From Acidimicrobiia bacterium (GTDB taxonomy: Bacteria > Actinomycetota > Acidimicrobiia > Spongiisociales > UBA11373): DNA of 64,000 bases. The stretch covers positions 1,469,469 through 1,533,468 of the forward strand of contig CP129495.1 of NCBI GenBank assembly GCA_030584185.1, in the 5' to 3' direction. The notes beneath the pieces were generated by a model, which had not been told where the DNA came from, did no database searches, and worked only from the letters and a program-made list of their open reading frames with translations. This document shows positions 1-64,000 of the stretch, piece after piece (positions within the stretch are counted from its first letter, which is position 1; every line of letters starts with the position of its first letter). Made by a program: the position numbers and the translations under genes.

Positions 1-183
1 ATTCCGGCGGCGTGCAGTGCCTCGACGAGGCGGGGCAGCTCGCGTGACACGCGTCCGTTCCCGGCCCGGGGGTTGACCACGAGGGTGAGCGAAGGCACGG
101 CGGGAGGCTACTCAGGGATCGCTACAGGAGCCCGCCAGACCCGCCGACAAGATCCCTGGCGAATACTGAGAGAAGGGGACCTC

Positions 184-2736
184 ATGTCCACCCGTCGGGC
201 GGCGCGCATGCGTCGCCGCGTGACATGGTTCGGGACGCTCATGGCAGTGATGGTGGCGGTGGCGATCCCGCTCTACCTGCTGGGAGCGTCGCGCGCCGTC
301 CCCGTGCCGGCACACGCCCTCGCCTGGTGGGCGGTCGCCGTCGGGTTCCTCGCCACCGAGGTGTTCGTCATCCATCTCGACGTGCGCCGCGACTCCCACA
401 CCTCGTCCCTGTCCGAGATCCCCCTCCTGCTCGGCCTCGCACTCGCCTCCCCGGAGGCTCTGATCGTCGGAAGGCTGCTCGGTGCCGGGACCGCCCTGGT
501 GCTGCATCGGGGGTCGCGCGGCGTGAAGCTCGCCTTCAACATGGCTCTCTTCTACCTGGAGACCTCGGCGGCCCTGTTCGTGTACCGGACGCTCCTCGCC
601 GATCGGCCGCAGGCATCCCTGGGTGGACTCGCCGTCGGGGCCCTCGCCCTGGTGGTGGCCCTTATCCTCGGTGCGGTGCTGGTGAGCCTGGCCATCGTGC
701 TCAACCAGCCGGGTCGACCCCTCGGAAGCGTGTTGCGCTCGATGGCCGCCGGCCTCGCCATCTCCACGGGCTCCACCGCCCTCGCCGTCGGTGGGCTGGC
801 CCTCTACGCCATGGAGCCGTTGTCGCTGGTGGCCGTGGCCGCACTCGCCGCCGTGCTCCAGGGCTCGCTGCGCCTGTACGGATCGCTCAACACACGCTAC
901 GAGAACCTGGAGGCCGCCTTCGAGTTCACCTCGGCGATCGACGGTGCGGTGGACACCGAGGAGCTGGTCGACTCGACCCTGACCAGCGTCAAGGACCTGT
1001 TCGATGCCGAGTACGCCGAGGTCGTGTTGTCGCGAGGCGTCGGGTCCACCGTCACCACCCGTCCGGTGGAGGGGCCCGATCGTCTACACCCGGCCCCTCC
1101 TGCGGTGCTGGCGGCACTCTCCCAGTGCCTGGCCGCCGGCCACACGTCGTTCCTGCTCTCAGACGCACCCGAGGCGCTGGCCGACCACTATCGGGCCGAG
1201 GGCATCGAAGACGCCATGTTCGTCTGCCTCGAGGGCGGGGGAGGGACCGCCACCCTGATCGTCGTGGGGAACCCGCGCGGAGCCGATTTCACCCGCGGCG
1301 AGATCGAGCTGCTAGAGACGCTGGCCCGGGAGGCCCGGGTCTCCTTCGAACGGGGGCGCCTCGTCGACCGGCTCCGTCGCGAGGTGGGGCAGAAGGAGTA
1401 CCAGGCCCTGCACGACGCCCTCACGGGGCTCCCCAACCGGCTCCATTTCAACATCGCCGTCGAGGAGGCCGTGCGGCGTGCCCGCCAGGACTCGACCCGG
1501 GTGGCGGTGCTCCTCATCGACCTGGATCGGTTCAAGGAGGTCAACGACACCCTGGGTCATCAGCGCGGCGACTCCCTGCTCCAGGACATCGCCATGCGAC
1601 TCTCGGAGGCGGTGGGTGGCGAGGAGTACGTGGCTCGCCTTGGTGGAGACGAGTTCGGGATCGTCCTGCGCGAGGTGGACGGAGTTCTCGAGGCATCGGA
1701 GTGGGCCCGCAAGATCGGCGACCTGGTGCAGCGGCCGTTCCTCAGCGAGGGTCTCTCGATCCAGGTGACCGGCAGCATCGGTATCGCCCTCGCCCCGGAG
1801 CACGGCTCCGACGGCGCCACCTTGTTGCGGCGCGCCGACGTCGCCATGTACGAGGCCAAGTCGGGTGGCTCCACCTTCGAGGTCTACGACCCGCATTCAG
1901 ACGGATACAGCACCCGGCGGCTCGCCCTGGCCGGGGAGCTGCGCCACGCCATCGAGTCGGGTGAGCTCGCCGTCCACTACCAGCCGAAGGCGTCCCTCGC
2001 CGACGGCGCCGTGACCGGGGTCGAGGCACTGGCCAGGTGGCACCACCCCCGCCACGGGATCGTGACCCCCGACGAGTTCATCGTGCTCGCTCAGCGCACC
2101 GGTCTGATCCGCCGCCTCACCGAGCACGTGTTGAGGGCGGCGCTGCGTGACATGTCCCGTCTGCGCGGCGCCGGGCACGAACTGTCGGTGGCGGTCAACA
2201 TCGCCGCCTCGTCGCTCAACGACCCCGAGTTCCCCGACCTGATCGTCCGTCTGCTCGACGAGTATCACACCAGTCCCGACCTGCTCGTCCTGGAGGTGAC
2301 CGAGTCGACGATGATGGCCGACTCGGCCCGTGCCCGCTTGGTACTCGCCGCACTCGACGAGGTGGGGGTGGGCCTGGCCATCGACGACTATGGCACCGGC
2401 TACTCGTCGCTCTCCTACCTGAGCCGCCTGCCCGTCGATCAGGTCAAGGTGGATCGGTCCTTCGTGATGGACATGGCGGTCGACGAGCGTCTCGCCAAGA
2501 TCGTCACCTCAACCGTCGCTCTCGTCCACAGCCTCGGCATGGAGGTGGTGGCGGAAGGGGTGGAGAACGGTGCCGTCTGGGACCTGCTGCGGGAGGCGGG
2601 ATGCGACCAGACCCAGGGCTTCTACGTGGCCCACCCCATGGGCCTGGCCGACCTCACCACCTGGCTCTCCTCCGGAATGCAGTTCCATGGCGAGTCCGGC
2701 CGGTACGTGGTCCCCGAGGCGTCATCCGATCGGTGA
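184..2736 (+). CDS. Membrane-anchored diguanylate cyclase/phosphodiesterase (GGDEF + EAL) with an N-terminal multi-TM sensor region
   Basis: The translation has a GGDEF-type segment (LIDLDRFKEVNDTLGHQRGD...RLGGDEFGIV) followed by an EAL domain (ELAVHYQPK...EVTESTMM...IDDYGTGYSSLSYL). The N-terminal ~250 aa is hydrophobic. I chose the ATG at 184 (MSTRRAARMRRR...) over the ORF-track start at 73. Confidence 0.85.
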   Translation: MSTRRAARMRRRVTWFGTLMAVMVAVAIPLYLLGASRAVPVPAHALAWWAVAVGFLATEVFVIHLDVRRDSHTSSLSEIPLLLGLALASPEALIVGRLLGAGTALVLHRGSRGVKLAFNMALFYLETSAALFVYRTLLADRPQASLGGLAVGALALVVALILGAVLVSLAIVLNQPGRPLGSVLRSMAAGLAISTGSTALAVGGLALYAMEPLSLVAVAALAAVLQGSLRLYGSLNTRYENLEAAFEFTSAIDGAVDTEELVDSTLTSVKDLFDAEYAEVVLSRGVGSTVTTRPVEGPDRLHPAPPAVLAALSQCLAAGHTSFLLSDAPEALADHYRAEGIEDAMFVCLEGGGGTATLIVVGNPRGADFTRGEIELLETLAREARVSFERGRLVDRLRREVGQKEYQALHDALTGLPNRLHFNIAVEEAVRRARQDSTRVAVLLIDLDRFKEVNDTLGHQRGDSLLQDIAMRLSEAVGGEEYVARLGGDEFGIVLREVDGVLEASEWARKIGDLVQRPFLSEGLSIQVTGSIGIALAPEHGSDGATLLRRADVAMYEAKSGGSTFEVYDPHSDGYSTRRLALAGELRHAIESGELAVHYQPKASLADGAVTGVEALARWHHPRHGIVTPDEFIVLAQRTGLIRRLTEHVLRAALRDMSRLRGAGHELSVAVNIAASSLNDPEFPDLIVRLLDEYHTSPDLLVLEVTESTMMADSARARLVLAALDEVGVGLAIDDYGTGYSSLSYLSRLPVDQVKVDRSFVMDMAVDERLAKIVTSTVALVHSLGMEVVAEGVENGAVWDLLREAGCDQTQGFYVAHPMGLADLTTWLSSGMQFHGESGRYVVPEASSDR

Positions 2737-3015
2737 CTAGTCCGAAGTGACCATCGGCCGGATGGCACTTCAGGATCCGGGGCGAAGGGTCGATCACATC
2801 AGAGCCACATGGACACGATCCACTCCCACTCGACATCGATGCAGAGGGGACGCTCACAGGGCCCCGGCTCCCACCGGGATCAAGCCCAGAGCAGTTCCTG
2901 GACCTGATTTTCGATCTTCGATCGTGCCTTTCCGTCACGGGCCCTCCGGGGCCCGTGACTCGTTTCCGCCCCCATTTGCCCTGAAGGTGGCGTCCGGGGG
3001 CGCCGATGGATCGAA

Positions 3016-3654
3016 ATGCAGCGGACCTGGCATCATCATGGAAGGCATCTCACCGGGCTCGGTGTCGCCGGCGCCATCACCTGGTGGGCGTTCGGGCTGC
3101 AGCGCCCGGTGCCGTTCCTCGACTGGTTCGACCTGGCGGTTCACGAGGCAGGGCACATGCTGGCCATGCCCCTTCCCAGGATCGCCATGTTCATGGCGGG
3201 GTCCTTCCTCCAGGTCGCCCTGCCGCTGGCGTTCGCCTGGTACTTCGGTGTGGCGCGTCGCGACCGGCTCGCCGGTGGGTTCTGCCTCGCCTGGGCGGGA
3301 ACCTCGGCGTGGGACGTCTCGGTGTACGCCGGCGACGCCGTAACCATGCGCCTCCCACTGGTCGGGGGCGGGGAGCACGACTGGGCGTACATCCTCGGCC
3401 ACTTCGACGCCCTGCACCTCACCGACCGTGTCGCCGCAGGCATCAGATGGGGCGGCCTGGCGATCTCCATGCTGGGCCTGGCGGTGATCCTCTGGAGCTG
3501 GTTACGGGAGGTTCGGCAGGCCGAGGCCGGGTCCCGGGTCCCGGACCGGAGCCAGCCTTTCGACTCAGGCGTCGAGGATCCGTGGCTGGCGGCGGCGAGC
3601 CTGCCCTTCCATCACGATCGGAGCCGGACTCAGTCGGGTTCTTCGGTGGGCTGA
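3016..3654 (+). CDS. Hypothetical integral membrane protein with an HExxH (HEAGH) motif, possibly a membrane zinc metalloprotease-like protein
   Basis: It is a 212-aa ORF with several hydrophobic segments and a DLAVHEAGHMLAM motif (HExGH, as in M50-type membrane metalloproteases). I see no other recognisable domain. Confidence 0.45.
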   Translation: MQRTWHHHGRHLTGLGVAGAITWWAFGLQRPVPFLDWFDLAVHEAGHMLAMPLPRIAMFMAGSFLQVALPLAFAWYFGVARRDRLAGGFCLAWAGTSAWDVSVYAGDAVTMRLPLVGGGEHDWAYILGHFDALHLTDRVAAGIRWGGLAISMLGLAVILWSWLREVRQAEAGSRVPDRSQPFDSGVEDPWLAAASLPFHHDRSRTQSGSSVG

Positions 3655-3857
3655 GGCGCCGGCCCGGCGTCGTCGGATGGTGGCTCCGGGGATGCCTTTC
3701 GCCCTCCGAGCAGGATCGCCAGGCCGACGGCCACCAGAGCGACCGGCCACAGCCGCTCGATGCGGATCGTCCACACATCGAGTGCGTCGAGCAGGAAGGC
3801 GGTGCCGATCACGATGAAGAGCAGGCCGCTGATCAGCGCATCCAGGTGCCGCTTCAT
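3630..3857 (-). CDS. Small membrane protein (75 aa), last gene of the PspC/LiaF-like module
   Basis: It has two hydrophobic helices and its start overlaps the stop of the upstream LiaF-like gene by 4 nt, which suggests translational coupling. Confidence 0.4.
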   Translation of the reverse strand: MKRHLDALISGLLFIVIGTAFLLDALDVWTIRIERLWPVALVAVGLAILLGGRKASPEPPSDDAGPAPQPTEEPD

Positions 3858-4453
3858 CCGGTTCGCACCTCCACCTTGCCGATCACTATGCGGGCGTCGA
3901 TCTTGAACTCCGGATTCGGGGGCGTTTCGACGACCTCGGGGGAGAATCCCGCCGAGGAGCGCCCGAGCACTAGGACGTCACCGATGCCGGCGGTGCCGCG
4001 CACCTCGACCACCGCCCCCTCGGGCACGACGACGACCAATTCCCCCATCACCAGGGACACCTCGATCACCTCGGGGAACTCGGTGGTCCCGGTGAGGTCG
4101 ATCACCATCTTGCCCACTCCCCAGCGGTACTCGGTGGCCGCTTCGGTCGGAGCCTCGTTTCGCTCCCCGATCCCTCCGGCAAGAGGCACCTCGGCGATCA
4201 CCTCGATGGCCGCCGAGAGCAACACCAAAATCGTGAGCACCACTCCAAAGCTGATCAGGCCGCCGTGGCGGCCGCTGGAAGATCCGAGCACCAGTGCCAA
4301 CCCCACGAGGATGAGGGCTGCCGGGAGGATCACCCCCCAGGAGACGTCGACGTCGGTGTACGCCTCGACCAGCCACATGCCGCCGATGGCCACCAGGAGC
4401 ACACCGGTGACGATCCGGCCCATGCGGCGATCGGTGTTGCCCGGGTGGGTCAT
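3854..4453 (-). CDS. LiaF-like / DUF2154-type protein: N-terminal TM helices followed by a beta-rich C-terminal domain
   Basis: The ORF runs 3854..4537 on the minus strand. I chose the internal start MTHPGNTDRR at 4453, which forms an ATGA overlap with the PspC-domain gene stop. The first ~90 aa are hydrophobic and the C-terminal repetitive V/E-rich domain is typical of proteins found downstream of PspC or LiaI. Confidence 0.55.
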   Translation of the reverse strand: MTHPGNTDRRMGRIVTGVLLVAIGGMWLVEAYTDVDVSWGVILPAALILVGLALVLGSSSGRHGGLISFGVVLTILVLLSAAIEVIAEVPLAGGIGERNEAPTEAATEYRWGVGKMVIDLTGTTEFPEVIEVSLVMGELVVVVPEGAVVEVRGTAGIGDVLVLGRSSAGFSPEVVETPPNPEFKIDARIVIGKVEVRTG

Positions 4454-4830
4454 CGGCGCATCCCCGTGGTGAGCAGGGCGGCGCCGACGAAGATGAGGAT
4501 CGCCGGTCCGATCAGCCTGCGCAGCGGTGCGACCCATTCCAGCATCGCCATCACCCCGACGGCCACCAGCACCGCCCCGATCACCAGGCGTGGCGTGGTC
4601 AGCCCGGCCGGGCCAGTCGAAGGTCCGGCTTCGTGGCCCTGGGGCTCCTCGGGGATGGCGATCCAGGCGATCACGTAGGCGAGCACGCCGACTCCGGTGA
4701 AGGCGAGGGCGACGAACGCGATGCGGATCAGCACGGGGTCGATGGTCAGGTACTCGCCTAGCCCGCCGGCGACACCGCCGAGCATGCGGTCCTCGGTGCT
4801 TCGGTAGACGCGCCGCAGGTCGGCTGCCAT
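4450..4830 (-). CDS. PspC-domain envelope stress protein
   Basis: The sequence LRRVYRSTEDRMLGGVAGGLGEYLTIDPVLIRIAFVALAF..GVLAYVIAWIAIPEE is a canonical PspC domain, and it is followed by a further TM segment. Confidence 0.8.
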   Translation of the reverse strand: MAADLRRVYRSTEDRMLGGVAGGLGEYLTIDPVLIRIAFVALAFTGVGVLAYVIAWIAIPEEPQGHEAGPSTGPAGLTTPRLVIGAVLVAVGVMAMLEWVAPLRRLIGPAILIFVGAALLTTGMRR

Positions 4831-4869
4831 GTCACCAAGAATAGCGTCGGTGGCCGGACGCTTCCTGGA

Positions 4870-5697
4870 GTGCGGTTCGATGGCGCCGGGCGCCTAGCTT
4901 GGTGTGTCATGGCAGCAAAGATCCGCTCCGGGAACTCGAGGGGATTCGATCCCACCCTCCCTTCGAACCGTTTCGTGCTCGGTGGCTCGGTGGTGGCCGG
5001 GGCGGCCGGAGGGTTCGCCGCCCTCGTCGCCGGGGAGCGTCTCGCCGAGGCGGTCGGGTGGGGTGTGGCCTCGGGAGGCGGGTTCTTCATCGCCTGGGCA
5101 CTCGCCCGCGAGCTGCACCCGGACCGGCCTGGGGTGGCCGCGGTGGCCGCCCTGCTCGGTCCCGTCTTTCTGCTGTTGGATCGCCCCAAGCTTCTGTCCT
5201 CCGGGGTCGTGCTGCTGGTCGCTCGCCTCGTCGCCGGCACAACCGGACGGCGGTTCCAATGGGTGGATGCCCTGGTCCTGCTGGTCCTGGCCGGGCTCTC
5301 GATCGGCACCCCCGTCGGGACGGCGGTCCTGGCGGTTGCAGCAGCGGCGACGGGTGCCACCTGGTTCGGGCCGAGTCGAGGAGGCCCGGTGGCGACCACG
5401 ACGATCGCCCTTGGGCTTCTTGCGGCCTGGTCGGCAGCGGCCGTGGAGGGCGGCCTTGTCTGGGGTCTCGAGGCGATCGATGGGGGAGTTGCGCTCTTCG
5501 GGCTGGCGGCCATCGCCGGGCCGGTGAAGGTCGTCACCGGCACCGACCGCGAGGGAGGCGTCATCCACCCCGGCCGGGTCCGGGCGGCGCGGGTGTTCGC
5601 GGCCGGGACCGTCGCTGCATCCGCGGCGCTCGGCGGCGTCGGTGTGCTGGGGCCGGTGGCCGCCGCCCTGATCGGCACCGCCCTCCGGCCTCGCTGA
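4870..5697 (+). CDS. Hypothetical polytopic membrane protein (Ala/Gly/Leu-rich)
   Basis: It is a 275-aa ORF with at least six hydrophobic stretches and no recognisable motif. The start could be the internal MAAKIR at 4909. Confidence 0.45.
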   Translation: MRFDGAGRLAWCVMAAKIRSGNSRGFDPTLPSNRFVLGGSVVAGAAGGFAALVAGERLAEAVGWGVASGGGFFIAWALARELHPDRPGVAAVAALLGPVFLLLDRPKLLSSGVVLLVARLVAGTTGRRFQWVDALVLLVLAGLSIGTPVGTAVLAVAAAATGATWFGPSRGGPVATTTIALGLLAAWSAAAVEGGLVWGLEAIDGGVALFGLAAIAGPVKVVTGTDREGGVIHPGRVRAARVFAAGTVAASAALGGVGVLGPVAAALIGTALRPR

Positions 5698-5706
5698 ATC
5701 GGCGGA

Positions 5707-6693
5707 TCAGCGGCGGGCGATCCGCTCCCAGTCGCGCAGGGCGAAACGGTCGGTCATCCCCGACACGTAATCGATGGCGGCGGCGGCCGCCCCGGCGTCC
5801 TGGTGGCGGTAGGTGTCGGGGACCTCGTCGGGACGCGCCGAGTAGTGGTCCACCAGGTCGCGGATGACGTCGATGGCGTGACGCCGCTGCTCGTCGGCCT
5901 CAGGGCGCAGGTACACCCGATCGAACATGAAGTCGCGCAGCAGGGTCATCGCCTCCAGGGCCTCGGGGTGCATGGTGACCGTTCCCGCCTCCACCGACGC
6001 CCCCACCACCGCCTCGATCATCACCGCGATCCAGGTCTCCGGCGGCCCAAACGCAGCCACCGCCTCCGCCGGCAGGTCGGAGTAGTCGAGCACCCCGACG
6101 CGCACCGCGTCGTGCACGTCGTGGGTGAGGTAGGCGATGCGGTCGGCGTACCGGCACACCATGCCCTCCTCGGTCTCCGGAGGGGGGTCGATCTTCCATG
6201 AGTGCGCTCGAATGCCGTCGAGGGTCTCGACCGTGAGATTGCACGGCTCCAGGACCTCGAACACCCGAACGCTCTGGGCGGCGTGATGCCACTCCCCGGC
6301 GACGTATGGGGTGAGTGCTTCTTCTCCGATGTGTCCGAAGGGCGAGTGCCCGACGTCGTGTCCCAGGCATATCGCCTCGGTGAGCGGCTCGTTCAGCCCG
6401 AGGTAGGCGGCGATGGAACGACCGATCTGGGTGACCTGCAGGGTGTGGGTGAGGCGGGTGACGAAGTGGTCACCGTCGGGGTTGATGAACACCTGGGTCT
6501 TGTGCTTGAGGCGACGGAACGCCTTGGTGTGCAGGATGCGGTCGCGGTCCCTCTCGAAGGCGGTGCGGTGCCGGTCCGGCTCCTCGGGCAGCCGTCGCCC
6601 GCCGCCCTGCGCCGATCGCGCGGCCCCCGGGGCGAGATGCTCCTGCTCCCACTGCTCGGCGATCTGGCGGGTCCGCCGGATCAGGCGGCTCAA
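5707..6693 (-). CDS. dgt: dGTP triphosphohydrolase-like HD-domain phosphohydrolase (short form)
   Basis: This is the C-terminal third of the 1067-aa artefact ORF 5707..8910. It contains RTAFERDRDRILHTKAFRRLKHKTQVF and the HD motif (ICLGHDVGHSPFGH), which match the dGTPase/Dgt family. No in-frame ATG is present, so I chose TTG at 6693, which overlaps the phnE stop (TTGA). Confidence 0.8.
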   Translation of the reverse strand: MSRLIRRTRQIAEQWEQEHLAPGAARSAQGGGRRLPEEPDRHRTAFERDRDRILHTKAFRRLKHKTQVFINPDGDHFVTRLTHTLQVTQIGRSIAAYLGLNEPLTEAICLGHDVGHSPFGHIGEEALTPYVAGEWHHAAQSVRVFEVLEPCNLTVETLDGIRAHSWKIDPPPETEEGMVCRYADRIAYLTHDVHDAVRVGVLDYSDLPAEAVAAFGPPETWIAVMIEAVVGASVEAGTVTMHPEALEAMTLLRDFMFDRVYLRPEADEQRRHAIDVIRDLVDHYSARPDEVPDTYRHQDAGAAAAAIDYVSGMTDRFALRDWERIARR

Positions 6694-8741
6694 ACGATGC
6701 GCTCCCGGATGCGGGCGGAGACGAAGTCGAGGGTCGACACCACGATGGCGATGGCCAGCATCTGCACCGCAGCCGCCCGGTACTGGAGCAGGTTGATGTT
6801 CTGCTGCAGCAGGAACCCGATGCCCCCTCCGCCGGCGAACCCGATGATCGTGGACATGCGGACGTTGATGTCCCACCGGTAGAGGGTGAAGGCGATGTAG
6901 GGCGGAACGATCTGGGGCACGACGGCGTAGACGATGGTCTGCAGCCGGGTGGCTCCGGTGGCGGTGACCGCCTCGATCGGACCGACCAGGATGCTCTCCA
7001 CCTGCTCCGAATAGAGCTTGGCCAGGGCGGCCGTGGTGTGCAGGGCGAGGGCGATGGAGCCGGCGAACGGTCCGATCCCCACCCAGACCACGAAGACGAT
7101 CGCCATGATCAGGGGTTCCACGGAGCGGATGCCGTTGAACAGCGTGCGCGCCGCGTAGTAGGTCGCCATGCCTGCCGGGAGCTGATCCCACCGTCGGGTG
7201 AGGAACACCCCGACGGCACCGAGCACGGCGCCGAGGAGGGCGGGCGCCCACAGCGTGCCCTCGGCTCCGAACGGCGCCATGGCGGCGTCGGCGGCCATCC
7301 CGAGGACGATTCCGAGGAACAGCCCGACGAGCACCCCGGCGATGCCGACCACGAAGCGGATGGCCGTGGCGAGCGCACCCCATCGATCGGGGATGGCGCT
7401 GCGGCCGAGCCGGCCCACCACGGCGCCGCCGGCGAGGGCGAGCAGGGCGCCGCCGGCGGTGGTGGCACGAGCGTTGGAGGTGGCGTTCAGCTGGTACAGC
7501 CACTGCACCATGGCGCCGATGGCGGCGGCGATCACGGCCACTGCCGCCCCTCCCAGCACCAGGCGCACGATCCCGGCCACCGACGGCCGAAGTCGCTGCC
7601 GGACCAGGTGACCGGTCCGGCTGCCGATCATGGCGAACACCACGCCGGTGGTGACGGCGGCGACGACGGTGAGGAATGTGGTGGTGAGGTCGCCGATCAC
7701 CCGGAAGAACCCGCCGAGGAACCCGAACGCCCCGAGGGCATCCTGCAGGTCGCCCCCCACCTCCAGCAGGAACCGGCCGAAGAACCCGAAGGCGAAGAGC
7801 ATGGCCACGGCCACGGTCATGCCCACACCCCAGCGAATCAGGCGCTCCCGGCGGGTGGGTGGCGCCTCGTCCTCCTCGGGGAGGGTGGCCCGCAGGAGGG
7901 CCCAGGCGGCGGCGGCGATGCCCAGGGCGAGCGCCAGCAGCAGCACCGGTTGGTCGCCAACTGCTTCGACGGAGTCGGTCACCCACCTTCCCAGTTGTCG
8001 TCCGACGAAGATTCCCGTGGGGAGGCCGATGATGAACAGCGCCACCGACGAGAGCGGCGCCTTGATGGTGCGCATCAGGTTGCGCGCCGAGAGGAAGGAG
8101 AGGGGGATCGCCACCGCCGTGCCCACCGTGGTGGCCACCAGGGCGAGCATCAGGGTCTCGATGATCTTGTCCCAGGTCTCGATCGTCGACTTCGACCAGG
8201 TCCAGCCGCCGGTGCGCACCTTGGTGACGAACCGCAGCTCCTGAACGGCGTCGTCGGGACGATCGGGGAGGGTGTAGGTGATCGAGAACGAGCCGGCGTC
8301 GTCGGCGGTGATCGAGGTCGTGTTCAGCCTGACCCCCGAGGGCGGGATGAACGAGAGCTGGCCCGACTGGCCGGGAGGGAAGTTGCCGCCGCGCACCGTC
8401 ACCTCGGACTCGGGCAGAGCACAGGTGGGGAACATCTCGATGAACGGCTCGCCCGCCTGTGGCGCCACCGGCTTGAAGCCGCCCAGGGGGCACGGTGTCA
8501 TCACCTGCACCGTGACCTGCGCCTCCTCGGTCTCGTGGGTGATCAGGTCGGGCCGGGCGAGGCCCCGGATGATGCGGATCAGCTGGGTCTGGCGCTGCTC
8601 GTCCTTGACCTCGGTGAGGTCGACGTCGGTGCGCTCGAAGGCGAAGGCGTAGACCACGACCACGGCGAGGATGGTGAGGACCAGGGTCAAGAAGCGCGTG
8701 ACCGGGTTGGCGTGCTGCTTCTGGCTCTCCTTGTGGGCCAT
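6690..8741 (-). CDS. phnE: Phosphonate-type ABC transporter permease: fused, duplicated PhnE with an N-terminal TM anchor and a ~180-aa extracytoplasmic domain
   Basis: Two PhnE signatures occur about 250 aa apart: ETLMLALVATTVGTAVAIPLSFLSARNLM in the middle of the protein and IAFTLYRWDINVRMSTIIGFAGGGGIGFLLQQ at the C-terminus. At 683 aa it is roughly twice the normal PhnE length, with an extra N-terminal domain. Confidence 0.85.
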   Translation of the reverse strand: MAHKESQKQHANPVTRFLTLVLTILAVVVVYAFAFERTDVDLTEVKDEQRQTQLIRIIRGLARPDLITHETEEAQVTVQVMTPCPLGGFKPVAPQAGEPFIEMFPTCALPESEVTVRGGNFPPGQSGQLSFIPPSGVRLNTTSITADDAGSFSITYTLPDRPDDAVQELRFVTKVRTGGWTWSKSTIETWDKIIETLMLALVATTVGTAVAIPLSFLSARNLMRTIKAPLSSVALFIIGLPTGIFVGRQLGRWVTDSVEAVGDQPVLLLALALGIAAAAWALLRATLPEEDEAPPTRRERLIRWGVGMTVAVAMLFAFGFFGRFLLEVGGDLQDALGAFGFLGGFFRVIGDLTTTFLTVVAAVTTGVVFAMIGSRTGHLVRQRLRPSVAGIVRLVLGGAAVAVIAAAIGAMVQWLYQLNATSNARATTAGGALLALAGGAVVGRLGRSAIPDRWGALATAIRFVVGIAGVLVGLFLGIVLGMAADAAMAPFGAEGTLWAPALLGAVLGAVGVFLTRRWDQLPAGMATYYAARTLFNGIRSVEPLIMAIVFVVWVGIGPFAGSIALALHTTAALAKLYSEQVESILVGPIEAVTATGATRLQTIVYAVVPQIVPPYIAFTLYRWDINVRMSTIIGFAGGGGIGFLLQQNINLLQYRAAAVQMLAIAIVVSTLDFVSARIRERIV

Positions 8742-8743
8742 GC

Positions 8744-9496
8744 TCAGCCCACCCTCTCCGCGTCCTTGCCGTAGATGCTCCTGAAAACCTCGTCGTCCAA
8801 GTCGGCTGGAGCGCCCTCGAACACGATCCGGCCCTCGTTGAGGGCCACCACCCGGTCGGCGTAGCGATGGACCAGGTCGAGGAAGTGGAGGCTGCAGAGC
8901 ACGGTGACATCGTCGCTCTGGTTGATGTCCTCCAGGTACTGCATGATCCCGTGGGCGAGCACCGGGTCGAGCGAGGCCACCGGCTCGTCGGCGAGGATCA
9001 TGCGGGGGTCCTGCATCAGCGCCCGGGCGATGCCCACCCGCTGCTGCTGCCCTCCGGAGAGCTCGTCGGCGCGCGCCGTCGCCTTGTCCTCGAGCCCCAC
9101 CCGGGCCAGCTGTGCATGTGCCTTCTTCAGGTCACTCGCCGGGAACCGGTTGATGAGGCTCATCGCCGGGTTGACGTACCCCAGCCTTCCGGCGAGCACG
9201 TTGGTGATCACCTTGGAGCGGTGCACCAGGTTGAAGTGCTGGAACACCATCCCGATCCGTCGGCGGATGCGGCGCAGGTCCTCCTGGTGGGCCAGGGTGA
9301 TGTCCTCGCCGTTCCACACGATGGTCCCGGCGGTGGGCTCGATCAGCCGGTTGATGCAGCGCAGCAGGGTCGACTTGCCGGAGCCGCTCAGCCCGATGAT
9401 GGCGAGGAACTCGCCCTCCGCCACCTCGAAGGAGATGTCGTCGAGGGCGAGAACGCCGCCCTCGTAGATCTTGGTGAGGTTCTTCACCTCGAGCAT
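8744..9496 (-). CDS. phnC: Phosphonate-type ABC transporter ATP-binding protein
   Basis: It has a Walker A (GLSGSGKST), the LSGGQQQR signature and Walker B (ILADEP). The N-terminus MLEVKNLTKIYEGG is PhnC-like. Its stop lies 3 nt from the phnE start. Confidence 0.9.
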   Translation of the reverse strand: MLEVKNLTKIYEGGVLALDDISFEVAEGEFLAIIGLSGSGKSTLLRCINRLIEPTAGTIVWNGEDITLAHQEDLRRIRRRIGMVFQHFNLVHRSKVITNVLAGRLGYVNPAMSLINRFPASDLKKAHAQLARVGLEDKATARADELSGGQQQRVGIARALMQDPRMILADEPVASLDPVLAHGIMQYLEDINQSDDVTVLCSLHFLDLVHRYADRVVALNEGRIVFEGAPADLDDEVFRSIYGKDAERVG

Positions 9497-9625
9497 CCGG
9501 CCCGGCCCTCCCCCGTAGTGTCGGCTCTTTCTAGCGCATCGGAGTGAGGCACACCTCGCCGACGCCGGGAACGAGGAAGGGGCGGGGCCTTGGGCCCCGC
9601 CCCTTCCTCCTCAGGTCGCTGTCGA

Positions 9626-11413
9626 TTACAGGTCGTCGAGGTCGAACCCGAGCGCCTCGAGCAGGGCCCGGATCACGTCGAACTCGGAGTCGTCGGTTTC
9701 GGTGACGCTGCTCCACGAGTAGGCGTCGAACGCCGTGGCGAACCCGTCGGGGTCGTCGGCGGCGAAGGCCTTCAGGGCGGCCACTATGTCGCCCTGCAGG
9801 TCGTCCGGGAACTCCGGCCCGAAGGCCAGGCCGTCGTTCGGGATCGGCTCGGACAGCGCCAGGATCCGCACCTTCTGGATCACGTCGGGCAGCTCCTCGC
9901 GCACGTTGCGGCGGGCGTCACGGGGACGCAGATCGCCGCAGACGAGGTCGCCTTCCACCAGACCGCAGCTCTCGATGGCGTCGGCCGGGATGTCGGCGTT
10001 CTCCGCCGTGCCGTCCCAGACGTCGTTGCCGTCGAGGTCGATGATCGGGCTGAAGAACGTGGTGCCGAAGTCGGCCTCGCCGTTGTAGACGGCCTTGACC
10101 ACGGCGGTGTGCCCGCCGGCTTCGACCGTCTCACCGGGCTCGATCCCCAGCGTCTCGAACATCCCCGAAGGAACCAGGAACCCCGAGGTCGAGCCGCCGT
10201 CCGGGTACGCCCACGAGGCGCCTGCGAGATCCTCGATCGACTCGAAGGCGCTGTCGCGGGCGACGATGAACTGGGTCCAGTACTCGGTGTAGTTGAAGCG
10301 CTCGGCCTTGAGGACCATCTCGACCCCGCAGAGGTCGTTGGCCAGGACATAGGCCTGAGCCGGGATGAACCCCATGGTCGAATCGGGGGCGGCGCACATG
10401 GCCTCCACCGTCGCCGCGTACGAGGTCGGCACCGACACCTCGAAGAAGAGGCCGGTGGCCTCGTTCAGCGCCTCGGCGAGCAGCTCGCCGCCGGCGATGA
10501 TCTCCTCGGCCGAGACCGAAGGCACGAACAGCACCTGGATCGGGTTGTCCTCGGTGCCGAGGGCGACCGGGGCCGGCTCCTCGTAGAGGACGCTTCCCGC
10601 CGGGGCGTCGAACCATGCGTCGTAGATGGCCTGGTAGGTGCCGTCCTCGAACATGTCCTCGAGCGCCGCGTTGAGCTGGGCGAGCAGCTCGGTGCGCTCC
10701 GGGTCCACGCCGAAGCCGTAGTCCTCGTCGGTGTCGATCACCTGGACGACCTCGAGGCCTGCCCGGTTGGCGGCCTCGGCGACGGCCGATGGCAAGTCGA
10801 AGATCACGCCGGTCACCTGGCCCGCCTCGAGGGCGTTGTAGGTGTCTGGGGCCTCGAGGAACTCGACCACCTCGACGCCCTGGGGCGTCAGGTTGGCCGC
10901 GGCCCAGTCGGCGCCGGTGGTGCCGGTCTGGACGGCCACCGAGTCACCGGCGCCGAGGTCCTCGGTGCCGTCGATGAACGGAGTCTCGTCGGTGTTGACC
11001 GTGAGCGCCTGCTGCGCCCGGTAGTAGGGAACGGTGAAGTTCACCTGCTGGGAGCGCTGTTCGGTGATCGTCGTTCCCGACGCCACCACGTCGAAGCGGC
11101 CCGTGGCCAGCTGGGTGAAGATCGTGTCGAAGTCGGTGTCCACCCACTCGACGGTCAACCCGAGACGAGAGGCCATCTCGTTGATCAGGTCGGCGTCGAA
11201 GCCGAGAACCTCTCCGGAGTCGTCGAAGAACTCGAACGGCTCCCAAGGAATGTCGGATCCGACGGTGAGCACACCCTCCTTCTGGGTGAGGCTGCTCGCC
11301 GCGGTCGTGGTGGTGTCGGCGGCGGTGGTCGTGGTCGCGGTGTCGTCGTCGCCGCAGGCGGCGGCTACGAGGGCAAGGACCAGGACCAACCCCAACAACC
11401 TGCGTACTCGCAT
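9626..11413 (-). CDS. Two-domain lipoprotein substrate-binding protein: an N-terminal polar-amino-acid SBP (SBP_bac_3-like) fused to a C-terminal PhnD-like phosphonate/phosphite-binding domain
   Basis: The lipoprotein signal is MRVRRLLGLVLVLALVAAACG, with the ATG at 11413 preceded by AGGAG. Residues ~60-300 resemble glutamine/amino-acid SBPs (VGSDIPWEPFEF...DVVASGTTIT). Residues ~330-590 resemble PhnD/SsuA-type SBPs (FIPAQAYVLAN...GGHTAVVKAVYNGEADFG). Confidence 0.8.
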   Translation of the reverse strand: MRVRRLLGLVLVLALVAAACGDDDTATTTTAADTTTTAASSLTQKEGVLTVGSDIPWEPFEFFDDSGEVLGFDADLINEMASRLGLTVEWVDTDFDTIFTQLATGRFDVVASGTTITEQRSQQVNFTVPYYRAQQALTVNTDETPFIDGTEDLGAGDSVAVQTGTTGADWAAANLTPQGVEVVEFLEAPDTYNALEAGQVTGVIFDLPSAVAEAANRAGLEVVQVIDTDEDYGFGVDPERTELLAQLNAALEDMFEDGTYQAIYDAWFDAPAGSVLYEEPAPVALGTEDNPIQVLFVPSVSAEEIIAGGELLAEALNEATGLFFEVSVPTSYAATVEAMCAAPDSTMGFIPAQAYVLANDLCGVEMVLKAERFNYTEYWTQFIVARDSAFESIEDLAGASWAYPDGGSTSGFLVPSGMFETLGIEPGETVEAGGHTAVVKAVYNGEADFGTTFFSPIIDLDGNDVWDGTAENADIPADAIESCGLVEGDLVCGDLRPRDARRNVREELPDVIQKVRILALSEPIPNDGLAFGPEFPDDLQGDIVAALKAFAADDPDGFATAFDAYSWSSVTETDDSEFDVIRALLEALGFDLDDL

Positions 11414-11499
11414 GGCTTTGGCTCCTGAATAGGCAATGTTCGGCGGCAGCCGGGGCTGCCACCACCGCGAGGCTATCACCTTCATGTGGCACTCTTCCC

Positions 11500-12396
11500 G
11501 TGGAAAGGTGCCTGATGAGCGGTGGGCTGCGGATCGAGGCCGGTTTGATGGCGGTAGTGCTGGCGGTCACCGACGATCGCCCGCGGGTGCTGACCGTGGT
11601 CTCCGATCCGCCTCGCCTGCCGGCAGGGCCCCTGGATCCGGCGTCCGACCGCACCCTGGAGCGGGCGCTGCGCCGATGGGTGGGCGAGACCACGGGATTG
11701 GACCTCGGGTATGTGGAGCAGCTGTACACCTACGGAGACGCCGGGCGCGGCGGTGAGAAGGACGTGCGCCAGTTGGCGATCGCCTACCTGGGGTTGGTCA
11801 GGGAGGGCCCGTTGGGCGGCCAGGCCGAGTGGCGTGACCTGTACGAGTTCCTCCCCTGGGAGGACCGCCGCCAGGAACCGGGCGGGGTGCCCCCGGCCGT
11901 GGGCACCTGGGTTATCGCTGCCGAGAACGAATCTCGGCGCCAGCGTGCGGCGATGGCTTGGGGAGGAGTCGGCTCCTGGGACCCCGAGCGGGCCCTGGAG
12001 CGCTACGAGCTGCTGTTCGAGGTCGGCGTGCTTCCCGAGGCGGGTGGTGAAGGCCTCGCCGGACTGCCGATGGGCCTCGACCATCGGCGGGTGCTCGCCC
12101 AGGCCCTGGGAAGGCTGCGCGGGAAGCTCCAGTACCGGCCGGTCGTGTTCGAGCTCATGCCTTCGGAGTTCACCTTGAGCGCCCTGCAGCGGGTGGTGGA
12201 GGCGGTGGTGGGGCGGCGCCTCCACACCGGGAACTTCCGCCGGCTCCTGGAGCGCACCGGGATGGTCGAGGGCCTGGGCCGGCGCGATGCCGGCACCGGG
12301 GGCCGCCCAGCCGAGCTCCACCGCTTCCGCAGGCAGGTGGTGTTGGAGCGGCCCGCTCCAGGGGTGGGCTTGCCGGGAATGCGCACCTCCGGATGA
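11500..12396 (+). CDS. nrtR: NrtR-like regulator of NAD metabolism (Nudix-related N-domain + C-terminal winged helix)
   Basis: The N-terminal part looks like a degenerate Nudix fold. The C-terminus (LQYRPVVFELMPSEFTLSALQRVVEAVVGRRLHTGNFRRLLERTGMVEGLG) is typical of the NrtR DNA-binding domain. The gene lies directly upstream of nadA-nadB-nadC. The start could be 11515 or 11548. Confidence 0.7.
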   Translation: MERCLMSGGLRIEAGLMAVVLAVTDDRPRVLTVVSDPPRLPAGPLDPASDRTLERALRRWVGETTGLDLGYVEQLYTYGDAGRGGEKDVRQLAIAYLGLVREGPLGGQAEWRDLYEFLPWEDRRQEPGGVPPAVGTWVIAAENESRRQRAAMAWGGVGSWDPERALERYELLFEVGVLPEAGGEGLAGLPMGLDHRRVLAQALGRLRGKLQYRPVVFELMPSEFTLSALQRVVEAVVGRRLHTGNFRRLLERTGMVEGLGRRDAGTGGRPAELHRFRRQVVLERPAPGVGLPGMRTSG

Positions 12397-12444
12397 ACGG
12401 TTGTCGATGGGCGATATACTCGCATTGAGCAAAAGGGAGCCCAC

Positions 12445-13473
12445 ATGACCATAGACCTCCTCCCGCTAGAGTCCCTCGACCAAGCCGAGCGGGATCGGCT
12501 CGACGAGCGCTACGCGACGCTCTCCGGAGTCGTGCCCGAGGCCGAGTGGGAGGCACAGGCTCCGTACGTCGCTGCCATCGAGCGCCTCAAGAAGGAACGC
12601 AACGCGGTGATCATCGCCCACAACTACCAGGTACCCGAGATCTTCCACGGGGCCGCCGACCTGGTGGGGGACTCGCTGGCCATGGCCTACCTCGCCGCCG
12701 AGACCGACGCCGAGGTCGTCGTGGTCGCCGGCGTCCACTTCATGGCCGAGACCGCCAAGTTGGTCAATCCAGACAAGACGATCCTCATCCCTTCCCTCGA
12801 GGCCGGGTGTTCCCTCGCCGAATCGATCACCGGCGCCGACGTGCGCCTGCTGCGTCAGAGGTTCCCAGGGGTTCCCGTGGTCACCTACGTGAACACCTCG
12901 GCCGAGGTGAAGGCGGAGTCCGACATCTGCTGCACCTCCTCCAACGCCGTCGAGGTGGTCGAATCGTTGGGTGTTCCCAGGGTGATCTTCCTCCCCGACG
13001 AGTTCCTGGGGAGGTATGTGGCGACCCAGACCGAGGTCGATGTGATCCTGTGGAAGGGTCACTGCATGGTGCACGAACGATTCACCCCGGAGGAGATCCG
13101 ACGATTCCGGGAGGCCTTCGCAGGAGAGATCGAGGTGCTGGCCCACCCCGAATGCCCGCCGGAAGTGCTCGCCGAGGCCGACTTCGTGGGCTCGACCGGT
13201 GGGCTGGTGAATCGGGTGGCGGCAACCAACCCGCCCCGAGTCCTGCTGATCACGGAGTGCTCGATGGCCTCCAACGTCGCGGTGCGGTTCCCCGACACCG
13301 AGTTCGTCCGGCCATGCAACCTGTGCCCCCACATGGGACAGATCACCCTGCGGCGAATCTACGAGTCGCTGGTCCACATGAAGCACGAGGTGGAGGTTCC
13401 GGCCGAGGTGGCAGGCCGGGCACGAGCCGCCGTGGAGAGGATGCTCGCCGTCGGTCGGGGTCGCGGTGGCTGA
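12445..13473 (+). CDS. nadA: Quinolinate synthase A
   Basis: Conserved NadA motifs ([29 protein letters not shown]) are present across a full-length 342-aa protein. Confidence 0.95.
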
Positions 13474-14977
13474 CCTGGACCGGGTGATCCGCACCGATGC
13501 GGTCGTCGTGGGGACCGGGGTCGCCGGCCTGACCACGGCGCTCTCCTTGCGGGGCTTTGATGTGGCCCTGGTGACCAAGACCGCGCTCGGGGGAGGCTCC
13601 ACCTGGTGGGCACAGGGTGGCATCGCCGCTGCGATATCCGCCGAGGACTCCCCCCGCCTCCACGCCGGCGACACCCTTGCCGTTGGCGCCGGCCTCAATG
13701 ATCCGGGCGCCGTCGCCCTGCTCGCCGAGAACGCCGTCGCCGGGATTCGCATGCTGCTGGAGCGGGGAGCCCGTTTCGATGTCGATGAAGCGGGCCGTCC
13801 CGTGCTGGGGCGGGAGGCGGGCCACTCGGTGCGCCGCATCCTGCACGCCGACGGCGATGCCACCGGGGCCGAGGTCAGCCGGGCCCTGGCCGCCGCCGCC
13901 GCAGGGGCCGATCACCTCGAGGTGCATGAGCACACCTTCGTCACCGACCTGGTCGTGGACGGGGGGAGAGTGGTGGGCGTCACCGCCAGAACCGGGGCCG
14001 GGGAGCGGATCGCCATCCTCGCCGGATCCGTCGTCCTCGCCACCGGGGGCATCGGCCGGGCCTACGCCAACACCACCAATCCGGTGGAGGTGACCGGCGA
14101 CGGGATGGCAATGGCCGCTCGGGCAGGCGCTCGGATAGGAGACGCCGAGTTCGTCCAGTTCCATCCGACCGCCCTCGATGCCGGGGTGGATCCCATGCCC
14201 CTGCTCACCGAGGCGCTTCGGGGCGAGGGGGCGACCCTGATCGACGACGCCGGGGAGCGGTTCATGCCAGGCGAGCATCCCGACGCCGAGCTGGCGCCGC
14301 GCGACGTGGTGGCCCGGGCGGTGTGGCGTCGGATCCGCTCCGGACGCAAGGTGTTCCTCGACGCCACCGCCGCCATCGGCGACGACCTTCCCGAGCGGTT
14401 CCCCACCGTGGATCGCCTGTGCCGGGCGGCAGGAATCGATCCGACCCGGGACCCGGTGCCGGTGGCACCTGCTGCCCACTACCACATGGGCGGGATCGCC
14501 GTTGGCCTGACCGGGCGCTCCACCCTGCCCGGGCTGTGGGCGGTGGGGGAGGCGAGCAGGACGGGTGTGCACGGCGCCAACCGGCTGGCGAGCAACTCCC
14601 TGCTCGAAGGCCTCGTCTTCGGCGAGTCGGTGGCCAGCGACATCGCCGGAGTCGGCGCATCCGCCTCTGTCCGAGTGGGCGAGATAGCCGATCCCGGCCC
14701 GAATCCGGAGCCGACCCCCGACGCCGTTGCCGCCGTTCGCGGGGCGATGTGGGAGGGGGTGGGACTGGTGCGCGATGCCGACTCGTTGCGCGGCGCCCTG
14801 GCGACGATCGGCCGGGTGACGGCCCGACTCCCTGCCGCCTCGGGCGAGGCCCGCAACCTGGCGGAGGTGGCTGCCATCGTGGCCGAGGCCGCCCTGGCAC
14901 GGACGGAGTCTCGCGGCGCCCACTTCCGGTCCGATCACCCGCATCCCGACGAGACCCACCTGGAAACCGCGCGATGA
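13466..14977 (+). CDS. nadB: L-aspartate oxidase
   Basis: It has an FAD-binding N-terminus ([14 protein letters not shown]), QGGIAAA, and the SRGAHFR motif near the C-terminus. It overlaps nadA by 8 nt. Confidence 0.95.
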
Positions 14978-15828
14978 GAGAGTTGCTCCCCGCGGAGGGG
15001 GAGTGGCGGCCACTCCTGGAGATGGCGCTCGCCGAGGACCTGGGCGAAGCCGGTGACATCACGACGGTGGCGATCATCCCTCCCGAGGCTGCGGCCACCG
15101 CACGCCTGGTCGCCAGGGAGCCCGGAGTGGCCGCCGGCGTCCCCATCGCCCTGCAGGCGTTCGCCATGGTCGACCCGGCCGTCACCTGGAGCATCGGCGT
15201 CGGGGAGGGGCACCCCTTCTTCGCCGGCACCCTGCTCGCCGAGGTGACCGGCCCGGCGGCACCGATCCTCACCGCCGAGCGGACCGCACTCAACCTGCTG
15301 GCCAGGACCTGCGGGATCGCCACCCGTACCGCAGCCGTGGTGGCGGCAGTGGCACACACCGGTGTCGAGGTGGCGGCCACCCGCAAGACCACGCCCGGGT
15401 TGCGGGTTCTGGAGAAGTACGCGGTTGTGTGCGGCGGCGGCTCACCCCACAGGTTCGGGCTCCACGACGCGGTGCTGATCAAGGACAACCACCTCGCCGT
15501 GGTGGGCTCGGTGGGAGCCGCCGTGGAGGCCGCCCGTCGCCGAGTGGCACCAGGAGTCGTCGTCGAGGTGGAGGTGACCACGCTGGACGGCCTCGACGAG
15601 GCGATCGCTGCCGGCGCAGACGTGGTGCTGCTCGACAACATGGATCCGGCGGGACTGCGCCTCGCGGTGGAGCGGGCTGCGGGCCGGGTTCGCCTCGAAG
15701 CCTCGGGTGGGATCACCCCGGACACGGTGGTCGCCTTCGCCGAGACCGGCGTCGACGTGGTCTCTCTCGGTTGGCTGACCCACAGCGCCCCTGCCCTCGA
15801 CGTCGCCCTCGATTTCGAGCCCATCTGA
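14974..15828 (+). CDS. nadC: Nicotinate-nucleotide pyrophosphorylase (carboxylating)
   Basis: It has the internal start [11 protein letters not shown] inside the long read-through ORF 14323..15828 and forms an ATGA overlap with the nadB stop. The QAPRT motifs (TRKTTPGLR, LIKDNH, LLDNM) are present. Confidence 0.9.
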   Translation: MRELLPAEGEWRPLLEMALAEDLGEAGDITTVAIIPPEAAATARLVAREPGVAAGVPIALQAFAMVDPAVTWSIGVGEGHPFFAGTLLAEVTGPAAPILTAERTALNLLARTCGIATRTAAVVAAVAHTGVEVAATRKTTPGLRVLEKYAVVCGGGSPHRFGLHDAVLIKDNHLAVVGSVGAAVEAARRRVAPGVVVEVEVTTLDGLDEAIAAGADVVLLDNMDPAGLRLAVERAAGRVRLEASGGITPDTVVAFAETGVDVVSLGWLTHSAPALDVALDFEPI

Positions 15829-15867
15829 GCCCGGACCGGCGTCACTCGACCCCGGTACCATCGACCC

Positions 15868-17634
<1,767 letters not shown>

Positions 17635-17695
17635 CCGGAACAGTCGAGGTCGAGGCGCGCAGTCTCGCTCCGGTCGTTGCCCTACCCTGCTCGAG

Positions 17696-18289
17696 ATGTT
17701 CGAGGCCCCGATCCAGAGGCTCGTCGACGAACTGGCCCGGCTGCCCGGCATCGGCCAGAAATCGGCGCAGCGCCTCGCCTTCCACCTGCTCCATGTCGAG
17801 CACGAGGATGCCCGGCGACTCGCCGAGGCGATCACGATGATGCGCGAACAGGTTCGTCTCTGCGTGCGCTGCTTCAACGTCACCGATTCCGAGGAGTGCA
17901 GCATCTGTCGGGACCTGAGGCGCGACCCGACGCTGGTGTGCGTCGTCGAGCGACCCCAGGACATCGTGGTCGTGGAACGCACCCAGGAGTTCCGGGGTCG
18001 GTACCACGTCCTGGGAGGGGCGATCTCTCCGATCGAAGGGATCGGGCCCGATCGTCTGCGGATGCGCGAGCTGGTGGCGCGTGTCGAGGCGGAGGGGATC
18101 TCCGAGGTCATCGCCGCCACCAACCCGACCGTGGAAGGCGACACCACTGCTCTCTACCTGGCTCGGATCCTGAAGCCGATCGGGGTCAAGGTGACCCGGC
18201 TCGCCAGCGGGCTGCCGGTCGGTGGCGACCTCGATTACGCCGACGAGATCACACTGGGAAGGGCCCTCACCGGGCGCCGCGAGCTGTAG
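17696..18289 (+). CDS. recR: Recombination protein RecR
   Basis: It has the HhH N-terminus ([20 protein letters not shown]), the C4 zinc finger ([16 protein letters not shown]) and a Toprim domain. Confidence 0.95.
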
Positions 18290-19286
18290 GTCCCGCTCCG
18301 ATCACTCCGTCGTAGGCGCTGGTCATCTTCCCCAGCCGGTCGAATCGATGGCTGGCCCTGATGAACCGGACGGTCCCGGTTCGGGAGCGCATCACCACCG
18401 TGTGGGTCTCGGCGCCCTGCGCGGTGTAGCGCACCCCGTCGAGAAGCTCCCCGGTGGTGACGCCGGTGGCGGCGAAGAATACGTCGTCGGAGTCGACGAG
18501 ACGGCTCAGCCCCATGATCTCTTCGAGATCAAGGCCGGCTTCGGCGGCGTAGGCGCGCTCCGAGTCGTCCCGGGGCCAGAGCCGACACTGCATGTCGCCC
18601 CCCAGACAGTGCAGGGCACACGCGGCAGTCACCGCCTCCGGCGAACCCCCGATCCCGAGGAGGATGTCGATGCCGCTGTCGGGCACGGCGGTTGCGATGG
18701 CAGCCGAGATGTCGCCGTCGCGGATCAGACGAATGCGCGCCCCGGCGGCCCGGACCGCCTCGATGTGTGGTCCGTTGCGTGGCCGGTCGAGGATGATGGC
18801 GGTCAGGTCCTCGACGTCCTTGCCCAGCGCCTGGGCGACCCTCCGCAGGTTCTCGGCGATCGGGGCCTCGAGGTCGATTGCACCCCGCGCCTGTTCGCCG
18901 ACGGCGATCTTGTCCATGTACACCAGCCGGCCCGGTGCCAGCATCGAGCCCCGGCCGGCGAGGGCCATCACCGCCAACGCTCCGTGGCCGCCTTCGGCGG
19001 TGAGCCGGGTGCCGTCGACGGGATCCACGGCGACATCGAGTTTGGGGCCGGTGCGGTTTCCGACGCGCTCGCCGTTGGCGAGCATCGGGGCGTCATCCTT
19101 CTCGCCCTCACCGATGACGACGACGCCGTCCATCGCCACCGTACCCAGGATGGCTCGCATGGCGTCCACCGCTGCCTGATCGACCGATTGCTTGTCGCCG
19201 CGTCCCTGGTAGCGGGCGGCTGCCATGGCGCCGGCCTCGGTGACCCTCGCCAGGTCGAGCGCCAGGTTGTGGTCGGCCTCGGTCAT
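18267..19286 (-). CDS. glpX: Fructose-1,6-bisphosphatase class II (GlpX)
   Basis: This is the C-terminal 339 aa of ORF 18267..20021 ([12 protein letters not shown]...VAVDPVDGT...). Its ATGA overlap with the thiolase stop defines the start at 19286. Confidence 0.9.
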
Positions 19287-20464
19287 GCCAGGACCTCGAC
19301 GATCAGGGCGTCGCCCTGACCGCCGCCACCGCACAGGGTGGCGGCGCCGATCCCACCGCCTCGGGATCGCAGGGCGTTTATCAGGGTGACCGTGATGCGC
19401 GCTCCGGTCGCCCCCAGCGGATGGCCCAGGGCGACCGCTCCCCCGTTCACGTTCACCCTCTCCAGATCGAGATCGAGCAGGCGCGCCGACCAGAGGGCGA
19501 CTGCGGCGAAGGCCTCGTTGATCTCGACCAGGTCGAGGTCGCCAGGAGTCATGCCCGCCTTCCCCAGCGCCGCCCGCAGCGCCTCGGCAGGCCGTTCGTG
19601 GAGGGTGGCGTCCGGCCCGCCGATCTGCCCGTAGGCGAGGATCCGGGCGAGGACGGGGAGGCCGGCTGCGGTGGCGGCGTCCTCTTCGGCCAGGATCAGC
19701 GCTGCGGCCCCGTCGGAGATCTGGGAGGCGTTGCCGGCCGTGATGGTGCCGGAGGGGTCGAACGCCGGAAGCAGGCCGGCCAGACCGGCAGCAGTGCTGC
19801 CGGGGCGAATCCCCTCGTCCTGACTCACCTCCGTCGGGTCGCCGCCCCGGCGGGGGACTGCGACGGGGGCGATCTCGCCGTCGAACCTTCCGTTCTCGGT
19901 GGCCTCGGCCGCCCGGCGGTGGCTCTCGGAGGCCCAGGCGTCCTGCTCCTCCCGCCCGATGCCCAGCGCCTTGTTCTTGAGGTCCGACGCGGCACCCATG
20001 GTGCACTGGTCGAATGCGCACCAGAGGCCGTCGTGGTTCATGGCATCGATCAGCCTGGTGTCGCCGATGCGCGCCCCCCAGCGGGCGTCGGGAGCCACAT
20101 ACGGGGCGTTGCTCATCGACTCCATGCCGCCCGCTATCACGAACGTCGACTCACCGAGGCGGATGTTGCGATCGGCCATGGCCACCGCGGTCATCCCCGA
20201 GAGACAGACCTTGTTGATCGTGGTGGCGGGAACGGTCATCGGCACGCCTGCTCGCACCGCCGCCTGACGAGCCGTGATCTGACCGGCCCCCGCCTGGATG
20301 ACGTGGCCGAAGAGGGTTTCGTCCACCTTGGCCGGATCGAGCCCGGATCGCTCCAGGGCGGCACCGATCGCGGCGGCGCCGAGCTCGACGGCCTGCAGCG
20401 GCCGCAGGACTCCTCCGAACCTGCCGATCGGGGTGCGAGCGATGCCGGTGACGACGGTTGGCAT
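19283..20464 (-). CDS. Acetyl-CoA C-acetyltransferase (thiolase II)
   Basis: It has the internal start MPTVVTGIARTPIGRFGG and the thiolase motifs (NKVCLSGM, GGMESMS, C-terminal NGGAVALGHPLGATG..CGGGG). Confidence 0.9.
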   Translation of the reverse strand: MPTVVTGIARTPIGRFGGVLRPLQAVELGAAAIGAALERSGLDPAKVDETLFGHVIQAGAGQITARQAAVRAGVPMTVPATTINKVCLSGMTAVAMADRNIRLGESTFVIAGGMESMSNAPYVAPDARWGARIGDTRLIDAMNHDGLWCAFDQCTMGAASDLKNKALGIGREEQDAWASESHRRAAEATENGRFDGEIAPVAVPRRGGDPTEVSQDEGIRPGSTAAGLAGLLPAFDPSGTITAGNASQISDGAAALILAEEDAATAAGLPVLARILAYGQIGGPDATLHERPAEALRAALGKAGMTPGDLDLVEINEAFAAVALWSARLLDLDLERVNVNGGAVALGHPLGATGARITVTLINALRSRGGGIGAATLCGGGGQGDALIVEVLA

Positions 20465-20556
20465 GGTTGCCTCCTCGGGGTGGGGATGATGGTAAAGCGT
20501 CGGCCACACCGCCCGGCGATGACGGCTCAGCCTGTCGTGGTTACCGTTGCTCGCCC

Positions 20557-20961
20557 ATGCTGCCGATCAACCTGCACCACACCGCGATCGCGGTTCGAGA
20601 CCTGGACGCAACGCTGGCGTCGCTGGCCGGGCTTTACGGCGTCGAACCGATCAGCCGCGAGATGGTTCCCGACCAGGGCGTGGAGGAGGCGATGATCCCG
20701 CTCGGAGGCTCCTACCTCCAGGTGTTGCAGCCCTTGGGGCCGGAGACGCCCGTTGGGCGGTTCATCGAGAAGAGGGGGGAGGGTCTGCACCACCTGGCCA
20801 TACAGGTGGCGGACATCGACCAGGCTCTCGCCCACCTCGAGGCCCAGGGCGCCCGGCTGATCGACCGGACGGCCCGGATCGGTGGCGGAGGGCATCGCAT
20901 CGCATTCGTCCACCCTCACCAAACGGGCGGCACCCTCATCGAGCTCGTGGAGGTGGAGTGA
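20557..20961 (+). CDS. mce: Methylmalonyl-CoA epimerase (VOC/glyoxalase fold)
   Basis: It has the internal start MLPINLHHTAIAVRDL, and GEGLHHLAIQVADI...HRIAFVHP matches the epimerase family. Confidence 0.8.
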   Translation: MLPINLHHTAIAVRDLDATLASLAGLYGVEPISREMVPDQGVEEAMIPLGGSYLQVLQPLGPETPVGRFIEKRGEGLHHLAIQVADIDQALAHLEAQGARLIDRTARIGGGGHRIAFVHPHQTGGTLIELVEVE

Positions 20962-21197
20962 TGGAGATCGTCGGCGAGCCCGGACCACTGCTGGCTGCGG
21001 CGATCGTCGCCGCCGTGGTGCGCCTCGAGGAGGAGGCGCGAATGCAAAGCTCCCAACCCCTGGAGAGGCCGATCCAGGCGCGATGGGTGATGGCAGGGAT
21101 ACCGCGACCGGTGCAGTCTCCGTTCGTCGCCCGGCCGGCACCGGTGCTCGGAGTGCGCGATCTGAATGCGACGGGGGCGGCGAACCCCGACGGCTAG
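20961..21197 (+). CDS. Small protein (78 aa), possibly an acyl-CoA carboxylase epsilon-subunit-like protein
   Basis: Its ATG overlaps the epimerase stop. The N-terminus EPGPLLAAAIVAAVVRLEEEA resembles ACC_epsilon subunits, and the context (epimerase) fits the propionyl-CoA pathway. This is a weak call. Confidence 0.3.
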   Translation: MEIVGEPGPLLAAAIVAAVVRLEEEARMQSSQPLERPIQARWVMAGIPRPVQSPFVARPAPVLGVRDLNATGAANPDG

Positions 21198-22465
21198 TTG
21201 ACCTCGGCGGCGGCGCGTTCGTCGGCTGCGGGGAGCGTGAAGCAGAACCGGGCACCGATGGGAAACCCGGGCTCGTACCAGACCTCGCCACCCATCGCCT
21301 CCACGAGGTGCTTCACCACGGACAGTCCCAGCCCGAACCCCGAGGCCAGGCGGGTGTGACCGCTCGGAACCTGCTCGAACCGCCCGAAGATGCGCTCTCG
21401 GTACTCGATCGGGACGCCGGGACCGTCGTCGGCGACCACGACCAGCCACTGGTCTTCGCGCCGTTCGGCCTCGACGGACACCCGATCGCCACCGTACTTG
21501 CGAGCGTTCTCCAGGAGGTTTCTCAGCACCTGTTCGACACGGTTGGGATCGGCGTTCACCCAGACGCTGCCTCCGATCGACACGGTCGCCGATCGTTCGC
21601 CTCCCGCCGGGAAGAGCAGGTCGGCGATCCGGTAGGCGGCAGGCTGCAGCGGGAAGGCGGTGATGTCGACCAGGAGCCGTCCCGCCTCCAGACGTGGGAT
21701 GGCGAGCACGTCGTCCACCAGCTTGCTGAGGTGCTCGGACTCGGTGACGATGATCTGTAGGAACTCCTCCGCTTCGGCCGGGTCCAGGTCCCGCCAGGTG
21801 TCGCTGAGCGTCATGGCGAAACCTGCGATGTTGGTGAGTGGGGTGCGCAGTTCGTGGGTGACCATCGACACGAACTCGTTCTTCATGTCCGAGGCGCGGC
21901 GTTCCGCAGCCACAGCATCCTCCTGGCGGTGTCGTGCTGCCGCCACCGCCGCCGCCGCCGCCGACAGGGAGAGCATCATGCCGGCCAGGAAGATGAGGAC
22001 AGCACCCCAGATCTCGGGCCCGGCCTCGGAAGCGGCGGGACCCGCCTCGGGGATGTCGAAGAGTTGACGGGCCAACAGGGCTGTGACGAGCGTGCCGATT
22101 GAGGCAAGCAGGGAACGCACTCCGGCGAAGGTCACCGATGCGGTGATCAGATAGGCGGCGGCGGCGACGAGCACCACGTGCAGGCGGTCGTCGAGCCCTA
22201 CGGCGAACGCGATCACGGCGGCATCGATGACCAGTGATTCGGTGATCGACCCGGCGCGACGCCCTCTGAGAAGGGCGTGGAGTAGCGAGACCGAGGCGGC
22301 TGCCGCTGCAATCCAGGCGTGGGGGGCACCCGAGGTCTGGGCGAAGACGGCGACGAGCGCCAGCAGCCCCGCCCCGACGATGCGAATCCGCTGGAACAGC
22401 GGGCGCAGCGAGGAGTAGTCGACGGCAGCGCCGAGACGCCTGAACGGATGTTCCCGTGTGGCCAC
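21194..22465 (-). CDS. Membrane-integral sensor histidine kinase (orphan)
   Basis: It has about five N-terminal TM helices, an H-box (MVTHELRTPLTNI), and N/G boxes (LLENARKYGG, DDGPGVP, GFGLGLSVVKHLV). There is no adjacent DNA-binding response regulator. Confidence 0.85.
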   Translation of the reverse strand: MATREHPFRRLGAAVDYSSLRPLFQRIRIVGAGLLALVAVFAQTSGAPHAWIAAAAASVSLLHALLRGRRAGSITESLVIDAAVIAFAVGLDDRLHVVLVAAAAYLITASVTFAGVRSLLASIGTLVTALLARQLFDIPEAGPAASEAGPEIWGAVLIFLAGMMLSLSAAAAAVAAARHRQEDAVAAERRASDMKNEFVSMVTHELRTPLTNIAGFAMTLSDTWRDLDPAEAEEFLQIIVTESEHLSKLVDDVLAIPRLEAGRLLVDITAFPLQPAAYRIADLLFPAGGERSATVSIGGSVWVNADPNRVEQVLRNLLENARKYGGDRVSVEAERREDQWLVVVADDGPGVPIEYRERIFGRFEQVPSGHTRLASGFGLGLSVVKHLVEAMGGEVWYEPGFPIGARFCFTLPAADERAAAEVN

Positions 22466-22519
22466 GTCTGTACATCGGAAGGCTTTGCCGCCCGCCTTAG
22501 GAGAGCATGGCGGGAATGG

Positions 22520-23437
22520 TTACTCCTGGGGAGTAGTGCGCCTGAGGAGGTCGCGTAGTGCCGGTGCGGCCCGAGTGAGGAAGAGGCGGCGGAAGTCGGT
22601 CTGGGGCGAGACGTCCAGCCTGGCGAACCGTTGTAGGTCGCCTTCTGAACGTACGAAGGCGACACCCGGATCTTCGGTGAGCCAGGTCTGGTAGAAGGAC
22701 CGGTTCTTGTGGTAGCTCACCGGAAGCAGTGCTGTCGGTTTTCCCATCATCGCCGCCACGACTGCTCCGTGAAGCCGGTCGCTGACGACACTTCGAAAAG
22801 GAGCGATCCGAGCCACAACACCTTCGAGGTCCTCTTCGAGGGTGACGTCGTGTTGGACTCCATTCGGAGTCAATGCGTGGTCGACGCGTTCCAGACAGGA
22901 CCCCGGCGTGCGCAGAATCCAGAGACTCTGCTCTCCGCCATGGGCTCTCGGGATCAGATCGGTGGCGAAGAATGCAGCATCCGGCACCAGTGCCGTCCGC
23001 ACTCCCGCTCTGGCCAGCAGGCGCTCCGAGACGCGGTCGCGCGCCCACACTGTCACCCTCCCATCCACCAGTGCCGGCTCCGGGGCTCTTGCCGACTGCG
23101 GCATCACCAGGAATGCTCGTGCCGCTGCGGCGTGCCCTATGACCGCCTGCCGGAGGCGTTCGCTCTCCGCGTAAATGCCGATGTTCCCGCCGCCACTGAA
23201 CACCACCAGGCCAGGGAAGCGCTCCAGGGCCTCGCCCACCGCCTCCAGGTCGCCAGCCACCGCCGCCGTCTCGAGGGTGCCGTCTGAGTTCCAGATGTCG
23301 AGTCCGGCGGCTCTGAGGAATCGCAGGCAGGCGGTCCGGATGAGATCGTCACCCGTGTTGCCTCCGGACGCCCCCAGCAGGATGGCATCGTGAAGCCTGG
23401 TCGGGACCGGTCCTCTCGCAAGGGCGGGAGTGGTCAC
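22520..23437 (-). CDS. Polysaccharide pyruvyl transferase family protein (CsaB/WcaK-like)
   Basis: The motifs AILLGASGGNTGDDLI and DRLHGAVVAAMMGKPT are typical of PF04230. I chose GTG at 23437, which forms a GTGA overlap with the upstream gene stop. Confidence 0.7.
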   Translation of the reverse strand: MTTPALARGPVPTRLHDAILLGASGGNTGDDLIRTACLRFLRAAGLDIWNSDGTLETAAVAGDLEAVGEALERFPGLVVFSGGGNIGIYAESERLRQAVIGHAAAARAFLVMPQSARAPEPALVDGRVTVWARDRVSERLLARAGVRTALVPDAAFFATDLIPRAHGGEQSLWILRTPGSCLERVDHALTPNGVQHDVTLEEDLEGVVARIAPFRSVVSDRLHGAVVAAMMGKPTALLPVSYHKNRSFYQTWLTEDPGVAFVRSEGDLQRFARLDVSPQTDFRRLFLTRAAPALRDLLRRTTPQE

Positions 23438-24711
23438 CGTCGCCGCCGGCGGAACCTGGCCCCCAGCCTTCCTGGGAGTCGGCGCAGAGTCTGCCCGGTG
23501 AGCCAGCGGGCGTGGTGCGCCCACATGGTGTCGAAGATTCGTTCGCGGTTGGGAAGTAGGAACTCGTGCCCGTCCTCGGCTTCAAGCAAGCCATTCAGGT
23601 CCACCGTGAGGCGGGACTTCGCCGAGGAAGACTCGTACGCGTCGACGCATCGTCTCATCGCCGGGATCAGTTCGTGTTCGATCGAACGCTCGGCAGCGAA
23701 GGCCAGAGCGTCGCGCCAGTGATCTACCGTGACTTCGTTCAGTTCGGTTCTCAAGACTTCGTCGACACCGATCGGGGACTGCAGCGTCGGGCATCTGTCC
23801 AGTGCCCCGACGAGTGCCAGCGCGATCCTGGTTCGGATGCACTTCTCGCATCGATTGCAGTTGAACTCACCGTTCGGGTTTCTCCAACACACCCGCAGGT
23901 GATCGAGGGCAACCTGGTGGTCGCCGAGTGCCGTCGCGCGGTCGATCCGACGTGATCCCCATCCGATCGGTTCGATGGCGACCCGATCTGACCCGAACAA
24001 TGGTGATGTCAGGGGATGTCCACCCCACGGGTACAGGTTCCGGTAGCTTCGGTCGGCGGTCGCCAACAACAATGTGATGCCGTCGCTGGCGACGTGGGCC
24101 ACCGCTGCCGGCGCCATCAGGTGGTACTGAGTCGCCCAGTCTGCCCAGGGCTCCGAGAACTGGCGTACGTTGGTGTCTGCCAACGCCAGCGGAAGGGAGA
24201 GTTCGGCGGCTGCCGAGGATAGATGCCCGATCACCGAGTCGATCAGTGCCTGATCCTGCTCGAGCATGTCCATGGCGCGGATGTAGAGGAGGCCGGTAAG
24301 GCGCGGCGCCTCGGTGATCGCCGTGTGAAAAGAGTCAACTCCGCCGCTGAAGAGGGCAAAGGTCGACTCCGGTCTATCGGCTGCGGGGGGCAGGTGCTCG
24401 GCCACGATCTCGACCGGTCTGAGGGTCGGGAACCAGCATGTATAGATCTGTTGTAGGCGATGGATGTTCTCGACCAGAGACGGTGACACGGGAGTCTCGG
24501 AGACCAGGCGGCTTGCCGTGGCCATCGCCGGCACCAGCGAAGCGAGGAGAAAACCGTCCCCGGGAGATTCCCGGCTGGCAAGCTCCCCGGGAACCTGAAA
24601 CCAGAGCCTGCGTGGCTCACCTGCGATATCGATGGGGGCTTCGAAGCGAACTTGATCGTCGCCGTCGAATCGGCTTGGTACACGACAGACGACTTCCTCC
24701 ACGGCGTTCAT
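23434..24711 (-). CDS. QueC-like PP-loop ATP pyrophosphatase with a C-terminal Zn-ribbon, plus N- and C-terminal extensions
   Basis: It has the internal start MNAVEEVV, with an ATGA overlap with the PHP gene stop. The PP-loop is ALFSGGVDSF. The Cys cluster CWRNPNGEFNCNRCEKC (C-x9-C-x2-C-x2-C) matches the QueC zinc site. At ~425 aa it is much longer than QueC (~220 aa). Confidence 0.65.
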   Translation of the reverse strand: MNAVEEVVCRVPSRFDGDDQVRFEAPIDIAGEPRRLWFQVPGELASRESPGDGFLLASLVPAMATASRLVSETPVSPSLVENIHRLQQIYTCWFPTLRPVEIVAEHLPPAADRPESTFALFSGGVDSFHTAITEAPRLTGLLYIRAMDMLEQDQALIDSVIGHLSSAAAELSLPLALADTNVRQFSEPWADWATQYHLMAPAAVAHVASDGITLLLATADRSYRNLYPWGGHPLTSPLFGSDRVAIEPIGWGSRRIDRATALGDHQVALDHLRVCWRNPNGEFNCNRCEKCIRTRIALALVGALDRCPTLQSPIGVDEVLRTELNEVTVDHWRDALAFAAERSIEHELIPAMRRCVDAYESSSAKSRLTVDLNGLLEAEDGHEFLLPNRERIFDTMWAHHARWLTGQTLRRLPGRLGARFRRRRR

Positions 24712-25547
24712 TCTGGCCGCCGCTCCTTCAAGCGGTCGAGCACCTCGTCGGGAACCACCAGGTCGCCTCGCCCCACGCCTACCTCCAGACCCGGCTTGCG
24801 CCGGCCGCCGTGGTGGTCGCTGCCCCCGCTGGGCACCAGGCCGTGTCGCTCGGCCATGGCCGCCATGGCGACGCGCTGGGCCGGGGGGTACTCCCCGTAC
24901 CAGCACTCCACCCCTGCGATTCCGGCCTCGGCGAAGGCGGCGAACGCCGATCGGAACCCGTCGGCGTCGTCCGCCACGGTGTGGGGGTGGGCGGCGACGG
25001 CGACTCCCCCGGACTCGACGATCAGGTCGACCGCCCGTCGCAGCGACCAGCGCTCCCGGTCGCGGTAGGCGGGGGCGCCGTCACCCAGCAGTGCCTCGAA
25101 CACCTCTGCGTTGGTGGAGAAGAGGCCCTTCTCGACGAGGACGTCGGCCATGTGGGGGCGTCCGATCACCCCCTTTTCCGCCCGATCTGCAACCTCGTCC
25201 ACCGTGATCGGGTAACCCATGGCGGCCAGGGCTTCGATCATGGCCACGTTGCGCATGCTGCGGAAGCGACGCACTTCGTCGAGGTGCTCGTCCAGTGCCG
25301 AGCCGGGGCCCACCCAGAGCCCGAGGAGGTGCATCTTGCGATCGCCCCACTTCACCGACAGCTCGATGCCCGGCACCAGCTCGAGCCTTCCTTCGGCGGC
25401 GGCCTCGGCCTCGGGGATCCCATCGAACAGGTCGTGATCGGTGAGTGCCATGGCACTCAGGCCCACCGTTACTGCGGCGTCCACCAGCCGTGCCGGTGGG
25501 TGGGTTCCGTCCGAGTAGAGCGAGTGGACGTGGAGGTCTATCGGCAC
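24708..25547 (-). CDS. PHP-domain phosphoesterase (TrpH/YciV-like)
   Basis: MPIDLHVHSLYSDGT...ALTDHD...HPH match the PHP metal-binding motifs. It is 279 aa. Confidence 0.85.
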   Translation of the reverse strand: MPIDLHVHSLYSDGTHPPARLVDAAVTVGLSAMALTDHDLFDGIPEAEAAAEGRLELVPGIELSVKWGDRKMHLLGLWVGPGSALDEHLDEVRRFRSMRNVAMIEALAAMGYPITVDEVADRAEKGVIGRPHMADVLVEKGLFSTNAEVFEALLGDGAPAYRDRERWSLRRAVDLIVESGGVAVAAHPHTVADDADGFRSAFAAFAEAGIAGVECWYGEYPPAQRVAMAAMAERHGLVPSGGSDHHGGRRKPGLEVGVGRGDLVVPDEVLDRLKERRPE

Positions 25548-25563
25548 GAGCCGGGGTTCCCGC

Positions 25564-26226
25564 TCAACGATCCACCGTCACCCGCTCCAGGTACAGCGTC
25601 TGCATCGGATATGACGGTTCGGCGGAGCCGGGTCGGAACCCGAGCGGTAGCCGGGCGATCTCGTCGATGACCTCGAAGCCGCCGACCACGCTGCCGAAAA
25701 CCGAGTAGGCGGCGGGGAGGTCGGTGTCGCCGAGGACGATGAAGAACTGGCTTCCGGAAGTTCCCGGCCCGGCGTTGGCCATCGCCACCACTCCGGCACC
25801 GTAGACGAAGCCCTCTTCGGGCAGCTCGTCGGGCAGCCGGTAGCCGGGGTCGCCCATCCCTGATGCTGTGGGATCCCCGGCCTGGATGACGAAGCCGGGC
25901 AGGATGCGGTGGGCGGCGGTTCCGTCGAAGTAGCCCTGCTCGGCGAGGAACACGAACGAGTTGACCGTCGCCGGCGCCAGGTCGGAGTCGAGCAGCAGCT
26001 CGATCTCACCGCAGGAGGTCTCCAGGGTCACCGCCACGGTGCCGGTGAGGCCCAGCGCTTCGGGTGCGGTGAAGGACATCTGGCGTGCCGGTTCCGGTCT
26101 CTCGGCCCCGCAGGCGGTGGGCTGGTCGCGAAACGCCCGATACTCGGGGGTGTCGACGGTGGGGGCGTCGTCGCCGCAGGCGACGATCGCCAAGGCGAAT
26201 GCGATGAGGGCGGCTCTGGTCTTCAC
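25564..26226 (-). CDS. Cyclophilin-type peptidyl-prolyl cis-trans isomerase, lipoprotein
   Basis: It has a lipobox ([10 protein letters not shown]) and the cyclophilin core ([15 protein letters not shown]...[15 protein letters not shown]). Confidence 0.9.
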
Positions 26227-26310
26227 GCGCCCGATGGTATCCCGTCACCGTGTCAGGGAGATCACGGTGCGGGCCAAGGGCTTGTCGCCCCCACTCCTAC
26301 ACTCGGCGCC

Positions 26311-27534
26311 ATGGCTCTCGTCGTGCAGAAGTACGGCGGCACCTCCGTGGGCGACGCCGATCGGATACGCGCCGTCGCCAAGCGGGTGGCGGCGCGCAGG
26401 CAGGCGGGCGACGACGTGGTCGTGATCGTCTCGGCGATGGGCCATACCACCGACGAACTGGTACGGCTCTCCGGCGAGGTGAGTCCCGCCCATCACCCAC
26501 GGGAGATGGACATGCTGCTCACCGCCGGCGAACGGATCTCGATGGCGTTGCTCGCGATGGCGATCAGGGATCACGGGGTGGAGGCGATGAGCCTCACCGG
26601 GTCACAGGCCGGGATCCTCACCGACACCTCGCACGGCCACGCCAAGATTCGTGACATCAAGGCCTTTCGCGTCGAAGAGGGTCTGGCGGCGGGGAAGGTC
26701 GTCATCGTCGCCGGCTTCCAGGGCGTCTCGCCCGACACCAAGGAGATCACCACCCTGGGTCGAGGAGGCTCCGACGCCACCGCCGTGGCCATGGCGGCTG
26801 CCCTCGGCGCCGACTGCTGTGAGATCTACACCGATGTCGACGGCGTGTTCACAGCCGATCCCCGTCTCGTCCCGGAGGCCCGCAAGCTGGACGAGATCTC
26901 CTATGAGGAGATGCTGGAGCTCGCCGGGGCGGGAGCGCGGGTCCTGATGCCGAGGTCCGTAGAGTTCGGCAAGCGGTTTGGAGTCCCCATCCACGTGCGG
27001 TCGTCGTTCCATGACGGTCCGGGGACCTGGGTCAAGGAGGAGGCGATGGAGCAGGCGGTGGTGAACGGCGTTGCCCACGACGTCTCCGAGGCCAAGATCA
27101 CGGTTCGCGGGGTACCCGACACCCCCGGGGTGGCGGCAGCCGTGTTCGGGCCGCTGGCCGAGGGTGGCGTCTCGGTGGACATGATCGTGCAGAACGTCTC
27201 CAGTGGCGGAAACGCCGACATCTCGTTCACCATCCCCAGGGAGCTGATTCCGCTGGCGGTCCCCATCGCCGAGTCCACCGCCGCCGCGCTTGGGGCCGCC
27301 GGCGTCGACGTGGACGCCACCATCGGCCGGGTCTCGATCGTGGGAAGCGGGATGCGTGCCTATCCGGCGGTCGCCGCCAAGATGTTCTCCGTGCTCGCCG
27401 CCGCCGGGATCAACATCGCCATGATCTCCACCTCACCCATCAGGATCTCCTGCGTGATCGACGAGGCGGCGGTGGAAGACGCCGTTCGCTTGTTGCACGC
27501 CGCCTTCGAACCCCCCGTCGGGACCCCCGGGTGA
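26311..27534 (+). CDS. ask: Aspartokinase
   Basis: It has the internal start [13 protein letters not shown] in ORF 25909..27534, and a kinase domain followed by two ACT domains. Confidence 0.95.
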
Positions 27535-28547
27535 GCAGCCGCGTAGCCGTCGTCGGCGCCACCGGGGCGGTGGGTCGCGAGATGCTGGCCACCCTCGAGC
27601 GTCGCTCGTTTCCGGTCGGCGACCTGCGGCTGTTCGCATCGGGTCGTTCCGCCGGGTCGGTGGTTGCCACCGCCTGGGGCGACGTGGTGGTGGAGGACCT
27701 CGCCGGGGCGGACCCGTCCGGGATCGACCTGGCCCTCTTCTCGGCAGGAGGCGACCGGTCGCGGGAGCACGCTCCCCGGTTCGCAGCGGCGGGGGCGGTG
27801 GTGATCGACAACTCCTCGGCGTGGCGAAGCGATCCCCGGGTGCCTCTGGTGGTGGTCGGGGTGAACGACGCCACGGCGCACACCCACTCCGGGATCGTGG
27901 CCAACCCCAACTGCACCACGATGATCATGCTGATGGCTCTTGCCCCCCTGCACCGGGCGGCCGGCGTCACCGAGGTGGTGGCCACCTCGTATCAGGCGGT
28001 GTCGGGGTCGGGGCACAAGGGTGTCGAGACCCTGGAGAGTGAAGCCGCCCACTTCGCCGCCGAGCCCGACCGGCTGCGAACCGGGGACTGGGTGGAACCC
28101 CCGCCCGGGTTCTATCCCCGTCCCATCGGCTGGAACGTGATCCCCTTCGCCGGCGCCGCCGCCGACGGCGGCTACACCGACGAGGAGATGAAGCTGGTCT
28201 TCGAGACGCGAAAGATCCTCGCCGCCCCGGATGTCCTGGTGGAACCGACCTGTGTCCGGGTGCCGGTGGTGACCGGGCACGGGGTGGCCGTCACCGCCTG
28301 GTTCAGGCGTCCCCTGGAGCCTTCGGAAGCCGGTGGCCTCATCGCCGCTGCCCCGGGGGTCGCGTCGTGGAACGATCGCATTCCGACCCCGCTCGACGCC
28401 GCCGGCCGCGACGAGGTCCTGGTCGGCAGGGTCCGGGCGACGGTGGGCCGGCCGGGTGGGATCTCGCTGTGGGCGGTGGGCGACAACCTGCGAAAAGGGG
28501 CCGCCCTCAACGCCGTGCAGATCGCAGAGGTGCTGGCGGAAGGATGA
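27531..28547 (+). CDS. asd: Aspartate-semialdehyde dehydrogenase
   Basis: It has [11 protein letters not shown], the active-site region NPNCTTM, and a GTGA overlap with the ask stop. Confidence 0.95.
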
Positions 28548-28579
28548 ACGCCCGGCGGAAGCCGCCGGGCGTCGTCTGC

Positions 28580-28654
28580 TGGTCGGGACGGCCGGATTCG
28601 AACCGGCGACCTCATCGTCCCGAACGATGCGCGCTACCAAGCTGCGCCACGTCC
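28580..28654 (-). tRNA. tRNA-Pro (anticodon CGG)
   Basis: The minus-strand sequence is CGGGACGTGGCGCAGCTTGGTAGCGCATCGTTCGGGACGATGAGGTCGCCGGTTCGAATCCGGCCGTCCCGACCA. It has a 7-bp acceptor stem, a GGTTCGAATCC T-arm, a TTCGGGA anticodon loop (U33, CGG) and an encoded CCA. It closely resembles E. coli proK. By my manual fold the D-stem/anticodon-stem junction is 2 nt short. Confidence 0.8.
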
Positions 28655-28717
28655 CGTCGGGAACCGGGAGTGTAGTCGGCCCGGAATCGGGCACACCGGT
28701 GCGCGACCCGGGCTCCT

Positions 28718-29968
28718 TCAGCGTGAGCGCACCACCCGAACTCGGTCGATGCGGTGCCGATCCATGACTGCGATCTCGAGGGTCAGGTCGGATACCTCCA
28801 CCAGATCGCCCACCGAAGGGATGCTCCCCATCCGGTCGAGGATGAGGCCCGCCACGGTCGTGTATTCGCCCTGGGGCAGCTGGATTCCGATCGCCTCGGA
28901 GGCGTCGGCGATCGGCGTCCTCCCATCGATGAACCACTCGCCGGGCCCCACCGCCACCACCCCCGGCTCGTCCTCGTCGTACTCGTCCTGGAGCTCGCCG
29001 ATCAGCTCCGAGACCAGATCCTTCATGGTTATGACTCCCTCGATCCCCCCGTGCTCGTCGGTGACGACGGTGAGCGTGAGGCGGTGATCGCGCATCTGGC
29101 CCAACAGGTCGAGAACCGAGTTCGACTCGGGCACGTACACCGGCTGCCTGATCACCCGGTGGATCTCGCTGGCCGACGGGTTGGCCGACAACCCGATCAG
29201 ATCCTTCACATAGAGAACCCCGACCATGTGATCGAGGTCGTCCTTGATCACCGGAAAGCGGCTGTGCCCGGTGGCGGCGACTGCGGCTCTCACGGCATCG
29301 ATGGTGACCGGCGACTGCAGGGCGTGGATCTCGGTGCGCGGCGTCATCACGTCCCGCGCGGTTCGATCGGCCAACCCGAAGACGGAGTGGATCATCTCCC
29401 TCTCGGGCGTCGCGATGTCTCCGGTCCGCTCGCCGAGCGAAGCCATGGCCCGGATGTCGTCCTCGGTGACGGCGTTGCGCGCCTGGCCGGGACCAGCCCG
29501 AAACAGGCGCAGCAGGCCGCGGGCGACGGCCAGGAAGAACCGGCTCACCGGGGCGATCAGCCTCGAGAGCCCGAAGATGAACGGCGCCACCATCAGGGCG
29601 TAGCGCTCGGGGTACCTGGTGGCGAGGGTCTTGGGAGTGATCTCCCCGAACACCAGGATCACGGCGGTGAGGGACCCGGTGGCCACCCACGGCCCCCAGT
29701 CCTCGCCGAGTAGGTCCACGAACAAGACCGTGGCAACCGAGGCGGCGAGGATGTTCACGAAGTTGTTCGCCACCAGCAGCGTGCTCAGCATCCGGTCTGG
29801 TTCGGCGAGCAGGCCTTCGACCAGGCGGGCTCGTCGGTCCCCGTCGCGAAGCTTGTGCACCCGTTCGCGCGGCACCGAGATGAGAGCGGTCTCCGACCCC
29901 GAGAAGAACCCGGAGAGGACCACGCATGCGGCCAGCACCACCAGGTAGGTCGTTTGCAGACCTGTCAA
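28718..29968 (-). CDS. CNNM/CorC-HlyC family transporter (DUF21 + CBS pair + CorC_HlyC)
   Basis: It has a DUF21 N-terminus (SGFFSGSETAL), CBS domains and a C-terminal transporter-associated domain. I chose TTG at 29968 to avoid an overlap with the upstream receiver gene, so the start is uncertain. Confidence 0.8.
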   Translation of the reverse strand: MTGLQTTYLVVLAACVVLSGFFSGSETALISVPRERVHKLRDGDRRARLVEGLLAEPDRMLSTLLVANNFVNILAASVATVLFVDLLGEDWGPWVATGSLTAVILVFGEITPKTLATRYPERYALMVAPFIFGLSRLIAPVSRFFLAVARGLLRLFRAGPGQARNAVTEDDIRAMASLGERTGDIATPEREMIHSVFGLADRTARDVMTPRTEIHALQSPVTIDAVRAAVAATGHSRFPVIKDDLDHMVGVLYVKDLIGLSANPSASEIHRVIRQPVYVPESNSVLDLLGQMRDHRLTLTVVTDEHGGIEGVITMKDLVSELIGELQDEYDEDEPGVVAVGPGEWFIDGRTPIADASEAIGIQLPQGEYTTVAGLILDRMGSIPSVGDLVEVSDLTLEIAVMDRHRIDRVRVVRSR

Positions 29969-30014
29969 GACCCACCCCTCCGGGTGTTCGTACTCGGAGG
30001 TTCTCCCCGGTCGG

Positions 30015-30380
30015 TCATCGGAGCACCTGGTCGATGGCGTGACGGAGGTCGGCGGCCCCGAAAGGCTTGCGAATCCAGCCCTCGGCGCCAGATCGCCCTG
30101 CCAGGAAGGCGTCGGCATCGCGATCGAGCAGAAGGATCACCGGCGGCGGCTGCTGGTCCTTGCCGGCAAAGGCGTCACGGATCGCCCTGGTCACGGCCAT
30201 CCCTCCCATCGAGCCGACCTGCATGTCGACGAGGACGGCGTCCGGAGAGGTGTCTTCGACCGTTGCCGCAGCCGAGCGAGGATCAGCCTGAGCGGCGATC
30301 CGGAAGCGCCCGTCGCCGAGGGCGGCCGCGACGTCGGTGACCACCCACGGCTCGTCGGCAACCACCAGGATGTCGGTCAT
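30015..30380 (-). CDS. Single-domain response regulator (receiver only, CheY-like)
   Basis: MTDILVVADEP...DAVLVDMQVGSMGG...KP is a receiver fold with its phospho-acceptor Asp, about 121 aa, and no output domain. Confidence 0.8.
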   Translation of the reverse strand: MTDILVVADEPWVVTDVAAALGDGRFRIAAQADPRSAAATVEDTSPDAVLVDMQVGSMGGMAVTRAIRDAFAGKDQQPPPVILLLDRDADAFLAGRSGAEGWIRKPFGAADLRHAIDQVLR

Positions 30381-30438
30381 GCCGGCAGGGTAGTGGCCGC
30401 CGCATCCGTGCCGACACCCCCTTCCTAACATCTCGGAG

Positions 30439-31677
30439 ATGCGCCTCCTCGTCGTCATGCTGTTCGGCGCCCTGCTGCTCTCGCCCAGCGCTTCGGCCCA
30501 GGACGCCGAGATGGCGGTGGACGTGGTGGTGGTCTCCGGTCCGATCGATGCCCGCACCGTGCGGTATGTGGAGGCGGCGATCGGGGACACCGACGCTGCC
30601 CTGGTCGTCCTGCAGTTGGACGCCGCCGCCGTCTTCGCCGACATCGACTCCCTGACGGCGCTTGTCGCCGATGCCGACGTTCCCGTCGCCGTCTGGGCCG
30701 GCCCCGCACCGGGGACCGTGCGTGGCGACGCCCTGCGCCTCCTGGCGGTGGCGCCGATCCGGGGCGCTGCGCCCGGAGTCGTGCTCGGGCCGGCGACTTC
30801 GGTGGCCGCGGGTGACGATGCGCCCGGCACCGGCCGTCTGCCGGTCGAGGTGCTCGAGGACGGAGTCGTCGTCGACGGGACCATCCCTGGGCTGGTCGAG
30901 TTCGTGGAACCGTCGATCGGTCAGTTCCTGGTCGGCCTCGACGGCGTAGAGGTCGTCGTCAACGGGGCACCCGTCGTACTCGACACCGCCGTCGAGGAAC
31001 TCGTTGACGGCGTACCTTCACTGAGGCCTGCCGGCACCGTTCGGTTCGTCGAGGAGGGGGTCCTGGATCGGGTGCTGCACACGGCTTTGCGGCCCGAGGC
31101 GGCATTCTTCTTCCTGCTCGCCGGTCTGGCTCTCGCCACCTTCGAGTTCTACGCCGTGGGGCCCGGGTTCGCCGCCGGGGTGGCAGTGTTGTTCACTCTC
31201 GAGGCCGGGTACGGACTGGCGGTGTTGCCGGTGTGGTGGCCTGCCCTCGCCCTGATCGCCGTCGGTGTGGGTCTGTTCGTCTGGGAGTTCCAGCGCAATG
31301 GCTTCGGTTGGCGAACGATCCTGGGAGCCGGAGCGCTCATGTGGGCCGGTCTCGGATTCACCGCCGGTGCGGATGGGATCACCCCTTCATGGTGGGTCGT
31401 GTCCCTCACCGTCTTGGGAACGACGACGTTCTTCGGCTTCGCCCTGACGGCGGCGGCACGGGCGCGCTTCTCCACCCAGACGGTGGGGCGGGAGCATCTG
31501 ATCGGTCGAACCGGCGTCGCCGTCGGTGCCATCGCACCCATGGGAGAGGTGAGCCTGGATGGTTCTCATTGGCGGGCCCGCTCGACCAGGCGCTCGGGTA
31601 TCGACCCGGGCGATGAGGTCGTGATCGTGGGCATCGACGGGATCGTGCTCGAGGTGGATCCGGCCCCTCAGTCGTGA
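30439..31677 (+). CDS. NfeD-family membrane protein (ClpP-like periplasmic serine-protease domain + TM region + C-terminal OB-fold)
   Basis: It has a signal peptide, a ClpP-like N-domain, about five TM helices, and a C-terminal OB segment GEVSLDGSHWRARS...DEVVIVGIDGIVLEV typical of NfeD. Confidence 0.8.
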   Translation: MRLLVVMLFGALLLSPSASAQDAEMAVDVVVVSGPIDARTVRYVEAAIGDTDAALVVLQLDAAAVFADIDSLTALVADADVPVAVWAGPAPGTVRGDALRLLAVAPIRGAAPGVVLGPATSVAAGDDAPGTGRLPVEVLEDGVVVDGTIPGLVEFVEPSIGQFLVGLDGVEVVVNGAPVVLDTAVEELVDGVPSLRPAGTVRFVEEGVLDRVLHTALRPEAAFFFLLAGLALATFEFYAVGPGFAAGVAVLFTLEAGYGLAVLPVWWPALALIAVGVGLFVWEFQRNGFGWRTILGAGALMWAGLGFTAGADGITPSWWVVSLTVLGTTTFFGFALTAAARARFSTQTVGREHLIGRTGVAVGAIAPMGEVSLDGSHWRARSTRRSGIDPGDEVVIVGIDGIVLEVDPAPQS

Positions 31678-31746
31678 CAGGATTTCCCTGGCGGCCGCTC
31701 GGGCGCGGTGGTACCGTCCCGCGCCGCCAACAGGGAGGATGTCACA

Positions 31747-32052
31747 GTGGGCGACGCGATCGCTGCCGCCGATCGGTCCTGGCAGGGCAAGGGTCTGTGT
31801 CGGGGCAACCACGCCTACCTGTTCTTTCCTCCGAGTACCGTCGAGCGCAAAGAGGACCGTGAGAGGCGGGAGCACAAGGCCAAGGCGATCTGTGGCGTGT
31901 GTCCGGTGACTTCCGAGTGCATGGAGTTCGCACTGGAGATTCGTGAGCCCTACGGCATCTGGGGCGGGCTCACGGAGACTGAGCGGCGCCAGGTGGCGAG
32001 TCGGCGGGCGGCGGCGGTAGGAGTCGGCGCAGATCTCCGCTACGGCGGGTGA
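31747..32052 (+). CDS. whiB: WhiB-family (Wbl) iron-sulfur transcription factor
   Basis: It has four Cys (C-x22-C-x2-C-x5-C), with CRG...ELFFP-like upstream and GIWGG downstream. AGGGAGG lies 8 nt before the GTG at 31747. The track ORF starts at 31708. Confidence 0.8.
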   Translation: MGDAIAAADRSWQGKGLCRGNHAYLFFPPSTVERKEDRERREHKAKAICGVCPVTSECMEFALEIREPYGIWGGLTETERRQVASRRAAAVGVGADLRYGG

Positions 32053-33778
32053 CCCCGGCCCGGTCCATCCACTCCAACAACGGGATGGCGTGCTTGCGGC
32101 TGATCTCGAGGGCGTCGCGGAAGTCGGCCACCGAGAACTCCTCGGGAAGGGCCTTCAGCGACTCGGTCAAGCCGGCGATGGTCTCGGGCAGGTAGAGAAG
32201 GTCCTCGGACACCGCCACCAGGTCACCCCTTCTCAGCAGGGCGTGGATCAGTTCCTCGTCGAGACCCAATTCGCCCCGGCGCGGCGGGGCGGCTCCCGCC
32301 GCCTCCAGGGTCTTTCTCACCGGCTGCCATGCGGCATCTGAGGACTCGTCGAGCCCGCCTCCGAACCCGACGAGGTGCACCACGGCACCGTTTCGGGCCA
32401 GCCGATCGGACCAGGTGACCACGGCCTCGAGGAGCGGAGCCGGGAGCCGCAGCGAGGTGGCCAGCGTGGGCAGCGGCATTCCCGGACGCAGCGGATTCTC
32501 CCGGTGGTACCGATCGAGACGGTCGACGGCGGCCGATTCGATCCGTCGCGCCTCATCGCCGGTGGTCGCCAGGTCGCCTGCCATCAGGGCGGGATCCGGA
32601 GTTCCACCCCCTGAGTCGGCGGCCAGCTCGCCGAGGGTTGCGCTCCGGCGGGTCGCCAGGAGGGCGTCCGCCCTTTCGTCGGGGGTGGCGGCGGTGCGTA
32701 GCCTCGGTAGCGACTCGATCACCTGACGCCGACGAGGGGGCGGTCGCGGGTCGAGCACCACGCCACCGGCGACGACAGCACGGCGCCCCACCTCGCGCAA
32801 CACGACGTGTTGTCCAGCCGCAACCGGTACCGGGGTGGCGAGGCGGAGTAGTGCTGCGCCCGGTGGGTCGTCGACCAGGGAGAGGCGAGCCGGATGCGAT
32901 CCACTGCCGATGTGGACGTGGAAGGACCCCCTGTCTCGAAGCGGTCCCGACGGACTGCGTACCAGCCGCAGGTCGACCACGATCCGATCCGACGAACGCC
33001 ACCGTCCCGGGAGGCCGAGCATGGCGCCGCGCGCCACCTCATCCCTTCCGACCCCGGCGAGGTTCACCGCCGCTCGGTTGCCGGGGGTGATCGAGGGCAT
33101 CGGCCGATCGTGGTTGTGCAGGCCGCGGACCCGCACCTCGCGTTCGTCCGGGTACAGCATCAGCACGTCGTCCACCGAGATGGTTCCCCCGACGAGGGTG
33201 CCGGTGACGACGGTTCCGGCGCCGCCGATGGTGAACGCCCGGTCCACCCACAGACGGGGTCGGTGGAGGTCGGGGGCGGGCGCCACCAGGCCGGCGAGGG
33301 CGGTGCGCAGAGCCTCCAGGCCTTCGCCGCGGGGAGCCGCCACCGGGAGGATGGCCACTCCCTCCAGGGAGGTTCCCGCCAGCTGCTCGGCCACTTCGAT
33401 CTCGGCCAACTCCAGGGTCTCGGAATCCACCAGGTCTGCTCGGGTGAGCGCCACCACGCCGCGGTCGACACCGATGAGGTCGAGGATCGCCAGGTGCTCC
33501 TCTGACTGGGGCATCCACCCCTCGTCGGCAGCCACCACGAACAGGGCGGCGTCCACACCTTCGACCCCGGCCAGCATGTTCTTGATGAAGCGCTCGTGAC
33601 CGGGGACGTCGATGAACCCGGTCTCGAGACCGCCTAGATGCGTCCAGGCAAAGCCGAGGTCGATGGTCATGCCCCGGCGGCGCTCCTCGGCCCAGCGGTC
33701 CGGATTCCTCCCGGTGAGGGCCTCGACCAGCGTCGACTTGCCGTGGTCCACGTGGCCCGCGGTGACGACTACCGGCAT
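31970..33778 (-). CDS. selB: Selenocysteine-specific elongation factor SelB
   Basis: It has a GTPase N-terminus (AGHVDHGKSTL, DVPGHERF), EF-Tu-like domains and a long C-terminal winged-helix extension. It is 602 aa. Confidence 0.9.
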   Translation of the reverse strand: MPVVVTAGHVDHGKSTLVEALTGRNPDRWAEERRRGMTIDLGFAWTHLGGLETGFIDVPGHERFIKNMLAGVEGVDAALFVVAADEGWMPQSEEHLAILDLIGVDRGVVALTRADLVDSETLELAEIEVAEQLAGTSLEGVAILPVAAPRGEGLEALRTALAGLVAPAPDLHRPRLWVDRAFTIGGAGTVVTGTLVGGTISVDDVLMLYPDEREVRVRGLHNHDRPMPSITPGNRAAVNLAGVGRDEVARGAMLGLPGRWRSSDRIVVDLRLVRSPSGPLRDRGSFHVHIGSGSHPARLSLVDDPPGAALLRLATPVPVAAGQHVVLREVGRRAVVAGGVVLDPRPPPRRRQVIESLPRLRTAATPDERADALLATRRSATLGELAADSGGGTPDPALMAGDLATTGDEARRIESAAVDRLDRYHRENPLRPGMPLPTLATSLRLPAPLLEAVVTWSDRLARNGAVVHLVGFGGGLDESSDAAWQPVRKTLEAAGAAPPRRGELGLDEELIHALLRRGDLVAVSEDLLYLPETIAGLTESLKALPEEFSVADFRDALEISRKHAIPLLEWMDRAGVTRRSGDLRRLLPPPPADSPPGAAQSP

Positions 33779-35094
33779 GCGGCGGCCAGGGCTCCGGCTA
33801 CGACGGCGTCATGTCGCGCGTCCACCGCCCGCAGGTCGATGAGCAGGCGGTCCCGATCGAGGCGTCCGACCACGGGAGGATCGGAGGCGAGCAGGCGGGC
33901 CCGCACCTCGGCGGCGTCGCCGGGTACGACGATCACCGGTCCCGGGATCCCCCGCCCCGGGGCCGAACCCGCACCGGGAAGCGACCGATCATCGGTGACC
34001 TCGCCGACTCCGGCAGTCGCGACCACGGCCCGGCATCGCCGGTCGAGCTCGTCGGCATGAATGGTCGCCATCGCCCAGAACGGGACCTCGCCTCCACGAC
34101 CGGCGGCGTAAAGGCTCAGCGTCGCCGCCAGCGATGCCAGCGCCTCCTTGGAGATGCGCACGGCGCGCGCCATCGGATGGCCGCTGATCCTTCGCACCAG
34201 GGCAGCCTTCCCGGCGATGATTCCGGCCTGCGGACCGCCGAGGAGCTTGTCGCCCGAGAACAACACCAGGTCGGCTCCCGCCTCGAGCGTCTGCCTGGCT
34301 GCAGGCTCGCCCTCCAGCCAGGCCGGCGGCGGGCCCTCCAGCCAGGGGAGGCGCTCGTCGAGAAGGCCGGACCCGATGTCGGCGACGAAGGGAACCTCCC
34401 GTGACCGGGCGAGGTCGGCCAGTGCCCCGTAGGACACCTCCTCGGTGAACCCCTCTACCCGGAAGTTGGACGGGTGCACCTTCAGGATCAGGGAGGCGTC
34501 GTCGAGGACCCGGGCGTAGTCGCGCAGCCGGGTGCGGTTGGTGGTGCCCACCTCGATGCTGCGGGCACCGGCGGTGGCGATGATCTCGGGTAGGCGGAAC
34601 GACCCGCCGATCTCGATCTGCTCCCCGCGAGACGACACGACGTTCCTGCCCCCGGCGAGAGCGGCCACGGTGAGCAGGAGCGCACCGGCGTTGTTGCCCA
34701 CGGCGAGTGCCGCCTCGCCCCCGGTGAGGGAGCGCAGCAGTGCCTCCACGTACTCGCCGCGACCCCCCCGCTCTCCCGTGTCGAGGTCCATCTCCAGGGC
34801 CGAGTACCCGCCGGCCGCCGCCGCGGCGGCAGCAGCCGCATCGGGATGAACCGGCGCCCGACCCAGATTGGTGTGGAGCAGCACGCCGGTGGCGTTGATC
34901 ACCGGTTCCGGCGCCGTGCGCCGTAGTCGCGCCATTTCGATTCGGGCGCGGTCCTCCGGATCGCCTTCGCCGTCGACCCTCCACTCGGCTATCGCCTGGC
35001 GCGCCACCTCGATCACGAGCCGTCGGGGAAGCGTGCCGTCGTCGATGACGCGAGCCAGGGCGTCCACCGAGGGTGGATGGGAGGACATGGGCAC
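33769..35094 (-). CDS. selA: L-seryl-tRNA(Sec) selenium transferase SelA
   Basis: It has the PLP-dependent SelA motifs (INATGVLLHTNLGRAP, FSGDKLLGGPQAG) and overlaps the selB start by 10 nt. Confidence 0.9.
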   Translation of the reverse strand: MPMSSHPPSVDALARVIDDGTLPRRLVIEVARQAIAEWRVDGEGDPEDRARIEMARLRRTAPEPVINATGVLLHTNLGRAPVHPDAAAAAAAAAGGYSALEMDLDTGERGGRGEYVEALLRSLTGGEAALAVGNNAGALLLTVAALAGGRNVVSSRGEQIEIGGSFRLPEIIATAGARSIEVGTTNRTRLRDYARVLDDASLILKVHPSNFRVEGFTEEVSYGALADLARSREVPFVADIGSGLLDERLPWLEGPPPAWLEGEPAARQTLEAGADLVLFSGDKLLGGPQAGIIAGKAALVRRISGHPMARAVRISKEALASLAATLSLYAAGRGGEVPFWAMATIHADELDRRCRAVVATAGVGEVTDDRSLPGAGSAPGRGIPGPVIVVPGDAAEVRARLLASDPPVVGRLDRDRLLIDLRAVDARHDAVVAGALAAACR

Positions 35095-35851
35095 AGCCTA
35101 CCGATGGCCCTATATTCGCCTGGTGGAACCGGCCGCCATCCCGGACGTCGTCCCCAGCCCAGCAGCAACGGTCATCGCACTGCGCAGGGTCTCGGGAGGG
35201 TTCGAGGTGCTCCTGGTGCGGCGGGCGCGAGAGGCCCGCTTCATGGGTGGGGCCCGAGTGTTTCCCGGTGGAGGGGTGGACGAGGTGGACCGAGGTCCGG
35301 CGGCTTCGGCTGCGGTGCGCTGGTCAGGTGATCCCGATGAGCTGCCGTGGAGGGCCGCGGCCCTGCGTGAGTTGGCCGAGGAGGCCGGGCTGCTCCTCAC
35401 AGATCGGCCGGTCTCGGTGGACGGCCTGTCCGGAGCCGGTCTCTATGACGCCATCGTCGCCGCCGGCGCCCGGTTCGATGCCGACACCCTGGTCTACCTG
35501 AGCAACTGGGTGACACCGCGCGGCCTGCCGAGAAGGTTCGACGCCCGCTTCTACGTGGTGGAAGTGCCTGCCGGGACGGTGGCGGTCTCGGACCGCGTCG
35601 AGGTGTACGACGCCGCCTGGGTGACGCCGGCTGCGGCCATCGCCGCCGCCGAGGAGGGCGCCTGGTACGTGGAGCACCCCACCCGGGTCCACCTGGAGAT
35701 GCTCGCCGCCGAGTCCGGCATCGATGAGGTGCTGGCCATGGCCCGCAGCCGGCCTGCCGAGCGGATCGAACCCCGCATCTACCTGGACGAGGCGGGCGAG
35801 TGGTCGATCGCCATGCCCGGCGACCCCGGATACGGCGAGGTCACGCCATGA
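35087..35851 (+). CDS. NUDIX hydrolase
   Basis: It has the internal start MGTAYRWPY and a Nudix box (RELAEEAGLLL). Its C-terminal half is unrelated to known Nudix families that I can name. Confidence 0.7.
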   Translation: MGTAYRWPYIRLVEPAAIPDVVPSPAATVIALRRVSGGFEVLLVRRAREARFMGGARVFPGGGVDEVDRGPAASAAVRWSGDPDELPWRAAALRELAEEAGLLLTDRPVSVDGLSGAGLYDAIVAAGARFDADTLVYLSNWVTPRGLPRRFDARFYVVEVPAGTVAVSDRVEVYDAAWVTPAAAIAAAEEGAWYVEHPTRVHLEMLAAESGIDEVLAMARSRPAERIEPRIYLDEAGEWSIAMPGDPGYGEVTP

Positions 35852-36621
35852 GGATCGAGTTGGTCCTGGCTCCGAATCCGGGCCCCATGACCGGCCCCGG
35901 CACCAACTGCTGGGTCGTCTCTTCTGGCGGCGAAGCCGTCGTTATCGACCCCGGTCCCGACGAGCCGGCACACAGGGAGGCGATCGTCGACGCCTCGACC
36001 GGCCTGACCGTTGCCGCCGTCCTCGTCACCCACCTCCACCCGGACCACACCCCTCTGGCCAACCCCTTGGGGGTGTTGCTCGGGGCGCCGGTCATGGGTG
36101 CCGCTTCGGGGCCCGGCTTCGACCCGGACAGGACGCTCGCCGACGGCGACCGCGTGGAGTTCGGTGATCGGTCGCTGGAGGTGATCGCGACCCCGGGGCA
36201 CACACCCGACTCGCTGTCGTATCGGGTCGACGACAGGTTGTTCACCGGGGATCACATCATGGGAGGGTCGACGGTGATCGTGGAGGACATGGCGCAGTAC
36301 ATGGAGTCGTTGCGCAAGGTCCTGGGAATCGGGGTGGAGGCGATCCACCCGGGACACGGTCCGGTGCTCGACCGTCCCGACGATGTCGTGGCCGAGTACC
36401 TCGCCCATCGTCTGGAGCGTGAACGGCAGGTCCTGGAGGCCGTGCGGTCGGGCGCCGGGAGCGTCGGCGCCGTGGTGGAGCGCGTGTACGCCGACGTCGA
36501 TCGGGGGCTCCACGCCGCGGCCGCCATCTCGGTCGAGGCGCATCTGCGAAAGTTGGCCGGCGATGCCCTGGTGCGGTTCCACGGTGCCGGGTGGCATGCC
36601 CCTGTGGAGCCCGTGCCATGA
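35848..36621 (+). CDS. MBL-fold metallo-hydrolase
   Basis: It has THLHPDHT, ATPGHTPDS and GDH, and an ATGA overlap with the NUDIX stop. Confidence 0.85.
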   Translation: MRIELVLAPNPGPMTGPGTNCWVVSSGGEAVVIDPGPDEPAHREAIVDASTGLTVAAVLVTHLHPDHTPLANPLGVLLGAPVMGAASGPGFDPDRTLADGDRVEFGDRSLEVIATPGHTPDSLSYRVDDRLFTGDHIMGGSTVIVEDMAQYMESLRKVLGIGVEAIHPGHGPVLDRPDDVVAEYLAHRLERERQVLEAVRSGAGSVGAVVERVYADVDRGLHAAAAISVEAHLRKLAGDALVRFHGAGWHAPVEPVP

Positions 36622-37790
36622 GGCGCCTCGCCGCCATCCTGTCCCTGGCCCTGCTGGCCGTCGGCCTCCCCGCGCTCGCCGATGTCTCTCAGGGCGACGT
36701 CGATGAGGCGCGCCAGAGGCTGCGCCAGGTGAACGAACAGCTGGCCGAGGAGGTCGCCGCATACGACTCCGCCGTTTCCCAGGAGGCCGTTCTCCGGGAC
36801 CGGCTCGACCGGCTGCTGGTGGAGCTGACGGCGCGAGAGCGGGAGCTGGTGGCGGCCCGCCGGGCGGCGCGCGACCGGGTCGCCGAGATGTACATGACCG
36901 CCGGGGCGGGAACTCCAGACGGGTCGACCGCCGGCGACTTCGGTCGGCTTCCGACCAGATACGTCTATCTGGAGTCGGTGTCGCAGACGGATCGAGGGGT
37001 GGTCAACCGGCTCGAGGCTTCCCGAAGGGACTACGAGCATCAGCGACAGCTCGTGGAGGAGGCGGTGGTCGATCAGGAGTCGCTGCGCGGCGAGATGGAG
37101 GAGTTGCTCGACCACATCTACTCCGAGCTGGAGACGGCCAACGCCGAGTATCAGGCGGTGAAGGCGGAGTGGGAGGCGCAGGAGGCGGAGCGGATCCGGC
37201 GCGAGGAGGAGGAGAGGCGACTTCGCGAGTTTCTCGCCACCTCTACGACCACCCGAGCGACCACGACGACCACCGCCCCGGCGGTCACCACCACGGCCCA
37301 GACGACCTCGTCATCCGGAGCGACGACCACACAACCGGTGACCACGACGACCGAGGCGCCTGCGCCCACGACCACGCTGCCGCCTTCCCCGCCGGGCACC
37401 AGGGTGTGCCCGGTGGACGGCGCCACCACCTTCACCGACTCCTGGGGTGATCCCCGCCCCGGGGGCCGCACCCACACCGGCACCGACCTGCTGGCCGCAG
37501 AGGGGACCCCTCTGGTGGCGATCGAGGCCGGCGCAATCTGGAGCCCGGGGTGGCACTCGGCCGGAGGTCTCGGTCTCTACATCAAGGGCGAGTCGGGCGA
37601 CACCTGGTACTACGCCCACCTCAGCGCCTACGTGAGCGGGCTCGTGGATGGGATGCCGGTGGAGGCCGGCCAGCGCGTCGGGTACGTCGGTCAGACCGGA
37701 AACGCTTCGACGCCGCATCTTCACCTGGGGTGGCAGCCCGGCGGAGGTGCCTATCAGAATCCGTATCCGGTGGTGGCCGGTCTCTGCTGA
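36618..37790 (+). CDS. Secreted M23 (LytM) peptidoglycan endopeptidase with a long N-terminal coiled-coil and a Thr-rich linker
   Basis: It has a signal peptide, about 200 aa of heptad-like charged sequence, a TTTTRATTTTTAP linker, and an M23 core (HTGTDL...YAHL...STPHLH). Confidence 0.85.
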   Translation: MRRLAAILSLALLAVGLPALADVSQGDVDEARQRLRQVNEQLAEEVAAYDSAVSQEAVLRDRLDRLLVELTARERELVAARRAARDRVAEMYMTAGAGTPDGSTAGDFGRLPTRYVYLESVSQTDRGVVNRLEASRRDYEHQRQLVEEAVVDQESLRGEMEELLDHIYSELETANAEYQAVKAEWEAQEAERIRREEEERRLREFLATSTTTRATTTTTAPAVTTTAQTTSSSGATTTQPVTTTTEAPAPTTTLPPSPPGTRVCPVDGATTFTDSWGDPRPGGRTHTGTDLLAAEGTPLVAIEAGAIWSPGWHSAGGLGLYIKGESGDTWYYAHLSAYVSGLVDGMPVEAGQRVGYVGQTGNASTPHLHLGWQPGGGAYQNPYPVVAGLC

Positions 37791-37843
37791 TGCCGACGAC
37801 TCCGGATCGCCTTTTTCCCTTGTTGGGTTAGCCTCCTGAAGGA

Positions 37844-38944
37844 ATGAATCGCCCTGCTCTGTCCCGACCGATCGTCGCCCTCGTCTCCCTCACCCTGGTG
37901 ATGCTGGTGGCGGCCCCGGCCTGGGGTGAGGTCACCAAGGCCCAGTTGAGCGAGGCCCGGGAGAAGGTGAACGAGCGCTCGGACAGCCTGGAGGAGCAGC
38001 TCGCCAAGATCGATGCCGTCCTCGTCCAGCAGGCGTTGTTCGAGGAGCGAATCGATCGCCTGCGCGAAGACATCGCCGAGCGGGAGCGCCAGATCGCCCT
38101 GTCGGCGTTTGCCGCTCGTGAGCAGGCGCGCGACATGTACGTAAACGCGGGCGCATCGGCGGTGACGGCGGCAGGCAGTCCGGAAACGATCACGGTTCTC
38201 GGCACCAAGGACGCCTACCTGGAAGCCGTCGTCGACATCGGTGTCGACGCCGTCAACCAGCTGGTGTTCCTGCAGCAGGACCGGCGCGCCCTCGAAGACC
38301 AGCTAGAGGCGCTGGTCGGACAGCAGGAGGATCTGGCCGCCGAGCTCTCGGCGGTGTCCAGCGAGATGATGCGGGAGCTCTCCGAGGCCAACGACGAGTA
38401 CCAGGTGCTGTACTCGCAGTGGGAGAAGGAGGAGGCGGAGCGCAGGCGCAAGGCGGCCGAGGAGGCGGCGCGAAGGAAGGCGGCGGCCGCCGCCGCCGCA
38501 GCCCGAGCCAACAACTACGCCTCCAGCGCCTTCGTGGACCCGAGCGGGCGAACCTGCCCCGTGGCAGGGGCCAACACCTTCCGCGACTCGTGGCTGGAGC
38601 CACGCCCGTACCGAAACGGGGTACACCACGGCACCGATCTGGTCGCCGCAGAAGGTACTCCGCTGGTCGCGATGGAAGCCGGCTACGTGTACTCGATGGG
38701 GTATCACTGGGCAGGCGGCAACGGGATCTACATCCGGGGCAACTCGGGCGACATCTACTACTACGCCCACCTCCAGAAGTTCGCCTCCGGGATCTCGACC
38801 GGCGACCGCGTCGGTGTGGCACAGACCATTGGATACGTGGGCTCGACCGGCGCATCCAGCATGCCGCACCTCCACCTGGGCTATCAGCCGGGTGGCGGCG
38901 CCCTGGTGAACCCGTATCAGCTGCTGCTCAAGCTCTGTCGGTAG
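37844..38944 (+). CDS. Secreted M23 (LytM) peptidoglycan endopeptidase, paralog of the upstream gene, with an Ala/Lys-rich linker
   Basis: It has the same architecture, and the M23 core (HHGTDL...YAHL...SMPHLH) is about 60% identical to the neighbouring gene. Confidence 0.85.
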   Translation: MNRPALSRPIVALVSLTLVMLVAAPAWGEVTKAQLSEAREKVNERSDSLEEQLAKIDAVLVQQALFEERIDRLREDIAERERQIALSAFAAREQARDMYVNAGASAVTAAGSPETITVLGTKDAYLEAVVDIGVDAVNQLVFLQQDRRALEDQLEALVGQQEDLAAELSAVSSEMMRELSEANDEYQVLYSQWEKEEAERRRKAAEEAARRKAAAAAAAARANNYASSAFVDPSGRTCPVAGANTFRDSWLEPRPYRNGVHHGTDLVAAEGTPLVAMEAGYVYSMGYHWAGGNGIYIRGNSGDIYYYAHLQKFASGISTGDRVGVAQTIGYVGSTGASSMPHLHLGYQPGGGALVNPYQLLLKLCR

Positions 38945-40115
38945 GCGCCCCCGCCGCCACGGCGTCGCCGGGAGTCGAACCCGAGAGCTGCTCCATGAGC
39001 ACGGCGATGCGGGCGGTGCAGGTTTCGTCGGCGGCGGGCGGCACCAGCTCCACCAGGCGGGTGGCCGCTGCGGCGAATGCTCGTGCCGACGGTGCCTCGG
39101 GATCGGCGACGACGACCGGCATCCCGCCGTCCCCGCCCTCGACGACGAGTGGGTCGAGGGGGATGGAGGCGAGCAGGGGGACGCCGAGGTCGTCGGCGAG
39201 TTCCTGGCCACCACCCTTCCCGAAGAGGTCGTAGTGCCGGCCGTCTTCGGTGGTGAACCCGGACATGTTCTCGATCACGCCGACCACCGGCATGTAGGAA
39301 CGGCGTGCCATGTCGGCGACGCGGGCGGCCACCTTCTGGGCGGCGCGCTGCGGCGTCGTCACCACCACCATCTCCGCCTGCGGCAGGAGCCGGGCGAGGG
39401 CCATCTGGACGTCGCCGGTGCCTGGCGGCATGTCGAGCACCAGGTAGTCGAGGTCCTGGGGCCAGGCGACATCCCGGAGGAACTGCTCGAGAGCCTTGCT
39501 CAGCATCAGGCCGCGCCACATCAACGCGGTCTCCTCGGTATCGACCAGAAGCCCGGTGGAGACGACGTGGATGCCGTGAGCCTGTGCGGGGACGATCTTG
39601 AGGTCCGAGTTCGCCTGCAGGCGATCGCCCGCCCCGACCATGCGGGGCACCGAGAAGCCCCAGATGTCGGCATCGAGAAGCCCGACGCGGTGCCCGGCCA
39701 TTCGCAGGGCCACGGCCAGGTTGACGCTCACCGACGACTTCCCCACTCCGCCCTTGCCCGATCCGACGGCGATGACCCGGGTCAGGGGGTTGACCATCGT
39801 CGGTTCTGCGTTCTCACGCGCACGGCGGCGGGCCACCGACATGAGTTCGGAGCGCTGTTCGGCGGTCATGGCGGTGGTGTGGACCTCGGTGGCGACGATG
39901 CCGGGCAGGGCGGTCACCTTGCGGCGCACGTCGGACTCGATCTGGTCCCGCATCGGGCAGGCGGCGATGGTGAGAGCGATCCCGACGCGGGCGATCCCGT
40001 CGGCGATCTCGATGTCGCGTACCATTCCCAGTTCCACGACGTCGGCACCCAACTCGGGGTCGACCACGCCGCGCAGGGCGGATTCGACGTCCTCGACGGT
40101 GGCGGTCTTGATCAT
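38928..40115 (-). CDS. mrp: Mrp/ApbC Fe-S cluster carrier P-loop ATPase (with N-terminal MIP18/DUF59 domain)
   Basis: It has the internal start MIKTATVED, a deviant Walker A (GSGKGGVGKSS) and a CxxC pair (DMPPGTGD...). The track ORF extends to 40520. Confidence 0.9.
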   Translation of the reverse strand: MIKTATVEDVESALRGVVDPELGADVVELGMVRDIEIADGIARVGIALTIAACPMRDQIESDVRRKVTALPGIVATEVHTTAMTAEQRSELMSVARRRARENAEPTMVNPLTRVIAVGSGKGGVGKSSVSVNLAVALRMAGHRVGLLDADIWGFSVPRMVGAGDRLQANSDLKIVPAQAHGIHVVSTGLLVDTEETALMWRGLMLSKALEQFLRDVAWPQDLDYLVLDMPPGTGDVQMALARLLPQAEMVVVTTPQRAAQKVAARVADMARRSYMPVVGVIENMSGFTTEDGRHYDLFGKGGGQELADDLGVPLLASIPLDPLVVEGGDGGMPVVVADPEAPSARAFAAAATRLVELVPPAADETCTARIAVLMEQLSGSTPGDAVAAGAPTDRA

Positions 40116-40214
40116 GACCTCAAGGTAGGCATCGCCGCTCCGGTACCGGAAGCGTCCACTGGTTAACGAGACGACCGGGCGTATACTTTCGCTCTCACAG
40201 GACGGGGAGCAACC

Positions 40215-40574
40215 ATGGAGTCGATCACGATCAAGCCTCGAGGCGCTGAGCCTCAGGTCGTTCTCACCGCGGCGGCCGCCGCCAAGGTCGCCGAGCTGAT
40301 CGCCCGTGAGGGTGACGAGGCGCTGGGCCTTCGCCTCGGCGTTCGCCCCGGAGGCTGTTCGGGTTTCTCCTATCAGCTGGAGCTCGACGCCAAGGTGGAC
40401 GCCGGCGACGTGGTGAACGAGTTCGAAGGGGTCCGCCTCGTCGTCGACTCGGAGAGCCTGGAGATGGTGTCCGGGGCAGAGATCGATTATCGCGACGGGC
40501 TGCAAGGGGCCGGGTTTCACATCAACAACCCGAACGTCACGCGCTCCTGCGGCTGCGGCAACTCGTTCTCGTAG
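40215..40574 (+). CDS. erpA: A-type Fe-S cluster carrier (IscA/ErpA/HesB family)
   Basis: It has GGCSGFSY and a C-terminal CGCGNSF. It is 119 aa and divergent from mrp. Confidence 0.9.
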   Translation: MESITIKPRGAEPQVVLTAAAAAKVAELIAREGDEALGLRLGVRPGGCSGFSYQLELDAKVDAGDVVNEFEGVRLVVDSESLEMVSGAEIDYRDGLQGAGFHINNPNVTRSCGCGNSFS

Positions 40575-40652
40575 GGCACCCGCCCCACCTCCCGATTCGG
40601 CATCGATGCGTCGCGTTACCCTTCGGGGTCCCGGTCCCGACGAGGAGGATCC

Positions 40653-41033
40653 ATGCCAAAGTCAGCGCCGCCTGCACCCAGGGGACCGCGCCCGGTGGGC
40701 CCGTACTCGGTGGTCACGGAGGCCAACGGGTTCGTGTTCATCTCCGGCCAGGTCGCATTCGATCCCGCCACCCAGGAGAGGGATGACGCCACAGTCGCGG
40801 CCGAGGCGACGCGGATCATGCGCAATCTGGGGATGATCCTCGAGGACCTGGACCTGGGCTACGACGACGTCGTGAAGACCACCATCTTCCTCACCGACAT
40901 GGCGGAGTTCGCGGCGGTGAACGAGGTGTACGGGGGGTACTTCACCGGCGCCCCTCCGGCGCGATCCACGGTCCAGGTGGCGGCACTGCCGGTCGGGTTT
41001 CGGGTAGAGATCGAGTGCATTGCCGCACGCTGA
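40653..41033 (+). CDS. ridA: RidA/YjgF family reactive-intermediate deaminase
   Basis: It has GPYS..VFISGQ, TIFLTDM and a C-terminal EIECIA. Confidence 0.9.
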   Translation: MPKSAPPAPRGPRPVGPYSVVTEANGFVFISGQVAFDPATQERDDATVAAEATRIMRNLGMILEDLDLGYDDVVKTTIFLTDMAEFAAVNEVYGGYFTGAPPARSTVQVAALPVGFRVEIECIAAR

Positions 41034-41045
41034 GAGGAGTTCACC

Positions 41046-42569
41046 ATGGACAGGGATGAGATCTTCGCCGCCCTTCGTATCGACGACGTCGAGCGGGGGG
41101 CATTCGCCGGCGGCTGGCTGAAGACCACGGGCACCATCCTCGAGGTGGAGAACCCGACCACTGCGACCACGATCTCTTCGATCGTGCAGGGATCAGGCAC
41201 CGAATACGAGGCCGTGATCGCCTCGTCGCAGGAGACGTTCCTGCGGTGGAGGATGCTTCCCGCACCCAAGCGCGGCGAGTACGTGCGGCAGATCGGAAAC
41301 GCCCTGCGAGAGCACAAGGAGGCGCTTGGGGCCCTGATCGCCCTGGAGATGGGCAAGATCGTCGCCGAGGGTGAGGGCGAGGTCCAGGAGATGATCGACA
41401 TCGCCGACTTCTCCGTCGGCCTCTCCCGTCAGCTCTACGGCCTCACCATGGCCTCGGAACGTCCCCGTCACCGGATGTACGAGCAATGGCATCCGCTGGG
41501 ACCGGTGGGGGTCATCTCCGCCTTCAACTTCCCGGTGGCGGTGTGGTCGTGGAACGCCTTCATCGCTGCCGTCTGTGGGGACACCGTCGTCTGGAAGCCG
41601 TCCTCGCAGACTCCGCTGTCGGCGATCGCCGTCACCCGCATCTGCGAGGACGTGATGAAGGGAACCGGGTTCGAAGGGGTGTTCAACCTCATCGTGGGGC
41701 GCGGGGCCGAGGTCGGCGACACGCTGATCAACGATCGGCGGGTGCCGCTCATTTCTGCAACCGGATCCTGCGGCGTGGGTGAGAAGGTGGGGATGGCGGT
41801 GGCAAAGAGGCTGGGCCGCTCCCTGCTGGAGCTCGGCGGCAACAACGCCGTCACGGTCCTCGACGACGCCGACCCCGATCTGGTCACCAGGGCGGTCCTC
41901 TTCGGGGCGGTGGGAACTGCCGGCCAGCGCTGTACCACGGTGCGCCGCATGATCATCGAGCCCGGGATCAAGGGTGAGGTGCTCAAGCGCCTCACCGACG
42001 CCTACGCCCAGGTCAGGATCGGTGATCCGCTCGACCGCAGCACGCTCATGGGCCCGCTGATCAACGCCCGAGCCGTCGACGACATGCTGGCTGCAGTGGG
42101 GATCGCCGAGGAACAGGGCGGCAGGATTCTGGCGGGCGGTGGGCGAGCAGCCGTCCCCGGCCTGGGCGGGCACTTCGTGGAGCCGACGATCATCGAGATC
42201 GACCGGGGAGCGCCCATAGTGCAGGAGGAGACCTTCGCCCCGATCCTGTACGTGATCGAGGCCGATGGCATCGACGATGCGATCGCGGTGCAGAACGGGG
42301 TACGCCAGGGGTTGTCGTCGGCGATCTTCACCGACAGCCTGCGGGCGGCGGAGAGATTCCTCTCCCACGAGGGATCCGACTGTGGGATCGCCAACGTGAA
42401 CATCGGCACCTCAGGCGCCGAGATCGGCGGTGCCTTCGGCGGGGAGAAGGAGACCGGCGGCGGTCGAGAGGCCGGGTCTGACTCGTGGAAGGCATACATG
42501 CGCCGGCAGACCAACACCATCAACTGGAGCACCGACCTGCCGCTCGCCCAGGGGATCGAGTTCGGCTGA
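41046..42569 (+). CDS. Aldehyde dehydrogenase, ALDH7/antiquitin family (piperideine-6-carboxylate / 2-aminoadipate semialdehyde dehydrogenase-like)
   Basis: It aligns along its length with ALDH7A1-type proteins (RSLLELGGNNA, GTAGQRCTT, ETFAPILYV, GSDCGIANVNIGTSGAEIGGAFGGEK). Confidence 0.9.
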   Translation: MDRDEIFAALRIDDVERGAFAGGWLKTTGTILEVENPTTATTISSIVQGSGTEYEAVIASSQETFLRWRMLPAPKRGEYVRQIGNALREHKEALGALIALEMGKIVAEGEGEVQEMIDIADFSVGLSRQLYGLTMASERPRHRMYEQWHPLGPVGVISAFNFPVAVWSWNAFIAAVCGDTVVWKPSSQTPLSAIAVTRICEDVMKGTGFEGVFNLIVGRGAEVGDTLINDRRVPLISATGSCGVGEKVGMAVAKRLGRSLLELGGNNAVTVLDDADPDLVTRAVLFGAVGTAGQRCTTVRRMIIEPGIKGEVLKRLTDAYAQVRIGDPLDRSTLMGPLINARAVDDMLAAVGIAEEQGGRILAGGGRAAVPGLGGHFVEPTIIEIDRGAPIVQEETFAPILYVIEADGIDDAIAVQNGVRQGLSSAIFTDSLRAAERFLSHEGSDCGIANVNIGTSGAEIGGAFGGEKETGGGREAGSDSWKAYMRRQTNTINWSTDLPLAQGIEFG

Positions 42570-42622
42570 TCGTTGTGGAGTCGCCGGAGAATGGCCTCTA
42601 AGGTGACGGTCCGGCGGTTCCG

Positions 42623-43621
42623 ATGCCGAGGGGGAACGCCTTGAGGTCGACCAGAATGCCAGGCAGCACGAGGATGGGGGTAGCGGTGGCCACCGCCATC
42701 GCCTTGCTCGCCATCCCTACCCCTGCCATGGCAGGGTCCAGCAACCTGGAGACCTCCCCCGATCCTGCCTGGGATTCCCCCCCGGCACCCACCCTCGCCG
42801 GGTTCACGCTTCCGATGGACTGGTCGCAGCGCACGTCTCCGTGTCCGCGAACGGCCGATGCCCCGCACCTCGAACAGCGCTTGGCATCGTTCGCCCGACC
42901 TGCCCTCTGTCCGGGTGACGTGTCCGAGGCGGTGGTCCACCTGCAGCGGCTGCTGACCGAGAAGAAGCTGTACCGCCAGCCGATCACCGGGGTGTACGAC
43001 ACGGCGACGCGCTACGCCGTCGCCGCCTTCCACAAAGTGATCGGACCCGCTCATCCCAACCCGGCGACGGCCGTGGCGGAGTGGCGGGCGGACCCGCCTC
43101 CCGAGGATTGGACATCCGAGGACTGGCTGCTGCTGGAGGCCTTCGATCCCCGACCGCCCAAGTTCCGTCGCAACCAGCCCGACCGGGTGGAGAGCGACAT
43201 CGGGCATCAGGTCCTGTACCTGATCCACGACGACGAGGTGGTGGCGATAATGCCGATCAGCACCGGCGCCGGCCGGGGAACGCGCGGGTGCACGTCCTCG
43301 GATACCTGCAGCGTGTCGGTCACTCCCCGCACCAGCAGGATGGTCGGTGGGAGCACCTTCTTCGGTGAGCACGGGTACTCCGCAGGGTGGTCGCCTCGTC
43401 CGGGCGACTGGTCCATCTACAAGGCGATCTTCTACCGCGGCCAGTACGGGGAGTGGAACTACGGGCTGCACGGGTACCGCCACGTCCCGCACTATCCGGC
43501 CTCCCACGGGTGCACCCGCCTCACCGTCTGGGACATGGACTTCCTGCGTCCCACCACGGCCCGCGGTGCTGCGGACTCGAGGGTATGGGTGGGGATGACC
43601 ATCCACGTCTGGGACGAGTAG
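42623..43621 (+). CDS. L,D-transpeptidase (YkuD domain) with an N-terminal peptidoglycan-binding-like domain
   Basis: It has a signal peptide, a PG_binding_1-like segment (VVHLQRLLTEKKLYRQPITGVYDTATRYAVAAFHKV), and a YkuD catalytic region (HGYRHVPHYPASHGCTRL). The start could be 42656 or 42674. Confidence 0.8.
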   Translation: MPRGNALRSTRMPGSTRMGVAVATAIALLAIPTPAMAGSSNLETSPDPAWDSPPAPTLAGFTLPMDWSQRTSPCPRTADAPHLEQRLASFARPALCPGDVSEAVVHLQRLLTEKKLYRQPITGVYDTATRYAVAAFHKVIGPAHPNPATAVAEWRADPPPEDWTSEDWLLLEAFDPRPPKFRRNQPDRVESDIGHQVLYLIHDDEVVAIMPISTGAGRGTRGCTSSDTCSVSVTPRTSRMVGGSTFFGEHGYSAGWSPRPGDWSIYKAIFYRGQYGEWNYGLHGYRHVPHYPASHGCTRLTVWDMDFLRPTTARGAADSRVWVGMTIHVWDE

Positions 43622-43922
43622 ACACATCGTCAGGCGGGATCATCTTTCCTCCCTCTGCAGGGGGGAGTACGGCGAAGCCGGGAGGTGGGCAGACCATGGG
43701 AGACCTGTGTCGCGTGTTGCCCCTCCGGCCCTTCGGGCCAGCTCCCCGGGGGAGGGAACTTCGCCAGACCCTCGTCGCGCCTTTGCCTCCTCCGGCCCTT
43801 CGGGCCACCTCCCCGGGGAGGGAACGTCGCCGTCGGCCCTCCTGGCTTCGGACCACTGCCCGCAAGACACCAGGCCCGAAAGCATGGGTGGGGATGACCA
43901 TCCACTTCTGGGACGAGTAGAC
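43585..43922. repeat. Repeat-rich ~260-bp segment flanked by 39-bp direct repeats (a duplication of the ldt 3' end), containing two ~67-bp tandem units with GGCCC-TTC-GGGCC hairpins
   Basis: 43585-43623 and 43884-43922 are identical at 38 of 39 positions (ATGGGTGGGGATGACCATCCAC[G/T]TCTGGGACGAGTAGAC). The interior has the units ...CCTCCGGCCCTTCGGGCCA[G/C]CTCCCCGGGG(G)AGGGAAC[T/G]TCGCC at ~43719 and ~43786, plus a CTCCC-TCTGCAG-GGGAG palindrome at ~43650. Confidence 0.6.
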
Positions 43923-43945
43923 GCCTCTCACCTAGCCTGGCGGCG

Positions 43946-44662
43946 ATGGATCTGCTCGCCGTCATCCGAACGGCCTCCGGGCGCCTCGCCGGCGCTGCCG
44001 CATCGAGGCCGGGTGCCTCGGTTCCCCGGTACCCGGGCTGGACCCTGCTCGACCTGCTGATCCACACCGGAAGTGCCCACCGGCGGGCGACCAAGGTGGT
44101 CGCCACGACGGCACAGGAGAAGGTCGAGCGGGAGTTCCCGCCTGACGAGGTGCCCGAGGTGGTGCTCCCCTGGTTCACCGAGGGGGTGGCATCGATGGTG
44201 GAGGCCCTCGAGCGAGCGGATCCGATCAGCGAGGTGTGGGGGTTCGGACCGCGTCCCACCGTCGCCTCCTGGATCCTGCGAATGGCTCTGGAAACCGAGG
44301 TCCATCGGTGGGATGCCGAGTGCGCCATGGGTTCTTCGAGCCCGATTCCCGCCTGGTTGGCTGCCGCTGGAATCGAGGAACTGCTCGCCCTCTGGGGAGG
44401 AGTGATGCCGCTCGAGCAGGCACCCTCGCTGGAGTTGGTCCTCACCGACCTGGGCGAGTCCTGGACGCTGAGCGCGGGGGAGGTAGGTGCACGCCTCGCC
44501 CCCGGCAGCCCGAGCGAACCGGGCGACGCCGTGGAGGGCGACGCCTCCGAGATCTACCTGTGGCTGATGGGCCGCCGCGACCTGGCCGGGCTGGTGTGCC
44601 ACGGCTCGGGGGCCGTGGTCTGGGACGCGGCTTTCAGGGCGCTGCCCGACGCCCGTCGCTAG
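43946..44662 (+). CDS. Mycothiol-dependent maleylpyruvate isomerase N-terminal-domain (MDMPI_N / DinB-fold) family protein
   Basis: It has the pattern typical of TIGR03083-like actinobacterial proteins (PGWTLLDLLIHTGSAHRRAT; WDAE motif). It is 238 aa. Confidence 0.65.
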   Translation: MDLLAVIRTASGRLAGAAASRPGASVPRYPGWTLLDLLIHTGSAHRRATKVVATTAQEKVEREFPPDEVPEVVLPWFTEGVASMVEALERADPISEVWGFGPRPTVASWILRMALETEVHRWDAECAMGSSSPIPAWLAAAGIEELLALWGGVMPLEQAPSLELVLTDLGESWTLSAGEVGARLAPGSPSEPGDAVEGDASEIYLWLMGRRDLAGLVCHGSGAVVWDAAFRALPDARR

Positions 44663-46008
44663 GTCGACCGCAGCGTCTCCAGCCGATCTGCCAGCAGGCC
44701 CAACTGCATCTCCACCGAGGCGAACGAACCACCTCCCGGGGATCGCCGCTCGGCAACCGACGATGCCGGGTCGAGGACTAGGACATCCTCCGGTGCGAAA
44801 GCGGGGTGGGCCGCCCTCAGGTCGGCTTCGGTGATGCCCGAGGGGTGACTCGCCACCATCTCTCCCACCACCTGATGAGCCTCCCGGAAGGCGACCCCCC
44901 GCTCCACGAGGACCTCGGCCAGGTCGAGGGCGCCCACCCATGGGCCCGGGGCAGGCGGGTGGAACCGGGCGGCGTCGAGCATGGCGGCGAGCACCCGCAG
45001 CGCCCCGGCCAGGTCGTCGTCCACCACGAAGAGGTGCTCCTTGTCCTGCTGCAGGTCGCGGTCGTAGGCCAGTGGGAGGCCCTTGACCACCGCCAGCACC
45101 CCGGTCAGGTGCCCGATGGCGGAGCCGGCCTTGCCCCGGGTCAGCTCGGCGGGGTCGGGGTTCTTCTTGTGGGGGAGGGCCGACGAGCCGGTGGTGTGCC
45201 GGTCGGCGAAGGTGACCCATCCGAACTCGGTGGTCGCCCACAGCGTCATCTCCTCGGCGAGCCGCGACAGGTCGACGAGGGCCTGGGTACAGCAGAACAG
45301 GTACTCGGTCACGGCGTCGCGGGAGGCGACGGCGTCCAGGGAGTTCTCGAACACTGCCGGAAGGCCGAGGAGTCGGGCTGCCACCGCGGGCTCCAGAGGG
45401 AGGCGGCTTCCCCCCCCGGCGCCGGCACCGAGCGGGGAGACCTCGATCCGGGCGAGGGACGAGACGAACCGATCGGCGTCGCGCAGCAGTGCCCAGGCGT
45501 GGGCAAGGAGGTGGTGGGCGAGGGGTACCGCCTGCGCCTGCTGCATGTGGGTGTAGAACGGCACCACCGTCGCTCCGGCGTCTTCGGCCCGTCGGGCCAG
45601 GACCCCGATGAGGCCGGCCAGGTCGGCGATCCGGTCGCGGGCCGCCCGACGCAGGTAGAGCCGGAGGTCGAGGGCGATCTGATCGTTGCGCGAGCGGCCG
45701 GTGTGCAGCTTCCCGGCCACGGGGCCGATCAGCTCTCCCAGACGCCGCTCCACTCCCGAGTGCACGTCCTCGTCGCCATCCGACCACGGGAAGGTTCCTG
45801 CCGCCGCCTCGGCGGCGATCAGTTCCAGCCCCGCGGTGATGGTGGCCACTTCCGCCGCATCGAGGATCCCGGCAGAGCCGAGGGCGGCGACGTGGGCGAC
45901 GGAGCCCTCAACATCCGCCTCCAGCAGCCTGCGGTCGGCTTGCGACGTCATGAACCCCCACGCCCCCGGGTCGGGCCCCTCGGAGAAGCGGCCTCCCCAG
46001 AGGGTCAC
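44659..46008 (-). CDS. argH: Argininosuccinate lyase
   Basis: It has [10 protein letters not shown], the fumarate-lyase signature [12 protein letters not shown], a GTG start at 46008 and a GTGA overlap with the argG stop. Confidence 0.95.
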
Positions 46009-47210
46009 TCGCCCTCCCCGATGCGCTTCTCCGCCAGGCTGCGCAGCCGCAGCGCCTGCAGTCGGATGAACCCGCCGGCGTCCGCCTGTTCGTATACGTC
46101 GTCCGCCTCGAAGGTGACCGTGGCCTGGTCGTAGAGGGTGTGTCGGTCGGAGCGGCGTCCATCGACCGTGATCGCACCCTTGAACAGCCGCAACCTGGCC
46201 TCTCCGTTGACGCGACGCTGCACGTCGTCCATGAACGCCTGCAGCGCTTCACGTTCGGGAGCGAACCAGAATCCGTTGTAGATCATCTCGGCGTAGCGCG
46301 GGACCAGTTCGTCCCGAAGGTGCTGCACCTCACGGTCCAGGGTGATCGACTCCACGGCACGGTGGGCGTGGTAGAGGATGGTCCCACCCGGGGTCTCGTA
46401 TACCCCTCGGCTCTTCATACCGATGAAACGGTTCTCGACGATGTCGACCCGCCCCACCCCGTGCCGTCCGCCTATCTGGTTCACCCTCTCGAGAAGCGCC
46501 ACCGGATCGAGGGTTTCGCCGTTCACCGCCACCGGGGTTCCCTGTTCGAAGGCGACGGTCACCCACTCCGGCTCGTCCGGCGCCCGTTCGGGGTCGGTGG
46601 TGCGCAGGAACATCCCCGGCGGCGGAGGGGTCCACGGGTCCTCCAACACCCCGCCCTCATATGAGACGTGGAGCAGATTGGCGTCGGTCGAGTAGGGGCG
46701 CTCAGGAGTCACAGGGATCGGGATTCCGTGACGCTCGGCGTAGGCCACGAGATCGGCCCGGCCCTTCAGGTTCCACTCCCGCCATGGTGCTATCACCTTG
46801 ATGCCGGGGCGGAGGGCGTATGCGGAAAGCTCGAAGCGAACCTGGTCGTTCCCCTTCCCGGTGGCGCCGTGGGCGATGGCGTCGGCGCCGGCCGCCTCGG
46901 CGGCGCGGACCAGGCCGCGAGAGATCGCCGGTCGGGCGAGGGCGGTGCCCAGCAGGTAGTAGCCCTCGTAGATGGCGTTGGCTCTCAGCGCCGGGAACAC
47001 GTGCTGCTCGACGAACTCGGTGCGCAGGTCTTCGGTGATCGCCTCCACTGCGCCGGTGGCCAGCGCCTTGAGGCGAGCCTCCTCGACCTCCTCCCCCTGA
47101 CCGACGTCGGCGGTGTAGGCCACGACTTCGACTTCGTAGGTCTCGGCCAGCCAGCGCAGGATGATCGAGGTGTCGAGTCCACCCGAGTAGGCGAGCACGA
47201 CCTTGCGCAT
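46005..47210 (-). CDS. argG: Argininosuccinate synthase
   Basis: It has the internal start [15 protein letters not shown] (PP-loop) and ArgG motifs throughout its 401 aa. The track ORF extends to 47774. Confidence 0.95.
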
Positions 47211-47310
47211 CAGGGCACCTCTCCGCCGACGAGTACCAAGGATCGCGCAACGGGACGAAGGGTGCGAAACCGCCGGATCTACGCTTCCCGGGGTCGAGGC
47301 CGGAGGGGGC

Positions 47311-48474
47311 GTGCAGGCGGAGGCATCGGAAGCGAGTGGACCGGGTCGTCTCGCCGAACTCGTTCGGCTGTTCGGCCGGCTGGGCGTAACCGCATTCGGC
47401 GGACCCGCGGCGCACATCGCCATGATGCACGACGAGGTGGTCATCCGTCGTCGCTGGATCGACGACCAGCACTTCGTCGACATGATCGGCGTCACCAACC
47501 TCATCCCCGGTCCCAACTCGACGGAGATGGCCATGCACGTGGGGCGGCACCGCGCCGGGTGGAGGGGCCTGATCGTGGCCGGAGCAAGCTTCATCCTTCC
47601 GGCTGCGGCGATCGTGCTCGCCTTCGCCTGGGTGTATGTCCGGCACGGGAGCACCCCAACCGGCGAGGCACTCCTGTATGGGGTGAAGCCGGTGGTGATC
47701 GTGATCGTGCTCCAGGCCCTGCTGAAGCTGGGGCGGACCGCCGTCAAGGGCTGGCTGACCGGCCTGGTCGCCATCGGCGGAGCCGCGGGCTACCTGGTGG
47801 GGATCGACGAGGTGCTGCTGTTGGCCGCAGGGGCACTGTTCGTGCTGGCATCGCGGGCGACACCCGGCCCGGGGAGCCTCGTCCTGCTGCCCGTGGCCAG
47901 TGGGGGGTGGGTGTCGGCCCCTGCCCTGGCAGATACGGCGTCGCTGGGGACGATCATCCTGGTCTTCCTCAAGGCCGGGGCGTTCCTGTTCGGGTCCGGA
48001 TACGTGCTGTTCGCTTTTCTTCAGGGGGACCTGGTCGATCGTCTCGGTCTGCTGACCGAGCAGCAGCTGCTCGACGCCGTTGCCGTCGGGCAGTTCACAC
48101 CCGGTCCCGTGTTCACCACCGCCACCTTCATCGGCTATCTGCTGGCCGGTCTGCCCGGGGCCGGAGTGGCGACCCTGGCGATCTTCCTCCCGGCGTTCCT
48201 CTTCGTGGGACTGATGGCACCACTGGTGCGGAGGGCTCGCGACCGGGTGTGGACGGCTGCTCTGCTAGACGGTGTCAACGCAGTCGCCGTGGGTCTCATG
48301 GGGGCCGTGACGGTGGTGCTGGTCGGAGACGCCGTGGTCGACGCGGTCTCGATGGTGGTGGCAGCCGTCGCCGGGTTGATTCTCTGGCGGACGCGGCTCA
48401 ACTCGGCCTGGCTGCTGATGGGTGCCGGGATCGCCGGCCTGATCGCCGGTGCTGCCGGCTGGTCCCCGGGCTAG
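47311..48474 (+). CDS. chrA: Chromate transporter ChrA (two CHR domains)
   Basis: [13 protein letters not shown] and GPNSTEMAM are in the first half, and a second CHR repeat ([17 protein letters not shown]) is in the second half. The start is uncertain; I chose GTG at 47311, which avoids overlap with argG. Confidence 0.75.
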
Positions 48475-48941
48475 GCGCTCGCCTCCCAGAGGTGCCGGGT
48501 GAGGGCCGCCTCATCGGCGTGACCCCGGAGGTGATCCACGGCGTGGACCAGTGCGAAGGCGGCGGTCATCTCTCTCACCGTTCCGTCGGCGCGCCGGAAC
48601 TCCCTCACGGTGCCCCAGTCGATCGGCTCCGAGGTGTCGAGGGCGGCGTGGCAGTGGTCGGCCAGGCCATCGATCATGTCCGTCATCGCGTCGGAGTCGA
48701 CGGCATGGGTGGCGAACTCGCCTTCCCGATCTCGTTCCGGCACCGGGAGGCCCACGGCGATGTGCAGCAGGAGCCTGGTGGCGTGCATGGCGTGTGTGGC
48801 CAGCACCGCGATCGAGTTGGCATCGTCGAAGCGCGGTCTCCAGTCGAGGGCTTCGACCGGCAGGTCGGACACGGCGCCTCGCAGCACTTCGAAGGCGTCA
48901 TCGCAGAGGGTGCGGGCAGCGGCGAGGAGTGGGTCGGTCAT
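48471..48941 (-). CDS. DinB_2/DUF664-family protein (mycothiol-dependent enzyme fold)
   Basis: It has a four-helix-bundle His motif pattern (HAMHATRLL...HAVDHLRGH). It is 156 aa. Confidence 0.65.
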   Translation of the reverse strand: MTDPLLAAARTLCDDAFEVLRGAVSDLPVEALDWRPRFDDANSIAVLATHAMHATRLLLHIAVGLPVPERDREGEFATHAVDSDAMTDMIDGLADHCHAALDTSEPIDWGTVREFRRADGTVREMTAAFALVHAVDHLRGHADEAALTRHLWEASA

Positions 48942-49009
48942 CGGCCCAGCCTATCGACCTGCCGGTACCCACTAGCCTGCTGCGACCGAACCACCGATGG
49001 GAGTGGCTC

Positions 49010-50779
49010 ATGACCTGGGATCAGGTGACGATCTTCGTCATCCTCGCCCTGGCCCTGGTCATGTTCGCCTGGGGGAAGTGGCGCTACGACCTCGTCGCAG
49101 TGCTCGCCCTGCTGGCGGTGACTATCACCGGGTTGGTCGAGACCGAGGCTGCGTTCCTGGGGTTCGGCCATCCCGCCGTGGTCACCGTGGTGGCCGTCCT
49201 GGTGGTGAGCAAGGGGCTGGAGCAGTCGGGCCTGGTCGATCTGGTGAGCCGCAGGCTCATCTCCCTCGGCGACCGGGGCACCCTCCAGTTCTTTCTGCTG
49301 ATCTCGATGGTGACGGTCACTTCCGCCTTCATCAACAACGTGGGGTCTCTCGCCTTGTTCCTTCCGGTGGCGCTGAGGGTGAGCCGGGAGACCGGGCGAT
49401 CGCCATCCCGGCTGTTGATGCCGATGGCTTTCGCCTCCCTCCTGGGTGGTCTGACCACACTGATCGGCACTCCGCCGAACATCATCATCGCCACCTTCCG
49501 CAAGGATGTGGCCGGCACTCCTTTCGGCATGTTCGACTTCTCCGCAGTTGGAGTACCCGTGGCACTTGTGGGCCTGCTGGTGGTGTTCTTCCTCGCCGGG
49601 CGACTCGTTCCCGAGCGTCGCAGCGGATCCGAGCCCGGAACCCTGTTCGAGGTGGCGATGTACCTCACCGAACTGCGGATTCCGGACAGTTCCGAGGCCA
49701 CCGGCATGCTTCTCGGTCGGTTGCTCGAAGGCTCGGACGCTGTGGTGGTCGGCCTGGTGCGCGATGGGCACACGGTCACCGAGGTCGCCATGTTCACCCG
49801 GCTGGCAGCCGACGACATCCTCATCGTCGAAGGCGACCCGGCGGCGATCGAAAGACTGCTCGAGAGGTTCGGTCTGGTGCTGGTCGGACGTGGCGCCGGC
49901 GAGGAGTCGAACATCGGGGACCTCAAGCTGTTCGAGGCCGTGGTCCCCCCGGCGGCTCACATCGTCGGCCGGACAGCCACCAGCATGCGGCTGCGCGGGC
50001 GTTACGGGGTGAACCTCCTCGGCGTCGCCCGTGCCGAGGAGCGAATCCACAAGCGGCTGGCGCAGGTGGAGTTCGCCGTGGGCGACGTGCTCCTCATCCA
50101 AGGTCCGGATCAGGCGGTGCGATCGGCGGTGGCCGATCTCGGCCTCCTCATGCTCGCCGAGCGGGAGCTGACCCTGGGACGGAGCCGTCGGGTGGTGCTC
50201 GGGGCGGGGATCTTCGCCGCCGCCGTGGCGGCCACCTCGACGGGGCTGCTTCCGGTCGAGGTCGCCTTCTCCGCCGCCGCCGCGGCGATGGTGCTGACGC
50301 GCCTGATCACCCTCGACGCCGCCTACCGGGCGGTGGACCTCCCGATCGTGGTGCTCCTGGGAGCCATGTTGCCGGTGGGGGCTGCGCTGGAAACGACGGG
50401 TGCCGCCGACCTGGTCGCAGAGTGGGTGGTCGGGGTCGCCGAGTTCTCCTCTCCCGAGGTGGTGGTGGTCCTCCTCATGGTGGTGGTGATGTTCCTCTCC
50501 GACGTGATCAACAACGCGGCGGCGGCGGTGCTGGTCGCACCGATAGCAATCCATGTGGCGACGGCGATGGAGGTGTCCGCCGACCCGATGCTGATGGCGG
50601 TGGCGATCGGTGCTTCGATGTCGCTGCTGACGCCGATCGGACACCAGTCCAACCTTCTGGTCATGGCACCCGGTGGCTATCGATTCGGTGACTACTGGCG
50701 TCTGGGGATCGTCGTCGAGGCGGCGGTGGTGGCCACGGCGACCGTCATGATCCTGAGGGTGTGGCCGCTCGCGGCGTGA
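49010..50779 (+). CDS. DASS/SLC13-type anion transporter with two central TrkA-C (RCK_C) domains
   Basis: It has the internal start MTWDQV, TM bundles at both ends, and two cytoplasmic segments with the TrkA_C pattern (LAGRLVPERRS...; VVPPAAHIVGRT...). It is 590 aa. Confidence 0.8.
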   Translation: MTWDQVTIFVILALALVMFAWGKWRYDLVAVLALLAVTITGLVETEAAFLGFGHPAVVTVVAVLVVSKGLEQSGLVDLVSRRLISLGDRGTLQFFLLISMVTVTSAFINNVGSLALFLPVALRVSRETGRSPSRLLMPMAFASLLGGLTTLIGTPPNIIIATFRKDVAGTPFGMFDFSAVGVPVALVGLLVVFFLAGRLVPERRSGSEPGTLFEVAMYLTELRIPDSSEATGMLLGRLLEGSDAVVVGLVRDGHTVTEVAMFTRLAADDILIVEGDPAAIERLLERFGLVLVGRGAGEESNIGDLKLFEAVVPPAAHIVGRTATSMRLRGRYGVNLLGVARAEERIHKRLAQVEFAVGDVLLIQGPDQAVRSAVADLGLLMLAERELTLGRSRRVVLGAGIFAAAVAATSTGLLPVEVAFSAAAAAMVLTRLITLDAAYRAVDLPIVVLLGAMLPVGAALETTGAADLVAEWVVGVAEFSSPEVVVVLLMVVVMFLSDVINNAAAAVLVAPIAIHVATAMEVSADPMLMAVAIGASMSLLTPIGHQSNLLVMAPGGYRFGDYWRLGIVVEAAVVATATVMILRVWPLAA

Positions 50780-50782
50780 GAT

Positions 50783-51142
50783 TCAGGTGATGGCGAAGAT
50801 GAGACCTGCGATCGCCACCAGGACGGTGACGATCCCCACGAGCACGGGTCCAATCGTCGAGGACTGATAGCTGTTGTCATCCAGCTGATGGTTGACACGA
50901 AGGAAGCGTGATGTGGAGGCGATGGCCGCCACGGCACCGAGGACGATGAGCGCCAGCCCCAGGATCTCGGCAGCGACCCCCTCGCTCTCGACCAGCTCGA
51001 CGGTGAGGATGCCCAGGCCGACGAAGGCCAGAGCGGTTCTCATCCAGGACAGGAAGGTTCGCTCGTTGGCGAGGTGATCCCGTGCCAGGCTACCCACGTT
51101 CTCGCGCGGCACCCCCCGGGTGATGTATCTCTTGATGCGCAC
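50783..51142 (-). CDS. DUF202 (YidH-like) small membrane protein
   Basis: LANERTFLSWMRTALAFVGLG matches the DUF202 signature, and there are three TM segments. Confidence 0.6.
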   Translation of the reverse strand: MRIKRYITRGVPRENVGSLARDHLANERTFLSWMRTALAFVGLGILTVELVESEGVAAEILGLALIVLGAVAAIASTSRFLRVNHQLDDNSYQSSTIGPVLVGIVTVLVAIAGLIFAIT

Positions 51143-51239
51143 ACCGAGACCCTACCGGGCCCACATCGTCAGTCCCGTGGTCGGTGCGCCGACGGCAGCA
51201 TCGGCTGAGCCGAAGACGCCGGCGCCGCCCCGGCAGGTC

Positions 51240-51887
51240 TCAGCCGAAGCGGTAGCCCACCGAGCGGACGGTGGCGATCCACGAGGCCCGCTCCTCGCCC
51301 AGTTTCGAGCGAAGCCGTCGCACGTGCACGTCGACTGTGCGGGCTCCGCCGTAGTAGTCATATCCCCACACCCGGTTGAGTAGTTGCTCCCGGGTCCAGA
51401 CGCGGCCGGTGTTGGTGACGAAGAACCGGAGCAGCTCGTACTCCATGAAGGTGAGGTCGATCGGCACCCCGCCGACTGCCGCCTGGTAGGTGGCCAGGTT
51501 GAGGGTGAGGTCCTTGAAGGTCACCACTTCCTCGGCCGCAGAGCCGGTGGAACCCAGGGCCAGCCGAGCGGCGCGCACCCGCACCTCGTCGGCGTCGAGC
51601 GGTCCGAGGACGAAGTCGTCGAAGGGTGCATCTGCGAGATCGAGAGTCTGCGAGCGAGCGGCCACCACGAGCACGGGAGCCGGGCAGCCCTCTGCGACCC
51701 GTCGGGCGAAGGCAAGGCCATTGGTGGGACGCTCTCCCAGTTCCACCACCACCAGGCCCCACCCCCCCTCGGGTTCCGAGTCGGTGATCGCCGACACCTC
51801 GGACACCGACACGGTGGTGAAGCCGGCAGCGCGCAGCGCCGCCACCAATGCCGGCGACGGCTCTTCGGGATGGATGGCTGCGAACAT
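51240..51887 (-). CDS. glnR: OmpR-family orphan response regulator with an atypical receiver domain, GlnR-like
   Basis: The C-terminal wHTH (LTFMEYELLRFFVTNTGRVWTREQLL...TVDVHVRRLRSKLG...VGYRF) is OmpR/PhoB type. The N-terminal ~110 aa is receiver-like but degenerate. It lies immediately downstream of glnA2 on the same strand. The start at 51887 was computed from MFAAIHPEE. Confidence 0.6.
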   Translation of the reverse strand: MFAAIHPEEPSPALVAALRAAGFTTVSVSEVSAITDSEPEGGWGLVVVELGERPTNGLAFARRVAEGCPAPVLVVAARSQTLDLADAPFDDFVLGPLDADEVRVRAARLALGSTGSAAEEVVTFKDLTLNLATYQAAVGGVPIDLTFMEYELLRFFVTNTGRVWTREQLLNRVWGYDYYGGARTVDVHVRRLRSKLGEERASWIATVRSVGYRFG

Positions 51888-51913
51888 CGGGTGCCCGTCC
51901 TCGGTGTGCACCC

Positions 51914-53242
51914 TCAGAGTATCGGCAGATACTCCTCGAGCTCGAACTTGCTCACATGGCGCTGATAGCGGTCCCACTCGGCTCGCTTGTTGCGCAGGAA
52001 CCACTCGAAGAGGTGCTCGCCGAGAGCCTCGGCGACCAGCTCCGATCTCTCCATGACGTCGAGGGCTCCGGCCAGGGTCTCGGGGATGCGCTCCACCCCG
52101 TTGGCCGTCAGTTCGTCGGCGGTGAGGGCGGAGACGTCGGAGGCGACTTCGGGGGGAAGGTCGTATCCGTTCTCGATCCCTGCCAGGCCGGCGGCGAGGA
52201 TCACCGAGAACGCCAGATACGGATTGCATGCCGGGTCGGGCGAGCGGTACTCGACGCGGGTCGAGGTCGGCTTCCCCTTCTTGGGCGTCGGAATGCGCAC
52301 CAGGGCGGACTGGTTGTTGCGGGCCCAGGTGATCCACACCGGGGCGTCGAAGCCGGTGACGAGACGCTTGTAGGAGTTGACCCACTGGTTGGTGACCGCC
52401 GTGATCTCCTGCCCATGACGCAACAGCCCGGCGATGAACCCCCGTGCCGCCTTGGAGAGCCCGTACTCGGCACCGCTCTCGTGGAAGGCGTTGCGGTCGC
52501 CTTCGAACAGCGACAGGTTGAGGTGGAGGCCGCTTCCGTCGAACTCCTGCAGTGGCTTGGGCATGAAGGTGGCGTAGATGCCGTGCTCCAGGGCCACCTC
52601 CTTGATGGCGAGGCGGGTGGTCATCAGGGCATCGGCCATGCTCAGGGCGTCGGTGTAGCGCAGGTCGATCTCGTGCTGGCTGGGTGCGACCTCGTGATGG
52701 GACGCCTCGACCGGGATCCCGAAGCTCTCCAGCGCCATGATGGTTCGGCGCCGGTACTCCTGGGCGACATCGAGCGGAGTGAGGTCGAAGTAGCCGCCCC
52801 GGTCGAGGGTCTTGGGGTCGGGGCCGGAGTCGGCGAAGTAGAAGTACTCGACCTCGGGGCCGACGTGGAACGAGTAGCCGAGGTCCGAGGCGCGCTTCAG
52901 GTTGCGCTTCAGCACCGACCTCGGATCACCCTCGAACGGCTCGCCGTCGGGAGTGGTCAGGTCGCAGAACATGCGGGCGACGCCGGCATGGTCGTCCCGC
53001 CAGGGGAGGATCTGAAAGGTGGTGGCGTCCGGGTGGGCCAGCATGTCGGCTTCCTGCACCCGGGAGAACCCGTCGATCGCCGAGCCGTCGAACTGCATCC
53101 CCTCGGCGAATGCGGTCTCCAGCTCCACGGGGGTGATGGCGAACGACTTGAGGTACCCGAGGACGTCGGTGAACCAGAGGCGGATGAAGCGGATGCCTCG
53201 TTCCTCCACCGTGCGCAGCACGTACTCCTGCTGTTTGGCCAT
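51914..53242 (-). CDS. glnA2: Glutamine synthetase, GlnA2-type
   Basis: It has the internal start MAKQQEY with a GGAGG RBS, and the GS beta-grasp and catalytic domains (FDGSAIDGF, GPEVEYFYF, NQWVNSYKRL). Confidence 0.9.
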   Translation of the reverse strand: MAKQQEYVLRTVEERGIRFIRLWFTDVLGYLKSFAITPVELETAFAEGMQFDGSAIDGFSRVQEADMLAHPDATTFQILPWRDDHAGVARMFCDLTTPDGEPFEGDPRSVLKRNLKRASDLGYSFHVGPEVEYFYFADSGPDPKTLDRGGYFDLTPLDVAQEYRRRTIMALESFGIPVEASHHEVAPSQHEIDLRYTDALSMADALMTTRLAIKEVALEHGIYATFMPKPLQEFDGSGLHLNLSLFEGDRNAFHESGAEYGLSKAARGFIAGLLRHGQEITAVTNQWVNSYKRLVTGFDAPVWITWARNNQSALVRIPTPKKGKPTSTRVEYRSPDPACNPYLAFSVILAAGLAGIENGYDLPPEVASDVSALTADELTANGVERIPETLAGALDVMERSELVAEALGEHLFEWFLRNKRAEWDRYQRHVSKFELEEYLPIL

Positions 53243-53307
53243 GGTCGTTCCTCCGGCGGGGCATGGTACGGACAAGGCGGCCCGGTGAGAAGAGGCCGCG
53301 GCGCCCG

Positions 53308-53362
53308 GAAACAGAGCGTTAACAATCCGGCAACTGCGCCGTAACCGCCCGTGGGTAGAAAC
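53308..53362. promoter_or_regulatory. Putative GlnR-box-like array: NNAAC pentamers phased every 11 bp in the glnA2/glnA divergent intergenic region
   Basis: GAAAC(53308)-n6-TTAAC(53319)-n6-GCAAC(53330)-n6-GTAAC(53341), with a further GAAAC at 53358. Compare the actinobacterial GlnR consensus gTnAc-n6-GaAAc. Confidence 0.4.
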
Positions 53363-53396
53363 GGTGCGACCGTTGAGATGTCGATTGGAGGAACCC

Positions 53397-54818
53397 ATGG
53401 CCGGAGCCAAGGACGTAGTGCGGCGGCTCGCCGACGGCGATTACGAGTTCGTCGATCTCAGGTTCTGCGACCTGCCCGGACAGGTGCAGCACTTCACGGT
53501 CCCCGCCTCGGAGGTCGACGAGGACGCCTTCGTGGAGGGCTTCGGCTTCGACGGCTCCTCCATCCGTGGGTTTCAGGAGATCCAGGAGTCCGACATGCTC
53601 CTGATCCCCGACCCCGACACCGCCGTGGACGACGCGTTTCGCGATCGGCGCACCCTGATCCTCTACTGCTGGGTGCGCGATCCGGTCACCGGCCAGCCCT
53701 ATGACAAGGATCCCCGCTACGTGGCCGCCAAGGCCGAGGCCTACCTCAAGGCGACCGGCCTCGCCGACGTCTCCTACTGGGGCCCTGAGGCCGAGTTCTA
53801 CATCTTCGACTCGGCCCGGTACCACCAGGATCAGAACTCGGCGTTCTACGAGGTCGACTCGGTGGAGGGGGCCTGGAACTCGGGCGTCGACGAGGAGGGG
53901 GGCAACCTGGCGTACAAGCCCCGCTACAAGGAGGGGTACTTCCCGGTGCCTCCCACCGACCACTTCCAGGATCTGCGGTCCGAGATGTCGGCGCGGTTGA
54001 AGGAGGCCGGGATCCATGTCGAGGTGCAGCACCACGAGGTGGGGACCGCCGGCCAGGCCGAGATCGACATCCGCTACGGCCCGCTGCTGCAGACCGCCGA
54101 CAAGGTGACCCTGTTCAAGTACATCGTGAAGAACACCGCCTGGCAGCACGGCAAGACGGTGACCTTCATGCCCAAGCCGATCTTCCAGGACAACGGCTCG
54201 GGTATGCACACCCATCAGAGCCTTTGGCTGGACGGCAAGCCGCTGTTCTACGACGAGAAGGGCTACGCCGGTCTCTCCGACATGGCCCGGTACTACATCG
54301 GAGGGCTTCTCCACCACGCTCCGGCCTTGCTGGCGCTGGCGGCGCCGACCACGAACTCCTACCGGCGGCTGGTGCCGGGGTACGAGGCCCCGGTGAACCT
54401 GGTGTACAGCCAGCGCAACCGGTCGGCGGCGATCCGGATCCCGGTGTACAGCCGCAAGCCGGCACTGAAGCGGCTCGAGTTCCGCTGCCCCGACCCATCC
54501 TGCAACCCGTACCTGGCCTTCGCCGCCATGCTGATGGCAGGCCTGGACGGGATCGCCAACAAGATGGACCCGGGGGCGCCTGTGGACAAGGACCTCTACG
54601 ACCTTCCTCCCGAGGAGATGGCAAGGGTTCCGATGGTTCCGGGGTCGCTGGAGGACGCCCTCGACGCCCTCGAAGCGGACCACGACTTCCTGCTGGTGGG
54701 CGACGTGTTCACCGAGGAGCTGATCGAGGACTGGATCGCCTACAAGCGGCGCCATGAGCTCGACGCCGTCCGGCTCCGCCCCCACCCCTGGGAGTTCATG
54801 CTCTACTACGACTGCTGA
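53397..54818 (+). CDS. glnA: Glutamine synthetase type I (GSI-beta), with an adenylylation-site Tyr
   Basis: It has the start MAGAKDVV with a GGAGG RBS and the canonical GSI motifs ([40 protein letters not shown]-like [10 protein letters not shown]). Confidence 0.95.
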
Positions 54819-54888
54819 GGCCGGCTGCGGTCGAGCGGCGGCGTTAGCCTCCCCTGCGAGCACCCGCCCCGGGGCGCGGAGGTGACCT

Positions 54889-55962
54889 TTGCGGATTCCC
54901 ATCTCGCTGCTGCTGGCGATTTCTGCCTTCGGGGTGGCCCTGGTGGCCACGCCGCTGGTGATGGTCCTGGCCCGACGGATCGGGGCTGTGGATCGACCCG
55001 GCCCGCGGCGGGTGCACACCAAGCCCATCCCCACGGCGGGCGGCCTGGCGGCGGCGATCGCCGTGCTCGGCGTCGCCTGGGGGGCGCGGTTGGTGTCGGA
55101 GCGGATCCGTGAACTCGACACCCGGCCCCTCATCGGGCTGACGCTCGCCGCCGTGGTGATCCTGATCCTGGGCCTGGTCGACGACGTGAAGGGGGTGCGG
55201 CCCTGGTGGAAGATCGCCGGGGTGGTCGCGGCGGCGGTGGTGCTGTACGCCTACGGCTACGGGATTCCCCTGATCTCCAACCCGTTCGGCGATGCGATCG
55301 GTTCCGGCGTGTTCAACCTGCCGCTGACGATCGGCTGGGTTCTGGTGGTGGTGAACGCCATCAACCTGATCGATGGGCTCGACGGACTGGCCACCGGGGT
55401 GGTGCTGATCGCCTCGTCGGCGATGTGGTTCGCCGGGCGTACCAACGGCGACCTCTACGTGATGTTTCTCACCGCCTTGGTGATCGGGGCCACTGCCGGG
55501 TTCCTGCGCTTCAACTTCCCCCCCGCCCGGGTGTTCATGGGTGACACCGGCAGCCAGTTCCTCGGTCTGGTGCTGGCGGCGGTGGCGCTGCTGGAGAACC
55601 AGAAGGGGACGGCCGCGGTCACCCTGCTCTTCCCACTGGTCGCCTTCGCCGTTCCGGTGGCCGACTCGGTGATCGCCTTCCTCAGACGCGCCTTCGGCGG
55701 TGGGTCGGTGTTTCGCGCCGATGCCGAGCACATCCACCATCGGCTGCTGCGCTTGGGCCTGTCCCAGAAGCACGTCGTGTTCGCACTGTGGTTCCTGAGT
55801 GCCTACTGCGCCGTCATGGCCGTGATCCTGGCCACACTGGAGCCGGGGCTGGCCGTGGTGCTCGCATTGTTCCTGGGCGTGGGGATCTTCTTCGCCTTCA
55901 AGGCGCTCGACTTCCTCGATCGGCAGCTCTCGGGCGGTTCCCGGACAACTCGAGCGGATTGA
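54889..55962 (+). CDS. Glycosyltransferase family 4 polyprenyl-phosphate sugar-1-phosphate transferase (MraY/WecA/WbpL family)
   Basis: The motifs DDxxD (LVDDVKG), NAINLIDGLDGLA and VFMGDTGSQFLG are present, with 10-11 TM helices. Confidence 0.85.
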   Translation: MRIPISLLLAISAFGVALVATPLVMVLARRIGAVDRPGPRRVHTKPIPTAGGLAAAIAVLGVAWGARLVSERIRELDTRPLIGLTLAAVVILILGLVDDVKGVRPWWKIAGVVAAAVVLYAYGYGIPLISNPFGDAIGSGVFNLPLTIGWVLVVVNAINLIDGLDGLATGVVLIASSAMWFAGRTNGDLYVMFLTALVIGATAGFLRFNFPPARVFMGDTGSQFLGLVLAAVALLENQKGTAAVTLLFPLVAFAVPVADSVIAFLRRAFGGGSVFRADAEHIHHRLLRLGLSQKHVVFALWFLSAYCAVMAVILATLEPGLAVVLALFLGVGIFFAFKALDFLDRQLSGGSRTTRAD

Positions 55963-55972
55963 CCGGGAGGGC

Positions 55973-56656
55973 CTAGCCCTCGGTCGTGCTGCTGCTGCTG
56001 GTGTCCCCGCCGGTCGTGCTGGTGGTCGAGGAGTCGACGGTGCCGCCCTGAGCGACGATTCGGAGGTCGGCGATGGCGTCGAGCACCTGCTGCACCTCGA
56101 CCTTGAACTCCTCCACGGCGGCACGCCGCTGGGTGCCATCGTCGGGGGCCTCCAACCCGAGGACGATGTCCCCCACCTTGGCCGACAGGTCGGACACCTG
56201 GACGATCAGGTCGACGTGGGCCTGAGCCAGGAGGGTGGGCACGCCGGCCACTTCGGTCACCGTGTTCTCCCACTCGTCCAACTGGGTCTGCAGCTCGAGG
56301 AACCTCGTGCGAGCCTGGGCGTAGGTGAGCCCGGTGTTGATCCGGTCCTCCCAGTCGGTGTTCACCTGGAGGACCTGGTCGCGGTATGCGGTCGCCTGGT
56401 TCTCGAACACGTCGACGGTGGCCATGAAGGCTGCGATGTCCGCCGGCAGCGTCGTGGTGGAGCTGGCGGAGTCGGTCGGGAACGGAGGCTCGGCATCGGT
56501 CGTGCCCGTCGGATCCGTTGCCGGTTCCAGCGAGTTCACGAAGGTGTAGGTGAGGATCACCATGGCCGCGATGATCAGCGGCAGGATCCATCGACCGTGT
56601 CTCGGGTCTTCGATCACCATTTCCGGGGAAACGGTAGTCGCCAGTCGGGCATGCAC
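55973..56656 (-). CDS. Hypothetical membrane-anchored protein with a Ser/Thr-rich C-terminus
   Basis: It has a single N-terminal TM (WILPLIIAAMVILTYTF), a coiled-coil-like middle and an STTSTTGGDTSSSSTT tail. I see no recognisable domain. Confidence 0.45.
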   Translation of the reverse strand: MHARLATTVSPEMVIEDPRHGRWILPLIIAAMVILTYTFVNSLEPATDPTGTTDAEPPFPTDSASSTTTLPADIAAFMATVDVFENQATAYRDQVLQVNTDWEDRINTGLTYAQARTRFLELQTQLDEWENTVTEVAGVPTLLAQAHVDLIVQVSDLSAKVGDIVLGLEAPDDGTQRRAAVEEFKVEVQQVLDAIADLRIVAQGGTVDSSTTSTTGGDTSSSSTTEG

Positions 56657-56679
56657 CGCGTAGCGGCGGGCTGGCTAGC

Positions 56680-57411
56680 GTGACATCCATGGAGCTGCAG
56701 GGTGTCACCGCACTGGTCACCGGGGCCGGTCGTCGGGTCGGTAGGGCCATCGCACTGGGGCTCGCCGGCGCCGGCGCCAACCTGGTGGTCCACTACAACC
56801 GCTCCGCCGACGAGGCGGAGGAGGTGGCCGGCGAGATCCGCAGCCTGGGGGTGGAGGCGACCACCGTAGGCGGCGATCTCGGCGGCGAGGCGGCGGCGGT
56901 GATGGCGGGCGCAGGCCCGCTGGCACCGGTGCGGGTGCTGGTGAACAGCGCCGCATCGTTCCCTGACGACACGCTCATGGACGTGGATCGAGACGGATGG
57001 GACCGGACCTTGGCGGTGAACCTGACCGGTCCCGTGTTCCTCACCCAGGCGTTCGCCGCTGCACTGCCTTCCGACGCCGAGGGGGCGGTGGTCAACATCA
57101 CCGACTGGCGGACCTCTCGGCCTTATCGGGATCACTTCTCCTACACGGTGGCCAAGGGGGCGCTGGACACCTTCACCCTGGCTGCGGCAGAGGCGCTCGC
57201 CCCCCGCATCCGGGTGAACGCCGTCGCCCTGGGTGCCATCCTGCCTCCCCCCGGGCGCGACTCGGCCTACCTCAGGGAACTGGCCCGGGAGATCCCGGTG
57301 CAGCGGGTGGGGGGCACCGAGCCGGTGGTGGCGGCGGTGCTGGCGCTGCTCGCCAACGACTTCATCACCGGGGAGATCCTGCGGGTCGATGGCGGGGCAC
57401 ATCTCAGGTAG
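56680..57411 (+). CDS. SDR-family oxidoreductase (pteridine reductase/FolM-like by context)
   Basis: It has the Rossmann motif TGAGRRVG and the catalytic YxxxK (YTVAKGA). It is immediately upstream of folB-folK-folE. Confidence 0.8.
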   Translation: MTSMELQGVTALVTGAGRRVGRAIALGLAGAGANLVVHYNRSADEAEEVAGEIRSLGVEATTVGGDLGGEAAAVMAGAGPLAPVRVLVNSAASFPDDTLMDVDRDGWDRTLAVNLTGPVFLTQAFAAALPSDAEGAVVNITDWRTSRPYRDHFSYTVAKGALDTFTLAAAEALAPRIRVNAVALGAILPPPGRDSAYLRELAREIPVQRVGGTEPVVAAVLALLANDFITGEILRVDGGAHLR

Positions 57412-57449
57412 CCCGGTGTTGCACGGGCGCCCCCGGTAGCCTCGTCGCC

Positions 57450-57809
57450 ATGGACCGTATCGTGATCCGGGACCTGCTGGTGCGCGGCATCGTGGGGATC
57501 AACCCGGAGGAGCGCAAGAACCGCCAGGACATCGTGGTCAACCTGACCATGTGGGCCGACATCGCCGACGCCGCCCGCAGCGACGACATCGCCGACGCGG
57601 TCAACTACCGGACGGTGGCGAAGCGGATCCTGGAGCACGTCGAGCAGGGATCGCCGATGCTGGTGGAACGTCTCGCCTCGGAGATCGCCGGGATCTGCTT
57701 CGACATGGACGAACGGGTGGCCGAGGTGGAGGTGTCGGTGGAGAAGCCGGGCGCCCTGCGCTTCGCCCGCTCGGTGGGGGTGGTGTTGCGCCGGGAGCGT
57801 CCCCAATGA
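57450..57809 (+). CDS. folB: 7,8-dihydroneopterin aldolase
   Basis: It has the internal start [26 protein letters not shown]. It is 119 aa and its stop overlaps the folK start (ATGA). Confidence 0.9.
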
Positions 57810-58906
57810 CGCGGGCCGTGATCGCCCTGGGGAGCAACGTGGACCCGGACCGCAATCTGCCGGTGGCGCTGGCACGGCTCCGGCATCGCCGCGACCTAGT
57901 GGTCCTGGACCAGAGTCCCTGCTACCGCTCCGAGGCGGTGGGGAGTGACGGTCCCGACTTCATGAACGCCGCAGCCCTGGTGGAGACTCCGCTCGATCCG
58001 GTGCAGCTGCGTTCGGTGCTGCGCTCAATCGAGGCGGAGATGGGCCGGGAGCGCACCGAGGATCGCAACGCCCCCCGTCCCATCGACCTCGACATCGTCC
58101 TCTACGAGGGGTTCGAGGGGGAGATCGAGGGCACCGAGATCCCTGATCCCGACTTGGCCACCCTGGCCCATGTGGCGGTGCCGGCCGCCGATGTCGCTCC
58201 CGACTGGGAATACCCGGGGCCGGGTTCGACCTTGAAAGCCATCTCGGAGAGGTTCCGTCGAGAGATCGAGGTGTGCATGACAACCGGGATCGTCCGCATC
58301 AACGGCCGCTACGCCACCGAGCAGGGGATGGAGGCGACCTCCAACGAGGTCTACGACCCCGAGATGGAGGAGATCGTCGGCCGGATGCTGATCCAGCTCG
58401 GCGAGGACCCGGAGCGCGAGGGCCTGGTGCGCACCCCGTTGCGGGTGGCCAAGGCCATGGACTTCCTCACCAGCGGCTACGTCGGGTCCCTGGAGGAGGT
58501 GGTGAACAACGCCATCTTCGAGAGCGACTCCGACGAGATGGTCCTGGTCAAGGACGTCGAGTTCTACTCGCTGTGCGAGCACCACATGCTGCCGTTCTTC
58601 GGCAGGGCGCACGTCGCCTACATGCCGAACAAGCGGATCATCGGGCTGAGCAAGATCGCCCGGATCGTGGACCTGTTCGCCCGGCGCCTGCAGGTTCAGG
58701 AGCGTCTCACCAATCAGGTGGCCGACGCCATCGAGGAGGTGCTCGACCCCCATGGTGTGGCGGTGGTGATGGAGGGGAGCCACTTCTGCATGATGATGCG
58801 CGGTGTCCAGAAGCAGGGTTCTTCGATGGTGACCTCGGCGATGCGGGGCGGGTTCAAGACCAACCCGCTGTCGCGTTCGGAGTTCATGGGCCTGATCAAG
58901 GCCTGA
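57806..58906 (+). CDS. folK-folE: Bifunctional fusion: 6-hydroxymethyl-7,8-dihydropterin pyrophosphokinase (FolK) + GTP cyclohydrolase I (FolE)
   Basis: It is a single in-frame ORF with no stop. The N-terminal ~158 aa is HPPK ([12 protein letters not shown]...PIDLDIVLY...DWEYPGPG). The C-terminal ~200 aa is GTP-CH-I ([12 protein letters not shown]...CEHHMLPF...[10 protein letters not shown]). I confirmed the junction codon by codon around 58250-58290. Confidence 0.8.
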
Positions 58907-59040
58907 TCATCGACCCCCTTGAGGGTGGTCTCGTGGGGCGATAGGTTCCGCATACAGCCACGCCCCTGACGGGGCTCGGCGCTTCCCTGGACCGTGCGGT
59001 CCGCCGTCGCCCCCGTGGGCCCGAGTCACCGGGGAGCCGC

Positions 59041-59895
59041 ATGCCGGGTATCGACGTCGACGAGCGCGAGGACATGGAGCACGTTCCCTGGGCCGATCTG
59101 ATGGCCCAGGTGGAGCCGGAGGATCGGCGTCGCAAGGCGCTGTATCAGGCCGCCGGGTTTCTGGGGGCGCTGGTGGTGGGGGTGATCGTGGCCCGTTCCT
59201 GGTGGGCGGCCCCGGTGCCGCCGGTTCCGATCGCCCCGGGGACCACGATCGTGCCTGCCGAGGGGTCGGGGGGCACCACGCCGACCCTTCCCCTGTACAG
59301 CGAGGCGGACCTGATGGCCGACCCGCCCGACCCCTCAGCCCGGGCCGCCATCACCAGGGCCGAGTGGTTCGTCACCGACTTCTTCACTGCGGATCTGGAA
59401 CCTTCGGGGTCGGCGGAGGTGCGTGCCGCCCTGCCGGGCTGGGTGACCGCCGATCTGGCCCAGGAGGGGTCGGACTCGGTGTCCTACGTGGAGTGGGCGA
59501 GGGCGTTTCGCGTCGAGGAGGCAGGTGGGGGCCTGTACCGGGTGGCGGTGGCGTTCCGTGCGTTGGGGGCACCTCCGGATCGGGGGTTCACCCGTCTTCC
59601 GGTGCGGGCTGTGGAGGTGCTGGTGGCCGTGGGTGAGGACGGGGGCACCACGGTGGTCGACCTGCCCGAGCCGGTGGCGTTGCCGCCGGGCCCGGAGCCG
59701 GAGGAGCCGGGTTGGGTGGAGGGGTCCCCTCCGCAGTCGGTGGTGGATGCGGTGTCGGCCAGGGCTTCGGTGTGGGGGAGCGAGCCGCGGATCCTGTCGG
59801 CGGTGCATCTCGATGGCGATTGGCGGGTGGTGGTGTCGGTGGCCGACGCCGTGGGCCTGCGCTGGCCGCTGGCGATGCGGGTGGCCGAGGGGTGA
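59041..59895 (+). CDS. Hypothetical membrane-anchored/secreted protein
   Basis: It is a 284-aa ORF with one TM near residue 40 (ALYQAAGFLGALVVGVIV) and no recognisable motif. The GC3 pattern is coding-like. Confidence 0.45.
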   Translation: MPGIDVDEREDMEHVPWADLMAQVEPEDRRRKALYQAAGFLGALVVGVIVARSWWAAPVPPVPIAPGTTIVPAEGSGGTTPTLPLYSEADLMADPPDPSARAAITRAEWFVTDFFTADLEPSGSAEVRAALPGWVTADLAQEGSDSVSYVEWARAFRVEEAGGGLYRVAVAFRALGAPPDRGFTRLPVRAVEVLVAVGEDGGTTVVDLPEPVALPPGPEPEEPGWVEGSPPQSVVDAVSARASVWGSEPRILSAVHLDGDWRVVVSVADAVGLRWPLAMRVAEG

Positions 59896-59900
59896 GGCCC

Positions 59901-60401
59901 TCACACGAACAGCTGCACGTCGGCATCGGCGGCGAAGTCGAGGAAGGCGGCCGCACCTGCGATCTCGCACCCCGGGATCAGGTCCTCCGCCTCGACCCCC
60001 ATCACCCCCATGGTCGTGGCGCAGGCGAAGAAGCGAACCCCGAGGCCCTGGGCCATCTCGATGAACTCGGGTACCTGCGGCATCCGGGACCGCCGCATCC
60101 ACCGCTTGAGCATCCCGGTGGCGCCGGCCGTGGCCCCGGGGAGCGCTCCGAGAAGGGTCGGTACCCGGATGGGGCCCGCCGGGTTCCCCACCGCAGCCGC
60201 CTTCAGCCGGCGATGCCGCTTGGCGTGCAGGATGTCGAGGCCGTGGAAGGTGAAGTACACCCCTGCCTCCCATCCCATGCTGGCGGCCGTGGTGGCCAGG
60301 ATCAGCGGGGGGTAGGCCTGGTCGAGGGTGCCCTTCGACGCCACCAGGGCTATCCGTCTGCGACCGACCGGGCCGCCTTCGCCTGCGGGCTGGTCGACCA
60401 T
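59901..60401 (-). CDS. DsrE/DsrF-like sulfur-relay family protein
   Basis: It has the internal start MVDQPAGEGG, and RIALVASKGTLDQAYPPLILATTAASMG...FFACATTM matches the DsrE_2 family. Its start overlaps the TusA stop (TGATG). Confidence 0.7.
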   Translation of the reverse strand: MVDQPAGEGGPVGRRRIALVASKGTLDQAYPPLILATTAASMGWEAGVYFTFHGLDILHAKRHRRLKAAAVGNPAGPIRVPTLLGALPGATAGATGMLKRWMRRSRMPQVPEFIEMAQGLGVRFFACATTMGVMGVEAEDLIPGCEIAGAAAFLDFAADADVQLFV

Positions 60402-60634
60402 CACGCAGCCCCCTTCTCGATGCGGAACACCTGGGTGTCGCCCCGGTCCTCCGCCGAGACCAGGCGGTCGCCGCGCTGTCGCGCCATCGCCGGGATGTCC
60501 TCGAGGGCCCCGGGGTCGGTGGTGATCAGCTCCAGCACCTCGCCGGGGCTCATCCGGCCGAGCGCCAGTCCCGCCTTGTACACCGGCAGCGGGCACAGCA
60601 GCCCGGAGGCGTCCAGGGTCGTGGTTTCGGTCAT
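60401..60634 (-). CDS. tusA: TusA-like sulfurtransferase (SirA/YedF/YeeD)
   Basis: It is a 77-aa ORF with LDASGLLCPLPVYKAGLAL, containing the CPxP active-site motif. Confidence 0.85.
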   Translation of the reverse strand: MTETTTLDASGLLCPLPVYKAGLALGRMSPGEVLELITTDPGALEDIPAMARQRGDRLVSAEDRGDTQVFRIEKGAA

Positions 60635-60648
60635 GCCTCTCTCTCCTC

Positions 60649-61614
60649 TCATGCGGGGAGACCCTCGTCGCCGAGGAGCTCCGCGAAGTAGCTCGTGTAC
60701 TTGAGGCCGGAGTCGGGGGAGACCCCGACGGCCACCCCCTTGCCGGCCACCCGGGTGGCGGCATGGACGATCGCCCCGGTGGACGGCCCCACCATCAGCC
60801 CCTGCTCCCGCCACAGGCGCAAGGTGGTGGAGTAGGCGGCCTCGTCGTCGACCAGGATCACCTCGTCGACCAGGCTGCGGTCCAGGATCCCGGGCTCGCT
60901 CGCCTCGGCGAAGCTCTTCAGCCCGGGGAGCCGGTGACCCTTCTGCGGCTCTATGGCCACCACCCGGATCGATGGGTCCTGCTCCTTCAGGTACCGCCCC
61001 ACCCCGGTGATGGTCCCGCAGGTTCCGAAGCCGGCCAGGAACACCCGCACCTCGCCTTCGGTCTGCCGCCAGATCTCCGGGCCGGTGGTCTCGTAGTGGG
61101 CGCGCACGTTGTCCGGGTTCTCGTACTGGTTGGGCATGGCGAAACGGGTCCCGCCCTCGGATGCGGCCAGTGACCTGGCCAGGGCGATCGCCCCGTCCTT
61201 GGGATGGTCGACCGGGCACAGGTCGTCGGGCGTGGCCCACACCTCGGCGCCGAGCATCCGCAGCATGATCTGCTTCTCCATCGGCACCCCGTCGGGGATG
61301 GTCACCGTCAGGCGGATTCCCCGCCGCGCCGCCAGGGCGGCCAGAGCGATGGCGGTGTTGCCCGAGGACGGCTCCACCAGCTCCCGACCCGCCAGCTCGC
61401 CACGCTCCTCCATCCCCCGGAGCATGTAGGCGGCGGTGCGGTCCTTGATCGATCCGAACGGGCTCATCCACTCCAGCTTGAGGTGCAGGTCGAGCGTCGC
61501 GTCGATCGGCACCCGCACCAGGGGCGTCGGCTCGTCCCGGCCGGGGAGCAGATCCTCGATCGTCTCGTATCTTCGGACCGTTCGGTCCGTTCCCAACGCC
61601 GTGGTGGTGGTCAT
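60649..61614 (-). CDS. PLP-dependent cysteine synthase family protein (CysM/CysK-like)
   Basis: It has the PLP-lysine motif SIKDR, the glycine loop GTCGTITG, and a fold-type II pattern throughout. It is 321 aa. An RBS GGAGAGG precedes the ATG. Confidence 0.9.
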   Translation of the reverse strand: MTTTTALGTDRTVRRYETIEDLLPGRDEPTPLVRVPIDATLDLHLKLEWMSPFGSIKDRTAAYMLRGMEERGELAGRELVEPSSGNTAIALAALAARRGIRLTVTIPDGVPMEKQIMLRMLGAEVWATPDDLCPVDHPKDGAIALARSLAASEGGTRFAMPNQYENPDNVRAHYETTGPEIWRQTEGEVRVFLAGFGTCGTITGVGRYLKEQDPSIRVVAIEPQKGHRLPGLKSFAEASEPGILDRSLVDEVILVDDEAAYSTTLRLWREQGLMVGPSTGAIVHAATRVAGKGVAVGVSPDSGLKYTSYFAELLGDEGLPA

Positions 61615-61628
61615 GTACTTCCTCTCCA

Positions 61629-61666
61629 GAAAAGAAAAAACCCGCTCCGGTTGCCCGGTGCGGGTT
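61629..61666 (-). terminator. Strong intrinsic terminator hairpin in the 5' leader of the cysM-like gene (candidate attenuator/riboswitch expression platform)
   Basis: The minus-strand RNA reads AACCCGCACCGG-GCAA-CCGGAGCGGGUU, an 11-bp stem with a GNRA loop, followed by UUUUUUCUUUUCU. It ends ~25 nt before the start codon, leaving room only for the RBS. Confidence 0.5.
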
Positions 61667-61852
61667 GGATTCGGCTCTGTCGTCCCGTTCTAGGTGGACA
61701 CGCCCTTCCGCCCGTCACCGGGGTGGCAACAGGCGCAACAGCAGACGGCTGCGGTGAGGTTCGGCATGTTCACGGAGGGCAACTGTAGGGGGTGCCGGCG
61801 CGTGGTCAAGGGGGATTCCTGGTGGCGGGCTAGCCTCGCCGCGGTGCGCCGC

Positions 61853-62101
61853 TCACCCGAAGGTGGTTTCGAGGATTCCCGTCACCTCGGGCACGATCTC
61901 GTCCCAGAACGCCTCGGGCATCTTGGAGACGGTCACGAAGTCGGCAGTCATGAACACCGAGGCGACGCCGGGCACGGAGAGCAGCGGTCCGGCCACGGGG
62001 TCGTCCGACTGTCCGACGAACGACCTGGGGGCGTCGAACATGGTGCCCACGGTGAACTTGAGGGCGTTCGGGTTGGGCGTCTGGCTGATGATCACCGGCA
62101 T
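61853..62101 (-). CDS. Nfu/NifU N-terminal-domain-like small protein
   Basis: It is an 82-aa ORF, and MPVIISQTPNPNALKF...ASVFMTADFVTVSK matches the Nfu_N domain pattern. Confidence 0.7.
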   Translation of the reverse strand: MPVIISQTPNPNALKFTVGTMFDAPRSFVGQSDDPVAGPLLSVPGVASVFMTADFVTVSKMPEAFWDEIVPEVTGILETTFG

Positions 62102-62145
62102 GGTGTGTCTCCCGGGGTGGGCCGGGGCATCGTAGTGGCGGGCCG

Positions 62146-64000
62146 ATGCCGGTAGGGGTCGACGTCGGCGGCACCTTCACCGACGTCGCCTTCTGGGACG
62201 GCGAGACCCTGATCGCCGCCAAGGTCCCGACCACCCCCGACCAGTCCGAAGGGGTGATGTCGGGGATCGCTGTCGCCGGTGCCACCGGCGCCGCACTCAT
62301 CCATGGCACCACGGCGGCGACCAACGCCGTCCTCGAGCGGGCCGGGGCCAGGGTGGCGTTCGTCGCCGACGAGGGTTTCGAAAACCTGATCGAGATCGGC
62401 CGGCAGGATCGCCCGTCGCTTTACGACACGGCGGTCACCCGACCCGAGCCGCTGGTCCCGGCGCAGATGCGCTTCGGTGCCCCCGGCCGGGCGGCGGCGG
62501 ACGATCCCGGTGTCGTCGGCGACCTCGACGCCCTGGTGGAGGCGGTTCGGGAGGCCGGACCGGAGGCGGTCGCAGTGTCGCTGCTGTTCGGCTTCGCCCA
62601 CCCCCAGCGGGAGCGCCGGGTGGCCGAGGCCCTCCGGGAGGCACTGGGGGAGGTTCCGGTTTCGCTTTCCTCCGATGTCGCCCCGGAGGTCCGGGAGTTC
62701 GAACGCGCCTCGACGACCATCCTCAACTCCTACGTGGCCCCGGCGACGTGGCGCTATCTGCGGCGGCTCGCCGATCTGGTGACGGCGGCCGGCGCCACTG
62801 CGGAGCCGATGGTGATGCGCAGCAGCGGCGGGCTGATCGGCATGGCGGAGGCGTCCCGCCTGCCCGCTTCGATCCTGCTCTCTGGACCCGCCGGCGGTGT
62901 GGTGGCGGCTGCGGCCCTGGGCGATGCGCTCGGCCTGGGGACCCTGATCTCGTTCGACATGGGCGGCACTTCCACCGACGTGTGCCGTATCGAAGGTGGC
63001 CGGCCCGGGGTCGCCTACCGGCGGGCCATGGCCGGGTACGCCTGCACGCTGCCCTCGGTGGCCATCCACACCGTCGGCGCCGGTGGCGGGAGCATCGGGT
63101 GGATCGACCCCGGCGGCGCACTCAGGGTGGGGCCGGCGAGCGCCGGGGCCGATCCGGGACCTGCGGCTTACGGGCGGGGCGGCACCCTGCCGACCGTGAC
63201 CGACGCCGACCTCCGGATCGGGCGCCTGGGAGCGGGCACCAGGCTCGCCGGAACCCTCGCCCTCGACGCCGCTGCCGCCACCCGGTCGCTGGATGCCGTG
63301 GGCGGGCTGCTCGGGATCGGCGCTTTGGAAGTGGCAGCGGGGATGGTCGAGGTGGTCGAAGCCCACATGGAGCGCGCCGTGCGCCGGGTGTCGGTGGAGG
63401 AGGGCGCCGATCCGAGAGGTGCCTCGCTGATGGCATTCGGTGGCGCCGGCGGGCTGCACGCCACCGCCCTGGCACGCCGGCTCGGCATGGGGTCGGTTGT
63501 GATCCCGCCGCACGCCGGGGTGTTCTCGGCACTCGGCCTGCTTCTCGCCCCGCCCCGAGTGGATCTGTCGCGCAGCGTGGTTCTCGACGGGATGGCCGGA
63601 CTCGATCAGGCGTTGGGCGAGATCGCCGACGCCGCCCGGAGAGCGCTGCCGTGCGCCCGGGTGGAGGCGTACGTCGACCTCCGCTACCGGGGGCAGTCGC
63701 ACGAGACGACCGTGGTGGCTTCGCTCGGGGAGAGCCGGGAGGCACTCCTCGAACGCTTCCATGAGGCGCATCAGCGGCTCAACGGATTCTCGATGCCCGG
63801 TGAGCCGGTGGAGGTGGTGACGGTGCGGGCGGAGGCGACCGGCACCCCGGCCCTCGACTGGGAGCGGATCCCTCCCCCGGTTCCCGAGGGTGAGGCGGCC
63901 GCCGGGTGGCGGACGGTGCTGCTGGACGGATCATCGGTGGAGGCGTCGGTGTGGCGCCGTCCGGGGCTCCGTCCGGGTGACGCCGTGGTCGGCCCGGCGG
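62146..64000 (+). CDS. Hydantoinase/oxoprolinase family protein, HyuA-like (N-methylhydantoinase A), 3' partial at the window end
   Basis: It is absent from the ORF track because no stop occurs before the end of the window. The ATG at 62146 gives MPVGVDVGGTFTDVAFWDGE... and later DMGGTSTD, which are typical of Hydantoinase_A. The frame stays open to 64000. Confidence 0.85.
   Translation, partial: MPVGVDVGGTFTDVAFWDGETLIAAKVPTTPDQSEGVMSGIAVAGATGAALIHGTTAATNAVLERAGARVAFVADEGFENLIEIGRQDRPSLYDTAVTRPEPLVPAQMRFGAPGRAAADDPGVVGDLDALVEAVREAGPEAVAVSLLFGFAHPQRERRVAEALREALGEVPVSLSSDVAPEVREFERASTTILNSYVAPATWRYLRRLADLVTAAGATAEPMVMRSSGGLIGMAEASRLPASILLSGPAGGVVAAAALGDALGLGTLISFDMGGTSTDVCRIEGGRPGVAYRRAMAGYACTLPSVAIHTVGAGGGSIGWIDPGGALRVGPASAGADPGPAAYGRGGTLPTVTDADLRIGRLGAGTRLAGTLALDAAAATRSLDAVGGLLGIGALEVAAGMVEVVEAHMERAVRRVSVEEGADPRGASLMAFGGAGGLHATALARRLGMGSVVIPPHAGVFSALGLLLAPPRVDLSRSVVLDGMAGLDQALGEIADAARRALPCARVEAYVDLRYRGQSHETTVVASLGESREALLERFHEAHQRLNGFSMPGEPVEVVTVRAEATGTPALDWERIPPPVPEGEAAAGWRTVLLDGSSVEASVWRRPGLRPGDAVVGPA

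Follow-up and report, generated by a model that had tools for sequence, protein, structure and literature searches.

Architecture of a phosphonate/phosphate-type ABC importer from an Acidimicrobiia bacterium with a two-flytrap receptor lipoprotein and a long PhnE permease

To our knowledge, tandem receptor domains in ABC importers occur only within a single family of substrate-binding proteins (SBPs), for example in GlnPQ, whose two domains reportedly bring different amino acids to one translocator. PAAT-type binding proteins usually dock on permeases of the HisQM/GlnP type, and in MalF the P2 loop, a large extracytoplasmic domain between permease helices, contacts the binding protein. Among the PhnT-type importers, PhnDCE of Mycobacterium smegmatis and PhnD1CE of picocyanobacteria are proposed or shown to carry orthophosphate (PMC10284923; TC 3.A.1.9.2 in PMC12718374). 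Here we describe the operon of a phosphonate/phosphate-type ABC importer from an uncultured Acidimicrobiia bacterium, in which two receptor domains from two Pfam families (PF00497 and PF12974) share one polypeptide that is separate from the permease. The arrangement raises the question whether receptors from different families can hand their cargo to a type I ABC translocator.

Organization of the importer operon

Four genuine genes, all on the minus strand, were recognized in this part of the window (the whole 64-kb stretch of DNA that was analysed); they are listed here together with a spacer element:

9626-11413, minus strand: SBP gene, 595 aa, ATG at 11413 with GGAG 9 nt upstream of the ATG
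9573-9609, minus strand: perfect 17-bp GC-rich hairpin within the 129-nt spacer between the SBP gene and phnC
8744-9496, minus strand: phnC (ABC ATPase, TIGR02315), 250 aa
6690-8741, minus strand: permease gene, 683 aa
5707-6693, minus strand: dGTPase-family HD phosphohydrolase gene, 328 aa, TTG start

The three transporter reading frames lie on the minus strand where the first-pass annotation, made from the sequence alone, had placed them, and the coupling of a dGTPase-like gene downstream that it reported is also real, the TTG start of the HD gene overlapping the TGA stop of the permease gene (TTGA). The phnC stop codon is 2 nt ahead of the permease ATG. The spacer hairpin, after which a U-tract is absent, may act as a transcript-stabilising or attenuating element that raises expression of the SBP relative to the membrane parts. 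PhnC matches the phosphonate ATPase equivalog TIGR02315 over its full length and above the cutoff (333.9 bits versus 266.1); a lone ATPase, as noted in the first-pass annotation, is what a homodimeric PhnC2E2 importer, the expected complex, would normally have. The HD protein contains the Pfam domains HD (PF01966) and HD_assoc (PF13286) and scores 191.5 bits against TIGR01353 (cutoff 152.35), with its best equivalog, NF002327, just below threshold (362 versus 393). As had been stated for C-P lyase and phnWX, gene calls for C-P lyase, phnWX and ptxD are absent from the roughly 10 kb flanking the operon on each side in the window, and phosphonate catabolic genes (C-P lyase, phnWX, phnYZ and ptxD) were found neither in that range nor in eight other annotated contexts.

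Two complete flytraps in one receptor lipoprotein

The SBP is a true fusion of a LAO/Gln/Arg-type flytrap followed by a PhnD/PtxB-type flytrap, both of them complete, with the following parts:

11354-11413, minus strand: signal peptide and lipobox, residues 1-20 with Cys20, sequence MRVRRLLGLVLVLALVAAAC
11282-11353, minus strand: low-complexity Asp/Thr/Ala-rich tether from the lipid anchor to the first domain, residues 21-44
10604-11281, minus strand: amino-acid-type Venus-flytrap domain (SBP_bac_3, PF00497), residues about 45-270
10544-10603, minus strand: inter-domain linker between the two Pfam matches, residues about 271-290
9629-10543, minus strand: PhnD/PtxB-type Venus-flytrap domain (PF12974), residues about 291-595

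Pfam assigns SBP_bac_3 to residues 49-269 (135.7 bits) and Phosphonate-bd to residues 296-577 (137.4 bits). Together with the lipobox Cys20, which is invariant in 58 fused homologues, these matches bear out the first-pass proposal of a polar-amino-acid-type domain joined to a PhnD-like domain in one lipoprotein; domain scans and the predicted structure agree that both lobe pairs are complete, and ligand-contact residues are kept in each flytrap. The notion that the N-terminal domain is a long extension of PhnD is rejected. In the AlphaFold model (pTM 0.64), which does not fix the relative orientation of the two domains, residues 1-37 have a pLDDT below 50 and residues 271-291 lack regular secondary structure. 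The top whole-chain Foldseek matches are tandem-flytrap proteins, namely GlnPQ SBD1-SBD2 (6H30, E 9e-27) and BvgS.

The same fused architecture was recovered in other genomes: both Pfam domains are present in 69 of the best 120 homologue clusters (clustered at 90% identity), and dozens of clusters at 43-74% identity show the same continuous architecture. An identical SBP appears in 34 indexed blocks of the collection; 23 of the contigs that encode it were read, and the four displayed loci come from four different sequencing runs. A frameshift or misassembly that joined SBP_bac_3 to phnD, or phnE1 to phnE2, could have started from arrangements that do exist, since unfused SBP_bac_3 and phnD genes, and also pairs of permease genes, occur at related loci (L090, L097), and the gene in question is frameshifted in some long-read assemblies (L012, L014). 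However, such an artefact is refuted by the identical 595-aa and 683-aa proteins in several independent runs, by the architecture repeated in those dozens of clusters and by the single PhnE core in the permease, and its probability is virtually nil.

The N-terminal domain is 31% identical to LAO and 39% identical to the arginine-binding AncQR (4ZV1; Foldseek TM 0.80 over 225 of 226 residues). All the LAO contact positions are compatibly occupied, by residues that vary little or not at all within the family: D11 corresponds to D54, Y14 to W57, F52 to F95, S72 to T115, R77 to R120, S120/T121 to T165/T166 and D161 to D206, so that the contacts to the α-carboxylate and α-amino groups (LAO S72, R77, S120/T121 and D161) are present as T115, R120, T165/T166 and D206. 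R120, Q162, T165, T166 and D206 are invariant in the 58 fused homologues, and T115 is at least 90% conserved. Asp54 lies where LAO and GlnBP contact cationic or amide side chains. This domain would bind an α-amino acid of its own; the ArgT, HisJ, GlnH, ArtI/J and TcyJ equivalogs, searched for a named specificity, all score below their cutoffs, the best being TIGR01096 (164.9 bits versus 256.35).

For the second flytrap, the SBP passes TIGR01098, the subfamily model of phosphate/phosphite/phosphonate SBPs (134.1 bits, cutoff 112.05), and fails the PhnD equivalog TIGR03431 (90.7 bits versus 261.1). The residues expected to hold a PO3 head, Y332, Y378, S408-T409-S410 and H435, align with Te_PtxB Y55, Y100, S130-T131-S132 and H160; they are at least 97% conserved among 65 sequences from two phyla, as are N526-D527 and D499-A-R501. 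The capping tyrosine Y208 of Te_PtxB, which excludes larger ligands and restricts PtxB to phosphite, is replaced by Asp527, following the invariant Asn526, and the domain carries a family-specific insertion of about 45-60 aa. We propose that this domain would be the cognate receptor of the importer, binding a ligand with a PO3-type oxyanion head, and because the PtxB tyrosine cap is replaced by Asp and phosphonate catabolic genes are not linked, that ligand is more probably orthophosphate or some organophosphate, a phosphonate being less likely. No close relative of the receptor clade has been characterised, and the clade is far from every solved member (best profile E-value 4.6e-21, over the N-terminal two thirds only); PhnD-like domains of this clade also act as sensors on TIR and Ser/Thr-kinase proteins.

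The first-pass suggestion that the two domains jointly bind a bifunctional ligand, for instance an aminophosphonate, is very unlikely, and so is a dedicated phosphonate importer. The binding site of each domain is complete and separately conserved, a small ligand cannot occupy two closed flytraps, and Asp54 would be expected to repel a phosphonate. Such an importer would be in keeping with the PhnC equivalog and SBP subfamily matches and with the location of Asp527 at the cap, near the acidic residues that E. coli PhnD uses for the amine of 2-aminoethylphosphonate, but the PhnD equivalog cutoff is failed, C-P lyase, phnWX, phnYZ and ptxD are absent from every context examined, and the same amino-acid-type domain is also encoded by a separate gene beside a related transporter (L090).

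A single split PhnE core in the long permease

The permease consists of one PhnE core that is split after its second helix by an insertion and preceded by a transmembrane helix and a β-sandwich of about 150 aa:

8628-8705, minus strand: TM1, residues about 13-38 (hydropathy; helix 13-38 in the model)
8178-8627, minus strand: extracytoplasmic β-sandwich, residues about 39-188 (strands at 67-182)
8064-8177, minus strand: first piece of the PhnE core, residues 189-226 (TIGR01097 positions 57-94)
7176-8063, minus strand: insertion of about 300 aa with about eight membrane helices, residues 227-522 (hydropathy, model)
6690-7175, minus strand: second piece of the PhnE core, residues 523-683, including the EAA-loop region (TIGR01097)

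The first-pass annotation had described an extracytoplasmic N-domain followed by two complete PhnE cores. Its N-domain is retained here as the TM helix with the β-sandwich, whereas a duplicated PhnE is rejected, since TIGR01097 matches only once and a profile-profile comparison (hhalign) of residues 186-522 with 523-683 gave a probability of 0.6%. The single match reaches 213.2 bits, 3.5 bits short of the cutoff (216.7), and falls into two pieces about 300 residues apart, with profile positions 1-56 unmatched and positions 96-252 matching residues 527-683; the second piece alone scores 199.9 bits and is 70-92% identical across the two phyla. The AlphaFold model has low confidence (pLDDT 52-70) in just this conserved core; mean pLDDT is 81-96 in ten-residue blocks over the sandwich strands at 67-182, and block means are 87-97 over residues 231-520 of the insertion.

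The N-terminus of the permease is probably cytoplasmic because it is basic. Cys84 and Cys107 of the β-sandwich are invariant across 30 aligned sequences, and in a larger alignment of 81 their conservation is at least 90%. The sandwich has no Pfam or NCBIfam match and gave weak Ig-like matches in Foldseek, and for insertion residues 227-522 similarity to PhnE or to any known family was not found; about 80 aa of the insertion (two helices) are missing from most aligned Chloroflexota relatives. The resulting long PhnE comprises about 14 helices, together with an Ig-like outer domain and an insertion without a known fold.

Conservation of the long permease extends over at least 80 species of Acidimicrobiia and Chloroflexota, which abound in soils, sediments and wastewater, and synteny of the genes for long PhnE, PhnC and the PhnD-like protein holds at 78 of 80 species loci, with two exceptions. 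Our literature searches on the long PhnE permease returned no paper; it is widespread in both groups, yet annotated plainly as PhnE. With an uncharacterised receptor clade and a long PhnE recorded simply as PhnE, 'phosphonate uptake' inferred from genomes of Acidimicrobiia or Chloroflexota is therefore probably unreliable. The amino-acid domain is absent from most members of the long-PhnE family, so the permease additions are uncorrelated with it, and the receptors are modular, because some long-PhnE operons have an SBP_bac_1-type receptor instead.

Proposed function and comparison with known systems

Amino-acid-type domains have joined PhnT-type transporters repeatedly, adjoining or fused, at least three times. 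In a fusion from Chloroflexia (L014) the N-domain is 29% and the C-domain 59% identical to ours, and because of this disparity it looks independent in origin. At L090, an unfused tandem SBP_bac_3 gene coding for a separate lipoprotein, 75% identical to the N-domain, is directly upstream of a different PhnT subtype, while L097 has a fused SBP alongside a two-permease subtype, and a triple Bmp+SBP_bac_3+PhnD protein lies inside a PhnC/permease operon. Stable fusion of amino-acid-type and phosphate/phosphonate-type domains has arisen more than once, with triple fusions in relatives.

We propose, with a probability of about 0.5, that the operon encodes a PhnT-family importer (TC 3.A.1.9) of the composition (PhnC)2(long PhnE)2 with a lipid-anchored two-flytrap receptor, in which the C-domain would take up the PO3-type ligand and the amino-acid N-domain, probably a later addition in one Acidimicrobiia lineage, would most likely be a second receptor competing for the same translocator, by analogy with GlnPQ. 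The β-sandwich of the permease would probably contact the receptor, as the MalF P2 loop does.

Alternatively, the amino-acid domain could serve another transporter, docking on a classical PAAT-type permease encoded elsewhere, so that the fusion would ensure only co-expression or co-anchoring. Among single-domain proteins, the nearest relative of the N-domain (P0218, 61% identical) belongs to an ordinary SBP-permease amino-acid transporter operon, which calls for caution about a shared translocator, docking of the N-domain on PhnE being putative; the Bmp nucleoside-type fusions P0238 and P0292 suggest that receptors of unrelated transporter classes can be chained, and the Bmp domain of the triple fusion is hard to square with one translocator taking all domains. 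We nevertheless consider this alternative unlikely, as no PAAT permease or second ABC ATPase occurs in the 64-kb window or in the L090, L097 and L098 contexts and the module repeatedly accompanies PhnT-type systems. A regulatory or sensory domain, whose ligand state modulates docking or closure of the PhnD-type domain and gates uptake while the amino acid itself is not transported, has precedents in signalling tandem flytraps, BvgS being among the best structural matches, and in the sensor role of the PhnD-like clade on TIR and kinase proteins. It appears quite improbable here, given that no sign of inter-domain communication was seen and that the unfused tandem version at L090 is a separate lipoprotein.

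The gene neighbourhood invites a further reading, compatible with the architecture proposed above, in which nucleotides or phosphoribosyl compounds are imported, with a cytoplasmic NT5C deoxyribonucleotidase and the dGTPase-like hydrolase in Acidimicrobiia, under an NrtR-like regulator. NT5C precedes the PhnD-like gene at 13 Acidimicrobiia loci (directly adjacent in 10, separated by about 1.5 kb in 3). Of the 21 Acidimicrobiia-type loci with downstream sequence, 20 have the dGTPase-like gene immediately downstream (no Chloroflexota-labelled locus does), and a divergent NrtR-like gene occurs in the window and five further loci (L007, L008, L012, L013 and L097), at L097 without nadABC nearby. 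Nucleoside-type Bmp domains fused to related PhnD-like domains, and the family-specific insertion and invariant Asp/Arg/Asn that enlarge the pocket region, point the same way. However, none of these neighbours occurs in about 55 Chloroflexota loci despite the same pocket residues, the synteny may be inherited gene order, an NrtR operator was searched for and not found, and we know of no nucleotide-binding ABC receptor in the PhnD-like family; nucleotide import is thus a rather doubtful assignment. A bolder and tentative idea is that the PhnT-type translocator takes modular receptor arrays (amino-acid, Bmp nucleoside and phosphoryl) as a multi-nutrient importer across ABC subfamilies, with the β-sandwich and the eight-helix insertion giving the extra docking or translocation capacity; in a sub-variant, the phosphoryl-type domain would import nucleotides as substrates for the flanking NT5C and dGTPase-like enzymes.

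Compared with PhnCDE, PtxABC, HtxBCDE and GpxB-type systems (PhnT, TC 3.A.1.9), our importer shares the PhnC equivalog, the PhnE-type core and a PF12974 receptor, in which the Tyr, Tyr, Ser-Thr-Ser and His that hold PO3 in Te_PtxB and related proteins are kept. It differs in that the receptor lacks the Tyr cap and carries the insertion and the extra amino-acid domain, the permease adds one TM, a β-sandwich and about eight helices, and phosphonate/phosphite catabolic genes are not linked. The last feature is shared with M. smegmatis PhnDCE and PhnD1CE; Asn526 corresponds to the Asp/Asn hydrogen-bond acceptor of PhnD1, whereas the PhnD1 cap Tyr is Asp here. The N-domain has the fold and α-amino-acid contact residues of the PAAT proteins LAO, HisJ, GlnH and ArgBP at 31-39% identity, but it is below every equivalog cutoff, lacks a neighbouring PAAT permease or ATPase and is fused N-terminally to a PhnD-type domain. 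The β-sandwich, between TM1 and TM2, is likened to MalF P2 by its analogous position, sequence or significant structural similarity being absent. GlnPQ of Lactococcus lactis, the best whole-chain structural match (6H30), likewise has two complete flytraps per chain, but its domains belong to one family and are fused to the permease, whereas those described here come from two families and form a separate lipoprotein beside a PhnE-type translocator.

The operon and its spacers

The architecture of the transporter operon is established: four minus-strand genes lie head to tail in sequence of about 70% GC, divergent from a regulator and NAD synthesis genes.

11515-15828, plus strand: NrtR-like Nudix-related regulator gene (11515-12396), then nadA, nadB and nadC
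9626-11413, minus strand: receptor (SBP) gene, 595 aa
9573-9609, minus strand: perfect 17-bp GC-rich hairpin, GAGGAAGGGGCGGGGCC / GGCCCCGCCCCUUCCUC, with a 3-nt loop, a short way 3' of the SBP stop codon in the spacer before phnC
8744-9496, minus strand: phnC
6690-8741, minus strand: permease gene, 683 aa
5707-6693, minus strand: HD-domain gene, 328 aa

The SBP gene starts with the ATG at 11413, which has a GGAG 9 nt on its 5' side. The permease ATG begins 2 nt after the phnC stop codon, and the coupling of the HD gene to the permease gene described in the first-pass annotation is confirmed, its TTG start overlapping the permease TGA. The spacer between the SBP gene and phnC is 129 nt long; folded as 132 nt, it gives -75 kcal/mol (z = -4.0 relative to shuffles), and no U-tract follows the hairpin at 9573-9609. 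A 101-bp spacer, in which no PHO-box-like GTTCA repeats were seen by eye, separates the SBP gene from the NrtR-like gene. When the divergent spacers from six loci were compared, no NrtR operator, palindrome or 9-10-mer proved common to them; only a short CGTGATANCCTCGC-like stretch is kept, in the closest relatives. A scan for sigma-70 promoters and terminators found nothing. The region 3' of the HD gene (window 3854-4830; 11485-16131 in locus L001) encodes an 850-aa GGDEF-EAL protein as well as PspC-domain and LiaF-like membrane-stress proteins; these genes look ordinary and have no evident tie to the transporter.

The fused receptor

The C-terminal domain of the SBP matches Phosphonate-bd of Pfam (residues 296-577, E ~1e-39) and, above cutoff, the NCBIfam phosphate/phosphite/phosphonate subfamily model (residues 289-550); the NCBIfam PhnD equivalog score is far under its cutoff. 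The reference for aligning the domain was Trichodesmium PtxB (5JVB), whose residue numbers in the chain agree with those given in PMC5700983. PtxB Y55, Y100, S130-T131-S132 and H160 correspond to Y332, Y378, S408-T409-S410 and H435, whereas the capping Y208 of PtxB is replaced by Asp527. These PtxB-equivalent residues, together with R372, D499-A-R501 and N526-D527, reach at least 97% conservation across 65 Acidimicrobiia and Chloroflexota PhnD-like domains, which argues for a ligand with a PO3-like head group and, with pocket geometry read from the alignments only, for one identical pocket in both phyla. The clade is far from all solved members, namely PtxB, HtxB, E. coli PhnD, AioX, ArrX and 9LF9 (possibly GpxB, going by name and length), the best profile E value being 4.6e-21. 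Characterised receptors of the PhnT family (phosphonate/phosphite/phosphate ABC importers, TC 3.A.1.9) bind phosphite, hypophosphite, phosphonates, orthophosphate or glycerol phosphates (PMC5700983, PMC10284923, PMC12718374), and the family name therefore cannot fix the ligand.

The N-terminal domain matches SBP_bac_3 (residues 49-269, E ~1e-39; Pfam), and a Lys/Arg/Orn subfamily model covers residues 35-268 with a score under cutoff (NCBIfam). In an AlphaFold model built from 58 homologues (mean pLDDT 89), residues 1-37 form an unstructured tether and the N-domain is a full two-lobe flytrap, with TM 0.80 and 39% identity to the arginine-binding AncQR (4ZV1; Foldseek). All residues of the LAO ligand-site mutant series have compatible counterparts in an alignment with the LAO sequence verified against the PDB: D11, Y14, D30, F52, S69, S70, S72, R77, S120/T121 and D161 correspond to D54, W57, D73, F95, S112, G113, T115, R120, T165/T166 and D206, respectively. 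The fused family is invariant at D73, R120, Q162, T165, T166 and D206. The matched contact set and these invariant positions lead us to predict an alpha-amino-acid receptor in working order; Asp54 and the aromatic pair would favour a ligand with a basic or amide side chain. Of the two options in the first-pass annotation, a bifunctional ligand or two ligands, a single bifunctional ligand is unlikely. The top whole-chain Foldseek matches of the SBP are the tandem SBD1-SBD2 of GlnPQ and the periplasmic tandem of BvgS. By analogy with GlnPQ, the amino-acid domain would most likely feed the same translocator as the PhnD-like domain; a regulatory role for it is one of the two main rivals.

The fusion itself was borne out: both Pfam domains occur together in 69 of the best 120 clusters, at 43-74% identity, and several fused representatives remain at 50% clustering. 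The identical SBP is indexed in 34 collection blocks, with 23 contigs examined, and the four displayed loci represent four sequencing runs; a frameshift or assembly artefact is ruled out by this recurrence together with the fused homologue clusters. The same proteins also occur in public records labelled metagenome-assembled Acidimicrobiia bacteria. Fused SBP genes have apparent frameshifts in two long-read MAG assemblies (L012, 7300-9111, in the N-domain; L014, 7209-9109, near the C-terminus), which may reflect sequencing error or pseudogenisation.

PhnD-like proteins without the fusion also exist, with about 70% identity to the C-terminal half of the SBP, and related PhnD-like domains occur at 50% clustering in Bmp+PhnD, Bmp+SBP_bac_3+PhnD (880 aa), TIR-PhnD and Ser/Thr-kinase-PhnD architectures. 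The fused gene of L014, a Chloroflexia genome, points to a separate fusion, because its N-domain is only 29% identical to that of the window SBP and its C-domain 59%. At L090 (8001-15042), a related Acidimicrobiia contig with the same dnaX-to-HD locus, a separate gene encodes a 526-aa lipoprotein in which SBP_bac_3 occurs twice in tandem, at 75% identity to the N-domain of the window SBP. It lies directly 5' of a different PhnT subtype (PhnD 25% and PhnC 50% identical, permeases of 436 and 318 aa) and of the same HD gene as in the window. L097 has a fused SBP (45% identical) 5' of this two-permease subtype. The 880-aa P0238 (L091, 8001-10643) carries Bmp/PnrA-like, SBP_bac_3 and Phosphonate-bd domains in series, its gene being flanked by that of a 286-aa permease and by those of an ATPase and a 509-aa permease; the 651-aa P0292 (L092, 5078-7033; Bmp+Phosphonate-bd) has no adjoining transporter genes. 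The nearest single-domain relative of the N-domain lies within an ordinary amino-acid transporter operon, and the other main rival is that the amino-acid domain works for another transporter. The contexts of L014, L090, L097 and the triple-domain and single-domain proteins indicate that the module derives from the PAAT (polar-amino-acid ABC) family and has entered PhnT-type operons on several occasions.

In P0211, P0235, P0281 and P0215, a PhnD-like domain from the clade follows TIR domains or a Ser/Thr protein kinase domain on their C-terminal side, which suggests that the domain may serve as an extracellular sensor as well.

The long PhnE permease

The duplicated PhnE of the first-pass annotation was not upheld. 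The PhnE model TIGR01097 matches the permease once, in two pieces (model positions 57-94 at residues 189-226 and 96-252 at residues 527-683); hhalign relates the insertion to the core with a probability of 0.6%, and the two halves of the insertion to each other with 3%. The layout below follows from hydropathy and from an AlphaFold model (mean pLDDT 81) built on 81 sequences.

Residues 13-38: TM1
Residues 67-182: beta-sandwich, with an invariant Cys84/Cys107 pair
Residues 184-207: PhnE helix
Residues 230-514: about eight helices
Residues 523-682: PhnE core, pLDDT only 52-70

The even count of inserted helices would preserve the core topology. The N-domain and insertion have no Pfam or NCBIfam match even at E = 10, and the permease model found nothing in the PDB under E = 0.01; the N-domain gave only weak Ig-like Foldseek matches (neocarzinostatin, macroglobulin domains). 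Model confidence is highest in the novel insertion (block means 87-97) and lowest in the canonical, most conserved parts (pLDDT 31-70; residues 201-223 and 523-683), which may reflect the absent homodimer and ATPase context or scant core sequence variation.

At least 80 species-level genomes, from Acidimicrobiia and many Chloroflexota, encode a long PhnE (~600-800 aa), and in every one of the 80 covered it adjoins PhnC. Among them is the cultured Leptolinea sp. HRD-7 (L019), with a complete genome and an unfused version of the long-PhnE system. The single ATPase, pointed out in the first-pass annotation, fits the normal PhnC2E2 set-up of one permease gene and one ATPase gene. Most aligned Chloroflexota versions lack about 80 aa (two helices), and P0168, P0179 and P0201 (720-804 aa) have an extra ~200 aa inserted where the extracytoplasmic beta-sandwich domain ends (columns ~212-400 of the permease alignment A1). 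A PhnD-like gene lies 5' wherever upstream sequence exists, except at L031 and, outside the 80-genome set, L089. In these Chloroflexota loci (L089, 5629-9818; L031, 7544-11755) a gene for a ~500-aa non-PhnD-like lipoprotein precedes PhnC and the long PhnE, of SBP_bac_1/SBP_bac_8 type in L089 (Pfam) and assigned by eye only in L031. This conserved permease with undescribed additions is arguably more interesting than the supposed duplication.

Genomic neighbourhood and proposed role

The first-pass annotation saw no C-P lyase or phnWX genes nearby, and phosphonate or phosphite catabolic genes are lacking from every annotated neighbourhood, in the window and the related loci examined. Of the 21 Acidimicrobiia-type loci with downstream sequence, 20 carry the dGTPase-family HD gene directly 3' of the operon. 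A gene for an NT5C 5'(3')-deoxyribonucleotidase without signal peptide, which neither the window nor its closest relatives have, lies 5' of the PhnD-like gene in most Acidimicrobiia loci, 13 in all (L005, L013, L021, L034, L047, L048, L057, L066, L070, L076, L079, L081 and L097) and adjoins the operon in 10. An NrtR-like gene diverges from the operon in the window, L007, L008, L012, L013 and L097, six loci of which the last has no nadABC nearby. None of these three neighbours was found in Chloroflexota-labelled loci. The Acidimicrobiia neighbours hint at a nucleotide-related role, but this frame of genes may be inherited gene order. A functional tie to NAD synthesis, which the divergent nrtR-nadABC genes had suggested, was dropped as lineage-specific gene order, because nadABC is near the transporter only in the window sub-lineage, L013 and one Anaerolineae contig among ~60 Chloroflexota loci.

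In the best-supported mechanism, the operon would encode a PhnT-family importer with the PhnD-like domain as its cognate receptor, and the ligand would be a phosphoryl-type anion, phosphate or an organophosphate being more likely than a phosphonate. The literature searched contained nothing relevant on PhnD/SBP_bac_3 fusion receptors or on PhnT systems that import nucleotides, and the fused SBP singled out in the first-pass annotation deserves follow-up. The importer is of a known kind, varied here by the fused receptor and the permease additions.

Follow-up and report, generated by a model that had tools for sequence, protein, structure and literature searches.

Within the window (the whole 64-kb stretch of DNA analyzed here), three minus-strand genes are followed by a gene for a membrane histidine kinase (Table 1). 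As a preliminary description of this DNA had proposed, the three open reading frames are joined by start/stop overlaps, ATGA between the first and second (24708-24711) and GTGA where the stop of the second meets the GTG start of the third (23434-23437). They encode a PHP phosphoesterase, a QueC-like PP-loop ATPase for which we use the name PPL, and a polysaccharide pyruvyl transferase. The ATG of PPL at 24711 is backed by homologues whose alignments start at residue 1, giving a protein of 425 residues, in line with the roughly 425 given beforehand. The NCBI call begins at M63 and is too short; an exact look-up of the protein of that length returned no record. For the transferase, the NCBI annotation holds the same 305-aa protein. 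A scan for promoters and terminators yielded nothing informative inside the unit on the minus strand.

Table 1. Position of the genes and sequence features discussed in the text, in window coordinates
Feature	Position	Strand	Remarks
PHP phosphoesterase gene	24708..25547	-	PF02811 (E 1.4e-10), TrpH/YciV-type; host gene flanking the module
QueC-like PP-loop ATPase PPL, 425 aa	23434..24711	-	PPL is the name of the family described here
PF04230 polysaccharide pyruvyl transferase, 305 aa	22520..23437	-	Pfam match
Host membrane histidine kinase	21194..22465	-	HisKA + HATPase_c
Single-domain response regulator	30015..30383	-	PF00072 (E 4.3e-13); candidate kinase partner
Inserted segment, 2158 bp	22555..24712		blastn against L094
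PPL N-terminal domain, residues 1-113	24373..24711	-	family-wide conservation
PP-loop motif SGGVDS, PPL residues 122-127	24331..24348	-	read from sequence
Cys4 motif C275-x9-C285-x2-C288-x2-C291 of PPL, residues 275-291	23839..23889	-	read from sequence

The first gene and the kinase gene belong to the host. The PHP protein was correctly recognized beforehand as a TrpH-like phosphoesterase. It resembles the TrpH/YciV group, which includes the pAp phosphatase Cv1693 and RNase AM, both in its Pfam match and in its similarity to the solved members 3e0f (E 8e-34), 7ug9 (E 1e-30) and 2yb1, but its score of 179.7 lies below the NCBIfam equivalog cut-off of 400. The histidine kinase, also anticipated, carries about five to six hydrophobic segments and begins 54 nt past the transferase stop. 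It is the ancestral downstream neighbor of PHP, and the synteny of the two genes is kept in related loci (L087-L094). This kinase had been regarded as lacking a partner regulator. No response regulator adjoins it, but a conserved single-domain receiver is encoded 7.5 kb away; the receiver gene also occurs in L087, L092 and L093, and in relatives it lies beside a CNNM gene.

Two histories may explain how PPL and the transferase came to lie between PHP and the kinase: the pair was gained in this genome, or it was lost from its relatives. In five relatives, whose PHP proteins are 53-94% identical to that of the window, the gene order is PPIase, PHP, histidine kinase, with neither PPL nor the transferase between the last two. 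In the closest of them, L094 (PHP 94% identical in protein), blastn aligns positions 1047-3835 with window 27500-24713 at 88.6% identity and positions 3871-6424 with window 22554-20001 at 86.5% identity; in the window, the insert takes the place of 35 bp of PHP-kinase intergenic DNA. It holds the PPL gene and nearly all of the transferase gene, the last ~7-11 codons and TAA stop of which are host-derived DNA according to the junction sequences. At the opposite junction, the 3' end of PHP was remodelled in its last codons and stop, so that a terminal RRPAT became RRPE. The GC3 values of the two inserted genes are 0.735 and 0.746, compared with 0.866±0.035 for host genes, about 3.5 SD under them, while PHP itself has a host-like 0.861. 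Loss in the relatives was rejected on grounds of parsimony, given five pair-less relatives, and of the atypical GC3. Taken together, the pair-less relatives, the boundaries in L094, the low GC3 and the absence of PHP from 80 loci carrying PPL indicate that a 2.16-kb two-gene unit was recently inserted here by horizontal transfer.

The insertion also accounts for the apparent operon, since the ATGA overlap between PHP and PPL was created by the insertion junction. It is not necessary to regard the window pair as a frameshifted version of a fused gene of the kind described below, because stand-alone PPL genes end at the same point and show the same 4-nt overlap with the transferase. No terminator-like site was found on the minus strand between PHP and the kinase; therefore, the genes are probably co-transcribed here, and the insert most likely relies on PHP/kinase transcription and on the PHP-proximal GGAG. 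Records of the identical transferase protein exist for 83 contigs, indicating that the insertion persists in nature.

The PPL protein comprises an N-terminal α/β domain, a PP-loop Rossmann core, a Cys4 knuckle and a helical tail. Both the PP-loop and the C-x9-C-x2-C-x2-C motif noticed earlier are present, but the lengths given for its extensions need correction: about 115 rather than ~170 residues precede the PP-loop domain, and about 125 rather than ~90 follow the Cys4 motif. Among 46 family members, to which all motif counts refer, SGGVDS occurs in 43. Its residues G124 and D126 are invariant. In the AF2 model the loop sits after strand 117-120, and PPL shows two hallmarks of the PP-loop ATP pyrophosphatase superfamily, the adenine-nucleotide α-hydrolase fold and an SGGxDS loop that opens a Rossmann-like domain. 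The N-terminal domain is marked by an invariant W93 and a “PAM” motif across the family; it has no confident structural relative. Neither PPL nor the transferase has predicted membrane segments.

Profile searches, which had been suggested as a check, matched PHP and the transferase; for PPL, no Pfam or NCBIfam model scored above threshold, and neither its sequence nor the 46-member profile found a match in the PDB even at E≤10. There is a weak likeness to Pfam DUF6395 (PF19932) that takes in the Cys4 knuckle together with the helices after it (PPL residues 270-362, E 0.015, below the gathering score), shared by 8 of the 46 members, all under the gathering score. However, it covers only the C-terminal third of PPL, and DUF6395 is itself uncharacterized; a literature search returned no paper on it. 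In a structural search the top matches were QueC and Cap9. Yet in sequence PPL and QueC (PF06508; PDB 3BL5) are only 11% identical, and the Pfam QueC model gives the window protein no match at E≤0.1, with weak matches in 7 of the 46 members (best E 0.004). The Cys4 motif of PPL resembles that of QueC, with a first spacer longer by one residue, C(x)9CxxCxxC versus the canonical C(x)8CxxCxxC (C-x9 in 34/46 members, C-x8 in 8/46), and PPL adds the N-terminal domain and the helical tail. The term “QueC-like” thus holds for the fold and not for the sequence family, and PPL constitutes an undescribed family. As for other known families, PPL resembles the amidotransferases WbpG, PseA and LfnA (TIGR03573; PDB 8wex) in being a PP-loop enzyme of polysaccharide clusters, but neither the TIGR03573 NCBIfam model nor a close fold match was obtained with it. 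By this check against known families, PPL is not a bona fide QueC, nor does it belong to the N-acetyl-sugar amidotransferases.

The transferase, in turn, is a conventional member of its family, as had been proposed. Its PF04230 match reaches 55.0 bits, where 25.3 is the cut-off (E 1.5e-14), and spans positions 1-278 of the 280 in the profile, that is, its full length. Among WbbZ, Pvg1p and CsaB, the characterized representatives considered, the first two are matched in the PDB (6x1l and 5ax7, respectively), and WbbZ is the closest solved relative. To our knowledge, no characterized pyruvyl transferase works with, or is fused to, a PP-loop enzyme. A literature search likewise retrieved no paper that pairs a pyruvyl transferase with a PP-loop enzyme or a 7-cyano-7-deazaguanine synthase.

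We turn to the distribution of PPL itself, for which neighborhood counts refer to 80 species loci carrying the gene. The family is large, with about 10,000 representatives, and spans many phyla without a Pfam or NCBIfam model of its own. A PF04230-like open reading frame lies within 8 kb of PPL in 35 of the 80 loci and directly beside it in 23, with the two genes in either order and across many phyla, from Planctomycetota to CPR lineages. Some members are fusions: P0002, 42% identical to the window PPL, joins PPL to a PF04230 domain, residues 452-733 of this fused protein being 51% identical to the window transferase, and further fusions with PF04230 are P0006, P0083, P0242, P0246 and P0253. 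Upstream of each of the closest transferase homologues lies a PPL homologue, and the two genes overlap by 4 nt. Seen from either partner, then, the module recurs by adjacency or fusion in distant lineages. The remaining 45 loci have no PF04230 gene within 8 kb, indicating that PPL can also work without the transferase. Two further members are fused to a GT2 glycosyltransferase (P0084, P0245), and PPL usually lies amid glycosyltransferases (GT2, GT4) and ABC exporters, with ABC-2 permeases, Wzx and an ATP-grasp “sugar-transfer” protein among its neighbors. AsnB-type amidotransferases adjoin it in three loci, which could mean that another enzyme performs the amidation. One member is encoded within a tad pilus locus. 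No glycan cluster occurs in the 64-kb window; there is just a WecA-like gene, at a distance of 30 kb.

The fusions, the direct adjacency and the 4-nt overlaps upstream of transferase homologues argue that PPL and the transferase form a functional unit. The leading account, which we advance tentatively as plausible rather than established, is that the inserted pair is a cytoplasmic glycan-tailoring unit that amidates a carboxylate, PHP and the kinase being unrelated to it. The idea of a glycan-modification cassette had been raised before; it fits the two-gene core, with its fusions, adjacency and polysaccharide-cluster context, but not PHP. The substrate, nucleophile and step order given next are inferred. 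With phosphoenolpyruvate as donor, the transferase would attach a pyruvate ketal to a sugar of a glycan that is lipid-linked or still growing, and in ABC-transporter-dependent pathways the ketal could serve as a terminal cap; this is suggested by the relationship of the transferase to WbbZ, a proven PEP-dependent terminal pyruvyltransferase that caps the glycan terminus (PMC10629545). PPL, with ATP bound at its SGGVDS loop, would then adenylate a carboxylate on this glycan, the likeliest being that of the newly added pyruvyl group, and pass the activated group to ammonia or an amine to give an amide. Such chemistry is suggested by the nearly invariant PP-loop and by the best structural matches, since QueC and Cap9 are both ATP-dependent carboxylate-to-amide enzymes (PMC13329287). 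A more specific version is possible, though we lean against it: the pair may make a new glycan substituent in which the adenylated ketal carboxylate becomes a carboxamide, an N-substituted amide or, through a second QueC-like round, a nitrile, perhaps a charge-neutralized cap that governs chain length or export in the ABC-transporter-dependent pathways of many bacterial and some archaeal phyla. A literature search found no amidated pyruvate ketal (carboxyethylidene), and one combining QueC-like proteins with polysaccharides retrieved irrelevant phage papers only.

Other explanations were weighed against this amidation account. That PHP, PPL and the transferase form one three-enzyme pathway, in which PHP would strip an intermediate of a phosphate or nucleotide, is barely credible and in practice refuted. 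The ATGA overlap and the probable co-transcription speak for it, but the overlap is a product of the insertion junction, PHP has the GC3 of the host and the pair does not, and orthologues of PHP, one of them 94% identical in protein, stand beside PPIase and kinase genes with no sign of the pair. By tblastn, PHP and PPIase have no match in any of the 80 PPL loci and the kinase has two unrelated ones; the gene clusters of P0002, P0084 and L096-L098 have no PHP either. The syntenic trio envisaged at first therefore does not recur in the loci examined: PHP is beside PPL in 0/80 loci, and all examined loci of PHP orthologues lack the pair. It is unlikely, although worth considering, that PPL acts on a non-pyruvyl group, converting a uronic acid to a uronamide or an N-acetyl to an acetamidino group, while the transferase merely decorates the same polymer. 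The acetamidino conversion is that of WbpG/PseA-type enzymes, which, like LfnA, modify a sugar substituent with ATP and ammonia. We consider it improbable that the pair is inert passenger DNA, a recent arrival decaying in a genome without a target glycan. Its isolation amid housekeeping genes and the host-derived 3' end of the transferase would agree with this, but both open reading frames are intact and keep every family-invariant residue, the PF04230 match is full length and the transferase recurs unchanged on 83 contigs.

The two remaining possibilities concern the chemistry of PPL and are more remote. PPL could be a QueC paralogue for a 7-deazapurine or similar small molecule, acting in a nucleobase pathway or tagging protein N termini as do Cap9/QatC, but there is very little probability left for this. 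Its fold matches, its Cys4 motif, the weak Pfam QueC matches of seven members and the tad-locus member, for which a pilin target is conceivable, would all be compatible with such a role. Against it, the QueC substrate motifs YxQxHxxE, VPxRN and YPDC (PMC13329287) are each present in 0 of the 46 members, and the neighbor clusters of the 80 loci contain glycan genes rather than queD, queE, folE or tgt. A check for queD, queE and folE partners found none near the window pair either, the only FolE domain being an HPPK fusion 33 kb away, and the deazapurine alternative offered at the outset is not supported. Compared with Cap9/QatC of the protein-conjugating CBASS type IV and QatABCD systems, PPL falls outside PF06508, has different partner genes and lacks the surroundings of a defense system; a defense-system role was dropped because PADLOC gave no match for any of the three proteins. 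Very doubtful, too, is an Fe-S-dependent sulfur transfer of the LarE/TtuA/NcsA type yielding a thiocarboxylate or thio-sugar. The four cysteines of PPL could be ligands of an Fe-S cluster instead of zinc, but their spacing and position fit the QueC zinc knuckle and not the three-Cys Fe-S sites (PMC13329287), and the PPL neighbors include no sulfur-relay genes.

Capsules, O-antigens and cell-wall polymers commonly carry pyruvate ketals, decorations of immunological importance, and we know of no enzyme that processes these ketals further. The repeated fusion or coupling of PPL to pyruvyl transferases suggests that glycan tailoring includes a step not yet accounted for. The family would extend to carbohydrates a QueC scaffold that was lately shown to be reused for protein conjugation. 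The idea lends itself to direct testing, with natural fusions and several cultured carriers available; in three of these carriers, Aliagarivorans taiwanensis DSM 22990, Nocardia sp. 2TAF39 and Parafrankia colletiae, the two genes are adjacent. In addition, the locus offers a clean case in which a 2-kb gene pair entered exactly at a stop codon, where it mimics a translationally coupled operon with an unrelated gene and so calls for caution in operon-based function prediction.

The preliminary description had joined a PHP phosphoesterase, a QueC-like PP-loop protein (PPL) and a pyruvyl transferase into one operon beside an orphan histidine kinase. Its start/stop overlaps can be read off the sequence (ATGA at 24708-24711 and GTGA at 23434-23437), as can the PP-loop (SGGVDS, PPL residues 122-127) and the C-x9-C-x2-C-x2-C motif (residues 275-291) of the middle protein. 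The boundaries of the trio were drawn wrongly: PHP and the kinase both belong to the ordinary gene set of the host and adjoin each other in orthologous loci.

Gene layout around PPL (window coordinates)
Feature	Position	Strand	Remarks
Cyclophilin PPIase	25564-26226	minus	
PHP phosphoesterase	24708-25547	minus	PF02811
PPL	23434-24711	minus	425-aa ORF
Pyruvyl transferase	22520-23437	minus	PF04230, 305 aa
Membrane histidine kinase	21194-22465	minus	
Single-domain receiver	30015-30383		7.5 kb from kinase; kept in relatives

To compare gene orders, PHP orthologues (53-61% identity, plus one at 94%) were followed back to their contigs. Every contig traced has the order Asd–Ask–PPIase–PHP–kinase–small ORF–glyoxalase–thiolase, with the kinase directly after PHP. 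In nucleotide alignment, the closest relative at this locus (L094) is collinear with the window on both flanks of the pair, its positions 1047-3835 matching window 27500-24713 at 88.6% identity and 3871-6424 matching 22554-20001 at 86.5%; window 22555-24712 (2158 bp) thus stands in place of 35 intergenic base pairs. At the left end, the junction is within the final two PHP codons (…RRPAT* becoming …RRPE*) and produces the ATGA overlap, while the right junction lies about 7-11 codons ahead of the transferase stop, so that the TAA stop itself is host DNA. Third-position G+C is 0.746 in PPL and 0.735 in the transferase, against 0.861 in PHP, 0.833 in the kinase and 0.866±0.035 in 16 host genes; the window as a whole is an actinobacterial segment of about 69% G+C, and proteins identical to its own are on record from an Acidimicrobiia MAG. 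The window PHP has no tblastn match in any of 80 loci carrying PPL homologues. We consider it nearly certain that PPL and the transferase were inserted together as a unit and have no connection with PHP or the kinase, and the locus is a clear case of an insertion that looks like an operon.

The kinase does start 54 nt past the transferase stop, and roughly 5-6 hydrophobic segments were found in it; calling it an orphan was too strong, since the receiver 7.5 kb away is conserved in relatives. The NCBI call for the transferase is the same 305-aa protein as the window ORF. This exact protein (P0381) is on record for 83 contigs in public assemblies, indicating that the insertion-bearing lineage occurs widely across sequenced samples. 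In relatives (L087 2341-2703 and 8911-9162; L088 3275-3526), the syntenic block contains small “23S rRNA intervening sequence protein” genes (PF05635) that are missing from the window; the block is therefore a repeated site of small insertions.

PPL has no Pfam or NCBIfam assignment, its only family trace being a sub-threshold DUF6395 match at residues 270-362, and neither sequence nor profile searches matched it in the PDB. A confident AlphaFold2 model built from 46 homologues (pLDDT 93, pTM 0.86) places QueC and Cap9 as its nearest structural relatives, followed by TilS, LarE, ThiI and other PP-loop enzymes; in this predicted model, the fold is QueC-like. We checked 46 family members for the catalytic signature published for canonical QueC, namely, SGGxDS, the Cys4 motif, YxQxHxxE, VPxRN, and YPDC (PMC13329287). 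The family retains SGGxDS and a Cys4 motif longer by one residue, whereas YxQxHxxE, VPxRN, and YPDC are absent from all 46 members. PPL is therefore QueC-like in fold and probably also in its chemistry, yet it is not a true QueC. Its homologues align from residue 1, which makes the ATG at 24711 the likely start. The deposited protein (P0001, 363 aa) begins at M63, the stretch affected being window 24523-24711 (minus strand); this start is probably wrong and too short, given that alignment and a confidently folded N-terminal domain that requires residues 1-62.

PPL has a conserved partner in the pyruvyl transferase, in a setting of glycan genes. P0002 (740 aa), the homologue nearest to PPL, is one continuous polypeptide: its N-terminal part shares 42% identity with PPL, and its residues 452-733 share 51% with the window transferase. 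Five further PPL–PF04230 fusions (P0006, P0083, P0242, P0246, and P0253) and two PPL–GT2 fusions (P0084 and P0245) were found. Using an HMM made from neighboring transferases, we detected a PF04230-like ORF within 8 kb of PPL in 35 of 80 loci, 23 of them with the ORF immediately adjacent on either side; two-thirds are thus next door, compared with about one-eighth expected for random placement among ~16 flanking genes. The proteins most similar to the window transferase (54-56% identity) are each encoded after a 431-438-aa PPL homologue of 34-35% identity, whose gene overlaps theirs by 4 nt. Other recurrent neighbors are GT2 (26 loci), ABC exporters (24), GT4 (17), and ABC-2 permeases (8), along with Wzx flippases, “sugar-transfer” ATP-grasp proteins, AsnB-like amidotransferases, and acyltransferases. 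The P0002 cluster encodes GT2, GT4, epimerases, a UDP-GlcNAc 2-epimerase, and an ABC-2 transporter, and P0084 is preceded by an overlapping PF04230 gene and followed by a PIG-L deacetylase.

A second recurrent neighborhood, in Acidimicrobiia/Actinomycetota (L021, L027, and L055), has a PhyH-type dioxygenase gene downstream of PPL, together with a convergent DUF218 gene; these replace or accompany the transferase. An exception to the glycan context is the Microcella frigidaquae member (L084 10001-11122), which lies within a tad/Flp pilus locus, between the two TadB/C-like genes and the TadE-like ones, and has no pyruvyl transferase in its vicinity; its UniRef name, 7-cyano-7-deazaguanine synthase, is almost certainly a misannotation.

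Enzymes of the PF04230 family take enolpyruvate from PEP and form a ketal that has a free carboxylate, and PP-loop enzymes activate a carboxylate or carbonyl oxygen by adenylation. WbbZ, the closest solved relative of the window transferase, caps the O-antigen terminus by PEP-dependent ketal pyruvylation (PMC10629545), and QueC and Cap9 convert a carboxylate to an amide (PMC13329287). Neither PPL nor the transferase has predicted membrane segments. Together with the PPL–transferase order of the fusions and the translational coupling, this suggests a two-step cytoplasmic tailoring of a lipid-linked or growing glycan, in which the transferase would pyruvylate the glycan and PPL would then amidate the pyruvyl carboxylate at the expense of ATP. 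The fold and motifs, like the fusions and the gene context, are observed; every chemical step of this scheme is inferred.

A role of the pair in glycan biosynthesis is quite likely; that the pyruvyl carboxylate is the substrate of PPL is a tentative proposal, which we would sooner doubt than assert. The strongest rival, though less likely than not, is that PPL amidates a different group of that polymer. Sulfur transfer by PPL, protein or deazapurine chemistry, and a pair that is inert passenger DNA are each unlikely; against the deazapurine reading stand the three missing QueC motifs. With glycan tailoring as the preferred reading, the pair is a testable lead toward a missing glycan modification and introduces no new principle.

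A HMMER scan of 1.84 billion representatives gave 5,650 family members at E≤1e-30 and 10,318 at E≤1e-3, the looser count possibly holding strays because some of the 607 profile positions derive from fused domains. A pattern scan of species genomes confirmed at least 578 loci in Actinomycetota, Planctomycetota, Verrucomicrobiota, Acidobacteriota, Pseudomonadota, Chloroflexota, Gemmatimonadota, Cyanobacteriota, CPR lineages, and Bathyarchaeia. Many members are tandem or fused. What the pair represents is an extensive, unannotated PP-loop superfamily branch that has a domain architecture of its own and a conserved partner, probably for glycan tailoring; our literature search found no paper on it. 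Among P0241-P0255 and P0321, many proteins of 650-1430 aa contain two PPL-matching stretches (tandem duplications), and P0321 carries a fused β-lactamase-like domain of class A (PF13354).

The other window genes are housekeeping (NrtR/NadA/NadB, DnaX, RecR, thiolase, Ask/Asd, CorC, SelA/SelB, ArgG/ArgH, and two GlnA), and the sole glycan-related one is a WecA-like transferase 30 kb away. The only FolE-type domain, GTP cyclohydrolase I (PF01227, residues 273-449), shares an ORF with HPPK (PF01288, residues 90-217) at 57551-58906 (plus strand), which looks like a folate-pathway fusion unrelated to the pair. Two full-length, divergent glutamine synthetase genes, at 51914-53410 (minus) and 53364-54818 (plus), have longest ORFs whose 5' ends run ~47 nt into each other; their true starts probably lie further in. 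The ~190 residues ahead of the Pfam domain in argininosuccinate synthase (46005-47774, minus) and the ~135 in aspartokinase (25909-27534, plus) are probably ORF overextension rather than real N-terminal extensions, as aspartokinase orthologues have only 405-408 aa. Adjacent SelB and SelA genes (31970-35094, minus), which encode selenocysteine incorporation machinery, point to selenoprotein synthesis in this Acidimicrobiia lineage.

Follow-up and report, generated by a model that had tools for sequence, protein, structure and literature searches.

In the uncultured actinobacterial lineage studied here, the last 39 nt of an L,D-transpeptidase gene (ldt) occur twice, 299 nt apart, and these 299 bp are a lineage-specific insertion between ldt and the downstream gene of the mycothiol-dependent maleylpyruvate isomerase (MDMPI) family, because a relative that is ~89% identical in DNA has an empty site at this position. 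The insert contains two units of a double-hairpin repeat family that is present in many other genomes, and we rate it somewhat better than an even bet that a REP/BIME-like repeat cluster was inserted here through template switching or break repair, with the gene end duplicated in the process. The locus is a cleanly documented case, complete with the empty site, of repeat DNA entering a 25-nt gap with neither gene harmed and at the cost of a duplicated gene end, and it is a useful illustration of insertion without a transposase in an actinobacterial lineage that has not been cultured. The features of the locus are as follows, in coordinates of the window, that is, the whole 64-kb stretch of DNA analyzed.

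42656..43621, plus strand: ldt, L,D-transpeptidase gene (YkuD and PG_binding_1), the 321-aa form of which is identical to NCBI WKZ81988.1
43585..43623, plus strand: left copy of the 39-nt direct repeat, the true ldt end, with the stop codon TAG at 43619-43621
43624..43883, no strand assigned: insertion interior, 260 bp, missing from the relative
43648..43689, minus strand: degenerate inverted unit-like segment, CCTCCC-TCTGCA-GGGGGGAG-TA-CGGC GAA GCCG-GGAGGTGGG, a weak assignment read from the sequence
43718..43756, plus strand: unit 1, double-hairpin repeat, CCCCTCC-GGCCC TTC GGGCC-AGCTCCCC-GGGGGAGGG (covariance model R1, 47.8 bits, E 5e-6)
43785..43823, plus strand: unit 2, double-hairpin repeat, CTCCTCC-GGCCC TTC GGGCC-ACCTCCCC-GGGGAGGG (R1, 42.4 bits, E 4e-5)
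43835..43851, plus strand: unit-like 5' half (CCCTCCTGGCTTCGG), assigned by eye from its letters, abutting the proposed right junction at the microhomology ACCAC
43852..43883, plus strand: diverged upstream portion of the duplicated gene end, in which ACCACtGCCCGC is identical to ldt 43553-43564 at 11/12 positions and a scrambled patch of 21 nt comes next
43884..43922, plus strand: right copy of the direct repeat, a non-coding relic (HFWDE*, out of the ldt frame) that runs into the ancestral 25-nt spacer
43933..43938, plus strand: TAGCCT, a TANNNT hexamer and candidate leaderless -10, 7 nt upstream of the MDMPI ATG and without a Shine-Dalgarno sequence
43946..44662, plus strand: MDMPI/DinB-like family gene (Pfam MDMPI_N, E 7e-18), identical to the NCBI-named P0111

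In the relative (L138), ldt ends in ...WVGMTIHVWDE* with the stop codon TGA, followed by 25 nt and the ATG of the MDMPI gene, with nothing between; L137 agrees, so that the empty site is seen in two samples. Identity between the relative and the window is 192/214 (89.7%) for the 3'-terminal 214 nt of ldt and 633/717 (88%) for the MDMPI gene, and the insertion proposed in the earlier note is thus borne out. The post-stop sequence of the relative matches the sequence that follows the right copy at 102 of 120 positions, as opposed to 35 of 120 for the sequence that follows the left copy. The ancestral arrangement is the one with the ldt stop codon 25 nt from the MDMPI ATG, a polarity that is not proven; under the opposite polarity, the insert could have been lost in the relative through recombination between the 39-nt repeats. 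The insert is covered from end to end by three independent Logan contigs (L140-L142), which show 100% identity with the window over 43501-43980, and therefore, the two-unit structure is not an assembly artefact. Logan contigs break systematically at unit 2. We rejected these breaks as proof that the unit is multi-copy in the source genome, given the spanning contigs in three samples and the identical 30-mers in an unrelated organism, and the presence of other community members is the better explanation. Specifically, the 30-mer of unit 2 (43789-43818) is identical in two loci, L015 and L016, both from another organism. Because spanning contigs exist in some samples, this exact 30-mer is probably single-copy in the source genome, where the family may be rare. 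Overall, the insert is a real insertion and probably harmless.

The genes at and around the locus are aldehyde dehydrogenase, ldt, MDMPI, argH, and argG. The longest open reading frame of ldt starts at 42623; its product is 100% identical to P0104 and matches the Pfam families YkuD (E 7.5e-9) and PG_binding_1 (E 8.5e-5). The 39-mer ATGGGTGGGGATGACCATCCACGTCTGGGACGAGTAGAC at 43585-43623 has its second occurrence at 43884-43922, with a single mismatch (G to T at 43906), as the earlier note had reported; a pair of matches of this kind was found in none of 100 dinucleotide shuffles, and there is no third copy within the 64-kb window. In L009, the right 39-mer carries an additional T to C change. 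The C terminus encoded at the left copy, ...VWVGMTIHVWDE*, agrees with the ending found across the family, all Ldt homologues terminating in ...VGMxIHVWD[AE]*, and the ldt end shows no variation among nine strain variants. Because all homologues end in this way, the left 39-mer is the functional and conserved end of ldt, and the right copy does not mark where a longer allele ends, the alternative that the earlier note had left standing. The right copy is also out of the ldt frame, since 299 is not a multiple of 3, and we also tested and rejected an Ldt protein, frameshifted or extended, that would terminate at the second copy. The right copy is a non-coding relic sitting on the original spacer, and the left copy leaves ldt intact.

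The 260-bp interior contains two related units of ~38 nt, 67 nt apart, both with a GGCCC-TTC-GGGCC hairpin. Just two copies of their core, CTCCGGCCCTTCGGGCCASCTCCCCGGGG, are present in the 64 kb, one at 43723 and the other at 43790. The description of two ~67-bp tandem units holds for the number of copies and for the spacing of 67 nt; what does not hold is the length of the repeated sequence, since only cores of ~40-50 nt are alike (41 nt at 85% identity according to the repeat finder), and Tandem Repeats Finder reported no array because the whole 67-nt periods are not alike. The CTCCC-TCTGCAG-GGGAG palindrome is present at 43649-43667, inside the inverted unit-like segment, which starts 27 nt after the ldt stop codon and folds into a 9-bp hairpin. 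The unit-like 5' half is identical at 13 of 14 positions to the reverse complement of this segment. A covariance model (R1) was built from 30 units of other genomes, with the window sequences left out. When run on the 64 kb, R1 recovered the two units at 47.8 and 42.4 bits, the next best hit scoring 16.7 bits (E 0.5), which is not significant. The two window units are thus members of the double-hairpin repeat family, and the REP-like hairpin units recognized in the earlier note belong to a family present in many other genomes. R1 did not detect the unit-like 5' half (43835..43851) or, at E<=10, the inverted segment (43648..43689); the two pieces, initially considered as a true "unit 0" and "unit 3," are accordingly called unit-like only. 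Matches between the interior and the other fetched loci are confined to interior positions 97-133 and 166-195. The rest of the interior has no match among these 120 related loci, which include no donor locus for the ~230 inserted bases, and neither the interior nor the units have further copies in the 64-kb window. A six-frame translated search of the interior against 5.8 billion proteins returned no scoring match.

Across genomes, the family follows the pattern CCCTCCG-variable hairpin-CCACCTCCCCG-loop-GGGAGG, which matches at least 120 loci in species-representative genomes across many phyla, against a chance expectation of 0 per 64 kb. The family, which is not in Rfam, spans Proteobacteria, Rhodothermales, Firmicutes, Deinococcota, Acidimicrobiia, and others, and several genomes contain many loci: among the matches listed, at least 12 in the Proteobacteria MAG JAEWEW01, at least 8 in a Rhodothermales MAG, and at least 6 in Verticiella. 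The source organism has 2 canonical units within the 64-kb window. The exact unit core has no match in the species-representative genomes, a set that does not include the source genome, and plasmids yielded almost no matches to the unit pattern, with two weak ones. The stem of hairpin 1 varies in sequence between genomes with its pairing kept: a stem of at least 5 bp is present in 76 of 130 family matches versus 3 of 130 shuffled ones, and four of six pairs are changed on both sides, in rows that had been pre-selected for pairing. In hairpin 2, a Firmicutes subfamily has GCTCCCC/GGGGAGC in place of CCTCCCC/GGGGAGG. Rhodothermales, Alphaproteobacteria, Faecalibacterium, and an unrelated high-GC organism from a metagenome have units with 94-100% identity over 30-36 nt. 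Some units are embedded in larger, lineage-specific repeats: in Betaproteobacteria, these are 81-83-nt arrays providing a Shine-Dalgarno sequence and an ATG, and in gut Firmicutes, alternating inverted arrays.

In many respects, the family resembles the REP/BIME elements of enterobacteria and pseudomonads. The units measure ~38 nt, are rich in GC, and form hairpins; they are extragenic, usually located shortly downstream of a stop codon, and occur as single units, inverted pairs, or small tandem arrays; they are multi-copy in several genomes; their presence differs between relatives; and they carry no gene. In contrast, REPs are specific to a species or genus, whereas this family shares its flanks, sometimes over 30-36 nt, between phyla while the first hairpin is free to vary. 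Each unit has two hairpins, the second combining a Shine-Dalgarno-like part (GGGGAGG) with a part resembling the 16S rRNA tail (CCACCTCCCC), and no RAYT gene is seen in the 8-kb flanks, with two canonical units in 64 kb. Of the REP/BIME hallmarks, the family shows the hairpin-forming palindrome; it lacks the species or genus specificity and has no recurrent transposase in the 8-kb flanks. The inverted doublets found in four loci (L016, L049, L081, and L084), together with the inverted unit-like piece of the window that faces the forward units, recall REPINs, which are reportedly mobilised by RAYT transposases. However, movement of the RAYT and IS200/IS605 type leaves no target duplication and recognizes a conserved hairpin after a tetranucleotide, whereas here the flanks are the constant part and the hairpin is the variable one. 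No Y1 transposase is encoded in the 8-kb flanks of the 120 loci, and all-against-all clustering of the ORFs in these flanks revealed no recurrent transposase that might act as a mobilising gene, just common families, such as ABC ATPases, and a weak DUF559 signal. Literature searches (on the motifs, on DUF559 and palindromes, on REP and anti-Shine-Dalgarno, and on intergenic repeats and Shine-Dalgarno) returned no name for the family.

These properties raise the tentative possibility, one that we consider rather unlikely, of a new class distinct from ordinary REPs: an uncatalogued double-hairpin module found across bacteria, the invariant parts of which would mimic the 16S rRNA 3' tail (CCACCUCCCC) and an extended Shine-Dalgarno sequence (GGGGAGGUGG), with the first hairpin free in sequence but paired. 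Near-identity across phyla inside larger, lineage-specific repeats would imply either a universal machine or a single mobilising activity of very broad host range. The ribosome would be the obvious candidate partner, for example, in capture or recycling of the 30S subunit after stop codons, and the long gene-end duplication described here would be a footprint of the spread of the module. In any case, the two units tie this metagenome-assembled genome to a repeat module that is nearly letter-for-letter common to distant phyla and missing from Rfam. If the module is truly undescribed, what holds 36 nt of intergenic sequence constant throughout bacteria, and do the parts of the module resembling ribosome-binding sites act on translation or on mRNA ends?

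A related question is whether the insert itself is maintained as a working RNA, be it a stabiliser or attenuator in the ldt 3'-UTR, an insulator between ldt and the MDMPI gene, or an sRNA, a role that would be compatible with any scenario of origin and that we regard as improbable. The conservation of the unit hairpins with differing sequences across phyla speaks for such a role, as does the location of units elsewhere 15-35 nt after stop codons, with an orientation bias in co-directional gene pairs of 33 antisense versus 8 sense according to crude gene calls; the inverted unit-like piece of the window, as noted, begins 27 nt after the ldt stop codon. By analogy, REPs of Escherichia coli are said to stabilise upstream mRNA and, near a stop codon, to stall ribosomes. 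Yet, with respect to transcription, the two canonical window units have the less frequent orientation, and the relative manages without the insert. Moreover, an Rfam scan of 43300-44200 gave no match at E<=10, and a scan of nine other loci gave no match to the units at E<=0.1, with Gut-1 and tRNA as the only matches elsewhere in these loci. Folding energies are no better than those of shuffled sequences (z -0.41 for the whole insert, -0.5 to +0.25 for single units). Terminator-like sites, defined as a GC-rich hairpin plus a U/T run, are lacking on both strands of 43300-44200, and the scan for promoter-like sites found none at the insert region. The structured sRNA suggested earlier is thus not upheld. 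The earlier judgment that the interior has no credible ORF stands: gene callers place a 74-aa ORF at 43696-43920 in Logan contigs, and we rejected it as a real protein, given that it has no Pfam match in its frame and lacks the coding signature of the genome (GC3 0.73 versus GC2 0.66, compared with GC3 0.84-0.87 versus GC2 0.48-0.56 in real genes). This spurious call serves as a warning for annotation. Taken as an sRNA or a small ORF, then, the insert is not credible. Neutral or selfish DNA is the most likely description of the insert, the GC-rich hairpins of which might at most shield the ldt 3' end and separate the transcription of the two genes.

With respect to origin, the insert shares with MITEs, such as Correia, ERIC, RUP, and Nezha, the character of a small, non-coding, structured, hairpin-rich insertion flanked by a direct repeat, with an empty site in a relative, and MITEs can likewise adjoin gene ends and alter transcripts. 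A non-autonomous miniature transposon with target-site duplication, as considered in the earlier note, is nevertheless very improbable. The insert begins with ACATCGTCAGG... and finishes with ...CCCGAAAGC, two termini that do not form inverted repeats; the best pair of this type is internal, 24 nt long, and 75% complementary. The duplication of 39-73 nt far exceeds the short, fixed target duplications made by known transposases, which are 2-15 bp long. Finally, the interior as a whole has no second copy in the window or in the 120 related loci, and only the ~38-nt units recur elsewhere.

A direct repeat of about 40 nt over the 3' end and stop codon of a conserved gene, with the upstream copy preserving the gene and the downstream copy forming a pseudo-end, is also the hallmark of att duplications, as in e14 integrated into icd or in islands that target tRNA genes. 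The insert might thus be the scar of a site-specific integrative element (a prophage, a genomic island, or a cis-mobilisable element), with the ldt 3' end as attB, the 39-mers as attL and attR, and the interior as a remnant left after deletion; the diverged gene-like stretch upstream of the right core could then be an attP arm captured from another host. We consider this scenario quite improbable, though less so than a miniature transposon. No integrase, recombinase fragment, other element gene, or cargo is present in or near the 260-bp interior, which consists of hairpin repeats of chromosomal type; neither the unit pattern nor the codon pattern of the ldt C terminus matches any of 2.9 million viral contigs; and the 64 kb hold no third 39-mer.

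The anatomy is closest to insertions made by template switching (FoSTeS/MMBIR) and to the filler DNA of nonhomologous end joining in actinobacteria, both of which are templated insertions with flanking duplication. As in such events, tens of bases are duplicated around foreign sequence, the junctions show matches of 2-5 nt, and the site is rich in hairpins able to stall forks. Records of these processes come chiefly from eukaryotes and from bacteria in laboratory systems, and the likeness here is one of anatomy alone. We infer both the mechanism of the duplication and the function of the units. During replication or break repair, the growing strand would have left the locus right after the ldt stop codon (...TAGAC), copied ~230 nt from a repeat cluster elsewhere, and re-entered ldt 73 nt upstream of the point of exit, at a short match between unit and ldt (..GGACCAC versus ..CCCACCAC). 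The insert as it stands contains two canonical units, arranged head-to-tail on the plus strand, with degenerate unit-like pieces on either side, of which one is inverted. The duplication would thus be a by-product of the entry of the cluster, without a staggered cut of the transposase type. The recombination scar envisaged in the earlier note comes near this mechanism, except that the gene end was not regenerated but duplicated, with the downstream copy decaying. The proposed microhomologies, AC and ACCAC, are short and come from a single event. Among the ~120 loci listed, only one other, L081, has a long flanking duplication (25 nt), which means that the family is not regularly accompanied by long duplications.

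The duplicated ldt end covers at least 39 nt and probably 73 nt, starting from ACCAC (43852). Upstream of the right 39-mer, in-register identity to ldt is 19/30 (p 6e-5), including ACCACnGCCCGC at 11/12, a match equalled at 0 of 63,187 other window offsets. The patch that directly precedes the right 39-mer has 8/20 identity (p 0.12), and upstream of ACCAC (43834-43851), in the unit-like 5' half, the similarity to ldt at offset 299, taken alone, is not above chance (8/21). From the dS of 0.34-0.42 between the window and the relative, a neutral change of ~17% per lineage follows, and measured against this expectation, the decay is uneven, with 1/39 changed in the right 39-mer and about 8/21 for the patch. 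Simple decay does not account for this mosaic (11/12, then 8-9/21, then 38/39), so that an extra assumption is needed, either conversion or constraint. Under the template-switching scenario, the last 39 nt of the relic would have been kept near-identical by short-tract gene conversion from the constrained copy, while the preceding 21 nt drifted. A tract of 39 nt is near the lower limit for homologous recombination.

The same mosaic could instead reflect allele replacement by homology-facilitated illegitimate recombination, to which we give a small chance. The right copy would then be the original ldt end of the resident: the 3' part of ldt from a related donor, along with the cluster that follows it, would have recombined homologously within or upstream of ldt and been joined illegitimately at ACCAC, leaving the last 73 nt of the resident gene as a relic. 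Contiguity of the right copy with the ancestral spacer is consistent with this scenario, and the differences between the copies cluster where the Ldt family varies (GAADSRV versus KTPGPKA), with nearly none at the conserved TTAR and WVGMTIHxWDE, a distribution to be expected if two alleles had diverged while constrained by their coding function. Furthermore, the patch of the right copy shares the states AA., C.., and.A. (N/K, P, and K) with the relative, against the left copy, and strong GC3 codon bias holds the motif near-identical even at 69% gene identity, ATCCACGTCTGGGACGAGT being present in L002 too. Conversely, the left and right copies share derived states relative to the relative (GCC, ACC, the stop codon TAG, and the following AC), which fits one lineage better than two, and there are zero synonymous differences over the 33 coding nucleotides of the 39-mer. 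A donor lineage with ldt and the cluster was not found, and relatives at 65-70% identity carry other genes after ldt and no units.

Repetition of a gene 3' end in non-coding form a few hundred bases downstream is also reminiscent of a diversity-generating retroelement, with the right copy as the template repeat and the ldt end as the variable repeat. The patch is A-rich, and 7 of the 12 patch differences fall at an A of the downstream copy. The substitution pattern as a whole contradicts this reading, which we rejected as having next to no chance of being correct: 5 of the 12 patch differences and all 11 of those further upstream are not at adenines. Besides, the ldt end is invariant in the nine strain variants, no reverse transcriptase is encoded among the neighbors, which are metabolic genes, and YkuD is not a known target fold of these elements.

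Returning to the template-switching scenario, an alternative to gene conversion for the retention of the 39 nt would be constraint, with the right copy serving as the -35 or upstream region of a leaderless promoter of the MDMPI gene. The TAGCCT hexamer may be the -10 element of such a promoter. The sigma-70 consensus scan did not call this hexamer, a single TANNNT sequence being the basis of the leaderless-promoter idea; the relative has TAGCGT at the equivalent position.

The L,D-transpeptidase gene (ldt) encodes a protein identical to NCBI WKZ81988.1, with YkuD and peptidoglycan-binding domains, in a window from an Acidimicrobiia MAG with a G+C content of ~69%. The gene ends at 43621, and its last 39 nt (the TAG stop plus two bases included) occur again 299 bp on with one mismatch, as the earlier note had reported, a pair that no shuffled sequence reproduced. 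The features of the locus are as follows.

42656..43621 (+), ldt
43585-43623, left copy of the 39-mer
43624-43883, 260-bp interior
43718..43756 (+), double-hairpin repeat unit 1
43785..43823 (+), double-hairpin repeat unit 2
43884-43922, right copy of the 39-mer
43946..44662 (+), maleylpyruvate isomerase family (MDMPI) gene

Because the spacing is 299, the right copy is out of frame with ldt. All of the 60 closest Ldt homologues carry the C-terminal ...VGMxIHVWD[AE] followed by the stop, so that the left copy marks where the gene really ends. The right copy, which translates as HFWDE and stop, is not part of a longer ldt allele.

Three independent Logan contigs cover the entire insert, with no difference from the window between 43501 and 43980. 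The insert is absent from loci of Ldt homologues at 65-70% identity, which have other genes downstream and are too distant to be informative on the insertion. A search with the MDMPI-family protein recovered an 88%-identical orthologue, and the contigs of this relative, from two samples, have an empty site: ldt ...DFLRPTTARNAPDSKVWVGMTIHVWDE and the stop, then 25 nt, then the MDMPI ATG. Identity to the window is 192/214 over the last 214 nt of ldt and 633/717 over the MDMPI gene, and the 120 nt past the relative's stop match the sequence after the right copy at 102/120 positions, compared with 35/120 for that after the left copy. In a more distant relative (L139, 1451-5255), four genes (a 118-aa ORF, ferritin, acetyltransferase, and a 145-aa ORF) separate ldt from MDMPI, which indicates that the tight ldt-MDMPI junction is itself derived. 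Thus, the four genes were lost in the lineage of the window and the 89%-identical relative, the insert sits at this older deletion junction, and the 299 bp were added later, onto an already tight junction. Alternatively, the relative may once have had the 299 bp and lost them through recombination between the repeats. The feature is real, a 299-bp insertion specific to the lineage. The relative's 28-kb contig begins within the last 30 nt of ldt (L137, 1-31), which may be fortuitous or may point to heterogeneity of that population at this site.

Similarity at offset 299 extends upstream of the 39-mer, with ACCACtGCCCGC and ACCACgGCCCGC (TTAR codons) agreeing at 11/12 positions, a match equalled by none of 63,187 other offsets. 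The block 43834-43863 matches at 19/30 (p 6e-5), and the 20-21 nt separating it from the 39-mer are scrambled (8/20, p 0.12). The match falls to chance level (8/21) upstream of ACCAC, where the sequence resembles the 5' half of a unit. Since the match stops at ACCAC, the duplication is best placed at 43852-43924 (73 nt). Its left junction is a short match of the unit (..GGACCAC) to ldt (..CCCACCAC), and its right junction lies directly past the stop (..TAGAC). Judging from this single event, the duplication would be best explained by microhomology-guided template switching or break repair.

Compared with the relative, the two copies have derived states in common (GCC, ACC, the stop TAG, and the next AC). 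In the scrambled patch, the right copy retains relative-like AA., C.., and.A., for which the live gene now has other states (N->G, P->A, K->R). The synonymous divergence of the window from the relative is 0.34-0.42, corresponding to a neutral change of ~17% in each lineage. With 1/39 changed, the right 39-mer is more conserved than neutral DNA of such age should be, and the patch, with ~8/21 changed, is rather too diverged. We infer that the uneven decay reflects either short-tract conversion, with the live copy, itself under constraint, as donor, or constraint on the 39-mer as the upstream part of a promoter. Allele replacement through homology-facilitated illegitimate recombination would explain why the differences cluster in the variable loop of the Ldt family, but the derived states common to both copies suit it less, and no donor lineage was found. 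The substitution pattern does not fit a diversity-generating retroelement.

No Shine-Dalgarno sequence precedes the MDMPI ATG in the window (43933-43948) or the relative (L138, 227-242), and in both a TANNNT hexamer (TAGCCT and TAGCGT, respectively) lies 7 nt before it. Leaderless actinobacterial genes have the same layout, suggesting that the MDMPI transcript is leaderless, with its -35 region within the ldt end. A consensus promoter scan found nothing.

The two ~67-bp tandem units described in the earlier note proved to be two copies at 67-nt spacing of a core of only ~38 nt; the CTCCC/GGGAG palindrome is present as well. Neither interior nor units matched Rfam or had an additional copy within the window. 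When the interior was compared by BLAST with all fetched loci, only the two units matched, and no donor sequence was found there or in the window. None of 185,579 species-representative genomes contains the exact core. A JGI metagenome has it twice; both occurrences are intergenic and belong to an organism whose G+C content and tetranucleotide signature differ from the window's. A covariance model of 30 units, all from other genomes, gave scores of 47.8 and 42.4 bits (E about 1e-5) for units 1 and 2 and no other significant match in the 64 kb; the inverted "unit 0" (43648-43689) and "unit 3" (43835-43870), undetected by the model, are only unit-like.

The insertion thus combines double-hairpin units, clustered in REP/BIME-like fashion, with a second copy of the ldt end that is decaying. 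Of the two elements proposed initially, the REP-like one stands; a MITE is rejected, there being no terminal inverted repeats, no full-length copies in the window or the fetched loci, and a duplication that is far too long. The anatomy agrees with an att scar of an integrative element, but no recombinase, cargo, or viral counterpart accompanies it. A structured sRNA or terminator found no support either, with no Rfam match, no U-tract, and folding energies that did not improve on those of shuffled sequences (z of -0.41 for the whole insert and of -0.5 to +0.25 for units). The ORF that gene callers report (74 aa, 43696-43920; MGDLCRVLPLRPFG...WVGMTIHFWDE, with GGGAGGTGG just before), which crosses the units before terminating in the duplicated Ldt C-terminus, lacks the GC3 signature of the genome and is non-coding by codon-position G+C, in line with the original view that the insert has no credible ORF.

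Short-read Logan contigs (L001, L007-L014) break exactly at unit 2 in dozens of samples, the left and right pieces overlapping by the 30-mer 43789-43818, and are unbroken in three samples (L140-L142). Since an unrelated organism (L015, L016) has this 30-mer too, it is units shared among community members that fragment metagenome assemblies at this locus.

More striking than the locus itself is that the units represent a repeat module nearly unchanged across distant phyla and not in Rfam, made of ribosome-binding-site-like and 16S-tail-like sequence. One JGI contig also carries an inverted relative of the core, with the same flanks and a different, compensated hairpin, suggesting the general pattern CCCTCCG - hairpin - CCA[C/G]CTCCCCG - short loop - GGGAGG. 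This pattern was found at at least 120 loci in the genome collection (chance expectation, none per 64 kb). Among the matches listed, it occurs in Beta-, Alpha-, and Deltaproteobacteria, Rhodothermales and other Bacteroidota, Gemmatimonadota, Deinococcota (including Thermaceae), Synergistaceae, several Firmicutes families, and other Acidimicrobiia, with many loci per genome in several genomes. A stem of at least 5 bp between the fixed flanks is present in 76/130 matches versus 3/130 after shuffling. The stem sequence of the first hairpin varies among genomes with pairing kept, the 100% pairing of the compared rows being by construction, as these were pre-selected for pairing; the second hairpin changes from CCTCCCC/GGGGAGG to GCTCCCC/GGGGAGC in a Firmicutes subfamily. 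The units were absent from 2.9 million viral contigs and are nearly absent from plasmids. No name for the family was found in the literature, and an existing description is possible.

Units occur singly, in tandem arrays, and as inverted pairs (L016, L081, L084, L049). Betaproteobacterial arrays (L020 5382-5584, L059 5987-6104, L068, L083, L085, and L096) have a period of 81-83 nt, each with an additional second long hairpin. On their opposite strand, every period contains GGAGGG-N6-8-ATG/GTG and the final one adjoins a real gene start, suggesting that the repeat supplies or copies a ribosome-binding site together with a start codon. By crude gene calls, the median unit distance past a stop codon is ~35 nt, and units between co-directional genes divide into 33 antisense to the written orientation and 8 sense, the window's two units having the minority orientation. 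No transposase recurs in the 8-kb flanks of the units. In 6 of about 120 loci, these flanks contain an endonuclease ORF of the DUF559 (Vsr-like) type, which is adjacent in L016 (ORF 5035-5403; units 5410-5453 and 5574-5610), L022, and L050 and farther away in L021, L088, and L104. This is commoner than chance would give for a gene with a few copies per genome, and may reflect an association of a selfish gene with the repeat.

In a gut Firmicutes MAG (L049), with units at 1720-1880 and 6160-6400, units of alternating orientation crowd the intergenic DNA, where they lie inside a longer repeat specific to the lineage (AAGCCACGGTnnAAC...unit...CTTAATGTAAGAGTTTG); a Gut-1 RNA (RF01706, 77 bits) lies at 1514-1591, ~220 nt upstream of an inverted unit pair. 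The sole other long flanking duplication among the fetched loci is in a Rhodothermales MAG (L081), where a 25-nt direct repeat (1331-1355 and 1480-1504), ATGACATAGGA[G/C]TTACGCAGTTGGC, surrounds an inverted unit pair, the right copy of the repeat forming half of a perfect palindrome.

Follow-up and report, generated by a model that had tools for sequence, protein, structure and literature searches.

An operon of three genes lies on the forward strand of the 64-kb window (the whole stretch of DNA that was analyzed). It begins with a gene for a FolM/pteridine reductase-like SDR (positions 56689 to 57411; 240 amino acids from its ATG, with an alternative GTG at 56680) and continues with folB, a gene of the dihydroneopterin aldolase family (57450 to 57809; 119 amino acids). 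The final gene is folKE (57806 to 58906), in which HPPK is fused to GTP cyclohydrolase I. The folB stop codon (TGA, 57807 to 57809) overlaps the folKE start codon in the sequence ATGA. The host is an uncultured Acidimicrobiia-type actinobacterium, with the class assigned from the nearest MAGs. The reverse-strand gene on the other side of the SDR gene (55973 to 56620) is transcribed divergently from it and encodes a conserved hypothetical protein of 215 amino acids as called; its open reading frame (ORF) reaches a GTG at 56656. This protein has no Pfam match and a single N-terminal transmembrane helix, predicted at amino acids 21 to 43 of the 227-amino-acid form. At L005, L006, L008, L009, L010, L012, and L089, a homologue likewise lies beside the SDR gene, with position and orientation conserved. 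Downstream of folKE, the first-pass annotation had placed a hypothetical membrane protein, and we found a forward-strand ORF there (59041 to 59895) for a single-pass protein of 284 amino acids with one predicted transmembrane helix (amino acids 32 to 59) and no family match in Pfam and NCBIfam scans. Its homologues occur downstream of folKE at variable distances, with three unrelated genes intervening in L006, and none was detected in L008. It is thus a loosely linked neighbor and not demonstrably part of the operon. Rfam searches around the operon gave no match at an E value of ≤0.1, and the whole window gave one tRNA only; a tetrahydrofolate riboswitch or similar element at the operon is not supported. 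A promoter and terminator scan found nothing, which is uninformative for an actinobacterium with 69% GC.

The folKE gene runs for 366 codons from the ATG at 57806 to the TGA at 58904 to 58906 with no internal stop. Its translation agrees letter for letter with the stop-free junction quoted in the first-pass annotation, and the claim of a single 366-amino-acid polypeptide joining FolK and FolE is borne out by this uninterrupted frame and by full-length matches to both domain profiles. HPPK occupies amino acids 1 to 157 (57806 to 58276, forward strand) and is followed by a flexible linker of about 20 amino acids and then by GTP cyclohydrolase I at approximately amino acids 181 to 366 (58346 to 58903, forward strand). 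The AlphaFold2 model of the full protein has a mean pLDDT of 83.6. Block means are 82 to 97 for amino acids 1 to 150, and values are mostly 66 to 97 for amino acids 180 to 366 except in a loop at 329 to 336 (below 50); the linker at amino acids 159 to 173 is of low confidence (below 50). FolKE is therefore modeled as two autonomous folds on a flexible linker.

A fused frame of this kind could come from a sequencing or assembly indel that removed a folK stop between two separate genes. Such an origin has some basis, in that a single 1-nucleotide indel separates the fused from the unfused state and one relative, contig L169, has the unfused form. However, L001 to L004, four independent SRA assemblies, carry the junction without a single differing letter. 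Two of these, L002 and L003, come from strains about 1% diverged from the window overall, and their 5 and 8 changes in the folKE ORF are all synonymous. Furthermore, NCBI, ENA, JGI, and Logan yielded over 120 different fused proteins at 58 to 100% identity, with both Pfam domains in 120 of 120 among the matches listed. Fifteen further loci, most of them from different MAGs, carry the fused gene with linkers that vary in length and are always in frame. Most of the loci that the full protein retrieved in scans of metagenome and genome contigs had FolE alone, since the back-translated patterns lay in the FolE half, which is highly conserved; the scans added only about 15 fused loci. The artifact explanation is effectively refuted and keeps next to no probability; neither a sequencing error that hides a stop or frameshift nor a misread folK stop, the two failures that the first-pass annotation had feared, accounts for the junction. 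The survey of relatives also showed that the fusion is widespread. Acidimicrobiia MAGs keep the folB-folKE order with overlapping stop and start codons and usually have the SDR gene, and a Chloroflexota MAG keeps folB-folKE; no folP was found beside folKE in these relatives.

Both halves pass curated cutoffs as complete catalytic domains. The N-terminal half matches Pfam HPPK (PF01288) over the entire model (amino acids 5 to 132 against positions 1 to 116 of 116; 94.6 bits, E value of 6.6e-27, cutoff of 25.7) and NCBIfam TIGR01498 folK (90.7, cutoff of 54.1). It aligns end to end with HPPK structures from Y. pestis and E. coli (PDB 1dy3, 8sif, and 2qx0; E values of 5e-19 to 2e-15) and retains the PROSITE-type motif R-x-A-P-R-x2-D-L-D-I-V of canonical monofunctional HPPKs. 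Residues G9, S10, N11, N54, E76, R81, R83, R91, D94, and D96 are invariant in an alignment of 59 sequences (A1) and are kept in 118 to 120 of 120 fused homologues, with N54, E76, R81, R91, D94, and D96 present in all 120. They correspond, in the same order, to G8, S9, N10, N55, E77, R82, R84, R92, D95, and D97 of E. coli HPPK, in which we take D95 and D97 to be Mg2+ ligands, R82 and R92 to be catalytic, and E77 and N55 to belong to the same core. Conservation of this catalytic core argues for retained chemistry.

Other E. coli HPPK contacts are replaced. H115, Y116, R110, R121, F123, and W89, which bind ATP phosphates or pterin in E. coli HPPK and include the ATP ligands H115, Y116, and R121, are D114, P115, G109, L120, H122, and N88, respectively, in FolKE, so that the typical PHP...R.F motif of canonical HPPKs reads IPDPD...AH. 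Across the 120 fused homologues, the R121 equivalent is variable, F123 becomes H or Y, and W89 becomes F, N, or Y. Of the 150 HPPK representatives nearest to FolKE (50%-identity clusters), stand-alone HPPKs included, 83 share the IPDPD substitutions, and the loss of E. coli-type contacts therefore reads as a clade trait and not as decay. The same clade contains FolB-HPPK and HPPK-Nudix fusions, and Nudix and FolB are typical folate pathway partners. Because several of the E. coli ATP-phosphate and pterin residues are absent, kinetics or nucleotide handling of the HPPK domain may differ from those of E. coli. The IPDPD sequence flags a large uncharacterized HPPK clade, and since HPPK is an antibacterial target, the differences at its ATP site could merit a structure.

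The C-terminal half matches Pfam GTP_cyclohydroI (amino acids 188 to 364 against model positions 2 to 178 of 179; 252.6 bits, E value of 1.9e-75) and NCBIfam TIGR00063 folE (255.5, cutoff of 181.6). It scores 235 bits against T. thermophilus GTP cyclohydrolase I (1wm9) and is 45 to 60% identical to the best solved structures, among them 1wm9, mammalian GCH1, and M. tuberculosis 9p8z. By Foldseek, its fold matches 1wm9 and 1is7, with target TM-scores of 0.82 to 0.87 against GTP cyclohydrolase I structures. The motifs CEHH (C257, E258, H259, H260), H326-x-C328, Q298-E299, and S282-K283 are invariant or nearly so in the 59-sequence alignment. The zinc ligands (Cys, His, Cys) and catalytic histidines are thus present, with C257, H259, H260, H326, and C328 invariant, and the catalytic Gln and Glu of monofunctional GTP cyclohydrolase I are there as well. 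Unlike the monofunctional enzymes, FolKE carries HPPK at its N terminus and has a conserved segment before the domain, R-Y-A-x-E-x2-M-E-A-x3-E-V-Y-D-P-E (amino acids 168 to 186), which lies outside the Pfam model. A QueF match in the same half was rejected as an extra domain; it is weak (25 bits, below the cutoff) and reflects the shared tunnel fold.

An SDR reductase and folB had been named as the genes ahead of the fusion, and domain and structure matches agree. The SDR matches Pfam adh_short and adh_short_C2. Its best NCBIfam scores are below the cutoffs, at 222.5 bits for PRK09134 (cutoff of 281), 176 for the pteridine reductase model PRK09135 (cutoff of 288), and 100.8 for the dihydromonapterin reductase model PRK06483 (cutoff of 249). 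Among solved structures, it matches 5tgd, titled "FolM alternative dihydrofolate reductase," best (154 bits), well ahead of FabG enzymes at about 100 bits. Its TGAGRRVG stretch conforms to the cofactor motif TGX3RXG, and the YX3K catalytic pair is Y-T-V-A-K. TGX3RXG, in place of TGX3GXG, is diagnostic of FolM/PTR1, and folM-like genes have been found clustered with pterin-branch genes (PMC1971073).

FolB matches its Pfam model at 109.7 bits, passes the equivalog TIGR00525 folB (87, cutoff of 72.15), and fails the FolX model PRK11245 (110.5, cutoff of 152). Its closest solved structures are the FolX epimerases 4aey and 1b9l (86 and 76 bits), with aldolases slightly behind (73 and 67 bits). Residues E21, Y53, E73, and K99 are present, which we take to be the catalytic residues common to FolB aldolases and FolX alike. 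In P0144, P0156, and P0174, a FolB of this type is joined to an HPPK from the IPDPD clade (domains of P0144 checked by Pfam), and FolB shares 60% identity with the FolB half of P0144. These fusions therefore link FolB functionally to HPPK.

Taken together, the sequence evidence indicates that 57806 to 58906 very probably encodes a genuine bifunctional FolKE enzyme and closes a pterin-branch operon of three genes. In such an enzyme, the C-terminal GTP cyclohydrolase I would convert GTP to 7,8-dihydroneopterin triphosphate and the N-terminal HPPK would pyrophosphorylate 6-hydroxymethyl-7,8-dihydropterin. Because the FolE and FolK steps are not consecutive, the fusion would keep the enzyme of the first committed step and HPPK coexpressed at a fixed 1:1 ratio and would not serve substrate channeling. 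GTP cyclohydrolase I is a decamer, and the probable assembly of FolKE is therefore a FolE core with HPPK domains attached around it. The FolM-like SDR might reduce dihydropterins or act as an alternative dihydrofolate reductase.

The same genes could instead belong to a FolM-FolX-FolE-type route to a reduced nonfolate pterin such as tetrahydromonapterin, with HPPK altered or inactive. In E. coli and Pseudomonas, FolX and FolM convert the product of FolE to tetrahydromonapterin, and FolX has been reported only from Gammaproteobacteria (PMC3405516). Like that proteobacterial route, the operon sets a TGX3RXG-type SDR beside genes of the folB/folX family and folE; the resemblance extends to the FolX structures and the FolX NCBIfam model, against which the FolB-like protein scores best, and to 5tgd as the best match of the SDR. 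The missing H115, Y116, and R121 equivalents and the lack of a nearby folP point the same way. However, the HPPK core (two Asp, three Arg, Glu, Asn, and GSN) is invariant or nearly so in the 120 homologues. The substitutions are those of a clade in which many members are stand-alone and others are FolB-HPPK or HPPK-Nudix fusions, and the FolB-family member passes the aldolase cutoff and not that of FolX. The cluster differs from the proteobacterial system in that it includes HPPK, and its lineage is actinobacterial. We consider a nonfolate route very unlikely and retain the bifunctional FolKE reading.

The first-pass annotation had also remarked on a cluster without folP. The absence is real within the 64-kb window, where tblastn with E. 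coli FolP found none, and the same query gave no match at an E value of <1e-4 in the window and 167 fetched loci. Pfam scans of about 46 candidate ORFs in the window contained no Pterin_bind, DHFR, or Mur_ligase (FolC) domain, and these domains are likewise absent from the Pfam calls already computed for 47.8 to 64 kb on L001, a contig identical to the window. The absence is nonetheless unremarkable. In E. coli, folP lies between glmM and ftsH, away from the other fol genes, and a pterin-branch cluster without folP is normal. We presume that folP, folC, and dihydrofolate reductase are encoded elsewhere in the genome.

The junction itself retains what look like relic folE start signals (58268 to 58279, forward strand): GAGG at 58268 to 58271, a 5-nucleotide spacer, and an ATG at 58277 to 58279 that encodes M158 and, with the following A, reads ATGA. 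Among 120 homologues, 109 have Met and 9 have Val at position 158, and the flanking linker columns vary. At the junction, 8 of 12 loci have an ATG or GTG with purine-rich sequence upstream; in the window, L005, L006, L007, L008, and L016, it follows a GGAG/GAGG-like sequence by 5 to 12 nucleotides. Because these signals remain at the junction, the fusion would have arisen from a translationally coupled folK-folE pair with an overlapping stop and start (ATGA).

The unfused state is represented by a sole relative, L169, a single contig in which folK and folE are separate and the ATG equivalent to that of M158 starts folE and overlaps the folK TGA (ATGA). L169 and its nearest fused relative, L170, are 82% identical over 1,107 nucleotides with exactly one 1-nucleotide gap, which lies about 7 nucleotides upstream of the folE ATG. 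The idea that L169 preserves the ancestral unfused state, with a recent fusion elsewhere, was withdrawn, as a neighbor-joining tree nests L169 inside the fused clade next to the fused protein P0020 (84% identity). Because of this nesting, a secondary split, or else an indel error in the contig, explains L169 more plausibly than an ancestral state does. Our claim is that the fused and split states would be interconvertible by a 1-nucleotide indel just upstream of the folE ATG, with no direction claimed. The locus also serves as a clean, datable example of how ATGA-overlapping coupled genes fuse or split by one nucleotide, with both states sampled in nature.

The start signals could also still be in use. 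Internal initiation at M158 via GAGG would yield free FolE besides the full-length fusion, which is compatible with a bifunctional FolKE. The persistence of Met or Val in an otherwise variable linker, the Shine-Dalgarno-like strings that recur at the loci named above, and the use of the same codon as the folE start in L169 are consistent with this. Against it, the start codon is absent there in the deeper-branching fused L010, L011, and L089, and acidic, Gly-rich linker codons (GAG, GGA) make Shine-Dalgarno-like strings by themselves. Moreover, the sequences compared share at least 58% identity, and common descent alone could account for the conserved Met. We regard internal initiation as rather unlikely, and FolKE is best read as a bifunctional fusion whether or not it occurs. 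More doubtful still is a broader proposal, that the Acidimicrobiia operon of SDR, FolX-like FolB, and IPDPD HPPK-FolE is a distinct pterin module rather than a piece of the standard pathway. Its HPPK, of a clade without the H115, Y116, and R121 phosphate ligands, might use another phosphate-binding mode or donor, its FolM-like enzyme might be the sole dihydrofolate/dihydropterin reductase of the lineage or a maker of a tetrahydropterin cofactor, and an internal start might tune the ratio of FolE to HPPK.

The first-pass annotation was not aware of this fusion order as a common architecture, and the novelty that this implies did not hold up: L. lactis folKE has the same order, as do the more than 120 fused homologues, and the HPPK-GTP cyclohydrolase I architecture is already known. 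In both proteins, HPPK is N-terminal and GTP cyclohydrolase I is C-terminal on one polypeptide, folB lies immediately upstream (folB-folKE-folP-folQ-folC in L. lactis), and L. lactis FolKE is similar in size at about 350 amino acids. The likeness is one of domain order, and the HPPK half here is of the IPDPD clade. The host also differs (Actinomycetota, class Acidimicrobiia by nearest MAGs, versus Bacillota), and folP, folQ, and folC are outside the cluster here whereas a FolM-like SDR is inside it. For L. lactis FolKE, we rely on reviews and on de Crecy-Lagard et al. 2007. It has been described as a bifunctional HPPK/GTP cyclohydrolase I whose overexpression raises extracellular folate about 10-fold (PMC10764224, PMC6153639, PMC1971073), and the cluster has been named folKEPQC (PMC1971073). 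In the supplement of the latter, protein id 1188 of L. lactis Il1403 is listed twice among the consecutive ids 1187 to 1191, which we read as the GTP cyclohydrolase I and HPPK columns.

The main value of the locus is for annotation. When metabolism is reconstructed from gene names, Acidimicrobiia and Chloroflexota MAGs could wrongly appear to lack folK and to be folate auxotrophs, because the fused proteins are labeled FolE only: among the matches listed, the NCBI and JGI names, where given, were only "GTP cyclohydrolase I (FolE)" and, in one case, "hypothetical protein."

The folKE reading frame (window 57806..58906, +) runs from ATG to TGA through 366 codons without interruption by a stop. 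The peptide given for the junction in the first-pass annotation was matched exactly, and the in-frame fusion of FolK (HPPK) and FolE (GTP cyclohydrolase I; GCYH-I) proposed there therefore stands. Both domains proved complete in profile searches: Pfam matched HPPK at full length (aa 5-132, model positions 1-116/116, 94.6 bits) and GTP_cyclohydroI likewise (aa 188-364, 252.6 bits), and the product passed the NCBIfam equivalog cut-offs for both TIGR01498 (folK; 90.7 versus 54.1) and TIGR00063 (folE; 255.5 versus 181.6). GC3 remained at 0.82-1.0 along the entire frame, junction included. In an AlphaFold2 model built from 59 homologues (mean pLDDT 83.6), block-mean pLDDT was 82-97 in the HPPK part (aa 1-150) and pLDDT was mostly 66-97 in the FolE part (aa 180-366; below 50 in loop 329-336), with a low-confidence linker at aa 159-173. 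Solved GCYH-I structures matched the modelled C-terminal half with target TM-scores of 0.82-0.87.

Agreement among assemblies and homologues rules out an assembly or sequencing artefact. The junction sequence was the same in four independent SRA assemblies, of which two match the window exactly (L001 across 16.2 kb, L004 across 11.3 kb) and two, L002 and L003, differ from it at about 1% of positions; the 5 (L002) and 8 (L003) changes within the folKE frame are all synonymous. Within the public assembly collection, 54 indexed blocks contain this exact protein. A homologue search recovered at least 120 fused proteins (58-100% identity), all with both Pfam domains; the 120 listed are 359-376 aa long except for one of 348 aa. 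Additional fused genes came from Acidimicrobiia metagenome-assembled genomes (MAGs; 54-58% identity) and a Chloroflexota MAG (41%).

Of the 120 homologues listed, 109 have Met and 9 have Val at position 158, the first residue past the HPPK domain, and neighbouring positions are variable. In the window, the ATG codon for this residue (58277) has GAGG 5 nt upstream and is followed by A, giving ATGA. One relative, L169 (JGI Ga0302046_10023607), has separate folK (158 aa) and folE (210 aa) genes, and its folE starts at the ATG matching the M158 codon, overlapping the folK TGA as ATGA. Its nearest fused relative is the gene on contig L170 (P0020; 84% amino acid and 82% nucleotide identity), a type also found on a second contig, L171. 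Alignment of L169:406-1511 with L170:6001-7107 (1107 nt) contained one gap, of 1 nt, some 7 nt before the ATG; a single indel therefore suffices to turn the fused gene into two genes or back. The junction keeps the start signals of a folE that was once independent and coupled in translation. In the tree, L169 falls within the fused clade; a secondary split, or an indel error in this one contig, is therefore likelier than an ancestral state, and we claim no direction for the event. The locus offers a tidy case of gene fusion or fission through a 1-nt indel where stop and start overlap as ATGA. Internal initiation could yield some free FolE besides the fusion, given the start codon retained at position 158, but we consider this improbable.

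A conserved segment, R-Y-A-x-E-x2-M-E-A-x3-E-V-Y-D-P-E (aa 168-186, window 58307..58363), follows the flexible linker and precedes the region covered by the Pfam FolE model; in it, Y169 is invariant and A170, E172, M175, E176, E181, and D184 are at least 90% conserved, as is E188 just past it. Since the stand-alone FolE of L169 carries this segment at its N terminus, it is part of FolE and not a fusion linker.

The zinc ligands and catalytic residues of the FolE half (C257-E-H-H260, H326-x-C328, Q298-E299, and S282-K283) are present and invariant or nearly so in the family, and this half is 53-60% identical to Thermus thermophilus and mammalian GCYH-I. For HPPK, we compared residues with those of known role in Escherichia coli HPPK. 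The equivalents of G8, S9, N10, N55, E77, R82, R84, R92, D95, and D97 are kept in 118-120 of the 120 fused homologues listed, whereas those of H115, Y116, and R110 are D, P, and G, and that of R121 varies; that of F123 is His or Tyr, and that of W89 is Phe, Asn, or Tyr. Of the 150 nearest HPPK cluster representatives, 83 share the resulting IPDPD...AH pattern, and most of these are stand-alone proteins of 160-180 aa. FolB-HPPK and HPPK-Nudix fusions show it too; it is therefore not decay. We treat the domain as a putatively active enzyme of a divergent, uncharacterized clade, and this unstudied clade is itself of value. Among P0121-P0270, unusual IPDPD-clade fusion partners include Nudix (P0250), a GNAT acetyltransferase (P0248), DUF488 (P0150), and an EgtB-like DinB_2 plus FGE-sulfatase module (P0154, 619 aa); P0169 (722 aa) has a long C terminus without annotation. 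For the EgtB-like and DUF488 fusions, no connection with folate metabolism is evident.

As first annotated, an SDR gene (56689..57411, +) and folB (57450..57809, +) precede folKE, whose start overlaps the folB stop (ATGA). A conserved single-pass hypothetical protein lies upstream (55973..56620, -). This four-gene order is kept in eight relatives (L005, L006, L008, L009, L010, L012, L089, and L170) and only the folB-folKE pair in four (L007, L011, L016, and L088). The membrane protein noted after the fusion is a 284-aa single-pass protein without family assignment, 134 nt downstream and loosely linked: L006 has three genes inserted before its homologue. No Rfam element, riboswitch included, was found near the operon. 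The SDR falls below NCBIfam equivalog cut-offs; it contains TGX3RXG, diagnostic for FolM/PTR1 according to de Crecy-Lagard et al. (PMC1971073), and its closest solved structure is 5tgd, "FolM alternative dihydrofolate reductase" (154 bits, versus about 100 for FabG enzymes). The FolB protein passed the folB equivalog cut-off and failed that of FolX, although its closest structures, by a small margin, are FolX epimerases. In P0144, a FolB-HPPK fusion, the FolB half shares 60% identity with this protein and the HPPK half is of the same clade as that of folKE, which argues that the window's FolB protein feeds HPPK and hence would act as an aldolase.

The cluster was described as lacking folP, and neither folP, folC, nor folA was found in the 64-kb window, whether by a tblastn search with the E. 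coli FolP protein, by scanning some 46 candidate open reading frames against Pfam, or among the Pfam calls precomputed for 47.8-64 kb of L001, an identical contig; none turned up in the flanks of relatives either. In E. coli, folP is placed between glmM and ftsH, so its absence near folKE is not unusual. In the proposed pathway, FolE would form dihydroneopterin triphosphate, enzymes encoded outside the locus would dephosphorylate it, FolB would cleave dihydroneopterin to hydroxymethyl-dihydropterin, and HPPK would pyrophosphorylate this product for a dihydropteroate synthase encoded elsewhere. GCYH-I is decameric, and we therefore expect HPPK domains to be tethered flexibly to a FolE core. FolE and HPPK do not catalyse successive steps, so the fusion probably serves to co-express the pterin branch in fixed stoichiometry and not to channel substrates, in agreement with the approximately 10-fold rise in extracellular folate production upon folKE overexpression in Lactococcus lactis (PMC10764224, PMC6153639).

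The fusion order, not recognized in the first-pass annotation as a common architecture, has a precedent: HPPK-GCYH-I is the known folKE architecture of L. lactis. The folKEPQC cluster is named in PMC1971073, and the Il1403 row of its supplement gives protein id 1188 twice within consecutive ids 1187-1191; we take the two entries to stand in the columns for GCYH-I and HPPK. The likeness drawn here is one of domain order. The L. lactis cluster has folP, folQ, and folC, which the window cluster lacks, whereas the latter has a FolM-like SDR and an HPPK of a divergent clade. The locus is a new, uncharacterized FolKE member from another phylum, not surprising to a specialist. Public names for fused proteins are "GTP cyclohydrolase I FolE," "GTP cyclohydrolase I/IA," or "hypothetical protein" (e.g., P0070, P0075, P0004, and JGI names); with the HPPK half absent from them, metabolic reconstructions could show false folK gaps.

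Just downstream of the operon, genes for a DsrE-like protein, a TusA sulfur carrier, a PALP (cysteine-synthase-like) enzyme, and a small Nfu_N protein lie in a row (59901..62101, -) that suggests a protein-bound sulfur-transfer route; Nfu_N is still linked to the fol region in L005, L006, and L169. Upstream, two divergent glutamine synthetase paralogues (Gln-synt_N plus Gln-synt_C; 51917..53440, -, and 53364..54818, +) adjoin a Trans_reg_C regulator, a pairing kept in L001-L005 and L170. Elsewhere, SelB (selenocysteine-specific elongation factor) and SelA (selenocysteine synthase) genes adjoin (31973..35097, -); ARAGORN and Rfam found no tRNA-Sec in the 64 kb, the sole tRNA being tRNA-Pro(CGG) (28580..28656). 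The window also encodes a WhiB protein and an MDMPI domain of the mycothiol type; both, like the names of the nearest MAGs, indicate Actinomycetota, class Acidimicrobiia. At 11290..14974 (+), NadA and NadB follow a winged-helix regulator of NrtR type (Nudix-related), an arrangement typical of regulons for de novo NAD synthesis and unrelated to folKE.
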